A DNA stretch of 32,000 nt, taken from assembly GCF_014696225.1 (NCBI RefSeq), contig NZ_JACJPV010000003.1, positions 104,190 through 136,189 on the forward strand, in the 5' to 3' direction. A model generated the notes under the pieces. It ran no database searches. It saw nothing but the letters and a program-made list of their open reading frames with translations, and was not told the origin of the DNA. A program made the position numbers and the translations under genes. Source of the stretch: Anabaena sp. FACHB-1237. GTDB lineage: Bacteria; Cyanobacteriota; Cyanobacteriia; Cyanobacteriales; Nostocaceae. Below are positions 1-32,000 of this stretch, piece by piece; the stretch's first letter is position 1, and the number at the start of each line of letters is the position of its first letter.

Positions 1-45
1 CTAACTATTTACAAGTCTCGTTTAACTGATAACTGAGTGCTGATT

Positions 46-789
46 TTAGCCAACGGGGAAGTTAGCACTAGGACTAATAGAAACAGGAATACCTACTGGT
101 TTTCTGTCTCTACTAGTGTCAGGAATTTGGATATTAGCAGTGCTAACAGGTGTATAGGTAACTGTCTTAATATTAATCCCTTTTGCCATATCCAAAAAGT
201 TTTTAATGTCACCCCATTTGTAACGGGCATCTTCTAATTTATCCCGCCAGTAATCACTGTATCTTGGTGTTACTAAATTAAAGGGTCTATCTTTGTAGCG
301 TCTTCTTTGGTAGGGAACTATATTCTCTCCAAAGGTGCTGAGATATTCTTCTGAATCTACTAAAGCATCTACAAAACCACTCCAACCAACATTAGCAATG
401 GTGATGGACCAAGCAATTTCTTCTTCTTTGTTATAGGGTGCACGTCCTAAGATCCTTTTTAGTCCAATTTCTACTAATCTGTAGTTAGAATTGGTTTGAA
501 TTACTAAGGTTTGAAATGCTTCAGATTTAGCTAATCCTCGCACAAAATCACGGACGGAAATGGCTTTATTTTTAATTTGGGATTCTAAGTTACTTTGACG
601 GTAAAATTTCAGGATTACGTGCTCACTAAAAAGTTGCCGATAAGTAGCCCAAATCAATTCTTCAATTTCTCCACCAGCAGCATAATTTTCACTGCGGTAA
701 ATTACTGGTGTATCTTCGTTGGGAACTTCATAACCAGCAACGCGCTGATTTTGAGAACTGGGTTTGTATTCTAATAAAGGTATGGACAT
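46..789 (-). CDS. cpcG: Phycobilisome rod-core linker polypeptide CpcG (distal paralog)
   Basis: 247-aa ORF starting [17 protein letters not shown]. It has PBS-linker domain motifs (YRQLFSEH, NSNYRLVEIGLKRILGR, FGENIVPYQRRR). It is the last gene of the minus-strand cpc operon. Confidence 0.9.
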   Translation of the reverse strand: MSIPLLEYKPSSQNQRVAGYEVPNEDTPVIYRSENYAAGGEIEELIWATYRQLFSEHVILKFYRQSNLESQIKNKAISVRDFVRGLAKSEAFQTLVIQTNSNYRLVEIGLKRILGRAPYNKEEEIAWSITIANVGWSGFVDALVDSEEYLSTFGENIVPYQRRRYKDRPFNLVTPRYSDYWRDKLEDARYKWGDIKNFLDMAKGINIKTVTYTPVSTANIQIPDTSRDRKPVGIPVSISPSANFPVG

Positions 790-846
790 TTTTCTGGTTT
801 TGTCGTGTATTTTTGTAATTTAGTAGCCATCAGCCGTCAGCTATCA

Positions 847-864
847 CCTATCCCTATCCCTATC
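847..864. repeat. Tandem hexamer CCTATC x3 in the cpcG-cpcG intergenic region
   Basis: Read directly: cctatc cctatc cctatc. Confidence 0.8.
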
Positions 865-914
865 AGTCGGTAGGGGTAAACTAGTTTCTGGTTGCCGGTT
901 TTAGCACTGCTAAA

Positions 915-945
915 CCTCAACTCCCAACTCCTCACTCCCCACTCC
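915..945. repeat. STRR-like tandem heptamer (TCCNNAC x4) in the cpcG-cpcG intergenic region
   Basis: Read directly: cctcaac tcccaac tcctcac tccccac tcc. Short tandemly repeated heptamers are typical of heterocystous cyanobacteria. Confidence 0.75.
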
Positions 946-955
946 TTCATCTTTT

Positions 956-1792
956 TTAGTAGGTTTGAGTTCCAGGAATATAACGATAGGGTAGGGAGAC
1001 TGCTACAGGTTTAACTGTGGGTTGTTCTTGGTTATCTCTGCTGGTATCAGGTATAGCAACGCTATTAACGTAAGATTGCGCTGTAGCTAAACTACGTTGG
1101 TAGTTCTGTTCATTGGTGATTATTGTTCCGGCCATGGCAAAGAAGTTAGCAGGAATAGCACGCCGTATATCTGCTGTGGTCAGTTGTCCAGAGGTACGAA
1201 TGCTGTAGAAGGATCTGCCACTGTACTGCCGCATGGCTTGAACATCGCGCCAATATTGGTTGTATCTAGGATTAACTAGGTTAAAGGGGCGATCGCCAAA
1301 ACGACGACGCTGGAATGGTACAATGTCATCACCAAAATTTTCTAAATATTCATCAGAGTCTACTAAAGCATCTACAAAGCCATGATAACCTTGAGTAGAA
1401 ATGACAATAGACCAGGCTATTTCTTCATCTTTGCTATAAGATGAACGGCCTAAAAATCTTTGTAAACTAATATTAACTAAACGATAGTTAGAATTTGTAT
1501 CCACAATTTGACTGCGGAAAACTTCTGATTTTCCTAAACCGCGAATAAATTCTCGGACGTTAATTGCTCGGTTTCTCAGTTGAGATTCTAAGCCAGTTTG
1601 CCGATAACTAGCTAATATTAAATGTTCGCTGAAAATTTGCCGATAGGATGCCCAAATCACAGCATCAATATCTTCACTGGAAGTAGCATTAGCTAAACGA
1701 TAAATAGTAGGTGTATCTTCGTTAGCAATTTCGTAACCGTCTACTCTTTGGTTTTGTGTTGTTGGTGCGTATTCTAATAATGGTATTGACAT
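956..1792 (-). CDS. cpcG: Phycobilisome rod-core linker polypeptide CpcG (proximal paralog)
   Basis: 278-aa ORF starting [21 protein letters not shown]. It is clearly paralogous to the 46-789 product, with the same PBS-linker motifs ([29 protein letters not shown]). Confidence 0.9.
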
Positions 1793-1950
1793 CTTTACTT
1801 TTACCTTGTTATATGGTATGTAGATTGTTTCAATTTTGGGTATTGCTGATTAATATCTCACGCAAAGGTGCGAAGAAAAAGACTGTTCCAGGTTGTTTTT
1901 TTTTGGTTTGATCCTGTATTGATGCAATGTGCAATTTTTCAATTATTTCA

Positions 1951-2006
1951 CTAAGCTGTTGTGCCTTTAACTTGAATAATTAATACAAGCAAGATGCTTG
2001 TGCTAC
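1951..2006. repeat. Dispersed ~56-nt hairpin-containing element, an inverted copy of 18038-18093
   Basis: ctaagctgttgtgcctttaacttgaataattaatacaagcaagatgcttgtgctac matches the reverse complement of 18038-18093 except for a few positions. It contains the hairpin caagca-aga-tgcttg. Confidence 0.8.
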
Positions 2007-2052
2007 TGTAACTTCAGGTTTTTTAATTATACAGTGAGTGCTGCACATTAGC

Positions 2053-2649
2053 TTAGTTGTTAGCCATTAGCACACGAGCGCGAACTGCTTTTTCTGTGTC
2101 GTTGGTCAGCATTTCCTGAAATTTGCTCAATATTGGTGATCTCACTTCAGGTATTTTGGCCATTGCTTGTAATCCTACTACGGCTGCATAACGAATTGAC
2201 CAATCTGTGTCTTGACAAATCCACAGTAAGGTTTCTACGGCGCGGTTGATAGCTGTGCTTTGTTCACTAGCTGGTAATTTTTGCCATTGTAGGTTTCCTA
2301 ATCCTTTAATTGCAGCACGACGCACACTGGGCGCAAAGTCAGTTAAAACTATAGAGATGAAAATATCTAAAGCACGGGGATCAGCGATCGCTGCCAAACT
2401 GCGAATCGAGTAAGCCCGTGCGCCATAGTTATAATCATCTATTTGAGACAGTAGTTGTGGTACTGCCTGTTCTCCTAACTCTATTAACCCTGCTACTGCG
2501 GCCATAGCTGCTCCTGGGTTGTTATAGCCAAAGACTTTAATTAAGGTAGGAATAGCGGCGGGATCTTTTGCTGCTGCTAGGTTTTGGACTGCTTGCACCA
2601 TTTGTGCTGGTGTTTGTGCCAGATTAACTGCTTGAATTAATTCAGTCAT
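2053..2649 (-). CDS. cpcF: Phycocyanin alpha-subunit phycocyanobilin lyase subunit CpcF
   Basis: 198-aa HEAT-repeat protein in the canonical position after cpcE. It has repeated A(A/V)xxL motifs of PBS-lyase HEAT repeats (SVRRAAIKGLGNL, IRYAAVVGLQAM). Confidence 0.85.
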   Translation of the reverse strand: MTELIQAVNLAQTPAQMVQAVQNLAAAKDPAAIPTLIKVFGYNNPGAAMAAVAGLIELGEQAVPQLLSQIDDYNYGARAYSIRSLAAIADPRALDIFISIVLTDFAPSVRRAAIKGLGNLQWQKLPASEQSTAINRAVETLLWICQDTDWSIRYAAVVGLQAMAKIPEVRSPILSKFQEMLTNDTEKAVRARVLMANN

Positions 2650-2667
2650 TTGCTTCAGTCATGAACC

Positions 2668-3498
2668 TTACAACAGTGAATCCATCAAATTCATTACTTG
2701 GATAGCATCAGGGGAAATACTGAAATTTTCAGGATCATTTCCTAGTTGATATTCTAGTAAGCCTTTGAGGGACATGAGTTTGAAACTATTTTCTGCTTGT
2801 GCTTGAGCGATCGCCTTGGCTGCTGCCAGATAGCCAATAGCCCCCAAATCTCCCAAAACCACTCTACGCAACTTAATATCACCTTCTGCCAACCATTTCA
2901 CTAATTTTTCCCCATAAGTGGAATCTTGAGTTAGTTGGTACATTGCTCTATTAGCTGCACATTCTACCCTGGGGATAGGATGCTGTAAAAATGGTTCAAT
3001 CAAGGAAATAGCCTCAGTTGCGCCAATAGCTCCCAAGGCTTCTAATACTGCTTCATAGGGCTGGGTCAGATGGGGGCGGCCGGGTATTTGCACTGCCCGG
3101 GCTACTCCCCCATCTAATAGCTTGATCAATGAGGTAATAGCTGATTTATCACCCAACATAGCTAATGATTGGGCTGCGGCTTCGCGCACGTAAAAATCAT
3201 CACATTCCAAACACTTAATCAAACCTGGGACAGCTTTCAAATCACCCAATTTACCTAAAGATCGGGCTGCATTGCGGCGGAGAGGATAACCGCCCAATTC
3301 TGTGCGATCGTCTTCATCTTCTAAAGCTGCAATTAATTTATCTATAGCTTCTGGTTGGTTGATCTGATAGTGTCCTAGCCACCATGCAGCATAATAGCGG
3401 AGACTTAAATCTGATGATTGCAGATTAGCAATGGCTAGTTCTGGTGTGAGTTGAGGTGCATTCTCAGCAGAATATTCTTCTCCAGTGGTTTCTATCAT
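2668..3498 (-). CDS. cpcE: Phycocyanin alpha-subunit phycocyanobilin lyase subunit CpcE
   Basis: 276-aa HEAT-repeat protein (LRYYAAWWLG, RRNAARSLGKLGD, YVREAAAQSLAMLGD). It lies between cpcD and cpcF, 18 nt upstream of cpcF. Confidence 0.88.
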   Translation of the reverse strand: MIETTGEEYSAENAPQLTPELAIANLQSSDLSLRYYAAWWLGHYQINQPEAIDKLIAALEDEDDRTELGGYPLRRNAARSLGKLGDLKAVPGLIKCLECDDFYVREAAAQSLAMLGDKSAITSLIKLLDGGVARAVQIPGRPHLTQPYEAVLEALGAIGATEAISLIEPFLQHPIPRVECAANRAMYQLTQDSTYGEKLVKWLAEGDIKLRRVVLGDLGAIGYLAAAKAIAQAQAENSFKLMSLKGLLEYQLGNDPENFSISPDAIQVMNLMDSLL

Positions 3499-3514
3499 TG
3501 CTAAGGCGTAATGC

Positions 3515-3754
3515 TTATTCTGCCACAGTCAAAGGCTCAATTTTAACAATTCTGCCACCTAGACGGCTAATGCGCTGCATTTCTTCATTCATGCGGCTGT
3601 AGGGTACGGTAATAAATACGCTACCACTATGACGAATGCTGAATTGATTTTTGTCAGTTTCTTGGTTTTGCTTTAAACCGACAACTTCATAACGAAATAC
3701 ACGGCTGGCAGATGAAGAAACGCTACTTGCACCAAGTGTGGTTTGACCAAACAT
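3515..3754 (-). CDS. cpcD: Phycobilisome rod-capping linker CpcD (small CpcD-domain protein)
   Basis: 79-aa ORF with the motifs RVFRYEVVGL ... FITVPYSRMNEEMQRISRLGGRIVKIEP, a typical CpcD domain. Confidence 0.9.
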   Translation of the reverse strand: MFGQTTLGASSVSSSASRVFRYEVVGLKQNQETDKNQFSIRHSGSVFITVPYSRMNEEMQRISRLGGRIVKIEPLTVAE

Positions 3755-3847
3755 TACTCTAGATCTCCTATGTTTAAGGTTTAAGGTTTAAGTCTAAAAC
3801 CAAAATCACCTATTACAGCGATTTTCATTTATCGCTCAACATTGACC

Positions 3848-4708
3848 TTAGGTTGAAGTGACGCTGACAATTTTGCCACCCATTCTATGAATTTGTTGCA
3901 TTTTGTCTGAAAGGCGCTCATAAGGTACAATGAATACTGTGCTACTCCGACGCACGCTGGGGTATCCCGGATTGCGAATGCCTGCCACTTCCAGACGGTA
4001 AACGCGATCCGATGTCCCTACAGCATTGCCTAGGTTTTGTTTGGGTGCTACATCCGCAGATGCACGGAATCCCCAACCATTGTTAGTTCCTGATGGTCCA
4101 ACAATAGAGGAAGATTTACCACTAGCTAATTCCCGTGCTAAACGAGATTTAGTACCTTCTACTTGAGAGGTATCACTGTTAGCATATCCTCTGTATAAAC
4201 GGAACATCCGAGTAAAACTAGCAGAGGTTTGGCCGGCTTGAAAGTTAAAACCGCGATAATAGGGAACTACATTATCACCGAAGTTGTTTTGATACTCTTC
4301 CGAATCAATGTAGGAGTCTATTTCTGCGTCGTAACCTTCGTTAATATATAAGTCTAAGTGGTATGTTACTTCAGACTCATCTATAGGAGCGCGACCCAAC
4401 AGGTGTTTATAGTTGAGTTCGATTAATCTGGTTTGGAAACTGTTATAGAAGAACTTATTTTTGTACAGTTCTGATTTAGCCACGCTACGGACAAATTCCC
4501 GTACTGTCAGATTACCGTCTCTTAATAAAGACTCTGGACCTACCAAGCGTTCAGAAGCCATCAAGTAGTCGTTACCTAAAACTTGCCGATAGACAGCACG
4601 AATCACTAACTCTACTTCATCTCTGCTGGCGTTAGCGCGAAGTTCTACCTTCCGTCCTTCGCTAAAAGGCTCTGTGCCTAATCTGGATGCTGCTGTTGTA
4701 ATTGCCAT
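3848..4708 (-). CDS. cpcC: Phycocyanin-associated rod linker CpcC
   Basis: 286-aa ORF with an N-terminal PBS-linker domain ([33 protein letters not shown]). It also has a C-terminal CpcD-like domain (RVYRLEVAG ... [25 protein letters not shown]). Confidence 0.92.
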
Positions 4709-4777
4709 TTTTTCCCCTTTATTTTGCCAAGTTTGGGCTGAATAAAGATTGCTAGAGATAGCAAATCTGCATTACTG

Positions 4778-4827
4778 CATAAAACTAAATAAAACTAGAT
4801 AAAACCACATAAAACTACATAAAACTA
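4778..4827. repeat. Tandem decamer (NATAAAACYA x5) in the cpcA-cpcC intergenic region
   Basis: Read directly: cataaaacta aataaaacta gataaaacca cataaaacta cataaaacta. Confidence 0.85.
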
Positions 4828-4992
4828 TGCCCGGAGCTAGATCCAACTGCTAGGTGAATGAGGTTTTGGAAATTTTCGCCACGTTTTGATCACATTGAAT
4901 CTGAACGCAGTGATTCCCCCATAAATCTCTGGCGAACCCCTTAGGGTTAATTTCCATCTAGCAATTACATCCCTCTCCGGGCATGAAGCTAT

Positions 4993-5481
4993 CTAGCTTA
5001 GTGCGTTGATAGCGTAGTCAATGTAGGTGTTAGCTTCGTTAGCAGCTTGACCGCCTAAACCGTGATTAGCTTTGATATATTTTAAAGCTTCTACATACCA
5101 GCTAGGAGACAAGTTGAAAGCACCGTTGATTTCAGCTAAACCAGCGATTAAGATTTCATCCAAAGGACCAGTTCCACCAGCTACTAAGCTGTAAGTGATG
5201 ATGCGTAAGTAGTGGCCGATGTCACGAGCGCACTTAGCTTTACCGCGAGCATCAGAAGCAAATTCTGCACCGGGGGTAGAGGTGGTGTAAGGATATTTTT
5301 GGTAAACAGCGTTAGCAGCACCGTCAATTAATTTTTGAGCGTTTGCGGTTAAACCACGAGCAGCTTCCATGCTGGCAACGGCACGTACAAAACGACCATT
5401 AACAGCTTGTAATTCGGTGTTGCTTAAGAAACGTCCTTGGGTATCAGCAGCTGCAATAGCTTCGGTAATTGGGGTTTTCAT
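4993..5481 (-). CDS. cpcA: C-phycocyanin alpha subunit
   Basis: 162-aa ORF starting [27 protein letters not shown]. It contains [17 protein letters not shown] with the bilin-attachment Cys context. Confidence 0.97.
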
Positions 5482-5568
5482 GGTTGAATATCTCCTAGAA
5501 TCTTCTTTGGGTTTTTGTTGGCAGAAGCTATTATTTAGCCTCTAAGTGTTCTGAAAGTTTTGTAATGA

Positions 5569-6090
5569 TTAAGCAACAGCAGCCGCAGCGCGGTCAAAGT
5601 AGCTTGCTAATTCAGAAACTAAAGAACTACAATCACCTTTGGTGATACCGTTAGGGTCATTAACGATGGAAATTGCAGCTTCTTTCATTTTGCCAACGCC
5701 AACTGCCACAGAAGCACCAGGTACGCCTAATGCTTGGTAGGTTTCGCGTAAGCCATTTAAGCAACGGTCATCCAGAACACTAGCATCACCAGCGATCGCA
5801 GCGTAGGTAACATAGCGTAAGATAATTTCCATGTCGCGTAAGCAAGCAGCAGCGCGACGGTTGGTGTAAGCGTTACCACCAGGAGCTACTAATTGAGGTT
5901 GATCTGCAAATAAGGAACGAGCAGCACTGGTAACGATGTCTTTAGCATTGCTTGTAATACGGTTAACAACGTCTAAACGTTTGCTGCCAGCACTTACAAC
6001 TGCGGTTAAAGCATCTAGTTGTTCGGTGCTTAAAAATTCGCCTCTAGCGTCAGCTTGGGAAACAACCTTGGTGAATACATCTAATGTCAT
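5569..6090 (-). CDS. cpcB: C-phycocyanin beta subunit
   Basis: 173-aa ORF starting [21 protein letters not shown]. It contains [17 protein letters not shown] and a C-terminal DCSSL second bilin site. It is the first gene of the operon. Confidence 0.97.
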
Positions 6091-6776
6091 GGACTCTAAA
6101 TCTCCTAAAATTAATGGATTGAGAGATGTCTAGATAAATACTAATTTTTGGGATCAATGTTTAATTCAGATTGCTTGTGTTTACAAGCGTGCAATTATGA
6201 GAAACAGATAGGAATTTATGAGAAACTAGCTAACTGGTTTGTTTTGCTGGTTTATGCAACTTCTGTCTGTTGTTTGACCCCTACAGTTTATGTTTATACA
6301 ATGTCTTTGGGTCATTGTTTGTTACAAATTATGAATAAATAAGATGCTGTAATAATAAATCCCTCAAATCCTTTACATATAAGGCATAGAGATGATAAAA
6401 ATCTCAGTTTTTCGTTACATAACTTTACAATAATTGTAAAGAATCAGAAATTTTCATAGTTTAATATTATTTTTATAATTGCTGTAAGCCTTATCATGAT
6501 TGCGTTTGATCCAGTTTGTTGTATCTGTATTGATTGCTAAATTTGTCAAGGTTTGTAAACTTTATCTTTCTTAATTTTTGGAAAAAATTTGAAAAAAATT
6601 TTTACAATATCCCCCTAGAGGGCATCCCAGTGAATAAAAATCTTTATGCACAGTTTAGCAAGGATCTGAAATATTTTAAGGAAATTTTAAGAATTAGGAG
6701 ATCAAGTTTATACCTTGCAAATATGTTATCCGTGTTATATATTTGATGATATATAACCTAATTAACAGTATTGTAT

Positions 6777-7097
6777 ATGGCAAATAAGCAATTAGTTGAG
6801 TTCGCTTTAGATAGCGGCACTATTTTGGTAGAAGTTGAAGAATCGGTAGATATAGCTATTGAGAGAGTTGCTTTACCATCTGGGCGAGAAATTGCTAAAG
6901 CACAAAAGTCTTTTGAGGAAGCCATAGATAATATTAAGCCATTGGTAACCAATATTGCTAATAAGTTTCAAGACTTAGAACCAAAAGAAATGGAAGTTAA
7001 GTTTGGCATCAAACTAAGTGCTGATGCAGGTGCGTTTATAACTTCTGTAGGTGGGGAAGTTAATTTTGAGATTACGGTGAAGTGGAGTAAAGATTAG
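6777..7097 (+). CDS. Trypco2-like (trypsin-co-occurring domain 2) small protein
   Basis: About 106 aa counted from the ATG at 6777 (the ORF track starts at a TTG at 6771). The C-terminal motif EVKFGIKLSADAGAFITSVGGEVNFEITVKW matches my memory of the Trypco2 / CU044_2847-type family. Its stop lies 13 nt before the trypsin-like protease gene. Confidence 0.7.
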   Translation: MANKQLVEFALDSGTILVEVEESVDIAIERVALPSGREIAKAQKSFEEAIDNIKPLVTNIANKFQDLEPKEMEVKFGIKLSADAGAFITSVGGEVNFEITVKWSKD

Positions 7098-7110
7098 ACT
7101 CGTAGATTTT

Positions 7111-7980
7111 ATGTCAAATGAAAATTACTTTCAGGTCTTTAAAAGTGCGATCGCTCGCATTTATAATCAAAACGGTAAAGTTGTTGGTGCTGGTTTTTTA
7201 GTAAGTCAGTACCATTTTCTTACCTGCGCTCATGTGGTGACAGCAGCTTTAAGTATTGTTACCAGCACACAACAATCACCAGATGGAATTATAGAGGTTG
7301 ATTTTCCCCTCATTGCACCTGGGCAAAAAGTAAAAGCCAAAGTTGTATTTTGGCAACCTGTCAACCCAGGACAAAGTAAGGAAGATATTGCCGGACTACA
7401 CATACAGGATACTCTACCAACAGGAGTGAGTCCTGTAAAACTTGTCACCACATCAGATTATTGGCAACATAAATTCCGCATCTTTGGCTTTCCCCAAGGA
7501 CATGATGCTGGTGTTTGGGCTGACGGTGAACTGCGTGATATTCAAGCTACACGCTGGATACAGATAGAAGCCATTAAAGTTCCTGGGTATCAAATTGAAC
7601 CTGGTTTTAGTGGATCTCCTGTGTGGGATGAATCATTACAGGGAGTTGTGGGAATGGCTGTGGCCGCAGAGAAAAAGCGAGAGAATGTGAAAGCGGCATT
7701 TATGATGCCTACAACAGTGTTAGTGGAAACTTGGGATTTTTTAAATCAAACTGTTGAACAACAAGCAATAAATTCGTTTCCTTCTTTAAGTCGAGTCCAA
7801 GAAATTAAAGCTAAGGAATTGAACAAAAGATTAGTAATTTTAGAAGGCGATTATGAAGCAGTTTACAACCAATTGAATTATACAGAAAATGCCGAAAGTC
7901 GTAATAATTTACAACGACAATTAAATAGAATTGAACAGGATATGAATAAGATTGTCGAACAGTTAAAAATGATCAAGTGA
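7111..7980 (+). CDS. Trypsin-like (S1/chymotrypsin fold) serine protease with a C-terminal helical adaptor tail
   Basis: 289 aa. Catalytic triad contexts are LTCAHVV (His), EDIAGLHI (Asp) and EPGFSGSPVWD (Ser). The last ~65 aa are heptad-like and helical (LNKRLVILEGDYEAVYNQLNYTENAESRNNLQRQLNRIEQDMNKIVEQLK). Confidence 0.85.
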   Translation: MSNENYFQVFKSAIARIYNQNGKVVGAGFLVSQYHFLTCAHVVTAALSIVTSTQQSPDGIIEVDFPLIAPGQKVKAKVVFWQPVNPGQSKEDIAGLHIQDTLPTGVSPVKLVTTSDYWQHKFRIFGFPQGHDAGVWADGELRDIQATRWIQIEAIKVPGYQIEPGFSGSPVWDESLQGVVGMAVAAEKKRENVKAAFMMPTTVLVETWDFLNQTVEQQAINSFPSLSRVQEIKAKELNKRLVILEGDYEAVYNQLNYTENAESRNNLQRQLNRIEQDMNKIVEQLKMIK

Positions 7981-8175
7981 TCACCATTTTAAGTGATAAA
8001 ATAAAACAGACATGATATTTTACACCCTGCTTCAAAATCTTCCTAGTGTTTTATTTGAAATTCTAAAAGAGGATTAATTTGGTGAAAACAGCAGATGCAG
8101 AAAACAGTCGTGATCTTTTAGAATTACTTTTAGAATTAGTAGAGAGAATGCTGATTTACAAATTTTCATCTATTT

Positions 8176-8204
8176 GTAGGGGTTTAGCAATCTTAAACCC
8201 CTAC
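8176..8204 (+). other. Strong hairpin (11-bp stem, 7-nt loop) between the protease and iSTAND-like genes
   Basis: gtaggggttta-gcaatct-taaacccctac read directly. No T-tract follows, so this is not a canonical intrinsic terminator. Confidence 0.6.
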
Positions 8205-8243
8205 TTATAGAATCAAATAATTAAACAATTTTGAGTATAAATT

Positions 8244-9344
8244 ATGGAGATTTTTTATAACATGAAAAAAGCTGACAATATCAGAATTAAAAAGTTAGAA
8301 GAAGAATTTAATCAGAAGAAAAAAGATTACGAAGATACTTGTGACAAATTAAATGAAACCTACGATCCTGAAATCAAAAATAAACTAAATTTAAAAAAAG
8401 ATCGTCTTGAAAGAGAAATGCAAGAAAAGGAGGACGAAATAGAAAAACTAAAATCCTCTACTTCCTATAAAGATGTTACTGAAAAACCAATTTCTCCCTA
8501 TTTAACAATTTTATGTAACCGCACAGAACAAAAATCTCAAATAGAAGAAGAATATAAAAAATTTAAACAGCAAAATTCATATCGTTCCTTGGTTTTTGTC
8601 GTTCATGGTGATGAAAAACAATCTCATGAATCCTTTTTAATTCGGATGCAAGAGTTTATCCTTCCCAAATCAATAGAATCTATATCATACAGATTTAGAA
8701 AACATTTCCTAGAATGGCCTTTAAAATTTGATAATCTCAGAAATCGCTTATTGAAAAATCTATATGAAAATATTTTTAAAAATACGGATGTTTCTCACGA
8801 TAAAATTAAAGATTATTTTATTCAATCATCTAGTGAAGAGTTGATTTTTTATACTGTTATCACAACTAAAAATTGGCAAGAACAAGGATTTAAAATTCTG
8901 GATGAACTATTAAATTTTTGGCAATGGTTGTATAATGAAAATATCATAGAAAAACAAGTAATTATCTGTGTTTTAATTAAATACAAAAATGATGGTAAAA
9001 AAATTAATATAATAATTGAATGGATTAAATCTATCTTCAATTTTAAAAGTCATCATATAACTAATAAAAAAATCTATGCTCATCTAAAATCAATAAACAG
9101 AGACAATAAATTTAATGATTTATTGATCATTTCAGTAGAAGAACTAAATTCAATAACTATCCAAGATGTGAATAACTGGACACATCGTGAGATTATAGAT
9201 TTTATTGACAAAACTAAGATTAATAAATTAAATAGGAAAATTAACCAAATATTTCATGATTGGAAAAAACAAAATTCATCGGAATCAATTCCTATGATGG
9301 AATTAGAGGAACATTTGTCAAAATTACTAGAGGAATTAACATGA
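8244..9344 (+). CDS. Coiled-coil adaptor + P-loop-less STAND-like (iSTAND-type) protein
   Basis: 366 aa. The N-terminal ~75 aa are helical and alignable to the protease tail (DYEDTCDKLNETYDPEIKNKLNLKKDRLEREM). Next comes LCNRTEQKSQIEEEYKKF...SLVFVVHGDEKQSHESFLIRMQEFILP, the strand-loop-helix position where STAND NTPases carry a Walker A. No GxxxxGK[ST] motif occurs anywhere in the protein. The stop overlaps the next gene's start (ATGA). Confidence 0.6.
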   Translation: MEIFYNMKKADNIRIKKLEEEFNQKKKDYEDTCDKLNETYDPEIKNKLNLKKDRLEREMQEKEDEIEKLKSSTSYKDVTEKPISPYLTILCNRTEQKSQIEEEYKKFKQQNSYRSLVFVVHGDEKQSHESFLIRMQEFILPKSIESISYRFRKHFLEWPLKFDNLRNRLLKNLYENIFKNTDVSHDKIKDYFIQSSSEELIFYTVITTKNWQEQGFKILDELLNFWQWLYNENIIEKQVIICVLIKYKNDGKKINIIIEWIKSIFNFKSHHITNKKIYAHLKSINRDNKFNDLLIISVEELNSITIQDVNNWTHREIIDFIDKTKINKLNRKINQIFHDWKKQNSSESIPMMELEEHLSKLLEELT

Positions 9345-10327
9345 AATTACCAATTTACACAGGTACAGGAAACCGTCAAGGAGAACTACCCAAACAACTT
9401 CCAAATTCTTCCCTTTCTCGATTACTCAATCCAGAAAAATACATTGCTGATCAAGGTTTGCGAGATGCTTGTAATGTGGCATTATTATTAGGACAACCTT
9501 TATTACTCACTGGAGAACCAGGAACAGGAAAAACTCAATTAGCTTATAGTCTCGCTTGGGAATTGGGACTTGGTGAAGTTTTAAAATTTGAAACTAAATC
9601 TACTAGTATTGCGCGGGATTTGTTCTATACTTATGATGCCTTAAAGCGATTTCAAAATGTACAAACTGGCTTTGCTTCCACTCAAATTTTAGATTACATC
9701 ACTTATCAAGCATTAGGAAAAGCAATTTTATGTACTCGCAATTTGGAAGAAGTTAAAGAATTTTTACCATTAGAATTTTCTGATAATGGACAGAAGCGTT
9801 CTGTAGTTTTAATTGATGAAATTGATAAAGCACCCCGTGATTTTCCCAATGATTTACTTAATGAATTGGAATTGATGTATTTTCGGATTCCAGAATTAGG
9901 TAATCAAAAAATAGAAGCAGATGCAAAATTGCAACCAATTGTAATTATTACTAGCAATTCGGAAAAAGATTTACCAGATGCTTTTCTGCGACGTTGTATT
10001 TATTATCATCTGCCTTTTCCTGATAATGAACGACTGAAGAATATTATTGCTAATCGGTTAGGAATGAATATTAATGATCCCTTTTTGCAATCAGCTATTA
10101 GTTTATTTGAAAAATTACGTAAAAGTGGTTTGAACAAGCAACCTGGAACTGCTGAATTATTAAGCTGGATTGTTGCTTTACAAAGGTTTAGTAGTATTCC
10201 AGATAATCTTTTAATTCAACTTAATGCTGATTTAATTAACTCTACTCTCAGTAGCTTAATTAAAACTCAAAATGATCAAGAAAAAGCTAAAAAGGTTGTA
10301 GAACAATGGATAAAAGAACAGAAATAG
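9341..10327 (+). CDS. MoxR-class AAA+ ATPase
   Basis: Walker A is LLLTGEPGTGKTQLA and Walker B is VVLIDEIDKAP. Sensor-1 is IVIITSN, and an Arg-rich FLRRC follows. The start is taken as the ATG at 9341, which overlaps the upstream stop (ATGA), rather than the ORF-track start at 9260. Confidence 0.85.
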   Translation: MKLPIYTGTGNRQGELPKQLPNSSLSRLLNPEKYIADQGLRDACNVALLLGQPLLLTGEPGTGKTQLAYSLAWELGLGEVLKFETKSTSIARDLFYTYDALKRFQNVQTGFASTQILDYITYQALGKAILCTRNLEEVKEFLPLEFSDNGQKRSVVLIDEIDKAPRDFPNDLLNELELMYFRIPELGNQKIEADAKLQPIVIITSNSEKDLPDAFLRRCIYYHLPFPDNERLKNIIANRLGMNINDPFLQSAISLFEKLRKSGLNKQPGTAELLSWIVALQRFSSIPDNLLIQLNADLINSTLSSLIKTQNDQEKAKKVVEQWIKEQK

Positions 10328-13182
10328 AAGATAACTTAGATTGGCTAAATCCTGATGTTTTGCTAGAGTTTATTGATAATCTGAGAAACGCAGGTTATAA
10401 TATCGGCATATCTCAATATATTGCAGCACAGGATTTAATTTTGATTCTGACTTCTCAGGGTGAAAATTTGGATAATCCAGAAAATTTGAGAAATTTACTA
10501 GCACCAATATTTTGCAGTTCACCAACTGAACAGGAACAATTTAACCAGTATTTTGATAGCTCTTTTAAATCTGTTCATAAAATTAGTGATTTACAAGAAG
10601 AAACAACACTAGAAAACCCAATATCTTTAGAAGATGAGAAAAAACTAAAATCTCGTTCTCTTTTGTTAATCTTAATTTTGTTAATCTTAATAGTTATTGT
10701 TGCATCAGGAATCCCTTTATTTTTAAAATTCAGTGGTTCTGATAATAATACACCAGGTACAGGTTCTACTAAAACACCAACACCTATTCCTATACCATCA
10801 ACATTACCAACAACAAAACCTACCAATATACCAGATAAAACTTCTATAAGTTGTACTGATAACAAACCCCCAAATCCTATTAACTGGCCAAGAGAAATAG
10901 CATTTTTCTTAACTCCTGCTACTGTGTTTTTTATTATTAGAATGTGGTGGTTTTGGTTAAGTCGTCAGTTGTTTTTACGACGTTATGGAACTACAACTCA
11001 ACCTGAATTACAGAATATTTCTATTGCTGATTTTGATATTGAGCAAGAATTATTCCCAACAATGATTTTTATGCAAATCGCTCGCAATCTCAGACGACGT
11101 ATTTCCATTCCTTCTAATGAATTAGATATAGAAAAAACTATTGATGCAACTTTGCGTCAAGGAGGATATTTAAAACCAATATATCGTAATTATCAAATAC
11201 TTCCAGAATATTTGTTTTTAGTTAATCGTACCAGTTTTCAAGATCATCAAGCTCAATTTATAGAAGAAATAATTAAGCGTCTTAAACAAGAAAATGTTTT
11301 AATTACCAGTTATTTTTTTGATGATGATCCTTTAATTTGTTTTCCTAGTCAGGGAGAAAGTTCTCCTCTCAGACTGGAGGAAATTATCCGTAAATATCAT
11401 CAGCATTATCTAATTTTAGTTTCAGATACAGAGAATTTTTTTAGTATTATTAGTGGTGAATTAGAACCTTGGGTAAGTGAATTAATAAATTGGCAAAGTC
11501 GAGCTTTTCTTACTCCCAAACCCATAAATAATTGGGGTTATCAAGAGTTTCAAATAGCTCAACAATTCATCATTTTACCTGCTACACCAGCAGGGTTACA
11601 GTTATTTAGCCTATTTAGCCAAAAATCCTGGAATCAAGATACATTGAAGTTTTTATTTTTGCAGGAGACAAGTTCAGCAATACCCATACCACAAACGCTG
11701 CGACTTCAATCTTATCGCTGGTTACAACGTAATTCTCCAGAACCGGAAAAAATTGCAACAATGCTAATTTCTCTACGGGAATATTTAGGTGATGATAGTT
11801 TTTATTGGTTTTGTGCTTGTGCTGTTTTTCCTGAGTTGCAATGGAATATAACTATTTATTTGGGTAATGTGCTGAAAACAGAGTTAGGAAAATCTCTTTT
11901 AGAGGTTGATTCTTTGACTACTTTAGCTCGTTTACCTTGGTTTCGTTCTGGTTATATTCCTGACTGGTTGCGTGTTTATTTGATTAAAGAATTGACTCAG
12001 AAACAAGAACAGGAAATTAGAACGGCGCTAAAAAATTTACTCAATCAGGTTAATGATACTTCTGAAAATAAGTTGAAGTTATCAATAGTCAAAACATCTG
12101 TAAAAACTATTGCTGAAGATGGTCTATTAAAAGATTACCTGTTTCTGGATTTTATGACTAAACCATCTTTACTTGATTTTAAAGTACCAGAAAAGTTTAA
12201 TAAGTTATTACCAAAATCCAAAAATCAAGGTTCTAAAAAAACACAAATCAACCGCAGACGATTTTTGCAGATGCTTGGGTTAGGAAGTGCAGGTTTTGTT
12301 GCAGCAGTAGCAGGTAATCAGGTTTTGAAACCGAAAGAACCTACAATAGCTTCTCGTAATTGCAAGTTTGAGGTATTAACAGTAAATTCTCAAGGACAAA
12401 TTATCTCCCGTGTCTTTAGTCAAGCAACGTTTTTTACTGAAGATTTGGGTAATGATATTACTTTGGAGATGGTGGAGATTCCTGGTGGTTCTTTTAATAT
12501 GGGTTCACCAGAGTCAGAAAAGGGTTGGAATAATAATGAAAGTCCACAACATGAGGTAAATGTACCTGCTTTTGCTATGGGTAAATTTGCGGTGACTCAG
12601 GAACAGTATCAACAAGTTATGGGCGAGAATCCTTCTGGGTTTAAAGGAGCAAAACGTCCTGTAGAAACCGTTTCTTGGAATGATGCGGACAAGTTTTGTA
12701 AGAAGCTGAATCAAATTACTCAAAAAACTGGACGTAGTTACAGATTACCCAGTGAGGCAGAATGGGAATATGCTTGTCGTGCAGGGACGACTACACCCTT
12801 TCATTTTGGGGAAACGATTACCAGTGACTTAGCTAATTATGACGGCACTGTGACTTATGCTTCTGAGGCACAAGGTATATATAGAAAACAGACAACAGAT
12901 GTCGGTAGTTTTGCGCCTAATAGCTTTGGTTTGTATGATATGCATGGTAATGTTTGGGAATGGTGTCAAGATAATTGGCATGATAATTATAAAAATGCGC
13001 CTAAAAATGGTAGTGCTTGGACTAGCCAAAGCGATGATAGACAAGTGCTGCGTGGTGGTTCGTGGTTCAGCCTTCCTGATAACTGCCGTTCTGCCATCCG
13101 CAGCAACTACTTCAACCGCGATAACAGGAGCATCGATTTCGGCTTTCGCGTTGTTTGTCTTGTCGTAGCGAGGACTTTTTAG
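10306..13182 (+). CDS. DGR target protein: CoxE-like N-terminal module, two TM helices flanking a Pro/Thr-rich loop, a large central domain, an internal Tat-signal-like TM segment, and a C-terminal FGE-sulfatase (C-type-lectin fold) domain carrying the VR
   Basis: 958 aa. The start overlaps the MoxR gene by 22 nt. The N-terminus LLEFIDNLRNAGYNIGISQYIAAQDL...EQFNQYFDSSF resembles the helical N-module of CoxE-type partners of MoxR/CoxD ATPases. TM segments are SLLLILILLILIVIVASGIPLFL and IAFFLTPATVFFIIRMWWFWL. An internal NRRRFLQMLGLGSAGFVAAVAG is also present. FGE-sulfatase motifs are IPGGSFNMGSP, ETVSWNDADKFC, LPSEAEWEYACRAGT, YDMHGNVWEWCQD and RGGSW...GFRVV. Confidence 0.85.
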   Translation: MDKRTEIEDNLDWLNPDVLLEFIDNLRNAGYNIGISQYIAAQDLILILTSQGENLDNPENLRNLLAPIFCSSPTEQEQFNQYFDSSFKSVHKISDLQEETTLENPISLEDEKKLKSRSLLLILILLILIVIVASGIPLFLKFSGSDNNTPGTGSTKTPTPIPIPSTLPTTKPTNIPDKTSISCTDNKPPNPINWPREIAFFLTPATVFFIIRMWWFWLSRQLFLRRYGTTTQPELQNISIADFDIEQELFPTMIFMQIARNLRRRISIPSNELDIEKTIDATLRQGGYLKPIYRNYQILPEYLFLVNRTSFQDHQAQFIEEIIKRLKQENVLITSYFFDDDPLICFPSQGESSPLRLEEIIRKYHQHYLILVSDTENFFSIISGELEPWVSELINWQSRAFLTPKPINNWGYQEFQIAQQFIILPATPAGLQLFSLFSQKSWNQDTLKFLFLQETSSAIPIPQTLRLQSYRWLQRNSPEPEKIATMLISLREYLGDDSFYWFCACAVFPELQWNITIYLGNVLKTELGKSLLEVDSLTTLARLPWFRSGYIPDWLRVYLIKELTQKQEQEIRTALKNLLNQVNDTSENKLKLSIVKTSVKTIAEDGLLKDYLFLDFMTKPSLLDFKVPEKFNKLLPKSKNQGSKKTQINRRRFLQMLGLGSAGFVAAVAGNQVLKPKEPTIASRNCKFEVLTVNSQGQIISRVFSQATFFTEDLGNDITLEMVEIPGGSFNMGSPESEKGWNNNESPQHEVNVPAFAMGKFAVTQEQYQQVMGENPSGFKGAKRPVETVSWNDADKFCKKLNQITQKTGRSYRLPSEAEWEYACRAGTTTPFHFGETITSDLANYDGTVTYASEAQGIYRKQTTDVGSFAPNSFGLYDMHGNVWEWCQDNWHDNYKNAPKNGSAWTSQSDDRQVLRGGSWFSLPDNCRSAIRSNYFNRDNRSIDFGFRVVCLVVARTF
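13042..13172 (+). repeat. DGR variable repeat (VR) at the 3' end of the target gene
   Basis: 131 nt homologous to TR 14857-14984. All substitutions map to adenines of the TR, and there is one extra in-frame codon. It encodes [43 protein letters not shown]. Confidence 0.93.
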
Positions 13183-13420
13183 CTCTTTGCACTCTTGCGC
13201 TTTTGCGCTATACTCTTTCTTTTCTTTCTTCTATGTCGAGCGTAGCGAGAAAAATTTTTTTTGTCAGAATCAGGATGTCCAGGATGTAAGGATTTACAGG
13301 ATGGGTTGATAGTTTTATGGATGGGTTTTTAGATTAAAATTATTATTAAGTGATATTTAACCAAAATAGTATATAATATATAAGTTGTAAATAATCAAGT
13401 CAAAATTTTTCATAAATTCA

Positions 13421-13783
13421 ATGAGCGAATTATCCATTATCCAAAAAACCTACGATTTGATTAAATGGTATGTACCAATTATCAATCGTCTTCCTAAAGA
13501 GCATAAATTTACACTAGGTGATAGAATGATCAATAGTTTATATGAACTACTAGATGGGTTAATTATTGCTCGGTATGCTAAGGAAAAATTGACAAAATTA
13601 GAGGTGTTAAATAGTCAGTTAGATATTCTCCGCTATCAAACGCGATTATTATTAGATTTTCAATTAATTCCTGGTCATCGTTATGAATATGTGGGAAAAT
13701 CAATTAATGATATTGGTATGGAATTAGGTGGCTGGATTAAAGAACAAAATAAAAGCAAGAGTATTAATCTTAAAACAAAATGA
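13421..13783 (+). CDS. avd: DGR accessory variability determinant (Avd, four-helix-bundle protein)
   Basis: 120 aa. The motifs [30 protein letters not shown]...[11 protein letters not shown]...[10 protein letters not shown] match the Avd/four-helix-bundle family pattern. The stop overlaps the RT start (ATGA). Confidence 0.85.
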
Positions 13784-14838
13784 AACGATACGGTAATCTT
13801 TATTCTCAAATTGTTGATTTTGAAAATATCCTCACAGCCAGCAAAAAAGCCCAAAAAAGTAAGCGATTTCGCCCAAATGTTCTGGAATTTAATTATAATT
13901 TAGAAAGTAACCTCAACAAATTACAACAAGATTTAGTCAACAAAATTTATCAACCAGGTGAATATAGAACATTTTATATTAAAGAACCAAAAACTCGGAT
14001 GATTTCTGCTGCACCATACCGAGATAGGATAGTTCACCATGTCTTATGTAATATTATTATGCCTTTAATTGAACCAACATTTATTGGTGATTCCTATGCA
14101 AATCGTCAGGGTTTTGGTACTCATCGTGCTTTACGTCGGTTTGTAAAGTTTGCTCGTTCTAATCGCTATGTTCTTCAATGTGATATTGAGAAATATTTTC
14201 CTAGTATTGACCATGAAATTCTCAAGATTTTGTTACGACGTAAATTAAAATGTCCTGATACATTGTGGTTAATAGATACTTTAATTGATAATAGTAATGA
14301 ACAATTTTCAGTAGTTGACCATTTTCCAGGAGATAAATTATTAGAACCATTACAAAGACGACGCGGTTTACCCATTGGTAATTTAACCAGTCAGTTTTTT
14401 GCTAATGTTTATCTCAACTATTTTGATCATTTTATTAAAGAACAGCTAAAAATTGAGAAATATTTACGTTATGTGGATGATTTTGCTTTGTTTTCTAATG
14501 ATAGGGAATTGTTAGTTGATGCTAGATATGCTATTGAAGAACACTTAGCAGGATTAAGGCTTAAAATTCATCCTACAAAAAGTCAATTATTTGAAACAAA
14601 ACATGGTGCTAATTTTTTAGGTTTTCGTATTTTACCAAACCAGATTCGAGTCCGCACAGAAAATTTGCGTCGGGCAAAACGCAGAATAAAAAAAATGCAG
14701 GATGACTATATTGATGGTAAGATTAGTTTAGAAAAAGTATCCCAATCAATTCAAAGTTGGTTTGCTCATTTAGAGCATGGGGATACGTGGCAATTAAAAC
14801 AACAGCTATTTGCTACTCTCACTTGGATGAGAGGGTAA
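13780..14838 (+). CDS. DGR-type reverse transcriptase
   Basis: 352 aa with RT motifs [28 protein letters not shown] (the DGR-typical [ILV]GxxxSQ), YVDDF (YxDD catalytic), KIHPTKSQ and FLGFRI. It lies between avd and the TR. Confidence 0.92.
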
Positions 14839-14856
14839 AGAAGGGATGGGCAGCCC

Positions 14857-14984
14857 CAAGTGCTGCGTGGTGGTTCGTGGAACAACAATCCTGAAAACTG
14901 CCGTTCTGCCAACCGCAACAACAACAACCGCGATAACAGGAACAACAATATCGGCTTTCGCGTTGTTTGTCTTGTCGTAGCGAG
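14857..14984 (+). repeat. DGR template repeat (TR)
   Basis: 128 nt starting 19 nt after the RT stop. It is rich in AAC/AAT codons in the VR reading frame (AAC AAC AAT ... AAC CGC AAC AAC AAC AAC ... AAC AAC AAT) and identical to the VR at every non-A position. Confidence 0.93.
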
Positions 14985-15285
14985 CGCTCTTTTGTACCAG
15001 AACTGACGGATGTGAATGCGTTAGGCGTGTCAAAGAAGAGTCCAGACCTGTTCCTGTGATGTTGGTGACAACATCCGAAAATCAAACTCGGTGGGGTAGC
15101 TTAGTAAGTTTGCTGAAAGGTTGCTTCACCCTCTAAATAGGGCTTGCTGAATAAATGTAAAACCTAGATAAATCAAGGGTTTGAGGTGGAAAATAAGGAA
15201 ATAGATGCAAGATTTTCAAGGGGGAGACTCTGAAAAGCGTGCATTTTGGGTTGAATAAATCACAAAATTGAGGGATCGCAGATAG

Positions 15286-15451
15286 TCCTTTCCTCTTACC
15301 GGCCTCCACACAGGTAAAACGGGTGGTTCTTGGCGGCGTTTTCTCAATGATGCGGGATATTAGGTTGCATAAACCCCATCCTCAAAATATTCTGAAACGA
15401 TATCAGATTGAACAGATTATTGAGATTCTCCAAGGGGAAGAATTGTTATGA
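15286..15451 (+). pseudogene. Possible degraded HicA-family toxin remnant (frameshifted)
   Basis: Two adjacent frames read ...GLHTGKTGGSWRRFLNDAGY* and (+1) ...IRLHKPHPQNILKRYQIEQIIEILQGEELL*. Joined, they resemble the HicA core (G..GSH...(V)P.HP..(I/L)K....(I).(I)(L)KQ.G). There is no intact N-terminus or start. Confidence 0.3.
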
Positions 15452-15487
15452 ATAATATGATGGAAGATAGGATTTAAAAGGTGTAAT

Positions 15488-16429
15488 TTAATTAACACGC
15501 CGACGTAATACTTCTAATAGGGTTTGAAAGCTAGGAGGAGGAGGAGCGATCGCTTCTATCCATTCTTGGGAAATAGGATGTTGTAACCGCAGTTTCCAAG
15601 CGTGTAATGCTTGTCCTGGAATATTGACTCCTAAAGAACGTCCAGAACCATACACAGGATCACCTATGATGGGATGTCCGATTTTGCTAATATGTACTCT
15701 AATTTGATGGGTTCTTCCTGTTTCTAAACGAAAATACATTAATGTATAATTTCCTAATCTTTCTTCAATGCGCCAATGAGTAACTGCACTACGTCCTCCT
15801 GACTCTAGGGGAACGATGGCCATTTTTTTGCGATCTTGGGGATGACGGCCAATGGGTAGGTCTATTGTCCCACTGTTGGTTTTGGGGACTCCATATACTA
15901 AGCCTAAATATTCTCTTCTGGCGGTTTTTGCTTGTAATTGTGCTTGTAGATGTTGATAAGCTAGGTCTGTTTTAGCGATCGCTATTGCTCCTGTGGTATC
16001 TTTGTCTAATCTATGAACTATTCCAGGGCGTTGTATTCCACCTATTCCTGGTAAATTGGGGCAGTGAGATAATAGAGCGTTTACTAACGTTCCATCATGG
16101 TGTCCAGGTGCAGGATGAACTACTAAACCCGCAGGTTTGTTGAGAATGAGGAGTTGATCATCTTCATAGAGGATATCTAAGGGGATATTTTGGGCTGTGA
16201 TTTGTAAAGGTTGACTTTCAGGGATTGTGATGATGATGCGATCGCCAATTTTGAGTTTATCTTTTTTAGAAGTGCAAATTTTACCATTGACTTGTACGCA
16301 ATTGTCACTAATTAATTGCTGAATACGAGAACGTGAGAAATCTGATAATGTTTCTGATAAATACCGATCTAAACGTTCACAATTAACAGTAACTTGAATA
16401 TCAATTACAGAATTAATGACAGACATCAT
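15488..16429 (-). CDS. rluD: RluA-family 23S rRNA pseudouridine synthase (RluD-like)
   Basis: 313 aa. It has an N-terminal S4-like domain (RLDRYLSE...QVNGK) and the catalytic motif HRLDKDTTG. GRTHQIRVH is also present. Confidence 0.9.
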   Translation of the reverse strand: MMSVINSVIDIQVTVNCERLDRYLSETLSDFSRSRIQQLISDNCVQVNGKICTSKKDKLKIGDRIIITIPESQPLQITAQNIPLDILYEDDQLLILNKPAGLVVHPAPGHHDGTLVNALLSHCPNLPGIGGIQRPGIVHRLDKDTTGAIAIAKTDLAYQHLQAQLQAKTARREYLGLVYGVPKTNSGTIDLPIGRHPQDRKKMAIVPLESGGRSAVTHWRIEERLGNYTLMYFRLETGRTHQIRVHISKIGHPIIGDPVYGSGRSLGVNIPGQALHAWKLRLQHPISQEWIEAIAPPPPSFQTLLEVLRRRVN

Positions 16430-16802
16430 AGAAAATAGATAAAACTACTGATTTGACTTAGTGATCTTATCACAAAATTTAGGGTAATTAGTAAGGACTG
16501 AGAATTGAGGGATGGACATGGAAGATTAAAATCATGAAGAATAAAAAGAAACAGATATAGATAACTGTGTTATTGTTGCTATTGGGTGACTACTGATTAA
16601 TTACAGATAATTTAATATTTACTTCAATTTTTCATGAGAAATTTAAGATACTTTTTTATTTTACGAAGAAATATATAGTAACCTAGTGATATAACATCCC
16701 CAATTTATGATATTACTTGATCATTTATTGACAATAGTAAAAAACCAGTTAGGGGTGTGAAATTTTGTTGTTTTTTAACTCATTTAACTCATTTTTAACA
16801 AT

Positions 16803-17897
16803 ATGAAAACCATACCTATTAGTAGATATAGATTTTTTCAAAAATTACAGCCTGTGAACTTATTAACTAAGATGGCTAATAAGTGTTTTACTGGTTGTTT
16901 GCAGGTATTTAGTGAGTTTGGTACGTGGTCAATATATATGGATAAAGGTAAAGTAATATATGCTGGTTATTCTGAAAAGATGTTTGAACCACTGTATAGA
17001 AATTTGCAAATTTTAAGTAAAAGAGTTGCGACAATTCCCCAGGGAATTAATGATAAGTTAAGAATAATTTTTGAAAAAAATAGGGAAAATTCTTCTATTG
17101 CGAACCCTGAATATTTAGCTATTTGCTGGTTAGTTAAGGAGAGGTATATTAGTGATTTACAATCTGCGATATTAATTGAACAATTAGCAATTGAAACTTT
17201 ACAATCTTTGTTAAAGTTAGAATATGGTAGTTATGAGTTTATTCCTGATACTTTTTTAGATAATTTACCTAAATTTTGCCATTTAGATTTAACATCTTTA
17301 TTAGATTATTGTCGTTATGGTGCCAAATTTAATCCAGAGGAGAGATATAATTCTCAATATAATATTTATGATCGTTATTATGATTCCGATGAAGGTAAAA
17401 AAGAACCAGTAGAGACATTTCAGGAGGAATTACCATCAGTAGATCAGATAGAATTAGATTATAAAGATGATCAAAGTCAAAGTCAACTTCAATTATTTAG
17501 TTATCAAAGTAATTACCAAAAAAGTGATAAGAAGAAATATTGTGTTTTTTGTGTAGATGAGAATTTACAAATGTTAAATAATATTCAAGATTTTTTGGAT
17601 GAACAAATATTTGCAGTGGTAAAATTTACTAATTCGTCTCAAGCATTAATGGAAATTTTAAATGTCAAACCGGATATGATTTTGTTAAATATTGCTATGA
17701 GGAATTTAGATGGTTATGAGGTTTGTTCATTATTAAGAAAAAATCCTAATTATCAGGATATACCTGTAATTTTAATGACAGAAAGAATGGGTTTAAGGAA
17801 TCGAGCGAAAGCGAAAATTGTCAAAGCTAATAGTTATTTAGAAACACCTTTTACTCAAGAAGATTTATTGAAGAAAGTTTTTGAGCATATTGTTTAG
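16803..17897 (+). CDS. PatA-like protein: N-terminal PATAN (DUF4388-type) domain + C-terminal CheY-like pseudo-receiver
   Basis: 364 aa. The N-terminus contains FTGCLQVFSEFGTWSIYMDKGKVIYA, a PATAN-like pattern. The C-terminal receiver fold is VFCVDEN...PDMILLNIAMRNLDGYE...PVILMTE...SYLETPF. The phospho-acceptor position is Asn and the conserved Lys position is Thr. Confidence 0.75.
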   Translation: MKTIPISRYRFFQKLQPVNLLTKMANKCFTGCLQVFSEFGTWSIYMDKGKVIYAGYSEKMFEPLYRNLQILSKRVATIPQGINDKLRIIFEKNRENSSIANPEYLAICWLVKERYISDLQSAILIEQLAIETLQSLLKLEYGSYEFIPDTFLDNLPKFCHLDLTSLLDYCRYGAKFNPEERYNSQYNIYDRYYDSDEGKKEPVETFQEELPSVDQIELDYKDDQSQSQLQLFSYQSNYQKSDKKKYCVFCVDENLQMLNNIQDFLDEQIFAVVKFTNSSQALMEILNVKPDMILLNIAMRNLDGYEVCSLLRKNPNYQDIPVILMTERMGLRNRAKAKIVKANSYLETPFTQEDLLKKVFEHIV

Positions 17898-17965
17898 AGG
17901 CGGTAATAAAATAAGTAGTAGTAGGGTACGTCAGATATGAAGAATCAATTTATTTGCAGTGCAGT

Positions 17966-18093
17966 GTAGCGCAAGCATCTTGCTTGCATTAATGTAAAAA
18001 AGTAGCGCAAGCATCTTGCTTGCATTAATGTAAAAAAGTAGCGCAAGCATCTTGCTTGTATTAATTATGGAAATTAAAAGCACAACAGCTTAG
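17966..18093. repeat. 36-nt tandem repeat (2 full units plus a third unit continuing into the dispersed 56-nt element)
   Basis: Units gtagcgcaagcatcttgcttgcattaatgtaaaaaa lie at 17966-18001 and 18002-18037, and a third starts at 18038. Each contains the hairpin gcaagca-tct-tgcttgc. Confidence 0.9.
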
Positions 18094-18196
18094 GATGCAT
18101 CAGATATTAATAATTAGTTTATATAATTTAGTTTATTTGCAGGATTGATGCAGTGTGAAGTACCTTACCAATGTACTATTGGTGTAGGTGATGATT

Positions 18197-18802
18197 CTAT
18201 AACCAGTGTTTAGGATAAGTTCGGCCTGGGGCTAAATTATTAAACACAAAAGTCCAAAAAACTGTAATAATAGAGCCTGCTAATACAGGAGTGAACAAAA
18301 ACTGCCAAGATGCATGACTCATTACTCCAACCAGTGCGACAGCGCCTCCTGGTGGATGAAGTGTTCTTGTTAACTTCATGAGTTTAATTGTAGTTGCAAC
18401 TGCTAAAGCCATTACCCAAGGAGCAGTACCGAAAAACCTGACACATAAAATAGAAATTGATGCTCCTAAAAAGTTTCCACCGAGTACGTTTCGGGGTTGT
18501 GCTAAAGGACTAGAGGGAGTGCCAAATACTAGAACCGCAGTTGCTCCCATAGGAGCAGCAATCATGGGATAATGGGTATAAACAGAAAGATAAGCTAAAA
18601 TTGAGATCCCCACAAAACTACCAAACCAAGATAGCAGAGTTTGAGGGTAGGAAAAATGAGGTTGATAGGCTATACCACGTTTTTGGGAGTTTCGTAGATA
18701 GACTCTAAATCGTTTATATCCTCTCAAGGTAAAAGTTTTGTGTAATTTTCTCAAGAGAGAGAGTTTTTCTAGCAGCACCTTGAAGCGGTTAATATTAGAC
18801 AT
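18197..18802 (-). CDS. HPP-family integral membrane protein
   Basis: 201 aa and multi-TM. It has the signature TLHPPGGAVAL (HPP motif). Confidence 0.8.
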   Translation of the reverse strand: MSNINRFKVLLEKLSLLRKLHKTFTLRGYKRFRVYLRNSQKRGIAYQPHFSYPQTLLSWFGSFVGISILAYLSVYTHYPMIAAPMGATAVLVFGTPSSPLAQPRNVLGGNFLGASISILCVRFFGTAPWVMALAVATTIKLMKLTRTLHPPGGAVALVGVMSHASWQFLFTPVLAGSIITVFWTFVFNNLAPGRTYPKHWL

Positions 18803-18841
18803 TTTGAATAGACCTCTTGAAGAAATATTGCAGCAAGAATT

Positions 18842-19582
18842 TTATGTTTTATGTGATAATAATTGATGGATGTGAACTACATTACCAATGATGGCGATCG
18901 CTGGTGCTGAAAAATTAGATGCTGCGATTTTATCAAGAATATTTCCTAATTCACCAATTAATTGTTCTTGTTGTGGAGTTGTTCCCCAACGTATTAAGGC
19001 GATGGGAGTTTGTAAGCTTAAACCTCCTAAATTTAATTGTTCAATAATGTAGGGTAAATTATGAATACCCATGTAGATAATAATAGTTTCTGAACCTTGA
19101 GCAAGTGCTGTCCATTTTACCGCAGGTTTGTATTTTCCTGCTGCTTCATGTCCCGTGACAAAAGTTACGGAAGAACTATATAAACGATGGGTTAAGGGAA
19201 TATAGGCATAAGCTGGAGCGGCGATGCCAGAAGTAATTCCAGGGACAATTTCTACGGGAATATTTGCTGCCATTAATTCTATCATTTCTTCGCCACCACG
19301 GCCAAAAATAAAGGGATCTCCTCCTTTAAGTCTGACAACTATATGATGTATTTGGGCTTTTTGAATTAATAATTGGGTGGTATCTTCTTGTAATAAGGAA
19401 TGTCTTCCCATGCGTTTACCGGCGTTAATTTTTTCTGCTTTTGGGTTGATCATTTGCAGAATTTCTGGACTAACTAAAGCATCATAAATTACCACATCAG
19501 CACAAGCAAGAAGACCATGACCTTTAATAGTCATTAGTCCAGGATCTCCAGGTCCTGCACCAACTAAATAAACTTTACCCAA
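18842..19582 (-). CDS. cobA: Uroporphyrinogen-III C-methyltransferase (SUMT)
   Basis: 246 aa. The N-terminus GKVYLVGAGPGDPGLMTIKG is the classical tetrapyrrole methylase motif. GGDPFIFGRGGEE is also present. Confidence 0.9.
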   Translation of the reverse strand: MGKVYLVGAGPGDPGLMTIKGHGLLACADVVIYDALVSPEILQMINPKAEKINAGKRMGRHSLLQEDTTQLLIQKAQIHHIVVRLKGGDPFIFGRGGEEMIELMAANIPVEIVPGITSGIAAPAYAYIPLTHRLYSSSVTFVTGHEAAGKYKPAVKWTALAQGSETIIIYMGIHNLPYIIEQLNLGGLSLQTPIALIRWGTTPQQEQLIGELGNILDKIAASNFSAPAIAIIGNVVHIHQLLSHKT

Positions 19583-20312
19583 GGGTTTTTTCCTCTTTAA
19601 TGATCTGGTAAATTAAGCCTGGGAATGTTTCCTGTTCTGCTAAGGTGTTAGCTAGTGGAAAACATACCTGGGGAAATTGTAATTTTAACTTTTCTACAGT
19701 AGCAGCGATGGCATCAGTAATACCACCTGGGAATAAAAAATATGGCAAAATAGCAATTTGACGATATCCACATTTGACTAACTTTTGTACTTGCAACTCT
19801 AAACTACCTTCGCGTCTCAAAAAAGCTGGAAACGCGCCTATATTTGCTGCTATATTTTCTACTAATATTTGAGAAGCCGCTAGACGACTACCATGAGCTA
19901 ATAATATATTAGCTTGACAATTGAGATGATTAATCATTTGCAAAAGTAAGTTTATGATTTCTGGATGACTACCTAAATATGGTCGTAATTCCAGAGTTAT
20001 TTGGCCATTAACAGCCCTTTGAGCTAAGTTTACCTCATTTGGGATATCTTGAGTAACATGGACTCCTGGCAATAAAAACAGGGGAATAATGATTAAATGT
20101 TGATCATTTTGTTGATCATGAGAAGTTTTGAGAGTATGGATAAAAGTTTGAATTTGTTGATGTAAAGGTTGAGAGTTTAATTCTAAAGTAGCTGTACCTA
20201 CTAAGTTTTTACCTGGAGATAGTTTATTAGCAACCCATTGAGCTAATTTTTGCATAGCAATATCTGGACGAGGATCATTACTTCCATGAGATACCAGTAA
20301 ATAAAATGCCAT
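19575..20312 (-). CDS. cbiX: CbiX/SirB-type sirohydrochlorin chelatase
   Basis: 245 aa. It has a two-lobed CbiX pattern (LLVSHGSNDPR ... LLAHGSR) plus LPYFLFPGG. It overlaps the cobA start by 8 nt. Confidence 0.8.
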   Translation of the reverse strand: MAFYLLVSHGSNDPRPDIAMQKLAQWVANKLSPGKNLVGTATLELNSQPLHQQIQTFIHTLKTSHDQQNDQHLIIIPLFLLPGVHVTQDIPNEVNLAQRAVNGQITLELRPYLGSHPEIINLLLQMINHLNCQANILLAHGSRLAASQILVENIAANIGAFPAFLRREGSLELQVQKLVKCGYRQIAILPYFLFPGGITDAIAATVEKLKLQFPQVCFPLANTLAEQETFPGLIYQIIKEEKTLG

Positions 20313-20527
20313 AGATAGAAGCCAGTGAAAGTTTTTGAATTATACAATAACTAAGTCATATTACTCGCTTATGCTATTGATAATAATTTGTAATGATAAC
20401 ATTTGTTAACTATTGTAAATTTTTGTGTTATTGTAACAGAGTACACAATAATAATTTTCTAGTTCACCAGCGTTACCATATTTCCGCAATTTGCAAATTT
20501 AATTTAAACACTCAAGGTTTACATATC

Positions 20528-21487
20528 ATGTCCATTACCATTGACTCAGCTCGCAGTATTTTCCCCAAAACTTTATCTGCGGACGCTGTACCAGCAACTA
20601 TCGCTAGATTTAAACAACTCAGTGCCGAGGATCAATTAGCATGGACTTGGTTTGCTTATTTAGAAATGGGTAAAACAATCACAATAGCTGCTCCTGGTGC
20701 TGCTAGTATGCAGTTTGCGGAACCAACGCTTAATCAAATTCGGAATATGACTTTTGCTGAACAGTCACAGGTGATGTGTGACTTAGCAAATAATGCTGAT
20801 ACACCGATTTGCCGCACCTACGCTGCTTGGTCTGCAAATATCAAATTAGGCTTTTGGTATCAACTTGGACAATGGATGGATCAAGGTATCGTTGCTCCTA
20901 TTCCAGCCAATTACCAACTTTCTGCTAACGCTGAAGCAGTTTTGCAAGCAGTTAGAGAACTAGATCAAGGTCAACAAATTACTGTTTTACGCAGTTCTGT
21001 AGTTGATATGGGTTATGATGTGAATAAGTTAGGCAATTACACTAGAGTTAGTGAGCCTGTTGTTGCACCCAAAGAAATATCACAACGCAGTAAAGTAACT
21101 ATTGAAGGTGTGAATAATTCAGTGGTATTAAGCTATATGAATAATATGAATGCCAATGATTTTGGTAGTCTAATTCAATTATTCGCAAATGATGGTGCTT
21201 TACAGCCTCCTTTTCAAAAACCTATTATTGGTAAAGATGCAATTCTGAGATTTTTCAAAGAAGAATGCCAAAACCTGAATTTACTTCCAGAACGGGGAGT
21301 TGTTGAAGCCGCAGAAGAGGGTTATACTCAGATAAAAGTTACTGGTAAGGTGCAAACTCCTTGGTTTGGTGCTGCGGTAGGAATGAATATGGCTTGGCGA
21401 TTTTTACTCAATCCAGAAGGTAAAATTTTCTTTGTAGCAATTGATTTATTAGCATCTCCCAAAGAACTTTTAAATCTGATTCGTTAA
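20528..21487 (+). CDS. ocp: Orange carotenoid protein (OCP1-type)
   Basis: 319 aa from the ATG at 20528. The sequence MSITIDSARSIFPKTLSADAVPATIARFKQLSAEDQLAWTWFAYLEMGKTITIAAPGAA ... KVQTPWFGAAVGMNMAWRFLLNPEGKIFFVAIDLLASPKELLN is near-collinear with the Synechocystis OCP as I remember it. The ORF-track extension to 20393 is rejected. Confidence 0.95.
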   Translation: MSITIDSARSIFPKTLSADAVPATIARFKQLSAEDQLAWTWFAYLEMGKTITIAAPGAASMQFAEPTLNQIRNMTFAEQSQVMCDLANNADTPICRTYAAWSANIKLGFWYQLGQWMDQGIVAPIPANYQLSANAEAVLQAVRELDQGQQITVLRSSVVDMGYDVNKLGNYTRVSEPVVAPKEISQRSKVTIEGVNNSVVLSYMNNMNANDFGSLIQLFANDGALQPPFQKPIIGKDAILRFFKEECQNLNLLPERGVVEAAEEGYTQIKVTGKVQTPWFGAAVGMNMAWRFLLNPEGKIFFVAIDLLASPKELLNLIR

Positions 21488-21519
21488 CATACTTTTTAGC
21501 AAGCTAAATAATTACTCAG

Positions 21520-21550
21520 GCGCTCTTTATTAGAGAGCGCTTTGTTTTTT
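21520..21550 (+). terminator. Intrinsic terminator after ocp
   Basis: gcgctct-ttattag-agagcgc (7-bp GC-rich stem) followed by tttgtttttt. Confidence 0.8.
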
Positions 21551-21580
21551 AAGTAGTTTTTTAAGTAGTTTTTTAAGTAA
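21545..21580. repeat. 12-nt tandem repeat (ttttttaagtag x3)
   Basis: Read directly between the ocp terminator and the frp start. Confidence 0.85.
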
Positions 21581-21599
21581 ATATTGGAGAGCAGTACAA

Positions 21600-21932
21600 G
21601 TGAATGAAGTAGAATGGTCTGATACGGAGAAAGAAATAGCAAAGGAAGCATTTAATAAAGCTTATGTTAGAGAAGTTAATAATTTGATTAAAGAAGTTCG
21701 TGAACTAGCAAATTCAATTTCTGAATTGAATCATTTATGGCAATTACACGATTTTTTAAGTGCCAGAAGGCACGAAATAGATGGTAAGTATGATTACCGT
21801 GACTCAGTGCTGATTTTTGTTTTTGCTAGACTGGTTAATGAAGGTTTGTTGGATATCAAGGAACTAGAAGGATTGAACAAAGATAAACTGATTAAAATAG
21901 CTGCTCTTGCACGTATGCAAAATTTTACTTGA
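21600..21932 (+). CDS. frp: Fluorescence recovery protein (FRP)
   Basis: 110 aa with a GTG start. LWQLHDFLSARRHEIDGKYDYRDSVLIFVFARLVNEGLL matches the conserved FRP core (LHDFLS..RHEIDGKYD.R.SV.IFVFA.L). It is immediately downstream of ocp, as in other cyanobacteria. Confidence 0.9.
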   Translation: MNEVEWSDTEKEIAKEAFNKAYVREVNNLIKEVRELANSISELNHLWQLHDFLSARRHEIDGKYDYRDSVLIFVFARLVNEGLLDIKELEGLNKDKLIKIAALARMQNFT

Positions 21933-22040
21933 TTAGCCTTGATTAGCATTAGCTATTTAGGGTGCGTTAAATTAGACTAATTCTATTTAACGTACCTTTT
22001 TAATATCACTAGAAGAGGTTAAGCTGAAAACAAATACGAT

Positions 22041-22070
22041 TGTTTAATTTTGTTTAATTTTGTTTAATTT
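22041..22070. repeat. 10-nt tandem repeat (tgtttaattt x3)
   Basis: Read directly, adjacent to the 3' end of the FkbM gene. Confidence 0.85.
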
Positions 22071-22080
22071 TTAATTTTTT

Positions 22081-22902
22081 TTACCAAGCATATAAGCCAA
22101 ATATATTAGTTCCGGTTAATTCTACTTCTTGTTCAACTTTAATATTTTCAAATCCCTTCTCTTTGAGTAAATTTGTCATTTTTTCTAACCGAAAATCAAT
22201 ATCATGTATTTCTATAAATATCTGTTTGATTTTTGGCCAGTCTTTTGTTTCAATTCCTGATATTACATCCATTTCAGCTTTTTCTACATCAATCTTTAAA
22301 AAGTCTATTTTCTCAATTTGATGTTCTTGAATAATTTGAGAAATGGTTGTTACTTGACAGTTGACTTCTTTTCCTTGAAAACCAGTGGTAAATTTATAAT
22401 TAACGAGGTATGAAGATAGGGATTTTGGTAGATAGGCGAACCAGCAAATAGGTGCAGGAAAATGTTTTAAATTCTGAATAGAAATTTCCTGTAGTTTATC
22501 TATCTCTTGTTTATCTAGAGGATATATTGTAGAACCAAAACTCATAGTTGGATAATAATTGAATTTGATATTTCCTGGTTTTGCAGAAAGTCCATAGGGG
22601 AACAATTTTATATTCTGAGAGTTTAATGTTTCTACATTCTTTTTTAAAACTTCATAAACATCTGGTATTGGTTCAAAGGAATAAATATTGATTTGATCGT
22701 CAAATTTGTCTGCTAACAATAATGTAAATAGTCCAATATTTGCACCAATATCAAAAACTGTATCTCCTGGTTTTATCTTAATCCCAGATTTTAAATAATT
22801 TTCTACTGTTTTGTCTAGTAAACGTGCTTCACCTTTTGATAAACAAAACACTTTTTTACCACTCTTTAAACGAGTTTCCTGTATTGAAGTTGATGCTGAC
22901 AT
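22081..22902 (-). CDS. FkbM-family SAM-dependent methyltransferase
   Basis: 273 aa. It has the SAM-binding motif VFDIGANIGLFT, and the pattern ..FEP.P.....L..N... is typical of the FkbM family. Confidence 0.75.
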   Translation of the reverse strand: MSASTSIQETRLKSGKKVFCLSKGEARLLDKTVENYLKSGIKIKPGDTVFDIGANIGLFTLLLADKFDDQINIYSFEPIPDVYEVLKKNVETLNSQNIKLFPYGLSAKPGNIKFNYYPTMSFGSTIYPLDKQEIDKLQEISIQNLKHFPAPICWFAYLPKSLSSYLVNYKFTTGFQGKEVNCQVTTISQIIQEHQIEKIDFLKIDVEKAEMDVISGIETKDWPKIKQIFIEIHDIDFRLEKMTNLLKEKGFENIKVEQEVELTGTNIFGLYAW

Positions 22903-23139
22903 AGTGCTTCTTGATCTTAAATATGGGCAATTATGGCAATTGTACTACATAAAACCATCAATGTCAAGTATTATTTATATGCTTATACCCCTACATTATT
23001 TAAGAAGTTGGGGATATTAAGGTCTATGAGTGAATTATTAATTACCACTATATACAATAAATGCTAACTAATGCACTCTTATAAACTGATTTGACGTGAT
23101 TTGACACAAAACGTTAGTGCGATAAAGATAGTTCTTCCT

Positions 23140-23179
23140 CATCATATAGTATGATATCAGATTTTTTGATATTTGTCAA
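23140..23179 (-). promoter_or_regulatory. Dispersed promoter + mini-ORF module, copy 4 (diverged), upstream of the FkbM gene
   Basis: On the minus strand: TTGACA (23179-23174), a 17-nt spacer, TATCAT (23156-23151), then ATGATGAGGAAGAACTATCTTTATCGC. Confidence 0.5.
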
Positions 23180-23258
23180 CAAGGGTGAAAATTTGGGCGC
23201 GATTTTTTTTATAGTTAATATCAAGCTACTTTTATAGTATCTGCCATTGAGTAACAGC

Positions 23259-24359
23259 CTATAACAAAGATAATTGATCACTGGGAGGTGTAAAACCTAA
23301 ATGTTTATAGGCAGCTTTTGTAGCAATTCTACCTCTAGGAGTGCGACTTAAATAGCCAATTTGCATTAAATACGGTTCATAGACTTCTTCTATGGTTTGG
23401 GTATCTTCTCCAGTAGTGGCCGCAATAGTTTCTAAACCTACAGGACCACCATTAAAATTCTCAATAATGACACTGAGCATTTTTCTATCAGTCCAGTCTA
23501 AACCACCTGGATCAACTTGAAACAGTTGTAATGCTTCTGATGCAACATTTTTATTGATTTCTTGGCATATTTTAACCTCCGCATAATCACGGACTCTTTT
23601 TAGTAGTCTATTCGCTATTCTTGGTGTTCCTCGTGAACGTTGAGCAATTTCCGTAGCACCATCTAAGCTAATAGATGTTTGCAGTAATTCCGCAGTACGT
23701 AATACTATTTGAGTTAATTCTTCAACTTCATAAAAGCGCAACTTTTGAATTAAGCCAAAGCGATCGCGCAATGGAGAGGTCAAAGCTCCGACGCGAGTTG
23801 TGGCTCCCACTAGGGTAAATTTAGAGAGGGGAATACTTCTTATTTTCGCTGTTGGACCTTTACCCACTGTAATATCTAAGCGGTAATCTTCCATTGCGGG
23901 ATAAAGAATCTCTTCTGTCATCCGTGATAACCGATGTATTTCATCTATAAATAAAATATCACCTGGTTGAAGATTAACTAATAAACCGACAATATCACGA
24001 GGACGTTCTAAAGCTGGTGCGCTGGTAATTTTGTAATTAACTCCCATTTCCGATGCTAAAATCATGGCCATAGTAGTTTTACCTAAACCTGGTGGTCCAT
24101 AAAGTAATAAATGATCGAGTGCATGATTTCGAGAACGTGCAGCTTTAATGGCAATATCTAATACATCTTTTAAATCTTTTTGTCCGATATAATCAGCGAA
24201 TTTTTGCGGACGAATACTTTCTTCTGGCTTTCCTTGTTCGTCAAAAGCTGCTTCTGACTGTAGAATTTTGTCGTTGACGGTTTTTTTCTCAAGTTCTGTA
24301 GTTAACTGTGGTTCTCTATTTGGTTCAGAAGGCTGTTTTTTCGAGGAAATAATGGCCAT
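23259..24359 (-). CDS. ruvB: Holliday junction branch migration DNA helicase RuvB
   Basis: Motifs are [13 protein letters not shown] (Walker A), [10 protein letters not shown] (Walker B), TLVGATTR, and [16 protein letters not shown]. The start is taken at the ATG at 24359; the ORF-track start at 24371 is a TTG. Confidence 0.95.
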
Positions 24360-24663
24360 AATTATCAACAAGTAGAAAAAAGAAGCACCAAGGTTATTTT
24401 TACACTAATTATTCAGGTAAGTTTCAAATCGGTAATTAATATTTGCAATTAGTTGCAAAACTTTATAAATTTTCATGAGAACTGTGGTGAAAATTACATA
24501 AGTGTTTTCTACAACCCTTATAGAAATTTTCTATAGAATGTCTCTATAATACAGCACATTCTATCTACATGAGGAACAGGCAAGATGCCTGTGTTACAAG
24601 GGTTTTATCATTAACATCTGTACCTGATAATAACGGAAACTGCTGTAATTACCACCAAATGTT

Positions 24664-24916
24664 TATTAGAGATATGTTTTATTACTGGCACAGGTCAACA
24701 GACAAGAAATGATCAGTTAGAAGTAGAGTAGAAGTAGAAGTGGAGCGATCGCTGAATATTACCACAAAGCAAAACTCTAACATAGGTCTATTAGAGATAT
24801 GTTTTATTACTGGCACATTGGTAGGGGTGCGTCAACAGACAAGAAATGATCAGTTAGAAGTAGAGTAGAAGTAGAAGTGGAGCGATCGCTGAATATTACC
24901 ACAAAGCAAAACTCTA
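24664..24916. repeat. Direct tandem duplication of a ~116-nt unit (24664-24779 and 24789-24916; the second copy has a 12-nt insertion)
   Basis: Both copies read tattagagatatgttttattactggcaca...gtcaacagacaagaaatgatcagttagaagtagagtagaagtagaagtggagcgatcgctgaatattaccacaaagcaaaactcta. A degenerate third copy of the core lies at about 27321-27358. Confidence 0.9.
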
Positions 24917-25088
24917 CAGTTGTGGACTTATCAAATTTGGCGTTGCTGAATTGGGGTATGATGTTTATTCGCGTATCAGCGAAGCATTTGCGTGAGACGC
25001 AAAATTATATTGTACGGGTTTTAGGATTATACATATTAATGCGTAACTGCTTTAAGTTTTGATTTTGATAGATTGCGTTTTGATTGGT

Positions 25089-25157
25089 CTAGCTTATGCG
25101 ATAGAGATAGTTCTTCCTCATCAAGACTAGCATAACAGGTTTTTTCTATCTTGTCAA
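25089..25157 (-). promoter_or_regulatory. Dispersed promoter + mini-ORF module, copy 1, upstream (about 750 nt) of ruvB
   Basis: On the minus strand: TTGACA (25157-25152), a 17-nt spacer, TATGCT (25134-25129), 7 nt, then ATG AGG AAG AAC TAT CTC TAT CGC ATA AGC TAG (25121-25089). Confidence 0.55.
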
Positions 25158-25235
25158 GGGGTAAAAATGTTTGGGTGCTGGTTTTTTGGTGATAAATCAG
25201 AGTTTTTGGGTATTTTAAGATCAAGGAACTATCAA

Positions 25236-26873
25236 TTATTTGTTGTGGTTATTTATTGTGGTAGAAATTTCCTTACCCAGAGTGACAGGTTGATGAAAAT
25301 TAGATGTGTAACTAGAGATAACTTTGATGCTGGGTTGGATAATTCGTAAAGTGAGAGAAAGACGAACCTTACCACTGGTATTATATACCGAACGATGGAT
25401 AAGGTGATCGGTAAATAAGATAAATTCTCCAGGTTGTAGACATACAGGAATGGCATTTTCTTCTACTGCTGGAGGTACTTGAAAAAAATGATTACCACTA
25501 AAGGGGTCAGAAATTTTAATTTGACATTGGTTAATTTGATGTTTAGGGATATATTCAAAACCATTGGTAGAGGTTACTTCTGTTAAAGCGATATAAACAT
25601 TGAGAGTTTTTCCTTTTCCTGAAAGTAAGTTAGGATAAATGTCCCTGTGCCAAAAAGGTATTAATTGATGTGCGGGATAGTTTACCCATAATTCTGATCT
25701 CCATAGTTGTAATTCTGTACCCAAATAATGTTGTAATACTTGTAATAAAGCCTGATTTTGACATATTTTCCAGATTACATCAGAATCTAAATGTCTTTCC
25801 ATATAAAATTGACGTTTATACAGTTGAATTAATAATAAGATAATTGATCCGAAATTTAGACTTAGCAAAGATTTTACTGCTTGTAATAGGAGAATTTTAA
25901 CAGGAGGCTTGCCTAAAACATTTTTAAATATATGATCGCAAATCATGGTAATTTCGTCTTGACTTAATTTGAGACTGTACGGACCATAAATTTGATCATC
26001 GTGATTATCATGTTGCTGATTTTTGATTATAGGTTGAATGATAGTTTGATGACTCCCTGTCCATAGTAAACTTTTCTCTAATAGTTGTTGACATAATTGC
26101 TGATCTTGTGTTAAAATAGGCAGTGTAATTTCTTGACCATTTTGATTTAAAAATTTACCTGTAATATTGGCAAATTCTGGAGAAGTGGCGCATAAAATAT
26201 TAGGATAAGCTCCTTGTTGTGGGGTAAGTCCTATACCTAAATATTTGCTTAATTGATGACCTATTGTAATATTAGATTGTACAAAACCTGGATGAACTGC
26301 ATTTACAGTAATATTAGTAATTTTTTGATTAATAAAATGCTGAGAAAGTTGCTGAGTTAATAGCAATAAACAAAGTTTAGATTGATTATATGATGCAATA
26401 AAATTTAAGGGTGTTTTTTTAATAAATAAATCCCAGTTTACACTGGTGGGTTTTAATGCTAAATCTGAGGATACCATTATTATCCGACTAGGAGCAGATT
26501 CTGCTAGTTTATCTAATAATAAATATGTGAGGAGAAAATGACCTAAATAGTTTGTTCCCCAAATTAATTCAAATCCTTCTTCCGTAACTCCTTTGCCATA
26601 AAATATACCCGCATTATTGATGAGAATATGTAGGGGTAGGTTTTTTTGCTTAAAAATGTTAACACAGTTTCTAACTGATTCTAATGATGATAAATTTAAT
26701 GGTATGTATTCTATATTTGGATTATTTGTATTTTGACGAATATGTTGTATAGCTTGTATAGCTTTTTTCTGTGAACGACAAGCAATATAAACATGATATC
26801 CCATTTTAGCTAGTTCTAGGGATGTACTGAATCCTACTCCAGAATTGCCACCTGTTACTAAACAAACTCGCAT
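25236..26873 (-). CDS. Fusion protein: N-terminal short-chain dehydrogenase/reductase (SDR) + C-terminal PhyH-like Fe(II)/2-oxoglutarate dioxygenase
   Basis: 545 aa from the ATG at 26873, which has AGGA about 8 nt upstream. SDR motifs are VCLVTGGNSGVGF (TGxxxGxG), NNAG and YNQSK (YxxxK). The C-terminal half has FWHRD (HxD iron ligands) and a distal LIHRS His, as in phytanoyl-CoA-dioxygenase-type enzymes. The ORF-track start at 26993 is a TTG. Confidence 0.7.
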   Translation of the reverse strand: MRVCLVTGGNSGVGFSTSLELAKMGYHVYIACRSQKKAIQAIQHIRQNTNNPNIEYIPLNLSSLESVRNCVNIFKQKNLPLHILINNAGIFYGKGVTEEGFELIWGTNYLGHFLLTYLLLDKLAESAPSRIIMVSSDLALKPTSVNWDLFIKKTPLNFIASYNQSKLCLLLLTQQLSQHFINQKITNITVNAVHPGFVQSNITIGHQLSKYLGIGLTPQQGAYPNILCATSPEFANITGKFLNQNGQEITLPILTQDQQLCQQLLEKSLLWTGSHQTIIQPIIKNQQHDNHDDQIYGPYSLKLSQDEITMICDHIFKNVLGKPPVKILLLQAVKSLLSLNFGSIILLLIQLYKRQFYMERHLDSDVIWKICQNQALLQVLQHYLGTELQLWRSELWVNYPAHQLIPFWHRDIYPNLLSGKGKTLNVYIALTEVTSTNGFEYIPKHQINQCQIKISDPFSGNHFFQVPPAVEENAIPVCLQPGEFILFTDHLIHRSVYNTSGKVRLSLTLRIIQPSIKVISSYTSNFHQPVTLGKEISTTINNHNK

Positions 26874-27107
26874 AGTTAAATCCTGATGAATGCTTTTACT
26901 GATAAGACTATGAATTATACTATAGCAATCTGGTGCACTATAGTTATATTTAGTCTGGTAATTTTTCCTAGCGATGTCGCACAGTAGACGCAAAACTTTG
27001 ATGTTTTAATTCAGCTAGTTCAGCAATATGATATTTTTCTAATCTTTCTATCTATAAGTCTTTAAGTATTAAATATTTTAGTTTTGATAAGTCGCGTTTT
27101 GATTAAT

Positions 27108-27176
27108 TTAGCTTATACGATAGAGATAGTTCTTCCTCATCAAGATTAGCTTAACAGGTTTTTTCCATCTTGTCAA
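27108..27176 (-). promoter_or_regulatory. Dispersed promoter + mini-ORF module, copy 2, about 270 nt upstream of the SDR-dioxygenase gene
   Basis: On the minus strand: TTGACA (27176-27171), a 17-nt spacer, TAAGCT (27153-27148), 7 nt, then ATG AGG AAG AAC TAT CTC TAT CGT ATA AGC TAA (27140-27108). Confidence 0.55.
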
Positions 27177-27660
27177 GGGATAAAATTTTTTGGGACCCCC
27201 TTTTTTATTGATTGTGACTTGACAGGTCAAGATGTATAGTGTTGAGACGATTTAATATTTTAATAGAATATGATGATTATTTTGTGATGATGTTGTAAAG
27301 AGGTTGAGAGATGGTAAAAAATGATCAGTTAGAAGTGAAGTAAAGATAGAGCGATCGCAGTAGTACAAAAGCACAAGTCAACACTATAACATTTCCTAGT
27401 CTAATGAAATAGAAAATTATCTGGGTTCAATTATTTACCCTTTACTATAGTAGTGTGAGGAGTTGTTGAATTGGGGTGTGGTTATGATATTTATTTCGCG
27501 TATTAGCGAAAAAAGCACTCACATTAGGCGCAAAGGTTCAAATTTTGAATTTGTCAATTTCATACCTGAGTTTAGCAACGCCAATGTGATTTTTTTGTAA
27601 ACCTTTAAATCTTGGATATTCTGATTCTGACAAATTGTATTTTGATTAATTTAGCTTATA

Positions 27661-27729
27661 CGATAGAGATAGTTCTTCCTCATCGAGATTAGTGTAACAG
27701 GTTTTTTCCCTCTTGTCAAGGGGCGAAAA
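27661..27729 (-). promoter_or_regulatory. Dispersed promoter + mini-ORF module, copy 3, just downstream of the helicase gene's 3' end
   Basis: On the minus strand: TTGACA (27729-27724), a 17-nt spacer, TACACT (27706-27701), 7 nt, then ATG AGG AAG AAC TAT CTC TAT CGT ATA AGC TAA (27693-27661). Confidence 0.55.
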
Positions 27730-27759
27730 AAATTTCGCACGGACAAAAATTACATACTT

Positions 27760-30438
27760 CTAGTCAGTAATTTCATTGACAGGGAAACGATCAATTAAAT
27801 ACATTGCCCGTTGAGCATTACGTTGGAGAATATCTGGTAAATTAGGAACATGAGGAATTTGCGATAATAAGTCCAGAGTACGGCGTAAAATTCGCACCAC
27901 ATCACCTTCATCCAAAGTGGTATTTTCACATAATTTTGACCATTCCATTCCTAAAGCCCATTGTTCGACTAAAGAAACCAAAACAATATACTTACTTTCT
28001 AAACCCACTGGTAAGGTTACACCATGACGATACTGTATTTTTAACACAGCGCGGCGAATAGGTTGTAATCTTGTCCAAGTTGTATCTATTTCAGAAGATA
28101 GATTTAAGTTAATTTTGGTATCTGGACGAGGAGTTTCCATGACTAATGCTGCTATTATTGCTGCAAGGTGATGAGGTGCGATATGATTTAGTTCACCACT
28201 AGCAATAGCTAAACCTAACCATAATTCATTTTCTCCACGAATAGCTGCGGCTATTTGTCCTAGTTCTGTGGGAATTAAGTTATCTAAACATTCAAAAGAT
28301 TGCAAAATTTCAATCAAACAGAGAAATTCTTCCCAATATCTTTGTGAGTGTATTTGTATTTGTTCCTGTAGTGTTTCAATTTCTGCTTCTAATTCTACAC
28401 ATAAGGCACGACGTTTATAAATATCGCCAATATTTCCCAGTTGATGTAAAGGATGTGTTTCTAGTTGTTGTTCTAAGGCTATGACGCGGTTTAGTTGCAT
28501 CTGTACTTCATAAGGAAGATGGGATGTTTGATAGGGATCTGGTATATTTTCAGCAATGATGGCTGTATTTTGATTGCCACGGGCTGAATGTCCGCGTTTT
28601 ATGGTGAGTTCTGCTGGAGGTAGAATATCATCTGGTACTTGAACTTTGGGTATTTCCGCGTACAAATCTACAATATCTGTAAATGTTGCTACATACCAAC
28701 GATTTGTTTTACTTAAACAAATAAAGTAGGATGTGTCAGGACTGATGGCTTTATCAACTAAGATAGCTGTGATGGGAACTGGTGAAATTGCATTTTTATC
28801 GCTAATGCTTAATATTGTTCCTGGTATGGCAAAATCTAGCAACATGGCTAGTTGTGCTTGTCTATCTTCCTTTGCTTGTTCCTGAAGAGTTTTGAATAGT
28901 TGTCTTTCGACTTTTAACCTTTGTTTTAATTTTTCATAAACTACTAATTCATTTTCGTTGATGTTTGCTAGTTGACTTTTTAGTTGTGTTAGTTCGTTTT
29001 GTAGTTGGTTTAATTGTAAATATTCTGGTTCTAGTTCTAGGTTGGACATATATTGTCCAAAACTACGTTCTACTAATTCTCTAGCTTTTTCAATGGTATG
29101 AGTTTGGAGGAGGTTTAATACCATTCCATAACTAGGGGTAAATTGACTTACTAAGGGATCGGCTTTAGATGTAGCTAAATAGGATGCTTCTCTGGCTCCT
29201 TCAAAGGGGGTTTGCAGTGTCACGACATGGCCTTGTAAGTCCATACCTCTGCGTCCAGCACGTCCAGCCATTTGTAAAAATTCAGAGGCGTTTAACAGAC
29301 GATGTCCGTTATCGGTACGTTTAGACAGTGTAGAAATTACTGTAGTTCGTGCTGGCATATTAATTCCAGCCGCTAGTGTTTCTGTGGCAAATACAACTTT
29401 GATTAAACCTTGCTGAAATAGTTCTTCAACTAATGTTTTCCAAGCTGGTAATATTCCAGCATGATGGGCGGCAATACCTTTATACAAAGGTGATATTTGT
29501 CCAGAACGTCCTGCATCGGGGTTTCGTCGTAAAAAGTCGTCTATTTGTTCTCTCAATATTTGTGATTCTTCATTGTTAACTAACCAATAATCACCTATTT
29601 CTGCTACTGCGCGATCGCATCCTCGACGACTAAAGATGAAATATATTGCTGGTAACATATCCCGTTCTTGTAGTTGATTGATAGTATACAGGAGATTAGG
29701 TGGTTCAGGACGGTTATTCATTCCTTTTTCCCAAAAACCCTTTTTACTTTTTTTGACAAGTCGGGGGTTAATTTTGGTTTTGCTGTCGTTGAGAAGTGGA
29801 AATAAACCTTTGGGGTTACAAAAATGAAATTCCAAAGGAACGGGACGAAAATCAGAATATATTAAGTCTGTCGGACCATGAACATGGTTTAACCAGTTTG
29901 TGAGTTGATCGCTATTAGCCACTGTGGCAGAAAGTGCTACTAATTGGATACTTTGAGGACAGTAAATGATAGACTCTTCCCATACAGTACCACGTTGGCG
30001 ATCGTTCATGTAGTGACATTCATCTAGTACTACTGCTTCCACATCTGTTAAGGATATGCCAATTTGTCCTATGGGTGTACCATAAAGCATATTGCGGAAA
30101 ATTTCAGTAGTCATGACTAATATAGGTGCATCTCTTTGGATAGAAGCATCACCTGTAAGTAATCCTACTTGATCACTGCCAAATTTTTCGCGGAAGTCTC
30201 GTAATTTTTGATTAGATAGCGCCTTGAGAGGGGTAGTATAGAATACTCTTTTCCCGTGGGATAAAGCGCGATAAATTGCATATTCCCCTATTAAAGTTTT
30301 GCCAGAACCCGTAGGCGCACAGACTACAACAGAACGTTTTGCATTGAGGGAGGCGATCGCATCTAGTTGGAATTGATCTAATTCAAAGGGAAATACAGAT
30401 TCAAGGTTAATTTGGGAATTTAAGACAGGATAATTCAC
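27760..30438 (-). CDS. Ski2-like (DSH/HelY-type) DEAD/DEAH-box helicase
   Basis: 892 aa with the motifs CAPTGSGKT (I), TPLKALSNQK, VLDECHYM (DExH) and SATV (III). FATETLAAGINMPART and QMAGRAGRRG (VI) are also present. A long C-terminal helical region is typical of Ski2-like helicases. Confidence 0.88.
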   Translation of the reverse strand: MNYPVLNSQINLESVFPFELDQFQLDAIASLNAKRSVVVCAPTGSGKTLIGEYAIYRALSHGKRVFYTTPLKALSNQKLRDFREKFGSDQVGLLTGDASIQRDAPILVMTTEIFRNMLYGTPIGQIGISLTDVEAVVLDECHYMNDRQRGTVWEESIIYCPQSIQLVALSATVANSDQLTNWLNHVHGPTDLIYSDFRPVPLEFHFCNPKGLFPLLNDSKTKINPRLVKKSKKGFWEKGMNNRPEPPNLLYTINQLQERDMLPAIYFIFSRRGCDRAVAEIGDYWLVNNEESQILREQIDDFLRRNPDAGRSGQISPLYKGIAAHHAGILPAWKTLVEELFQQGLIKVVFATETLAAGINMPARTTVISTLSKRTDNGHRLLNASEFLQMAGRAGRRGMDLQGHVVTLQTPFEGAREASYLATSKADPLVSQFTPSYGMVLNLLQTHTIEKARELVERSFGQYMSNLELEPEYLQLNQLQNELTQLKSQLANINENELVVYEKLKQRLKVERQLFKTLQEQAKEDRQAQLAMLLDFAIPGTILSISDKNAISPVPITAILVDKAISPDTSYFICLSKTNRWYVATFTDIVDLYAEIPKVQVPDDILPPAELTIKRGHSARGNQNTAIIAENIPDPYQTSHLPYEVQMQLNRVIALEQQLETHPLHQLGNIGDIYKRRALCVELEAEIETLQEQIQIHSQRYWEEFLCLIEILQSFECLDNLIPTELGQIAAAIRGENELWLGLAIASGELNHIAPHHLAAIIAALVMETPRPDTKINLNLSSEIDTTWTRLQPIRRAVLKIQYRHGVTLPVGLESKYIVLVSLVEQWALGMEWSKLCENTTLDEGDVVRILRRTLDLLSQIPHVPNLPDILQRNAQRAMYLIDRFPVNEITD

Positions 30439-30515
30439 TCAATCATTATGTACAATCATTCTATTTATATCTTAACTGCTATTGTCATTTATGTGGTAGA
30501 TTGAAAAATTGAGAT

Positions 30516-30548
30516 AGATACCGGACTTCTTAAAGAAGTCCGGTATCT
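30516..30548. repeat. Near-perfect 33-nt palindrome in the divergent helicase/kinase intergenic region
   Basis: agataccggacttctt-a-aagaagtccggtatct, with 16-nt arms read directly. Confidence 0.85.
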
Positions 30549-30736
30549 AAGAGTATCTAAGTGATCAATGTTATTGTCCTAAAAAACCAGTATTTTGGTA
30601 GTTGCCTTTTACCTTTTGTCATACATTCAAGTATGGTGCAACTAGCACTCCTGCTAAACTGGAAAATTGTTTAAACCTCCGCTATGATAATTATTGAGGT
30701 GTTAGATCAAGAGTGTAGGAAACTAGGGGTAAGAAA

Positions 30737-32000
30737 ATGACAGAGAGTCAAGGACAACTCCCGATTTTAACTGGAAACAAAGGAAGATACCAAATTCTCA
30801 AACCTTTGGGAAAGGGGGGCTTTGGGGATACTTTTCTCGCTATTGACTTAGACACGATGAATCAACGCCATTGTGTTGTTAAGCGATTACGAATTGATCA
30901 TCATTATTCTCCTGAAACGGTTGCAGGGATTAAAAAAGCCTTTGAAAAGGAGGCTAAGGTTCTGGGAGATTTAGGAGATAGAAGCGGTAACATTCCCTGC
31001 TTGTATGATTATTTTTCCTCAACTGTAATTGACCTCCAACTCCATACCCCACAAGAGTTTTATTATTTGGTTCAACAATATATCGAAGGAGAGGATCTGA
31101 AAAAGGAACTGGAACAACAAGGACGTTTCTCATCAGCAAAGGTTTTGGCTCTATTGAATAACATTTTACCTGTTTTAGAATTTATCCATAAAAATAACGT
31201 TATTCACCGGGATATTAAACCTAGTAATATTGTGCGATCCAATACAGAAGATAACAAATTCTATTTAATTGACTTTGGAGCAGTTAAACAAGTAATTGAA
31301 GGTAATATTGAAACCACAGAAACATCTATGGTCTTTGGAGATTATAATTATGCTCCTCCAGAACAAATCAGAAAGGAAAAGGTTGATTATTCCAGTGATT
31401 TATATGCTTTGGCTGCTTCTTGTGTGGAATTATTAACAGGTGAATCTCACCAAAAGTCCCGTGATGTTAAAAATCTTTGGAATTCGCAAAAATATCCCCA
31501 TATTAGCGAACATTTAGGTAAGATACTGAGCCGTATGCTACGAGAAGCTCCTCGTGATAGATTCCAGTCAGCACGGGAAGTAATGGAAGCTCTGAAGAAA
31601 CATGATGATGACTCAAAACAATTGGAGTGGTCTAATAAAGGTGATAATGGAAAGACAACAATTATCCCTAATCCCCAACCTCGATTTATTCAAGTTTTAT
31701 TGATCACAGCAGTTATTTTGACGATTCCTGGGGTTTTAATAGGTATTTATCGCCATCAAAATCAAGACTTACAAGTAAATATTAAAACTATTCGTGGTCA
31801 ACTATTTCAGGATAAACAATTTGGAATTAAGATCAAATATCCTCAAGATTGGAAGGTTGATGAACAACAATATAGTCCGTTAACCGGGGGAACTATTGCC
31901 AAAATATTCCCTAATACTTCTAGTCAGAATCTCGAAGTAGGGCTATTCATCCGTATTGAAGATATACAAAAATCTCAGACTTTATCAAAGTATAATCAGG
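30737..32000 (+). CDS. Hanks-type Ser/Thr protein kinase with a TM helix and extracytoplasmic C-terminal region (3' partial, runs off the window)
   Basis: Hand-translated from the ATG at 30737: MTESQGQLPILTGNKGRYQILKPLGKGGFGDTFLA (GxGxxG), VVKRL (Lys), HRDIKPSNI, IDFGAVK (DFG) and APPEQ. A TM segment FIQVLLITAVILTIPGVLIGIY lies near 31690-31755. The frame is open to position 32000. This ORF is absent from the supplied track because it has no stop in the window. Confidence 0.9.
   Translation, partial: MTESQGQLPILTGNKGRYQILKPLGKGGFGDTFLAIDLDTMNQRHCVVKRLRIDHHYSPETVAGIKKAFEKEAKVLGDLGDRSGNIPCLYDYFSSTVIDLQLHTPQEFYYLVQQYIEGEDLKKELEQQGRFSSAKVLALLNNILPVLEFIHKNNVIHRDIKPSNIVRSNTEDNKFYLIDFGAVKQVIEGNIETTETSMVFGDYNYAPPEQIRKEKVDYSSDLYALAASCVELLTGESHQKSRDVKNLWNSQKYPHISEHLGKILSRMLREAPRDRFQSAREVMEALKKHDDDSKQLEWSNKGDNGKTTIIPNPQPRFIQVLLITAVILTIPGVLIGIYRHQNQDLQVNIKTIRGQLFQDKQFGIKIKYPQDWKVDEQQYSPLTGGTIAKIFPNTSSQNLEVGLFIRIEDIQKSQTLSKYNQ

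Follow-up and report, generated by a model that had tools for sequence, protein, structure and literature searches.

We find that seven genes within a 32,000-nt stretch of DNA from Anabaena sp. FACHB-1237 (the window) are rather likely to form an iSTAND-type MoxR-vWA ternary conflict system, equipped with an EAD9-recruited Trypco1/trypsin pair and a resident DGR and working as we propose below. The locus offers a complete example of a predicted kind of conflict system; this kind has already been described by comparative genomics, so that the locus serves well as a test case but is no new discovery. The concept, DGR-diversified sensors in MoxR ternary systems and EAD-recruited trypsin effectors, is published. 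An initial annotation of the window correctly placed the component families among those named when conflict systems of multicellular bacteria were surveyed by comparative genomics (PMC7159879; PMC10907252). Its view of the arrangement as a new composite did not hold: the protein that it called a receptor corresponds to the vWA component in the published iSTAND ternary system, and the arrangement therefore exemplifies an architecture that already has a name (PMC7159879).

Results

The seven open reading frames all lie on the forward strand, and an ORF and motif check of the window found them intact and with their catalytic motifs. They are flanked on the left by cpcBA/linker/lyase genes and on the right by a PseudoU_synth_2+S4 (RluD-like) gene (15488-16429), all on the reverse strand; the locus is surrounded by housekeeping genes, with no recognisable defence island. 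The Trypco1 gene (6777-7097; 106 aa counted from ATG) is followed after 13 nt (7097 versus 7111) by the protease gene (7111-7980; 289 aa). A 263-nt spacer (7981-8243) separates this effector pair from the ternary core, which comprises the EAD9-iSTAND gene (8244-9344; 366 aa), the MoxR-like ATPase gene (9341-10327; 328 aa from the ATG overlapping the upstream stop) and the scaffold gene (10306-13182; 958 aa). The first two of these share an ATGA overlap (9341-9344), and the last two overlap by 22 nt (10306-10327). Beyond a gap of 238 nt (13183-13420), the avd (13421-13783; 120 aa) and RT (13780-14838; 352 aa) genes again share an ATGA (13780-13783). Reading frames, gaps and overlaps match the initial annotation exactly.

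This tight packing exceeds chance, because the corresponding junctions stay tight in related loci, where they overlap or span no more than 40-60 nt in 54/67 and 52/69 cases. In 67-71 of 80 related loci, drawn from Cyanobacteria, Beggiatoaceae/Thiotrichaceae, Chloroflexaceae, Acidobacteriota, Calditrichia, KSB1 and Planctomycetota, both the iSTAND, MoxR, scaffold order and the tight junctions are preserved. The hosts are mostly filamentous bacteria of several phyla, and a plasmid location occurs now and then (L015; P0037). The chance juxtaposition that the initial annotation had allowed for is at odds with this conserved linkage. The 263-nt spacer differs among relatives: it measures ~1.3 kb in L001, holds an additional small ORF in L081 and is missing in L002 owing to gene fusion. 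Promoter and terminator scans of this spacer gave chance-level signals only. The two gaps of 263 and 238 nt, together with the insertions into the first gap in relatives, allow separate transcription. That the seven genes are one functional unit is supported by the core linkage, by the EAD9 pair and fusion ORF described below, and by the location of VR inside the scaffold gene.

Profile searches upheld the earlier assignments of the protease, iSTAND, AAA_5/MoxR-like, FGE, Avd and RT proteins and overturned one, that of the first gene as Trypco2. This identity is ruled out by a match to Trypco1 (Pfam PF19493, E 2.8e-25; NCBIfam CU044_2847 family, E 1.9e-21), which is classed by sequence as a small partner gene of trypsin-type effectors; its AF2 model is uninterpretable (pLDDT 48). 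The adjoining serine protease is trypsin-like (Trypsin_2 in the Pfam search, E 3.9e-14), with the motifs CAH (39-41), DIA (92) and GFSGSP (165-170). No signal peptide is evident in it, and it is predicted to be cytoplasmic. At its C-terminus the protease carries an EAD9 domain (aa 227-288, nt 7789-7974; PF19962, E 7.7e-22), and a second EAD9 occupies the N-terminus of the iSTAND protein (aa 10-69, nt 8271-8450; E 2.2e-8). The two align in BLASTP with E 8e-7. Moreover, Trypsin_2, EAD9 and iSTAND are fused in a single ORF in Dolichospermum sp. ST_sed8. The protease and the iSTAND protein are thus tied by their matching EAD9 domains and by the fusion ORF, a link between protease and switch that the initial annotation had missed. 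The whole set of Trypco1, trypsin-EAD9, EAD9-iSTAND, AAA and scaffold-FGE genes is also present in three relatives (L001, L002, L081).

The iSTAND protein (PF19995, E 3.9e-15) indeed has a degenerate P-loop: HGDEKQSH at aa 121 stands in place of GxxxxGK[ST], and H121 and G122 are near-invariant among 59 homologues. Pfam found iSTAND in 57 of 59 partner proteins, whose N-termini are variable (DUF4062, EAD9, EAD8, EAD2, EAD7, caspase, CHAT, TIR, bDLD3 or trypsin). The neighbouring ATPase passes the curated cut-off for AAA_5 (E 4.8e-10) and has intact Walker A (GEPGTGKT) and Walker B (LIDEID) motifs; it matches the MadB-family ATPase model with E 2.6e-27, under that model's cut-off, and its top sequence matches in the PDB are midasin AAA modules.

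A constant N-terminal part and variable C-terminal domains are common to 86 scaffold homologues. The Anabaena scaffold begins with a four-helix domain (aa ~12-98, nt 10339-10599), followed by two strong TM segments found by hydropathy, TM1 (aa 118-136, nt 10657-10713) and TM2 (aa 198-216, nt 10897-10953), with a Pro/Thr-rich loop between them. In the AF2 model, where pLDDT exceeds 80 for aa 245-440 and 470-580, an alpha/beta vWA-like domain (aa ~245-440, nt 11038-11625) precedes a helical domain (aa ~463-583). For the former, Foldseek ranks the NorD VWA domain of NorQD complexes first to third (E 7e-4), with a TM of just 0.38. Pfam VWA has no match in the scaffold, and the place of the MIDAS DxSxS motif, which lacks conservation, is taken by an invariant Arg308. 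The vWA assignment, as drawn from the model, is weak.

Next come a basic, Lys/Arg-rich linker of low predicted confidence (aa 584-649), an NRRRFLQ twin-arginine motif with a weakly hydrophobic segment (aa 649-672, nt 12250-12321) and an FGE/C-type-lectin-fold domain (aa 721-950, nt 12466-13155; FGE-sulfatase, E 8e-60), the FGE-fold DGR target recognised from the start. The basic stretch preceding NRRRFLQ has nine positive and no negative charges, and RR[RKQ]FL occurs in essentially all cyanobacterial FGE-bearing homologues. A homologous fragment is named 'twin-arginine translocation signal domain-containing' by NCBI, and the twin-arginine HMM gave the scaffold 14.0 bits, under its cut-off of 16.7. 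Conservation of the motif before the last hydrophobic segment suggests that the variable domain is periplasmic. At the same position, paralogous scaffolds carry substrate-binding proteins, amidase_3, VanY, lysozyme, PG_binding, beta-lactamase or CHASE2, and the C-terminal domains of many of them are typical periplasmic domains. Among solved structures, the FGE domain comes closest to PvdO, a periplasmic protein of pyoverdine maturation. As annotated initially, the variable domain is probably periplasmic or otherwise extracytoplasmic; motif, charge pattern and paralogues all point this way.

The last ~44 codons of the scaffold gene constitute VR (13042-13172), and TR (14857-14984; 35 adenines in 128 nt) lies on the same strand; a whole-window search found this single VR/TR pair. 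In the one genome copy on which the comparison rests, TR and VR differ by 13 substitutions, 13 of 13 at TR adenines (chance ~7e-9 given 35 A in 128 nt), and VR has one codon more. The orthologous VRs of L041, L001 and L002 likewise show differences at TR-adenine positions, and A-biased TR/VR pairs occur at five other iSTAND-type loci. Codon positions 1 or 2 hold 32 of the 35 TR adenines, with 11 AAC and 2 AAT codons, and the codon make-up permits ~10^18 protein variants. The two types of end are distinct, GAGGACT(T/C)TTTAG for VR and GAGCGCTCTTTTG for TR, which is the difference expected between IMH and IMH*. The VR 3' flank, conserved across loci, gives way to an AT-rich spacer before avd, and no significant hairpin was found in this flank and spacer (13173-13420; z = -0.5).

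Avd passed the equivalog model DivGenRetAVD of NCBIfam (E 7.5e-42; 141.9 bits versus a cut-off of 80) and matched Pfam bAvd (E 3.4e-21). The RT matched RVT_1 (E 6.8e-25), has the motifs IGNLTSQ (aa 199) and YVDD (aa 231), and finds its best solved relative in the Bordetella phage DGR RT 8ub7 (E 1.2e-48). The element had been drawn to end at 14984; its genes and TR stand, and its limit moves to ~15140 with a conserved structured RNA of three hairpins directly 3' of TR (14985-15140, forward strand). An alignment of six DGR loci gives this RNA 45 predicted pairs, seven with compensatory changes. No Rfam family matches it; in function it probably corresponds to the 'spacer' portion of DGR RNA. To judge from its sequence, the DGR looks intact and appears functional. 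Among relatives, FGE is the commonest scaffold C-terminal module (18/67), and an Avd-RT cassette lies downstream, positioned as in Anabaena, in 6 of 17 FGE-bearing scaffold loci; the sole RT match among non-FGE scaffolds, at L056, is away from the scaffold gene. The neighbourhood survey called for by the initial annotation upheld the core linkage and found the protease set in three relatives; no adjacent DGR was found within 3.7-8 kb in the three closest relatives, so the DGR is not obligatory.

Discussion

In the mechanism that we propose, Avd, RT and the TR RNA with its 3' structured element would copy TR with adenine-specific errors and replace VR, which would diversify the ligand-binding face of the C-terminal FGE/C-type-lectin-fold domain. 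The scaffold is predicted to sit in the cytoplasmic membrane with its N-terminus inside, two TM helices flanking the Pro/Thr-rich outer loop and the vWA-like and helical domains on the cytoplasmic side. Export of FGE beyond the third, twin-arginine-type segment would make the hypervariable tip face the periplasm. By analogy with MoxR-vWA systems, ligand binding outside may pass to the cytoplasmic vWA-like module, remodelled by the MoxR-like ATPase. The inactive STAND could be an assembly platform, recruiting the trypsin-like protease by a homotypic EAD9-EAD9 contact, a link that the gene fusion supports. This contact may also activate the protease, with Trypco1 as regulator or co-factor. More speculatively, proteolysis could arrest the growth of the affected cell or kill it, or lead to some other defensive response, to the benefit of the filament. 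We thus infer a wiring from sensor through ATPase switch to protease.

Kaur, Burroughs, Iyer and Aravind (eLife 2020; PMC7159879), who describe the iSTAND-type MoxR-vWA ternary architecture, favour another direction of information flow. In their proposal for ternary systems, intracellular sensing falls to the iSTAND protein or to a partner that it binds; the vWA scaffold is remodelled by MoxR and cut at its basic linker by the EAD9-recruited trypsin, and the released FGE is an antibody-like, invader-neutralising effector, not a sensor. The long linker directly before the exported domain, with nine K/R in its last 23 residues, would suit this scheme, as would the possible effector enzymes among paralogous scaffold C-termini (lysozyme, amidase, VanY, beta-lactamase). 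We nevertheless hold it to be unlikely for the Anabaena locus. An anticipatorily diversified, non-enzymatic binding domain behaves as a recognition module in every characterised DGR (PMC10907252, PMC7159879); no hypervariable or ligand-binding part of their own is seen in iSTAND proteins, in which just the adaptor/effector N-termini vary; and a 2026 preprint identifies a variable surface domain as the sensor of a related MoxR-vWA pathway (bioRxiv 10.64898/2026.09.08.750141).

Effector and adaptor modules (TIR, caspase, CHAT, death-like domains) turn over fast between close relatives; this turnover, the patchy distribution, differing genomic contexts in close relatives and occasional plasmids are hallmarks of conflict systems. 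These features make it decidedly unlikely that the locus is instead a tunable envelope sensor for cell-cell or kin recognition in filaments, cell-wall status or nutrients, with environmental or self-derived ligands and a protease that processes a regulator without killing. Such a role would fit the housekeeping neighbourhood without a recognisable defence island and the first reading of cyanobacterial DGR targets as tuners of regulatory pathways (PMC7517822). Many C-terminal domains of the family are substrate-binding, peptidoglycan-binding or CHASE2-type sensors, and the core has no PADLOC matches, PADLOC 2023 being without models for Trypco1, iSTAND, scaffold and Avd. Yet a hypervariability of ~10^18 is hard to square with a fixed physiological ligand. 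That protease pair, ATPase triad and DGR are adjacent but independent, or that the DGR no longer works, is most improbable and already largely refuted by the conserved linkage: two sizeable intergenic gaps, the lack of an adjacent DGR in the closest relatives, a TR 3' element reduced to a 48-nt remnant in L001 and a D. heterosporum iSTAND gene split in two ORFs stand against the EAD9 and fusion ties, a VR within the scaffold gene that differs from TR exclusively at adenines, seven intact ORFs with catalytic motifs and a DGR placement that recurs in six other genomes.

The sensor-outside reading that we prefer can be set beside several known systems. With the iSTAND-type systems of Kaur et al. 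(PMC7159879), the locus shares the three core genes (EAD-iSTAND, a MoxR-like ATPase without VMAP-type extensions, and a third protein with a four-helix N-domain, TM segments and a variable C-terminal module), the Trypco-trypsin effector coupled by a matching EAD, a bias towards filamentous or multicellular bacteria, and FGS/FGE as the commonest module (about 22% there, 18/67 here). The Anabaena vWA domain differs in being too divergent for Pfam and without a conserved MIDAS motif. Kaur et al. state DGR linkage explicitly for the VMAP-type only, whereas in Anabaena, as in six more genomes, a DGR immediately follows an iSTAND-type scaffold; the exported FGE position and twin-arginine motif are not discussed in their passages on such systems.

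Dore et al. (PNAS 2024; PMC10907252) proposed that DGR targets are sensors acting through MoxR on peptidase effectors. In the gammaproteobacterium Thiohalocapsa PB-PSB1, which has nine DGRs as against the single compact locus in the window of cultured Anabaena, the target of 'DGR 9' has multiple TM segments that may place its CLec domain in the periplasm, and an N-terminal extension without assignment (PMC10907252). 'DGR 9' may belong to the same sub-type as the Anabaena locus; the term iSTAND has zero occurrences in PMC10907252.

The Bordetella phage BPP-1 (Mtd/Avd/bRT/TR) and Treponema denticola TvpA DGRs have Avd and RT in common with ours (E 1.2e-48 to bRT), as well as adenine-specific TR-to-VR differences, a C-type-lectin/FGE fold whose C-terminal end holds the VR, and a structured RNA adjoining TR. 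The order is target-avd-RT-TR in Anabaena versus target-avd-TR-RT, and the target is a cellular, polytopic membrane protein in a signalling/conflict operon rather than a phage tail fibre or lipoprotein. As in NorQ-NorD and CoxD-CoxE, an AAA_5-class ATPase gene adjoins a partner with a NorD VWA-like central alpha/beta domain, and the predicted four-helix N-terminus resembles that reported for CoxE-type proteins. Unlike in those pairs, no metallo-enzyme client is nearby, and the partner is MIDAS-degenerate and predicted to be membrane-embedded with a hypervariable exported domain.

Nostoc punctiforme co-expresses MoxR, vWA and a DGR target, and mutagenesis at adenines has been detected there. 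Finally, the 2026 preprint reports experiments on an Actinomycetales MoxR-vWA-beta-propeller pathway that senses a cell-surface threat, the Esr pathway of Schaalia odontolytica. Unlike the Anabaena locus, it has no iSTAND, it senses through a beta-propeller that is carried by a filamentous surface protein and not diversified by a DGR, and its output is a kinase/phosphatase-FHA relay to Esx secretion instead of an EAD-recruited protease. It likewise combines a variable cell-surface sensor with a conserved MoxR and vWA inward relay, and provides the first experimental support for outside-in signalling in the MoxR-vWA class (bioRxiv 10.64898/2026.09.08.750141).

Results

The initial annotation placed seven co-oriented genes between the cpc operon and rluD, and re-deriving the ORF coordinates put all of them on the + strand and reproduced their spacing exactly: gaps of 13, 263, and 238 nt, ATGA overlaps at 9341-9344 and 13780-13783, and a 22-nt overlap at 10306-10327. 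The whole set spans ~8.4 kb in a cultured Anabaena strain, and every ORF is intact. Both flanks are made of housekeeping genes on the - strand, namely phycocyanin cpcBA with linker and lyase genes upstream and a PseudoU_synth_2+S4 (RluD-like) gene downstream. Promoter and terminator consensus scans returned chance counts and were uninformative on operon structure. Farther downstream of the island, the window carries a PatA-like response regulator gene (DUF4388 plus receiver; 16803-17897), an orange carotenoid protein (OCP) gene followed by that of the regulator FRP (20393-21932), and RuvB. The PatA-like gene and the OCP/FRP pair are ordinary in a heterocystous cyanobacterium and have no relation to the island.

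A scan of 185,579 species genomes yielded 288 relatives of the scaffold protein, and we fetched 80 of the loci (L-handles below) and searched them with HMMs built from the window proteins. The order iSTAND, MoxR-like ATPase, scaffold was collinear in 67 to 71 of the 80 loci, most of the remainder being interrupted by a contig end; this conserved linkage largely refutes a chance juxtaposition. The junctions are also tight: iSTAND and MoxR genes overlap or lie within 40 nt of each other in 54 of 67 loci, and MoxR and scaffold genes are no more than 60 nt apart in 52 of 69. These loci belong to filamentous Cyanobacteria, Beggiatoaceae/Thiotrichaceae, Chloroflexaceae, Acidobacteriota, Calditrichia, KSB1, and Planctomycetota. 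Pfam iSTAND was recognized in 57 of 59 partner proteins, whose N-termini were occupied by DUF4062, EAD9, EAD8, EAD2, EAD7, caspase, CHAT, TIR, bDLD3, or trypsin.

The contexts of the island differ from genome to genome, and its flanks showed no nucleotide-level synteny with those of the closest relatives. G+C content falls to 0.27-0.33 over 8000-11500 (iSTAND, MoxR, and the N-part of the scaffold) versus 0.38-0.45 in the flanking housekeeping genes, and members of the scaffold family occur on plasmids (locus L015 and protein P0037). Low G+C, non-syntenic flanks, and plasmid-borne members are together compatible with horizontal mobility.

The first gene (6777-7097, + strand) had been taken for a Trypco2 gene. 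We reject that identity, since the sole Pfam match is Trypco1 (PF19493, E 2.8e-25). The AF2 model of this protein, based on 37 homologues, had a pLDDT of 48. A Trypco1 protein of 100% identity is recorded for Anabaena sp. FACHB-1237, and an exact-protein search with the MoxR gene product gave no entry. The second gene (7111-7980, + strand) encodes a Trypsin_2 protease (E 3.9e-14) with a C-terminal effector-associated domain, EAD9 (E 7.7e-22). The third (8244-9344, + strand) encodes an N-terminal EAD9 (E 2.2e-8) joined to iSTAND (PF19995, E 3.9e-15; 57 bits versus a cut-off of 24). Pfam thus finds EAD9 at the end of the protease and at the start of the iSTAND protein, and the two copies align with each other in BLASTP (E 8e-7). 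A core component and a neighbouring enzymatic effector therefore carry matching EADs, which is what defines an EAD-coupled effector. In Dolichospermum sp. ST_sed8, one ORF (L002:7278-9008) comprises Trypsin_2, a single EAD9, and iSTAND, and it looks as if this fusion arose by recombination between two EAD9 copies. This fused ORF supports the view that protease and iSTAND are functionally linked by way of the EAD9 position.

The reported loss of the P-loop in the STAND-like protein was borne out, as its motif is degenerate: the place of Walker A reads HGDEKQSH and contains no GK[ST], and across 59 homologues H121 and G122 hardly vary. The adjacent ATPase (9341-10327, + strand) matches AAA_5 (E 4.8e-10; 40 bits versus a cut-off of 22) and has intact Walker A and B motifs. 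We assign it at the level of AAA_5 (MoxR/dynein/midasin), as the specific bpMoxR model reached only E 0.041. PADLOC 2.0 (2023) gave no match for Trypco1, iSTAND, the scaffold, or Avd, and only generic matches for the protease, the ATPase, and the reverse transcriptase (RT).

The fifth gene (10306-13182, + strand) encodes the 958-aa scaffold, which has an FGE-sulfatase fold at aa 721-950 (PF03781, E 8e-60). This membership holds at the level of the fold, the closest solved relatives being PvdO and TvpA, neither of them an FGE enzyme. When aa 1-700 were used as a query, we recovered 86 proteins that share the N-part and differ in their C-terminal modules, which include FGE, WD40, pentapeptide, TPR, MORN, GUN4, CVNH, and substrate-binding proteins (SBP) as well as amidase_3, VanY, lysozyme, PG_binding, beta-lactamase, CHASE2, and trypsin. 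In the public annotation of Anabaena sp. FACHB-1237, on the same 209-kb contig, the gene appears as a 473-aa "formylglycine-generating enzyme family protein" that begins at Met486 of the 958-aa ORF. For Anabaena sp. UHCC 0204, 478-aa and 966-aa versions are both on record. The 473-aa protein is the C-terminal half of the ORF, variable region included. The shortened call thus masks the membrane-spanning, vWA-like scaffold, and with the receptor listed in this way, surveys based on annotation will under-count such systems.

The AF2 model of scaffold aa 1-665 (35 sequences) had a mean pLDDT of 65, exceeding 80 at aa 245-440 and 470-580. It comprises four N-terminal helices, two long transmembrane helices, a Rossmann-like alpha/beta domain, and a helical domain. 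NorD is the partner of a MoxR-class ATPase, NorQ, and the three best Foldseek PDB matches of the central domain were the NorD VWA in NorQ-NorD complexes, albeit marginal (E 7e-4, TM 0.38). Pfam found no VWA or VWA_CoxE match in the scaffold, a PDB-sequence profile search recovered the FGE part alone, and the scaffold profile run against 5.8 billion proteins returned close family members only, none labelled VWA. The MIDAS site is not conserved among homologues; the window protein reads NRTSF, and Arg308 is invariant. Given this silence at the sequence level, the marginal NorD match, and the unconserved MIDAS, we regard a vWA identity of the modelled central domain as plausible only.

Hydropathy places TM1 at aa 118-136 and TM2 at aa 198-216, with a Pro/Thr-rich loop between them. 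Upstream of aa 652 lies a stretch with nine positive and no negative charges, ending in NRRRFLQ and followed by the weakly hydrophobic LGLGSAGFVAAVAG. We compared it with Tat motifs of the type S/T-R-R-x-F-L-K plus a moderately hydrophobic segment; the TAT-signal model TIGR01409 scored 14.0 bits, just below its cut-off of 16.7, at a motif that is internal and not N-terminal. Among scaffold homologues P0001-P0086, RR[RKQ]FL occurs in essentially all cyanobacterial FGE-bearing proteins and with a few amidase, SBP, and lysozyme modules; the WD40, pentapeptide, GUN4, TPR, and similar paralogues mostly lack the RR motif and have a more hydrophobic third TM. This distribution suggests that the family uses two distinct export routes. 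Considering the charges and RR motif, the name "TAT-signal protein" that NCBI gives to a homologous fragment, and the many paralogous C-domains of typically periplasmic kinds, we think it quite likely that the FGE domain faces the periplasm. We further hypothesize that its export may depend on Tat.

The last two genes encode Avd (13421-13783, + strand; NF033474 equivalog, E 7.5e-42, 141.9 bits versus a cut-off of 80) and RT (13780-14838, + strand; RVT_1, E 6.8e-25). The RT carries the motifs IGNLTSQ and YVDD, and its nearest solved relative is the Bordetella phage BPP-1 bRT (8ub7, E 1.2e-48). Between the template region (TR, 14857-14984) and the variable region (VR, 13042-13172), which makes up the last ~44 codons of the FGE domain, all 13 substitutions fall on TR adenines (P~7e-9, given 35 A in 128 nt). 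The locus thus combines an RT of the clade of diversity-generating retroelements (DGRs), Avd, and an adenine-only TR/VR pair in a C-type-lectin/FGE fold, and contains a DGR. Of the 35 TR adenines, 32 occupy codon positions 1 or 2, and with 11 AAC and two AAT codons the TR can encode ~10^18 protein variants. The 3' ends differ consistently across loci, reading GAGGACT(T/C)TTTAG in the VR type versus GAGCGCTCTTTTG in the TR type, the difference expected of IMH versus IMH*.

At 13100-13120, the VR is one codon longer than the TR at 14915-14932 (AGC AAC TAC TTC AAC versus four AAC), and each extra base could derive from a mutated AAC. It is unusual for TR and VR to differ in length while staying in frame, as they do here by 3 nt. 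The difference suggests either that the RT slipped on the AAC run or that the TR has since lost one of its AAC codons.

The initial annotation ended the element at 14984. The TR limits stand, but the next ~155 nt on the 3' side (14985-15140) show strong conservation among six cyanobacterial DGRs of one clade (the window, L005, L006, L007, L011, and L023) and fold as three hairpins, with compensatory changes in 7 of 45 pairs. Because of this conserved RNA, the element extends to ~15140. By analogy, we take the RNA to be the probable counterpart of the DGR RNA spacer region established for BPP-1, as cited in PMC12691664. No Rfam family matched anywhere in the window, and the RNA is a candidate for a new family model.

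The non-coding sequence after the VR and stop codon (13173-13255) is conserved in L001, L002, L005-L008, L011, and L041, whether or not a DGR adjoins. It holds a second copy of CGTAGCGAG ~75 nt past the one closing the VR, and this conserved sequence may be a cis element for retrohoming. A hairpin or cruciform 3' of the VR was rejected (z = -0.5; GCGC-TTTT-GCGC stem not conserved). Also downstream of the scaffold gene, the window (13254-13330) and relatives carry a GGATG-rich short repeat (caggatgtccaggatgtaaggatttacaggatggg...) in either orientation (L041:4406-4481; reversed at L001:13530-13593 and L002:13817-13862), possibly a small mobile or repeated element.

The protease pair and the DGR accompany the core in part of the loci only. 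The Trypco1/trypsin-EAD9 pair was confined to the closest relatives, namely Anabaena sp. UHCC 0204 (L001), Dolichospermum sp. ST_sed8 (L002), and D. heterosporum (L081). The scaffold carries an FGE tip in 18 of 67 cases, and Avd-RT follows 6 of the 17 FGE-bearing relatives (L005, L006, L007, L011, L022, and L023), five of these six with A-biased TR/VR pairs; at non-FGE scaffolds, an RT match appeared in L056 only, several kb downstream of the scaffold gene. No adjacent DGR was found at the three closest relatives (L001, L002, and L041) or at D. heterosporum. In the D. heterosporum locus, two called ORFs, of 147 and 209 aa, take the place of one iSTAND gene (L081:5796-6865), and protease and iSTAND are separated by a DUF2887-like ORF; in that genome the system may be decaying.

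The VRs of L001, L002, and L041 nevertheless differ from the window TR mainly at adenine positions, which offers indirect evidence that mutagenic retrohoming may be ongoing. In L001, a 48-nt piece (13879-13926), lying ~1 kb 3' of the orthologous scaffold gene, matches hairpin 2 of the TR 3' element at 92% identity, with no avd, RT, or TR beside it; it is probably the relic of a deleted DGR cassette. The adenine-position differences and this piece suggest that the DGR-less relatives have either lost the DGR secondarily or are diversified in trans.

Discussion

Beyond what is observed, namely the parts list, its conserved linkage, the EAD9 match with the fused ORF, and TR/VR differences specific to adenines, we infer the direction of signalling, the export route, the activation of the protease, and the biological output. 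In the best-supported reading, a lectin-fold domain facing the periplasm and diversified by the DGR would be the sensor. A membrane-spanning, vWA-like scaffold, remodelled by the MoxR-like ATPase, would relay the signal, and the inactive STAND would serve as a platform recruiting the trypsin-like protease and its Trypco1 partner via EAD9-EAD9 pairing.

The chief competing explanation is the effector-release model put forward by Kaur et al. (PMC7159879). That the locus has a sensory role outside defence seems to us improbable.

A more far-reaching form of the sensor-to-protease reading is an anticipatory immune receptor working from the outside in, an idea we hold tentatively and with more doubt than confidence. 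The DGR-hypervariable lectin-fold tip would be exported in folded form by the Tat pathway, the internal twin-arginine segment making the scaffold a polytopic protein inserted by dual Sec/Tat action. The exported domain would survey the periplasm for molecules of an invader, either ahead of genome entry or while it takes place, and the MIDAS-less vWA-like module, the MoxR ATPase, and the inactive-STAND/EAD9 platform would then switch on a cytoplasmic, trypsin-like death protease. If true, the locus would amount to the bacterial counterpart of a transmembrane antigen receptor that is diversified somatically and linked to an effector platform resembling the apoptosome.

Knowledge of the roles of cyanobacterial cellular DGRs and of the workings of MoxR-vWA ternary systems is almost entirely comparative-genomic. 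In this locus the proposed sensor, diversifier, switch, adaptor, and effector lie side by side, and its ~8.4-kb size, intact ORFs, and cultured host make it a compact candidate for heterologous reconstitution. The questions it lends itself to are whether a cytoplasmic protease can be switched on by a hypervariable domain in the periplasm, whether EADs pair homotypically, and whether iSTAND acts as an assembly platform.

How does the locus compare with published systems? Kaur et al. 2020 (PMC7159879) define this kind of architecture as the iSTAND ternary system: an iSTAND with N-terminal EADs or effectors, an extension-less MoxR, and a vWA protein that begins with a CoxE-type 4-helix domain. 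They report TM segments in ~28% of cases, name FGS as the commonest effector (~22%), and present Trypco1/2 as partners of trypsin effectors and EAD coupling as homotypic. The locus shares the iSTAND, the adjacent AAA_5 ATPase, the three-gene order, and the variable C-module on the third component; its scaffold shows four N-terminal helices and a marginally NorD-like fold in the AF2 model and no Pfam VWA. DGR linkage is given explicitly by Kaur et al. for VMAP-type systems. Dore et al. 2024 (PMC10907252) propose DGR-diversified CLec domains as antigen sensors of such systems; their Thiohalocapsa "DGR 9", in which a multi-TM target bearing an unassigned N-terminal extension accompanies a trypsin-like peptidase and a MoxR, looks like the same sub-type as the window locus, although iSTAND is not mentioned there. 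Work on Nostoc punctiforme (mBio 2025, PMC12691664) found co-expression of MoxR, vWA, and a DGR target and detected adenine mutagenesis at a low level. A MoxR-vWA-beta-propeller pathway senses an epibiont at the Schaalia cell surface, according to a 2026 preprint (bioRxiv 10.64898/2026.09.08.750141). The Anabaena locus is an instance of a predicted class already named by comparative genomics.

Follow-up and report, generated by a model that had tools for sequence, protein, structure and literature searches.

An EAD9 pair on a trypsin-like protease and an iSTAND protein as a candidate homotypic adaptor in a cyanobacterial MoxR/DGR locus

The window, as we call the whole stretch of 32,000 nt analyzed here, belongs to the genome of Anabaena sp. 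FACHB-1237. One part of it carries genes in the order Trypco1, trypsin-EAD9, EAD9-iSTAND, MoxR and FGE-sulfatase membrane protein, followed by Avd and reverse transcriptase genes. The corresponding features are:

6771..7097, + strand: Trypco1 protein (trypsin-co-occurring domain 1) of 108 aa (PF19493, 89.1 bits, E 3e-25)
7111..7980, + strand: trypsin-like serine protease with a C-terminal EAD9, 289 aa (Pfam Trypsin_2, E 3.9e-14)
8244..9344, + strand: EAD9-iSTAND protein of 366 aa (Pfam iSTAND PF19995, E 3.9e-15, 57 bits against a cut-off of 24)
9341..10327, + strand: MoxR-type AAA+ ATPase (Pfam AAA_5 and AAA; NCBIfam MadB family AAA ATPase, E 3.5e-27)
10306..13182, + strand: membrane protein of 958 aa with a C-terminal FGE-sulfatase domain of C-type lectin fold (PF03781, E 8.2e-60, residues 721-950)
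13421..14992, + strand: DGR cassette (NCBIfam DivGenRetAVD, E 7.5e-42; RVT_1, E 6.8e-25)

The label Trypco2 was considered for the first of these genes and discarded, the Pfam match being to Trypco1. In the protease, the trypsin domain spans approximately residues 14-183 and contains the motifs TCAHV, EDIAGL and GFSGSP, with H41, D92 and S167 as the candidate catalytic triad; the AlphaFold2 model of this protein has a mean pLDDT of 80. The iSTAND domain of the neighboring protein corresponds to residues 90-245. The sequence HGDEKQSH occupies the place of the Walker A motif, and the segment VVHGDEKQSH contains no GK[ST], as expected for an inactive STAND NTPase. Outside its EAD9 this protein was poorly modelled by AlphaFold2 (pLDDT around 50), and only the EAD9 part of the model is used below. 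The MoxR gene likely starts with the ATG at 9341, in an ATGA overlap with the stop codon of the iSTAND gene, and its orthologue in a genome of the same family (G182) encodes a protein beginning with MKLPIYTG.

The 958-aa membrane protein occupies the position that the vWA/effector-sensor component has in the published system to which we compare this locus below. No Pfam match to vWA was found in its residues 1-115 and 220-650 with E values up to 10, a search that a degenerate vWA could escape, and none was found by sequence search against the PDB. The 3' end of its gene contains the DGR variable region (13042-13180), which forms with the template repeat (14857-14992) a pair of direct repeats 87% identical. 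The remaining parts of the DGR cassette are Avd (13421-13783) and the reverse transcriptase (13780-14838).

The preliminary description of this DNA had reported a similarity between the C-terminal tail of the protease and the N-terminus of the iSTAND protein, as a gap-free match of about 32 residues within a homologous helical module. The match is indeed there: residues 247-278 of the protease align without gaps to residues 28-59 of the iSTAND protein, with 12 of 32 positions identical. BLASTP with composition adjustment extends it to an ungapped alignment of 67 residues, with 17 identities and 39 positives (E = 2e-5). Both segments correspond to a catalogued Pfam family, EAD9 (effector-associated domain 9, PF19962), and both score higher than its curated threshold, which is 25 bits. 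The two copies are:

7789..7974, + strand: EAD9 copy 1, protease residues 227-288 (PF19962, 77.3 bits, E 7.7e-22, profile positions 1-62 of 62)
8271..8450, + strand: EAD9 copy 2, iSTAND protein residues 10-69 (PF19962, 34.2 bits, E 2.2e-8, profile positions 3-62)

When the whole genome was scanned, the scores of these copies were 80.8 and 38.8 bits, respectively.

Since K, E, N, Q and L are abundant in both segments and the identity is only 25-37%, the resemblance could be attributed to a chance likeness of two charged heptad-like helices, and a similarity no better than that of two low-complexity coiled coils had been named in advance as the result that would overturn the claim. We compared the observed scores with those of 20,000 shufflings in which both sequences were permuted. 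The 67-residue segments have a Smith-Waterman score of 84, while the shuffled sequences reach 31.2 +/- 5.8 with a maximum of 67, and none of the 20,000 attains the observed value (z around 9). For the 32-residue segments the score is 60, against 21.1 +/- 4.3 in the shuffles, again with none as high. When every open frame of the window with 100 aa or more is compared with the protease tail, only the iSTAND frame, apart from the protease itself, scores high (84, the next best being 46). As no shuffle reaches the observed score, coiled-coil composition does not produce the similarity. Together with the composition-adjusted BLASTP result, the passing of one curated profile by both segments, and a turn motif and helix boundaries common to both, this rules out chance or composition as the cause, an explanation whose probability we consider vanishingly small.

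The copies were modelled by AlphaFold2 as parts of single chains, using alignments of 16 rows of relatives. Copy 1 is predicted as a helix (residues 228-256), a turn (257-260) and a second helix (261-288), with pLDDT of 81-94; copy 2 is likewise predicted as a helix (2-38), a turn (39-41) and a helix (42-71), with pLDDT of 87-95. The N-x-T motif shared by the two copies forms the turn of each predicted hairpin. Both are therefore small, non-enzymatic and, in the models, all-helical, as the family requires. In searches for solved structures related to EAD9 by sequence, only chance-level matches were obtained (E of at least 0.16). Judging from the profile matches and the models, the protease tail and the iSTAND N-terminus are paralogous copies of EAD9, predicted to form two-helix hairpins of about 60 residues. 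The homologous helical module previously suggested for the effector and the STAND-like core is thus a known domain.

We then asked how many copies this genome holds, a search for the module on other effectors having been put forward with the original claim. In the genome, which is 99.98% complete, EAD9 occurs exactly twice, and iSTAND and Trypco1 once each. No further EAD9 was recovered with the Pfam model at E values up to 1, nor when a local HMM trained on 51 EAD9 sequences was run over the open frames of all six reading frames, where the next best match had E = 0.039. The module was therefore not found on any other effector of this genome, and since just two copies exist, the adaptor would be a private one-to-one pair.

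Between the two genes lies the 263-nt spacer with a strong hairpin that had been noted before, and both were located precisely:

7981..8243, + strand: spacer of 263 nt, relic of an internally deleted DUF2887 gene (blastn and MAFFT against genome G114)
8176..8204, no strand assigned: perfect 29-nt palindromic hairpin GTAGGGGTTTAGCAATCTTAAACCCCTAC, copy of a dispersed repeat

Its origin was traced by comparison with G114, where an intact DUF2887 gene encoding 263 aa (PF11103, E 1.9e-74) is placed between the orthologue of the protease-EAD9 gene and the next gene. Window positions 7981-8071 match the G114 intergenic stretch and the 5' end of the DUF2887 gene (approximately its first 70 nt), positions 8072-8170 match roughly 100 nt from the interior of the gene, and positions 8160-8305 match its 3' flank, including the hairpin, and the beginning of the gene after it. 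The hairpin is found at the same place in G114 and is present in both the MFE and the centroid folds. When at most 3 mismatches are allowed, 23 strand matches to it are found in its own genome (12 forward and 11 reverse), while the reversed control has 0. A role as intrinsic terminator was considered and rejected: there is no T-run after the hairpin and the terminator scan did not call it. On sequence grounds, we read the hairpin as a dispersed palindromic repeat and the spacer as the remnant of a decayed gene, not as a designed separator. In other EAD9 pairs the two open frames are abutting or separated by about 50-100 nt.

Those other pairs come from a sample of 301 genomes belonging to the order of the host; EAD9 is matched in 45 of them and exceeds the cut-off in 31. 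The 29 loci retrieved from other genomes include 22 adjacent pairs, or 23 with that of the window, and in every one of the 23 a gene ending in EAD9 is directly upstream of a gene beginning with EAD9. These counts overstate the number of independent cases, because the loci are related to each other. All 16 downstream partners that were scanned, each of about 325-370 aa, contain iSTAND, and their upstream partners carry a trypsin in 13 cases, TIR in 2 and CHAT in 1. In other pairs, PNP phosphorylase, CHAT or trypsin-EAD1 proteins are combined with VMAP or nSTAND1 cores.

Over 60 core columns of the 23 pairs, the EAD9 copies of partners share on average 47% of their residues and those of non-partners 22%; the mean of the true partners was not attained in any of 10,000 permutations. 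The true partner is ranked first in 12 and 14 of the 23 cases. Nevertheless, in the most similar pairs the same codon is used at most of the identical residues (40 of 48, 40 of 48 and 29 of 31), so part of the partner similarity would result from gene conversion or recent duplication and not from selection on an interface alone. The pair of the window has an identity of 25% over the same columns and ranks 9th and 5th of 23 when compared with non-partners; partner specificity is consequently not visible at this locus.

Related loci in which the proteins are joined were also found. At the orthologous locus of G182, a Trypco1 gene is followed by a gene for a single trypsin-EAD9-iSTAND protein of 574 aa, then by MoxR and by an FGE-sulfatase protein of 1041 aa. 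The fusion protein has only one EAD9 (profile positions 1-57). Positions 6718-7949 of the window have 84% nucleotide identity with this locus, and the similarity ends inside the EAD9 of the protease. A further relative, G021, encodes a direct fusion of a caspase domain with iSTAND. The corresponding locus of G114 is a rearranged chimera, and a degraded protease is found in G214. The fusions are the strongest evidence in this analysis for the protease and the iSTAND protein acting in one complex, and they suggest, from gene architecture, that the EAD9 pair may replace a covalent link between the two.

Adjacent EAD9 copies could also have a second role, as direct DNA repeats besides protein adaptors. 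Gene conversion between them would keep the partners alike, recombination between or close to them could turn a split protease/iSTAND pair into one fused gene, as in G182, and insertions such as that of DUF2887 might be attracted to them; split and fused forms would then be interconvertible, and the pair of the window would be one that escaped homogenization. We offer this idea tentatively and regard it as rather doubtful.

The elements described above are those of a system already published. Kaur, Burroughs, Iyer and Aravind (eLife 2020, PMC7159879) describe an iSTAND MoxR-vWA ternary conflict system with EAD coupling. In their account, a core component carries one copy of an EAD, and a second belongs to a signalling enzyme or effector whose gene is usually the neighboring one; the copies are predicted to bridge the proteins by homotypic interaction, in analogy to death folds. 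EAD9 is one of the domains that they list as recruiting signalling components, peptidases among them. The same study places Trypco1 and Trypco2 genes next to those of trypsin-like peptidases (PMC7159879), and DGR-diversified sensors in such MoxR systems were discussed by Dore et al. (PNAS 2024, PMC10907252). No experimental test of EAD9 binding was found in the literature searched.

Our preferred reading, to which we assign a probability of about 75%, is that the two EAD9 hairpins bind each other and dock the protease on the iSTAND protein, within a conflict system based on MoxR and a DGR-diversified sensor that responds to an invader by proteolysis. The hairpins would pair plausibly as a four-helix bundle, bringing a separately encoded trypsin-like protease onto a catalytically dead STAND scaffold. 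MoxR and the diversified membrane sensor would control the state of the scaffold, to which the activity of the protease would thus be coupled, and detection of an invader by the sensor would lead to proteolysis. Three points here are inferred: the contact between the EAD9 copies, the direction in which signals pass and the proteins cut by the protease. The preliminary description had proposed the module as a candidate homotypic adaptor between an effector and a core protein. That reading agrees with the EAD model of the literature and with the presence of EAD9 in both proteins, and it also fits the recurrent C-terminal/N-terminal pairs, the higher similarity of partners and the natural trypsin-EAD9-iSTAND fusion. 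As Kaur et al. (2020) already predict bridging by EADs, it restates a published model.

It is unlikely, in our view, that the EAD9 copies do not bind each other and instead self-associate, for example with the protease dimerizing, or both bind one further protein, which could be MoxR, Trypco1 or the portion of the sensor that lies in the cytoplasm. Such an arrangement would agree with the fact that the pair of the window, at 25% identity, is no more alike than non-partner copies, with homo-oligomers being frequent among helical hairpins, and with DNA-level homogenization accounting for much of the partner similarity at other loci. A third partner, however, is hard to reconcile with the strict adjacency of effector tail and core head, maintained at many loci with varied effectors and cores. 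Moreover, one EAD9 is enough in G182 once protease and iSTAND are joined in the same chain, which fits a bridge that was made redundant.

Another possibility is that the coupling of the two proteins is now decaying at this locus: a DUF2887 gene was inserted and eroded, the copies drifted, and the pair would be the fossil of an adaptor link. The gene relic with its repeat hairpin stands where frames elsewhere abut or nearly so, few of the 23 pairs have a partner identity as low, and neighboring lineages contain the chimera of G114 and the degraded protease of G214. On the other hand, all seven reading frames of the locus are intact and the protease has kept its H, D and S motifs. The two EAD9 copies remain above the Pfam cut-off and are modelled with confidence, and the template and variable repeats of the DGR still match each other. 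With these signs of preservation we consider a decayed link highly improbable, and docking of the protease through the EAD9 pair continues to be the reading that we prefer.

The locus shows that the principle of EAD coupling can be recovered from sequence alone, without adding a new kind of system. It is also a compact test case for the hypothesis of a homotypic adaptor, with a single EAD9 pair in the genome, iSTAND and Trypco1 likewise present once, and a related natural fusion available for comparison.

Compared with known systems, the arrangement recalls the CARD, DD, DED and PYD modules of the animal apoptosome and inflammasome, where a small helical module is likewise present on a STAND-type scaffold and on a protease, with homotypic recruitment as the proposed principle. 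Unlike those death folds, which have six helices, EAD9 is a predicted two-helix hairpin, and no homology between them was detected. With the iSTAND ternary system the locus shares an inactive STAND, a MoxR AAA+ ATPase and a filamentous cyanobacterial host. It also shares the large third protein, in which N-terminal helices and TM segments are combined with a DGR-diversified C-terminal FGE-sulfatase domain; in the account of Kaur et al. (PMC7159879) these systems are concentrated in cyanobacteria and the commonest effector domain is FGS. The third protein of the window differs from the MoxR-vWA type in that no vWA was found in it by Pfam and PDB sequence searches. With respect to EAD coupling itself, EAD9 is located at the N-terminus of iSTAND and at the C-terminus of a peptidase, in adjacent genes, as in Kaur et al. 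(2020), and nothing essential differs; the copies are here unusually diverged, and the two genes, instead of abutting, have a decayed DUF2887 gene between them. Since both segments are the catalogued EAD9, in a type of cyanobacterial conflict system that is already published, we regard this locus as an ordinary example. The feature is already known, and the divergence of the pair, the gene remnant between the two genes and the fused protein of a related genome are minor local details of it.

The protease and the iSTAND protein are joined in a natural fusion of 574 aa in the related cyanobacterial genome G182, where trypsin, one EAD9 (effector-associated domain 9) and iSTAND are encoded by a single gene (locus L041, 2561-4285), adjoining those for MoxR and an FGE-sulfatase protein. 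The second helix of its EAD9 is about seven residues shorter than an in-register join of two EAD9 copies would give. Where the two copies lie on adjacent genes, the most similar partner pairs (loci L022, L028 and L026) use the same codon at 40/48, 40/48 and 29/31 identical residues. Such near-constant codon sharing points to neighbouring EAD9 copies having undergone gene conversion or arisen by recent duplication.

In genome G114, a chimeric protein of 622 aa (locus L040, 4104-5972) is composed of the following parts:

N-terminus, first ~30 residues: like helix 1 of the EAD9 of the window iSTAND protein
Middle: a second trypsin copy, with 89% nucleotide identity to the window protease
Remainder, after the trypsin copy: VMAP-M1 followed by VMAP-C

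The gene directly downstream of this chimera runs on the other strand. On the ORF calls alone, none in the following ~10 kb of L040 seemed to be of MoxR or vWA-protein type. The protease-EAD9 gene of G214 (locus L014, 580-1692) looks degraded, with the C-terminal half of trypsin internally duplicated in tandem and the N-terminal half disrupted, and adjoins a reverse transcriptase of the group II intron type.

In the window, the protease and iSTAND genes are separated by a spacer (7981-8243) that is what remains of a DUF2887 gene after internal deletion; G114 carries an intact DUF2887 gene at the matching position. Besides this relic, the same Anabaena genome contains nine further matches to the family, five of them covering the whole profile. 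The spacer also contains a perfect 29-nt palindrome (8176-8204), which is a dispersed repeat, with 23 strand matches at <=3 mismatches on many contigs of that genome and 0 for the reversed control.

The small gene 5' of the protease (6771-7097) is Trypco1 rather than Trypco2 (Pfam, 89 bits). In the stretch 9260-9344, the automatic ORF call places the MoxR start at the TTG at 9260; the ATG at 9341 is favoured by the G182 orthologue and by an ATGA overlap.

In another genome, G313 (locus L044), a glycine-rich module spans 38 residues at the N-terminus of both a CHAT protease (360-1133) and the adjacent iSTAND protein (1243-2460); the two copies are 61% identical (E 5e-12) and match no Pfam family. 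They may represent another kind of matching module, a non-helical one, that serves the purpose of the EAD9 pair. L047 is a weaker case of this type.

The normal partner in MoxR systems is a vWA domain. None was detectable in the third component of the window (10306-13182), and FGE-sulfatase is the only domain shown by its G182 orthologue, as in the window protein.

Follow-up and report, generated by a model that had tools for sequence, protein, structure and literature searches.

The closest known relatives of the element described here are the DGRs of Lineage 4 (Wu et al. 2018, PMC5758913; Vallota-Eastman et al. 2020, PMC7517822), two of which reside in Nostoc sp. PCC 7120. These elements occupy chromosomal sites in cyanobacterial hosts with no phage association, carry an Avd accessory gene and an AAC-rich template repeat (TR), and have targets of the CLec/FGE type with multidomain N-termini. 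In-frame indels beside AAC runs are a published trait of the lineage. The DGR of Anabaena sp. FACHB-1237 shares all of these characteristics and exhibits no essential difference from Lineage 4 elements, of which it is another strain's copy.

The prototype DGR, from Bordetella phage BPP-1, has the order mtd-avd-TR-brt, in which the TR precedes the reverse transcriptase (RT) gene, whereas in FACHB-1237 the TR follows it. Both systems employ Avd and adenine-specific mutagenesis, place the variable repeat (VR) C-terminally in a C-type-lectin fold, and flank the template with structured RNA, a long-range duplex and a tetraloop hairpin. However, the BPP-1 DGR diversifies a phage tail fibre, whereas that of FACHB-1237 acts on a cellular membrane protein from a conflict or signalling system. 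Systems of the latter kind, built from iSTAND, MoxR and vWA components, were described by Kaur, Burroughs, Iyer and Aravind (2020, PMC7159879). DGR linkage was quantified there for VMAP systems (about 80% in cyanobacteria), and for iSTAND systems FGS was reported as the commonest effector (about 22%) without a figure for DGR linkage.

We analysed a 32,000-nucleotide stretch of FACHB-1237 DNA (the window), for which a preliminary description had proposed an apparently active DGR. The locus is a real, complete and well-preserved DGR in which all parts required for function are intact, arranged in the order target(VR)-avd-RT-TR-structured RNA (Table 1). The DGR reading is supported by the presence of RT, Avd, the TR/VR pair, a CLec-fold target and template-flanking RNA structures. 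We are largely confident of the reading as a whole, namely a chromosomal DGR of the cyanobacterial lineage that operates by the mechanism proposed below.

Table 1. Features of the FACHB-1237 DGR and its host operon (positions counted from the first nucleotide of the window)
Feature	Position	Strand	Basis or remarks
Trypco1 (trypsin-co-occurring domain) gene, first in host operon	6771-7097	+	Pfam PF19493, E 3e-25, 89.1 bits (cutoff 24.6)
Trypsin-like peptidase with C-terminal EAD9 adaptor domain; predicted effector	7111-7980	+	Pfam Trypsin_2 3.9e-14, EAD9 7.7e-22
EAD9-iSTAND protein (inactive STAND NTPase), third component of ternary system	8244-9344	+	iSTAND PF19995 57 bits (cutoff 24); EAD9 34.2 (cutoff 25)
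MoxR-like AAA+ ATPase, maximal ORF	9260-10327	+	Pfam AAA_5 39.6 (cutoff 22), and AAA
DGR target gene, 958 aa	10306-13182	+	ORF, translation, RefSeq identity, conservation
Twin-arginine-like motif and moderately hydrophobic segment, aa 650-676, RRRFLQMLGLGSAGFVAAVAGNQVL	12253-12333	+	Motif, hydropathy; just before FGS
FGE-sulfatase (FGS / C-type-lectin fold) domain, aa 721-950	12466-13155	+	Pfam PF03781, E 8.2e-60
VR, 131 nt	13042-13172	+	Shared flank, alignment, pattern search
VR constant 5' arm	13042-13065	+
VR mutated span	13066-13138	+
VR constant 3' IMH-like arm	13139-13172	+
Conserved VR 3' flank	13183-13262	+	Pyrimidine-rich tract, 8-nt periodic C-T-x-T motif, then weak hairpin and T-run
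avd (accessory variability determinant), 120 aa	13421-13783	+	NCBIfam DivGenRetAVD, Pfam bAvd, PDB matches
DGR RT, 352 aa	13780-14838	+	Pfam RVT_1, bRT as top PDB relative
Covarying hairpin CTCTCA-CTTGGA-TGAGAG, at RT ORF end, upstream of TR	14816-14833	+	Compensatory changes
Long-range duplex, 5' strand GGGATGGG; brackets TR	14843-14850	+	Pairs with CCTGTTCC
TR, 128 nt, 19 nt past RT stop codon	14857-14984	+	Shared flank, alignment
Structured RNA element, 149 nt, RT-14-like, directly 3' of TR	14983-15131	+	30-locus covariation
Helix H1	14986-14992 with 15035-15041	+	Part of structured RNA
Helix H2	15003-15011 with 15016-15024	+	Part of structured RNA
Long-range duplex, 3' strand CCTGTTCC	15047-15054	+	Within structured RNA
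GNRA-capped hairpin GATGTTG-GTGA-CAACATC	15058-15075	+	Within structured RNA
Terminal hairpin with UAGUA/GAA internal loop	15089-15131	+	Within structured RNA

The template and variable repeats

The 24-nt flank common to TR and VR has exactly two occurrences, at 13042 and 14857, and TR patterns that allow any nucleotide at each adenine match these two repeats alone in the window (chance expectation 0). By gapped global alignment, the repeats differ by 13 substitutions (8 A>T, 4 A>G and 1 A>C), all 13 of which lie at TR adenines, and none of the 93 non-A positions of the TR is changed in the VR. The probability that 13 random mismatches would all land on the 35 adenines among the 128 TR positions is 7e-9. 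The earlier claims that substitutions are confined to TR adenines and spare some 90 non-A positions are thus borne out by the computed alignment. The count of about 15 substitutions is reproduced if the alignment gap is set opposite an unmutated AAC codon, whereas the gapped global alignment yields 13.

This gap reflects a difference in length that the preliminary description printed without flagging: the VR carries a 3-nt (one-codon) insertion opposite the (AAC)4 run of the TR, such that four template codons correspond to AGC AAC TAC TTC AAC in the VR. In-frame AAC indels are also found in three related loci (L002, L013 and L015). The TR adenines are concentrated in 11 AAC and two AAT codons, and they occupy first, second and third codon positions in the ratio 16/16/3. 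A hand calculation with the genetic code indicates that these 13 codons, together with GAA, GAT, AGG and ATC, make about 10^17 protein variants possible. As described previously, the VR is in frame and free of internal stops. It occupies the 3' terminus of its ORF and ends 10 nt before the stop codon.

Both arms of the repeats are perfectly identical. VR and TR share their final 34 nt and diverge straight after ...GCGAG, and therefore any discrimination between IMH and IMH* must lie in the flanks. The VR 3' flank is conserved after 27 VRs in alignment, and it is also present past all second or remote VRs examined except one (L031 9614). This flank is a candidate terminator and/or target-site element. 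Its hairpin in FACHB-1237 is weak (fold z -0.85) and not significant alone, and a search for promoter and terminator signals yielded none above shuffled background. In contrast to the BPP-1 DGR, no GC-rich cruciform was found directly 3' of the FACHB-1237 VR.

RNA structures that flank the template

The hairpin at the end of the RT ORF exhibits compensatory changes across 29 loci (e.g. CTCTTG..CAAGAG and CCCTCG..CGAGGG). The 8-bp duplex that brackets the TR is retained, again with compensatory changes, in 28 of the 29 loci, and by analogy it is a candidate for the 'cPRT Stop' duplex. Downstream of the TR, the structured RNA element includes 39 base pairs, 31 of which are supported by compensatory changes in an alignment of 30 loci. 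In this alignment, 96.4% of cells are paired, compared with 30-45% when the partners are slid, and none of 500 shuffles reaches the observed values. The FACHB-1237 copy adopts the consensus fold (-47.3 kcal/mol, z -2.39) with all helices unbroken.

This element has the architecture of RT-14, yet it is not a member of that family (RF02921) by Rfam's criterion. The FACHB-1237 RNA aligns with model positions 1-144 at 40.4 bits (E 3e-4), which does not reach the gathering score of 48.1, and seven related loci likewise fall under this threshold. The resemblance encompasses the full-length alignment, the order of the helices and the single-stranded nucleotides CUCU, CCAGA, UUCCU, AAAAU, UAGUA and GAA. 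Weinberg et al. (2017, PMC5737381) tied RT-10 alone to a DGR and gave RT-14 no function; the BPP-1 spacer motif corresponds to RT-10, whereas the FACHB-1237 flanking RNA resembles RT-14. The FACHB-1237 features also agree with those predicted for cyanobacterial DGRs, including a GNRA hairpin, by Handa et al. (bioRxiv 10.1101/2023.10.23.563531). By analogy, the RNA structures around the FACHB-1237 template are probably the counterparts of those needed for cis-primed cDNA synthesis in Bordetella.

Avd, the reverse transcriptase and a proposed mechanism

Avd scores well above curated cutoffs (DivGenRetAVD, 141.9 bits versus 80; bAvd, 76.2 versus 40) and matches Bbp7 (4dwl, 8.7e-4) and Avd (8ub7_B) in the PDB. 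The two genes overlap, with the avd stop and the RT start both contained in ATGA. The top solved relative of the RT is Bordetella bRT (8ub7_A, E 1.2e-48), whereas the highest-ranking group II intron RT reaches 2.4e-20. Alignment to bRT reveals that the FACHB-1237 enzyme keeps EPKxRxISA, the motif A aspartate (QCDIEKYF), IGNLTSQ and YVDD. Equivalents of R74, I181-G182, Q187, D138 and D215/216 are common to both proteins, the fingertip Arg is retained, and by this comparison the residues for catalysis and adenine mutagenesis are conserved. Both ORFs are intact, as had been claimed, and the RT carries the YVDD and DGR-typical IGNLTSQ motifs previously noted.

Relatives of this RT at 62-83% identity occur in Nostocales and other cyanobacteria. 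About 35 of 51 related loci have, like FACHB-1237, a TR after the RT together with A-biased VRs. Its in-frame AAC indel and VR-avd-RT-TR order make the FACHB-1237 DGR consistent with Lineage 4 (Wu et al. 2018), which is restricted to cyanobacteria, a placement based on common traits and RT similarity. It is an ordinary, canonical member of an already described cyanobacterial lineage.

We propose that one transcript spans avd, RT, TR and the structured RNA beyond it, and that Avd and RT would assemble on this RNA as Bordetella bRT-Avd does, with the GNRA-capped hairpin as the candidate Avd-binding stem-loop. Helix H1, which starts 2 nt past the end of TR/VR identity, would position the cis-priming nucleotide such that cDNA synthesis begins at the TR 3' end, whereas the long-range duplex would close off the TR and confine the cDNA to it; both roles are assigned by analogy. 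The RT is faithful on C, G and U but misincorporates opposite A, as the A-only substitution pattern (13/13) indirectly shows. The cDNA would then replace the VR through the identical arms, and slippage on the AAC run might at times alter VR length by whole codons, here by one added codon. As a result, the face of the target's C-terminal FGS / C-type-lectin domain that binds ligand would acquire new sequence.

Activity and alternative explanations

Target orthologues from Dolichospermum/Aphanizomenon metagenomes, which are ~78% identical to the FACHB-1237 target, are hypervariable exactly in the VR. In orthologue clusters formed at 90% identity or more, 21 of 42 VR columns vary, compared with 71 of 965 columns upstream. 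Because the orthologous proteins vary in precisely this region, which is the sole direct evidence of diversification, the family is active in nature. For FACHB-1237 itself, present activity is inferred. A fossil or dormant DGR, whose VR diversified earlier and is now fixed because homing has ended in this strain (through silencing, a missing host factor or alteration of the TR by loss of one AAC), would account for the one-codon difference in repeat length, in that the TR could have changed after the last homing event. However, in-frame AAC indels are normal in active members of Lineage 4 (PMC5758913). No identical RT is on record and two metagenome scans yielded no match to provide near-identical sequences for VR comparison, and the failure to find variant VRs of FACHB-1237 in these sources favours dormancy. 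Dormancy is likewise favoured by Dolichospermum heterosporum, in which the orthologous operon retains the target without an adjacent avd-RT-TR, and hence the cassette can be lost or relocated. Nevertheless, the absence of any non-A difference (0/93), the perfect identity of the arms, the intact Avd and RT ORFs with conserved functional residues, and the unbroken RNA helices of the FACHB-1237 copy all oppose this explanation, which we regard as unlikely.

Two other explanations would remove the link between the repeats and a DGR, and each is improbable in the extreme. The notion of an ordinary diverged duplication or gene-conversion tract, consisting of paralogous repeats under normal mutation with no tie to the adjacent RT, draws on the existence of a direct repeat and on nothing further, and it is already refuted by the substitution spectrum: all substitutions lie at adenines of one copy alone, and these adenines cluster at positions 1 and 2 of AAC codons. 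Moreover, the non-coding copy sits just past the stop codon of a bRT-like RT, and dozens of loci display this geometry. Equally improbable is an RT of some other retroelement class (group II intron, retron or defence-associated RT) with an incidental repeat beside it. Matches to models of group II intron, retron and DRT enzymes do exist, but they are weak and far under curated cutoffs, as expected for any prokaryotic RT, whereas the E-value of bRT, the top solved relative, is better by 28 orders of magnitude. A DGR is also indicated by the neighbouring Avd, by the TR, and by an RNA without intron-like or retron-like character.

The target protein and its host operon

The target is identical to RefSeq WP_313926224.1 and is conserved as one ORF, with ~50% identity over residues 1-951, in three related loci (L009, L014 and L017). 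It is predicted to comprise an N-terminal helical region, two transmembrane (TM) segments located by hydropathy (aa 118-136 and 198-216), a cytoplasmic vWA-like domain, an internal RRxFL/TM segment and the C-terminal FGE-sulfatase domain that carries the VR. An AF2 model of residues 225-655 (pLDDT 75, pTM 0.73) has as its top three Foldseek matches the vWA domains of NorD in NorQ(MoxR)-NorD complexes, although these matches are weak (E 2.9e-4, TM 0.25/0.40) and no Pfam vWA domain matches the target even at E 10.

The C-terminus of this protein family is swappable: 85 homologues of the N-terminal 660 residues carry FGS, amidase, lysozyme, WD40, GUN4, CVNH or other domains. Of 48 homologues checked, 21 conserve the twin-arginine-like motif, and most of these have a C-terminus of the FGS, amidase, lysozyme or solute-binding-protein type; among the 48, the motif was not found in WD40, pentapeptide, GUN4 or MORN versions. 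Profile searches with the FGS domain matched PvdO (5hha, 3.2e-19) and TvpA, a variable protein of Treponema denticola (2y3c, 9e-11). The TvpA match and the PF03781 score (E 8.2e-60) agree with the earlier assignment of the VR to a C-type-lectin-fold scaffold. TvpA (PDB 2Y3C) also bears its VR on an FGE-sulfatase-type CLec scaffold; however, it is a lipoprotein from another DGR lineage that lacks the vWA-like/TM module of the FACHB-1237 target.

Upstream of the target, the Trypco1 gene directly precedes the trypsin-EAD9 gene, and the EAD9-iSTAND protein carries its effector-associated domain N-terminally. The MoxR-like gene, whose true start may be slightly downstream of 9260, is 66-70% identical to its syntenic counterpart in L009, L014 and L017. 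We assign the operon to the iSTAND ternary systems because the Trypco1, trypsin-EAD9, EAD9-iSTAND and MoxR-like genes are all present, and the target is probably the vWA-like component of such an iSTAND/MoxR ternary conflict system, as in Kaur et al. (2020). Shared with the published iSTAND MoxR-vWA systems are Trypco1 with trypsin, EAD9 in the peptidase as well as in the iSTAND protein, the MoxR-like AAA+ ATPase, and a large TM protein with C-terminal FGS and an adjacent DGR. In FACHB-1237, however, Pfam detects no vWA domain in the third protein and the structural match to one is weak. By this arrangement, the DGR would rewrite the tip with which one membrane-anchored sensor protein binds its ligand, thereby giving the ternary system a hypervariable sensor that is probably exposed on the membrane's outer side. 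The iSTAND/MoxR operon around the target and the structured RNA element were both missed by the preliminary description.

Template and variable repeats

The 24-nt flank shared by the template repeat (TR) and the variable repeat (VR) of this diversity-generating retroelement (DGR), which the preliminary description had quoted, occurs exactly twice, at positions 13042 and 14857. A repeat finder splits the pair into two blocks with offsets of 1815 and 1812 nt, and the repeats therefore differ in length by 3 nt (128 nt for TR and 131 nt for VR). In a gapped global alignment the two are separated by 13 substitutions, all located at TR adenines (eight A>T, four A>G and one A>C), and none of the 93 non-adenine TR positions is changed in VR. 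If 13 mismatches were placed at random, the probability that all would fall on the 35 adenines among the 128 TR positions is P = 7e-9. Thus, the original claim that substitutions between the repeats lie solely at template adenines holds, and the alignment gives no sign of a non-adenine mismatch rate resembling that at adenines. The accompanying count of about 15 substitutions is reproduced under one gap placement but becomes 13 in the gapped global alignment, because the placement of the gap shifts the total between these two values.

Adenines occupy codon positions 1, 2 and 3 of TR 16, 16 and 3 times, respectively, and its codons include 11 AAC and two AAT. The mutated span of VR lies between two arms that are the same in TR, 24 nt long on the 5ʹ side and 34 nt long on the 3ʹ side. 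Searching the 32-kb window with a TR pattern in which each A was replaced by N revealed no second VR-like site.

VR carries one additional codon facing the (AAC)4 run of TR. In-frame length differences within AAC runs were found in several loci, amounting to +3 nt in the window VR, +6 nt in one VR of the related locus L002, −3 nt in L013 and −6 nt in L015. Approximately 7% of DGRs have TR/VR indels, 74% of which adjoin AAC, and nearly all in-frame examples belong to the cyanobacteria-only Lineage 4 or lie close to it (Wu et al. 2018, PMC5758913). Since such indels are documented and concentrated in this lineage, the one-codon difference is a lineage trait rather than an anomaly, and we rejected it as a novelty.

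Positions of DGR components, host operon genes and neighbouring features in the window
Feature	Position	Remarks
Phycobilisome rod operon	46-6090	Phycobilisome-protein subunit genes, linker polypeptides, HEAT-repeat lyase subunits
Trypco1	6771-7097	Same strand as target, upstream
Trypsin-EAD9	7111-7980	Same strand as target, upstream
EAD9-iSTAND	8244-9344	Same strand as target, upstream
MoxR-like AAA+ ATPase	9260-10327	Same strand as target, upstream
Target ORF	10306-13182	+ strand
Twin-arginine-like region	12253-12333	Target aa 650-676
VR	13042-13172	Mutated span 13066-13138
VR 3ʹ flank	13183-13262	Directly after target stop codon
Single copy of ~109-nt unit	13261-13333	Intergenic between target and avd
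Avd	13421-13783	NCBIfam DivGenRetAVD, 141.9 bits (cutoff 80); Pfam bAvd
Reverse transcriptase	13780-14838	Best solved relative Bordetella bRT
Hairpin at RT stop codon	14816-14833	Upstream of TR
Long-range duplex, upstream strand	14843-14850	GGGATGGG
TR	14857-14984
RNA element 3ʹ of TR	14983-15131
Long-range duplex, downstream strand	15047-15054	CCTGTTCC
GNRA-capped hairpin	15058-15075	GATGTTG-GTGA-CAACATC
Tandem repeat	17966-18065	36-nt unit
Orange carotenoid protein and FRP	20393-21932

Avd and reverse transcriptase

Both proteins of the cassette are intact, in agreement with the preliminary description. The only relatives of Avd in the PDB are Bordetella Bbp7/Avd, and the avd stop codon overlaps the start of the reverse transcriptase (RT) gene (ATGA). 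RT matches Bordetella bRT (8ub7_A) at 1.2e-48, whereas the top-scoring group II intron RT reaches 2.4e-20. Where RT hits models for group II introns, retrons or DRTs, it scores far under their curated cutoffs. A residue-level alignment reveals conservation of the fingertip EPKxRxISA, the motif A aspartate and the previously noted IGNLTSQ and YVDD motifs, whose equivalents in the bRT structure are template- and dNTP-contacting residues (bioRxiv 10.1101/2023.10.23.563531). Scans for promoters and terminators around the cassette yielded signals no better than those from shuffled sequences, and PADLOC lacks models for the target, Avd and iSTAND proteins.

Structured RNAs flanking the template repeat

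A stretch of ~150 nt immediately downstream of TR shows conservation across 30 loci, and RNAalifold predicts for it a consensus fold of six helices and 39 base pairs, with compensatory changes in 31 of these. Standard pairs occupy 96.4% of the cells in this alignment, versus 30-45% when the partners are slid by 1-3 columns, and none of 500 shuffles reached the observed pairing values. The window copy is predicted to adopt the consensus structure unaided (−47.3 kcal/mol, z −2.39).

No Rfam family matches the window at gathering thresholds. When E-value thresholds are used, the RNA element aligns over its full length with RT-14 (RF02921) at 40.4 bits and E 3e-4, under the gathering threshold of 48.1, and the two are alike in helix order and in conserved single-stranded nucleotides. 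Seven related loci likewise score under this threshold, and current Rfam annotation consequently overlooks the cyanobacterial copies. The RT-1 to RT-19 motifs reside near RT genes, and RT-10 alone was tied to a DGR (the BPP-1 spacer), with speculation that other RT motifs serve other DGRs (Weinberg et al. 2017, PMC5737381). By its shared architecture, the orphan motif RT-14 appears to be a DGR template-flanking RNA, which we offer as a lead.

Two additional pairings involve the upstream side of TR. The hairpin at the RT stop codon covaries, and an 8-nt long-range duplex joins the upstream flank to an otherwise unpaired, conserved stretch of the downstream RNA element. Of 29 loci, 28 preserve this duplex, and compensatory changes occur in it. 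Cyanobacterial DGRs have been predicted to carry an Avd-binding stem-loop capped by a GNRA tetraloop downstream of TR, as well as a ‘cPRT Stop’ duplex between the upstream and downstream TR flanks (Handa et al., bioRxiv 10.1101/2023.10.23.563531). The GNRA hairpin and long-range duplex of the window are candidates for exactly these features. Helix H1 begins 2 nt past the end of TR/VR identity and, by analogy, would be the counterpart of the BPP-1 TR:Sp duplex, a position that fits with cDNA synthesis starting at the 3ʹ edge of TR.

The VR 3ʹ flank

Immediately after the target stop codon is a pyrimidine-rich tract with C-T-x-T recurring at a period of 8 nt, followed by a hairpin and a T-run. 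In an alignment of VR 3ʹ flanks (loci L001, L002 and L005-L042), this flank is present after 27 VRs and the invariant columns of the tract are spaced 8 nt apart. It also follows all second or remote VRs examined except one (L031 9614). The fold of the window copy alone is not significant. The conserved flank may represent a terminator, a target-site element for retrohoming, or both, and we consider this a lead. BPP-1 has a GC-rich cruciform directly after its VR, whereas a search at this location in the window found just a 4-bp GCGC/GCGC stem and a weak hairpin whose fold is not significant.

Related loci and evidence for homing

Searching species-representative genomes with the RT yielded 51 loci, nearly all cyanobacterial. 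The closest, at 82-83% identity, are from Anabaena cylindrica UHCC 0172, a Dolichospermum strain and the metagenome-assembled genome of an uncultured cyanobacterium (L040), and no relative above 83% was found among these species representatives. A self-BLAST screen detected an A-biased TR/VR pair in approximately 35 of the 51 loci. Most have VR upstream and TR starting ~20-50 nt past the RT match.

Looking up the exact RT sequence returned no record, and neither of two metagenome scans, for the A-to-N TR pattern and for the constant 3ʹ arm, gave a hit. Variation across the family was assessed with orthologous target proteins encoded in Dolichospermum/Aphanizomenon genomes and metagenomes and grouped into clusters of at least 90% identity. 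Their N-terminal modules are 76-78% identical to that of the window. In one subgroup (n=7), 21 of 42 VR columns are variable versus 71 of 965 columns upstream of VR. The variable VR columns correspond to TR Asn codons, and the length of the AAC run spans several codons. Two such clusters (P0122 and P0124) contain two VR/TR types side by side, with C-termini ...FSAARTL and ...SGAARTL, and in one member (P0213) the usual stop codon is read through to add 25 aa.

For FACHB-1237 itself, the lack of non-adenine differences, the identical arms, and the integrity of both proteins and every RNA helix favour recent homing. The original observation is thus confirmed and its reading as an apparently active DGR is supported, although present activity is inferred.

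The target protein and its host operon

Over its C-terminal 319 aa, the target matches a protein of Anabaena sp. FACHB-1237 at 100% identity. The two database records for the target differ in length. RefSeq WP_313926224.1 gives the full 958 aa, and GenBank MBD2136446.1 gives 473 aa from an internal start at Met486. Synteny and 50% identity along the entire protein in three other genera support the longer form. In L009, L014 and L017, the target is a single full-length ORF that is ~50% identical over residues 1-951.

Residues 721-950 form an FGE-sulfatase/C-type-lectin (FGS) domain (8.2e-60) related to PvdO and to the Treponema DGR protein TvpA. The N-terminal 660 aa constitute a conserved module in 85 proteins with swapped C-terminal domains, which include FGS, amidase, lysozyme, VanY, solute-binding proteins, WD40, pentapeptide, GUN4 and CVNH. 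Pfam finds no domain, including vWA, in the first 720 aa even at E 10. An AlphaFold model of aa 225-655 (pLDDT 75, pTM 0.73) retrieves, as its top three Foldseek matches, vWA domains of NorD from NorQ-NorD complexes. The TM-scores of these matches are low, and we therefore grade a vWA domain in this middle region as no more than probable.

Hydropathy predicts transmembrane helices at aa 118-136 and 198-216. Just before the FGS domain, a twin-arginine-like motif (RRRFLQ) precedes a moderately hydrophobic G/A-rich stretch ending in AVAG, and this region may be an internal Tat-type signal-anchor, again a lead. Of 48 homologues, 21 carry the motif, and most of these end in FGS or periplasmic-type domains. 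No instance of it was found in the versions with WD40, pentapeptide, GUN4 or MORN C-termini. This distribution suggests that the variable domain faces the periplasm.

The operon matches the iSTAND type of MoxR-vWA ternary conflict system. The description of these systems points to transmembrane segments, to FGS as the most frequent effector domain and to a linkage between FGS-bearing components and DGRs (Kaur et al. 2020, PMC7159879). Its whole arrangement recurs in L009, L014 and L017. Dolichospermum heterosporum has the same operon without an adjacent avd-RT-TR, and thus cassette and target can separate. In place of the absent cassette (L052 9085-9812) is a ~109-nt unit in approximately seven tandem copies, a unit that is single-copy in the window. 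A 131-aa ORF called within this array is probably spurious.

A combined reading, which we consider rather unlikely in its entirety, is that the Tat-like signal-anchor, following the two transmembrane helices, exports the DGR-varied FGS domain. The target would then be a dual Sec/Tat-type polytopic receptor signalling through a cytoplasmic vWA-like domain to MoxR, iSTAND and the EAD9-coupled trypsin, with RT-14 as the template-flanking DGR RNA of the lineage. If true, this would amount to a variable-receptor module of bacteria, serving immunity or sensing, with a hypervariable, adaptively rewritten ectodomain.

Relation to previous work

Earlier work already describes the DGR as such, its RT-then-TR order and AAC indel, the RNA that flanks TR, and the iSTAND/MoxR host system. 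Slightly beyond the literature found are the link between cyanobacterial DGR RNA and RT-14, the conserved VR 3ʹ flank and the internal Tat-like signal, which are leads and not results. The gain is one well-preserved DGR with all cis and trans parts mapped to the nucleotide; current understanding is unchanged. To our knowledge, no biochemical work has been done on this DGR lineage. The FACHB culture collection keeps Anabaena sp. FACHB-1237, making the locus usable for experiments. Such work could address whether cis-priming by RNA, as in Bordetella, also operates where TR follows RT, as well as the roles of the RT-14-like RNA and of a hypervariable sensor within an iSTAND/MoxR conflict system.

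Genomic surroundings

Housekeeping photosynthesis genes lie on both sides of the DGR/iSTAND operon, and no tRNA, tmRNA or phage genes were found near the DGR. We therefore rejected a prophage context in favour of a chromosomal one. Between a response-regulator gene and an HPP gene, the window also contains a 36-nt tandem repeat of 2.8 copies (98% match) that includes the palindrome GCAAGCATCTTGCTTGC.

Follow-up and report, generated by a model that had tools for sequence, protein, structure and literature searches.

Why should a few kilobases of one cyanobacterial genome repeat the same promoter and the same run of letters behind it four times over? The window considered here, a stretch of 32,000 nt from Anabaena sp. 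FACHB-1237, carries four such units on its minus strand, each made of TTGACA, a 17-nt spacer, TAnnnT, 6-7 nt and the block GATGAGGAAGAACTATCT, which starts at 23143, 25122, 27141 and 27684. Their parts, all on the minus strand, are as follows.

23099..23207, minus strand: copy A, whole repeat unit (23.1 kb); nhmmer match C23:127288-127396, E = 6.6e-14; alignment
23151..23179, minus strand: copy A promoter, TTGACA at 23174-23179, 17-nt spacer, TG-extended TATCAT at 23151-23156, 7-nt discriminator
23126..23143, minus strand: copy A 18-nt invariant block GATGAGGAAGAACTATCT, predicted RNA +1 to +18
25076..25185, minus strand: copy B, whole repeat unit (25.1 kb); nhmmer E = 1e-27; repeat family D1 at 25057-25193
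25129..25157, minus strand: copy B promoter, TTGACA, 17-nt spacer, TG-extended TATGCT, 6-nt discriminator
25105..25122, minus strand: copy B 18-nt invariant block
27094..27207, minus strand: copy C, whole repeat unit (27.1 kb); nhmmer E = 1.6e-27; D1 at 27076-27212
27148..27176, minus strand: copy C promoter, TTGACA, 17-nt spacer, TG-extended TAAGCT, 6-nt discriminator (sequence read)
27124..27141, minus strand: copy C 18-nt invariant block
27638..27742, minus strand: copy D, whole repeat unit (27.7 kb); nhmmer E = 1.2e-25; D1 at 27619-27755
27691..27719, minus strand: copy D promoter, TTGACA, 17-nt spacer, TG-extended TACACT, 6-nt discriminator
27667..27684, minus strand: copy D 18-nt invariant block

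Copy A lies between ruvB and an FkbM methyltransferase gene, copy B between the SDR-PhyH gene and ruvB, and copy C 267 nt upstream of the SDR-PhyH gene, while the block of copy D starts 76 nt after the stop codon of a DEAD/DSHCT helicase gene. Searching the window with the pattern ATGAGGAAGAACTATCTYTATCG returned exactly four matches, all on the minus strand (23120-23142, 25099-25121, 27118-27140 and 27661-27683), and none in 100 shuffles. The gap between the -10 hexamer and G+ATGAGG is 6 nt in copies B, C and D and 7 nt in copy A, the most diverged of the four, whose nearest relative is G000 C10:8506-. No intrinsic terminator follows the block in any of them. The original prediction described a portable unit, a promoter joined to a conserved block from the predicted transcription start, and this description stands, as do its four minus-strand copies with TTGACA and 17-nt spacer, their -10 hexamers (TATCAT, TATGCT, TAAGCT and TACACT), and the downstream genes with their distances (FkbM methyltransferase, ~240 nt; RuvB, ~750 nt; an SDR-PhyH fusion, ~267 and ~810 nt). 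Its fourth start, placed at 27693, belongs at 27683/27684, and its ~75-nt core was too short: the repeat unit spans ~105-115 nt by nhmmer, and the copies at 25.1, 27.1 and 27.7 kb have 137 nt in common at 73-84% identity.

These four belong to a far larger population. The 4.65-Mb genome holds 26-27 copies, every one of them intergenic, and the unit recurs in many related cyanobacteria that form blooms. At least 195 distinct copies make up the wider family, whose hosts are Dolichospermum, Anabaena, Cuspidothrix, Nodularia, Sphaerospermopsis, Calothrix and a few organisms outside the Nostocaceae. A survey with the 18-mer, allowing one mismatch at most, detected it in 23 of the 45 genomes sampled from the same family and in all nine belonging to one genus, at 11-30 copies apiece. 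A few other families also yielded matches; picocyanobacteria and the non-photosynthetic classes gave none, and a reversed-pattern control ~0. In other genomes the family also occurs as tandem arrays, 2-4 units long and repeating every ~140-290 nt. About 22 of the intergenic copies in this genome form a sublineage of ~110 bp, recognised by G at base 4 of the block and a tail of yTATCGCATAAGC, six variable bases and AATCAAAA. No Rfam family matches the unit and a literature search found no publication giving its sequence; it looks like a small or leader RNA family that had not previously been catalogued.

Promoter-like hexamer pairs are no rarity in this AT-rich window (31 observed against 28.5 expected), so the significance of the unit lies in what is conserved from copy to copy and not in a promoter match alone. 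The promoter combines an A/T tract near -50, TTGACA, a 17-bp spacer and a TGn-extended -10, and is by prediction very strong, near-consensus and of the housekeeping type. Within this genome, pairwise identity reaches 0.93 in the core block and 0.91 in the -35 hexamer and falls to 0.51-0.71 in the spacer, the -10 interior, the discriminator and the flanks; selection thus targets the -35 hexamer and the block, not the repeat in its entirety, and the earlier suggestion of selection in place of simple recent duplication is borne out. In a comparison of 127 copies, positions +1 to +18 carry ~2 bits of information and those from +19 on 0.65 bit at most, and the TG of the extended -10 is invariant despite not having been a search criterion. 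Each core position is at least 95% invariant among 195 copies, except for base 4 (A in 138, G in 57). Linkage to the promoter was measured on matches selected by the 18-mer alone: among 74, the full promoter stood at the fixed distance in 45, 14 were coincidences inside long ORFs, and of the remaining 15, ten retained at least TAnnnT at this spacing, all four units of one array (G027) among them. Two 18-mer-only matches from another genome (G032) possess TTGACA with a -10 that the promoter test missed, and six matches lie just ahead of a small ORF start, five of these coming from one orthologous locus. Because the block is inherited together with its promoter, fixed position alone cannot separate a function in RNA from one in DNA.

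On balance, and with only modest assurance, we consider it probable that these are self-contained transcription units, spread across many Nostocales, in which the selected item is a non-coding RNA bearing an 18-nt tag at its 5' end. A strong promoter would be fused to an invariant initial transcribed sequence, GAU(A/G)AGGAAGAACUAUCU, with transcription predicted to fire at G+1 and so to set the 5' end; the RNA beyond +18 would vary from copy to copy, leaving as the selected part a purine-rich, largely unpaired tag with which, if this is true, all transcripts of the family begin. Units followed by an intrinsic terminator would yield sRNAs of 65-85 nt. In those lacking one, as in all four window copies, the tagged transcript would continue as a long leader into downstream sequence, and since it reads on, we propose that the unit would double as a portable outward-firing promoter. 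Some members carry strong terminators (-12 to -32 kcal/mol) and some end within 80 nt. A strong hairpin occurs within 160 nt downstream in 24-35% of 176 copies, compared with 14-28% of upstream controls and 3-7% of shuffles, so most members are not classic terminated sRNAs; a stricter terminator rule gave no excess over its controls. Of the roles originally offered, a small RNA gene family or a promoter cassette fits best, and a leader peptide does not. By analogy with the Yfr2 5' motif, the tag may act at the RNA level as a seed or as the binding site of a trans-acting factor. Exact 11-mer complements of the tag number 28 against ~18 expected, with no RNA partner standing out; G:U-tolerant helices number 680 against 672 in the control, and duplexes with rRNA, the 16S 3' tail and Yfr1 score inside the range of shuffled sequences or close to it.

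That no RNA partner was found for the tag is what a DNA-level function would lead one to expect, and an 18-bp transcription factor site occupying +1 to +18, repressing or otherwise controlling all of these promoters as a regulon spread by cassette copying, is a possible though unlikely alternative. With ~10-30 copies per genome the set is regulon-sized, its co-oriented downstream genes are diverse (91 ORFs in 61 clusters), and outer inverted half-sites, GATA-N9-TATC, can be read in the block, where the T-N11-A spacing is also satisfied. Yet invariance is as high across the asymmetric 9 bp in the middle, AGGAAGAAC, as in the 4-bp arms, the opposite of what dimeric operators usually show. Operator positions usually vary among independently evolved regulon members, whereas nearly all of the non-coding matches examined follow a promoter, or at any rate a -10, at a single spacing, save the six before a small ORF start. 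No candidate regulator emerged for this operator.

A little more doubtful is the proposal that the 18 nt merely serve the promoter, as an initial transcribed sequence helping RNA polymerase to escape from, or pause after, an otherwise over-tight consensus promoter; the unit as a whole would then be no more than the strongest portable promoter to be had, with an RNA tag that lacks a function of its own. Purine-rich initial transcribed sequences favour escape from promoters of the phage T5 N25 type; here the block always starts at +1 of a near-consensus extended -10 promoter, 13 of its 18 bases are purines (90% from +1 to +10), and both the arbitrary downstream sequence and the absence of a partner would be accounted for. 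Escape efficiency is a degenerate property, however, and should not keep 17 of the block's 18 positions at least 95% constant from genus to genus. Expression of a downstream gene is not a common purpose either, since nine of the 26 copies here face a convergent gene and others are terminated early. The original prediction had each copy upstream of a gene in sense: this is so in the window, but genome-wide the next gene is on the same strand in 17 of 26 cases and on the opposite strand in nine (binomial p = 0.17), so that orientation, which it had named as a check on a dedicated promoter role, is not consistently sense and counts against that role.

Could the units instead be selfish, a MITE-like or otherwise mobile dispersed repeat of no use to its host, with a core that is uniform only because it spread recently from one master copy? 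Other dispersed intergenic repeats abound in the genome (families of ~190 and ~40-60 copies), none of 29 other Nostocaceae genomes has the ruvB-flanking copies, this genome alone is rich in the CGCATAAGC subtype, and one copy has decayed. We nevertheless judge this improbable: the same copies combine flanks at 51-71% pairwise identity with a core at 93%, which points to purifying selection on each copy and not to recency; loci upstream of ndhS, upstream of alr and beside an FAD-oxidoreductase gene are syntenic across genera; no terminal inverted repeats or target-site duplications were seen; and phage, plasmid and viral-contig collections gave no matches.

Least tenable of all, and very improbable, is the conserved leaderless mini-ORF first proposed, in which an RNA starting at or next to the AUG would encode a leader peptide or micro-protein of ~10 residues: ATG does occupy bases 2-4 in 21 of the 26 copies here and the peptides read as claimed (MRKNYLYRIS in three window copies, which differ only by synonymous or stop-codon changes, and MRKNYLYR plus 16 more residues in the fourth), but five copies of this genome have lost the ATG, base 4 is A (ATA) in 138 of 195 family copies (~70%), including same-subtype copies of other genera, codon position 3 is as conserved as the others (majority frequency 0.98, against 0.98 and 0.96 at positions 1 and 2), lengths range from 6 to 42 aa with only MRKNYL, the nucleotide block itself, in common, and drift from residue 7 onward resembles that of the flanks. 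The G at base 4 creates the ATG, and with it the apparent mini-ORF of this genome's sublineage.

A 5'-tagged non-coding RNA would have a counterpart in the Yfr2 family (Rfam Cyano-1, RF01701; Voss et al. 2009, PMC2662882; Lambrecht et al. 2019, PMC6778093). Both are multi-copy non-coding RNA families under very strong promoters (predicted, in our case), with a short, highly conserved, unpaired, purine-rich 5' motif containing GAGGA or ANGGA ahead of a variable remainder, and in both some members would lie directly upstream of a gene, sharing a start site and reading through; the UGAGGA hexamer of the Yfr2 5' end even recurs in the G variant. By sequence the family is nonetheless comparable to Yfr2 and not a member of it: the Cyano-1 model matches two other loci in this genome and none of the family copies. 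The 5' motif is GAU(A/G)AGGAAGAACUAUCU rather than GUGUGAGGAG, predicted Yfr1 pairing reaches -10 to -12 kcal/mol, where the Yfr2 of this genome attains -21 (shuffles, -7.9 +/- 2.1), a long stem with a conserved central loop is missing, terminators are absent from most copies, and the family is found in a narrower range of hosts, mostly Nostocaceae, at far higher copy numbers.

NsiR1 is a heterocyst-specific tandem sRNA array upstream of hetF, as described, after Ionescu et al. 2010, in PMC3610870 and PMC4734099. Going by that description, both would be Nostocales sRNA genes with a promoter for each repeat, and both can form tandem arrays; our family is set apart by its mostly dispersed copies, its TTGACA housekeeping-type promoters and conservation confined to the first 18 nt. 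The NsiR1 promoter is HetR-dependent and not of the housekeeping type. The enterobacterial sibling sRNAs OmrA/OmrB and RybB, which are Hfq-dependent and pair with known mRNA targets through a conserved 5' seed, share the restriction of conservation to the extreme 5' end from +1, the rest being free to vary; no complementary target stands out for the tag, however, and, being purine-rich, it would not mask ribosome-binding sites.

Like the Correia elements of Neisseria and cyanobacterial MITEs such as Nezha, the units are short intergenic repeats present in tens of copies, with lineage-specific bursts and an outward-facing promoter placed beside unrelated genes; unlike them, they showed no terminal inverted repeats or target-site duplications, selection is strongest at the promoter hexamers and at +1 to +18, not at the element ends, and some loci keep their position across genera. 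The other dispersed intergenic repeats of this genome, those of the ~190-copy and ~40-60-copy families, share the same spacers.

The 23-nt string ATGAGGAAGAACTATCTYTATCG has exactly four matches in the window, all on the minus strand, and none in 100 shuffles. The A of its ATG lies at the following positions, the last of which the original prediction had placed at 27693 by a slip.

23142, minus strand: A of the ATG, first match
25121, minus strand: A of the ATG, second match
27140, minus strand: A of the ATG, third match
27683, minus strand: A of the ATG, fourth match

Each copy reads, in order, TTGACA, a 17-nt spacer, a -10 hexamer, 6 nt (7 nt in the 23.1-kb copy) and the block GATGAGGAAGAACTATCT, and the -10 is TG-extended in all four. 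String search and promoter positions confirm the observation of four repeated promoter-block copies, together with the TTGACA, the 17-nt spacing and the -10 hexamers (TATCAT, TATGCT, TAAGCT and TACACT) that had been named for them. Promoter-like hexamer pairs are common in this AT-rich stretch (31 found in the window against 28.5 expected), so a promoter match alone carries little weight; the weight rests rather on the pattern of conservation across copies. The genes flanking the four copies encode a DEAD/DSHCT helicase, an SDR-PhyH fusion, RuvB and an FkbM methyltransferase. No terminator was found 3' of any of the four, so that transcription, if the copies are active, would run toward the next gene.

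Across the Anabaena sp. FACHB-1237 assembly (4.65 Mb, 35% G+C, 99.98% complete), the genome-wide count proposed as a check on the prediction came to 26-27 copies, with BLAST, a mismatch-tolerant pattern search and nhmmer in agreement. All 26 of 26 are intergenic, in units of ~105-115 nt. About 22 belong to one type, made up of an upstream A/T tract, CCCTTGACA, a spacer ending in GAAAAAACCTGT, TAnnnT, 6 nt, the block and then a tail that runs yTATCGCATAAGC, six variable bases and AATCAAAA. Three more have other spacers, two of them (contig C12 at 156055, minus strand, and contig C21 at 45131, plus strand) each with a clean intrinsic terminator 70-85 nt beyond the start. The features of a SigA-type (sigma-70) promoter are present (-35 TTGACA, a spacer of 17 +/- 1 bp, -10 TAnnnT and an optional TGn), with 20 of 27 genome copies passing a strict rule. 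All four window copies are indeed sense to a gene, as had been claimed, but the orientation does not carry over to the genome as a whole, where 17 copies share a strand with the next ORF while the other 9 are opposed to it (p = 0.17).

Segment-wise pairwise identity over 18 in-register genome copies
Block (+1 to +18): 0.93
-35 hexamer: 0.91
Spacer: 0.71
-10 hexamer: 0.65
+19 to +32: 0.65
Discriminator: 0.61
+33 to +50: 0.51

As judged from these alignments, the identity profile is one of purifying selection acting on promoter contacts and block within each copy, not of recent copying. Joint decay of promoter and core showed a trend in the right direction that was not significant under a crude classification rule (Fisher p = 0.16). 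A decayed family member, in which the -10 and the 18-nt block are both mutated, lies at contig C4, 49941-50019.

In 127 copies from other genomes, information content is ~2 bits from +1 to +18 and at most 0.65 bit from +19 on, the sequence past +18 differing between copies. Conservation extends to positions that the search had left free: an A tract from -54 to -50, a T tract from -45 to -42, the A of TTGACA and the extended -10, whose TG reaches 2.0 bits. The heritable unit is therefore a full, predicted strong promoter plus the first 18 transcribed bases. Within the block, 17 of 18 positions are at least 95% invariant in 195 copies, the asymmetric centre included; it is 72% purine and shows no consistent pairing in predicted folds.

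Allowing one mismatch, the 18-mer GATRAGGAAGAACTATCT is present in 47 of 401 genomes of the phylum, including 23 of 45 from the host's own family and all nine of one genus (11-30 copies apiece), as well as a few other families of the host's order; it is absent from the sampled picocyanobacteria, non-photosynthetic classes gave two single matches, and a reversed-pattern control gave ~0. The exact pattern TTGAC-N18-TAnnnT-N6-block occurs in at least 107 stretches, and among the matches listed the hosts include Dolichospermum circinale, D. planctonicum, Cuspidothrix, Nodularia, Sphaerospermopsis, Calothrix NIES-2100 and several strains of Anabaena (A. cylindrica, A. azotica and UHCC isolates); one further locus, L224, is from Trichormus sp. 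NMC-1. Outside the Nostocaceae several matches are coincidences within conserved protein genes, while true promoter-linked copies occur in genome G032, which has 8, and in G027, where four units form a tandem array. When 74 matches in other genomes were gathered by the 18-mer without requiring a promoter, they divided as follows.

Promoter-blind matches by context
Full promoter at the fixed distance: 45
Within a long ORF: 14
Other: 15

Ten of the 15 in the last class, including the four array units of G027, retain at least TAnnnT at the fixed distance, and two G032 copies have TTGACA and a -10 that the test missed. Six matches of this class lie just 5' of a small ORF start, five of them at one orthologous locus. 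Coincidental matches include loci L047-L055 (families f11 and f18), where the 18-mer falls inside a conserved protein gene reading ...VDKEELS...; at that site a 45-nt stretch is duplicated in tandem and in frame in genome G315 (L054). Two to four family units also form tandem arrays with a period of ~140-290 nt, reminiscent of NsiR1-type arrays, at five places.

Genome G027, contig C112, 3271-3908: tandem array
Genome G196, contig C1, 2875071-2875419: tandem array
Genome G413, contig C1, 5638644-5638848: tandem array
Genome G262, contig C11, 23459-23870: tandem array
Genome G262, contig C12, 250714-251021: tandem array

The original interpretation of these copies had two parts, a portable promoter unit with an RNA-family reading, which stands, and a conserved leaderless peptide of ten codons, which does not. 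Read from base 2 of the block, the 26 genome copies yield peptides of 6-42 aa whose common part is only MRKNYL, a direct readout of the block; ten different residues occur at position 7, and the ATG is replaced by ACG, ATC or ATA in five of the 26. The majority base has a frequency of 0.976 at the first codon position, 0.960 at the second and 0.981 at the third, which shows no relaxation at third positions. Of 195 distinct family copies from many genomes, 138 have A at base 4 and 57 have G, which makes the usual reading AUA, and in other genera the host's subtype is found with either base. The mini-ORF is a by-product of a common A/G polymorphism.

What follows the block is mixed. A subset would be textbook sRNA genes of 65-85 nt in total, with the block, an AU-rich linker, a predicted ACCGC...GCGGU hairpin and a U run; hairpin and U run are clear at the two terminator-bearing host copies and at loci L019, L069, L074 and L113 of the family. 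Over the family, enrichment is modest, with a strong hairpin within 160 nt downstream of 24-35% of 176 copies against 14-28% in upstream control regions and 3-7% in shuffles, and tightening the terminator rule gave no advantage over controls. Some copies hold their place between lineages: the C12 copy of the host genome matches a locus in another genus, a copy upstream of ndhS is common to Anabaena sp. UHCC 0187 and Anabaena azotica, and a copy upstream of alr, the alanine racemase gene, occupies the same position in three lineages (contig C56 at 69071 of the host genome, L041; L189; L205). This host copy has counterparts in Anabaena sp. UHCC 0187 and in a MAG of the Nostocales, with the block identical and the spacer diverged. 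Between the alr-upstream copy and alr lies a second conserved leader block of ~45 nt, AAATTACCGGATCAAAGTTAAACTTCCTGATTAA. Co-oriented ORFs follow 91 of the 195 copies and fall into 61 clusters, the biggest having just 7 members (HDQFAKxYL-type proteins), and a dedicated promoter of one gene family is rejected; none of the three HDQFAKxYL-type genes of the host genome has a copy nearby. A tRNA promoter is likewise rejected, a tRNA lying within 600 nt of only 3 of 195 copies and always on the opposite strand.

A block that is at least 95% invariant at 17 of 18 positions and always placed at +1 suggests that the 5' end of an RNA is recognised by a specific partner. In its fullest form, which we put forward as speculative and rather unlikely, the 18-nt 5' end would serve as an address tag through which a dedicated factor (protein or RNA) co-controls a mixed set of sRNAs and mRNA leaders in bloom-forming Nostocales, spreading with its own promoter as a copyable cassette. 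If true, the tag would represent a new kind of post-transcriptional regulon, built through promoter-plus-tag duplication. Two serious alternatives place the function of the block in DNA or in initiation: it may be a DNA operator, or it may have a role in promoter escape. A genome-wide search for a complementary partner lent no support, with 28 exact 11-mers against ~18 expected and 680 G:U-tolerant helices against 672 in the control, and rRNA complementarity of the block was inside the null range. A selfish repeat would account for many short intergenic copies (26 of 26) at non-orthologous sites (none of 29 genomes near ruvB), traits that recall MITE or Correia elements; neither terminal inverted repeats nor target-site duplications were seen in a repeat search and the 26-copy alignment, and the unit edges are fuzzy. 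Other proposals also gained no support: Yfr2-type pairing with Yfr1 is predicted at -12.2 kcal/mol for the G variant and -10.4 for the A variant, where the Yfr2 RNAs of the genome itself reach -21 (shuffled cores -7.9 +/- 2.1), and on these duplex energies a Yfr1 sponge is rejected; a Shine-Dalgarno-like 5' stabiliser pairing with the 16S 3' tail reaches -5 kcal/mol against a shuffled mean of -4; a CsrA/RsmA decoy (ANGGA motifs) is rejected, PF02599 finding no csrA in the 99.98%-complete genome while detecting it in control genomes; and a phage, plasmid or viral source gave no matches.

The promoter-block units are apparently an undescribed family of a known kind, of which Yfr2 is the closest representative. 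Yfr2 is multi-copy; its promoter is very strong, its purine-rich 5' motif is conserved and unpaired, and it has members that start at the same site as a downstream gene (PMC2662882); the present family is likewise multi-copy, with a predicted strong promoter and some copies that would share their start site with a downstream gene. In contrast to Yfr2, whose unpaired 5' motif GUGAGGAG is a near-complement of the Yfr1 core ACUCCUCACAC and whose conserved loop motif tops a long central stem ahead of a terminator, the family copies fail the motif test, have no shared central stem and lose conservation after +18. Membership of Yfr2 is rejected on the Cyano-1 model, the motif and the Yfr1 pairing alike: Cyano-1 (RF01701) has no match in the window at the gathering threshold or at E up to 10, and its two matches in the host genome (contig C67, 108140-108221, and contig C23, 203451-203520) are canonical Yfr2 genes, neither at a family copy. 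The Yfr2 promoters of the host genome have an A6 tract and a TGT-extended -10 in the style of the promoter-block family, which hints at distant kinship. NsiR1 arrays and promoter-bearing MITEs each have one or two features in common with the family. A link to the 70-copy DGR ncRNA element of Nodularia is rejected because that element, in its published description, consists of the transcribed region (PMC3610870), whereas the family repeats include the promoter upstream of the start. No Rfam family matches the window (gathering threshold or E up to 10), and 20 family loci gave one tRNA only; a literature search by sequence with block variants returned unrelated papers, and the Nostoc PCC 7120 sRNA table gives coordinates without sequences.

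Should the predicted promoters prove active, Dolichospermum, Anabaena, Nodularia and bloom formers related to them would each make 10-30 abundant transcripts with identical first 18 bases, a second large cyanobacterial RNA family beside Yfr2, whose mechanism emerged only over a decade. The short tag could itself serve as a pulldown bait, and the unit would be a ready-made strong promoter cassette for filamentous cyanobacteria. In annotation, these intergenic units should be marked as promoter or ncRNA features, and no gene should be called from the ATG in this strain.

No block lies within 1.5 kb of ruvB in any of 29 other Nostocaceae genomes, and the FkbM methyltransferase gene has its own predicted proximal promoter (TTGACA-17-TACAAT, 22939-22967, minus strand, 37 nt 5' of the start codon), partially conserved in Anabaena azotica. 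The window copies are therefore lineage-specific additions, not ancestral promoters of the neighbouring genes; in an empty-site comparison the ruvB-fkbM spacers were too diverged for alignment. There is no family copy at the window's DGR. An exact Yfr1 core lies at 27453-27463 on the minus strand, ~220 nt downstream of the 27.7-kb copy; the genome has 4 occurrences of this 11-mer where roughly 2 would be expected, the real Yfr1 gene being at contig C20, 8991, minus strand, and the window match is probably due to chance. A ~105-nt dispersed repeat with ~190 genome copies, one at 24546-24651, looks MITE-like and is no relative of the promoter unit. Another intergenic repeat, likewise dispersed, contains CGCGAATAAACATCATACCCCAATTCAGCAACGCC, has ~40-60 genome copies and occurs at 24936-25015 and 27450-27599, and the two spacers around the SDR-PhyH gene look paralogous because both hold this repeat and promoter units. 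Finally, a perfect 86-nt direct duplication (24694-24779 and 24831-24916, period 137 nt) lies 5' of ruvB.
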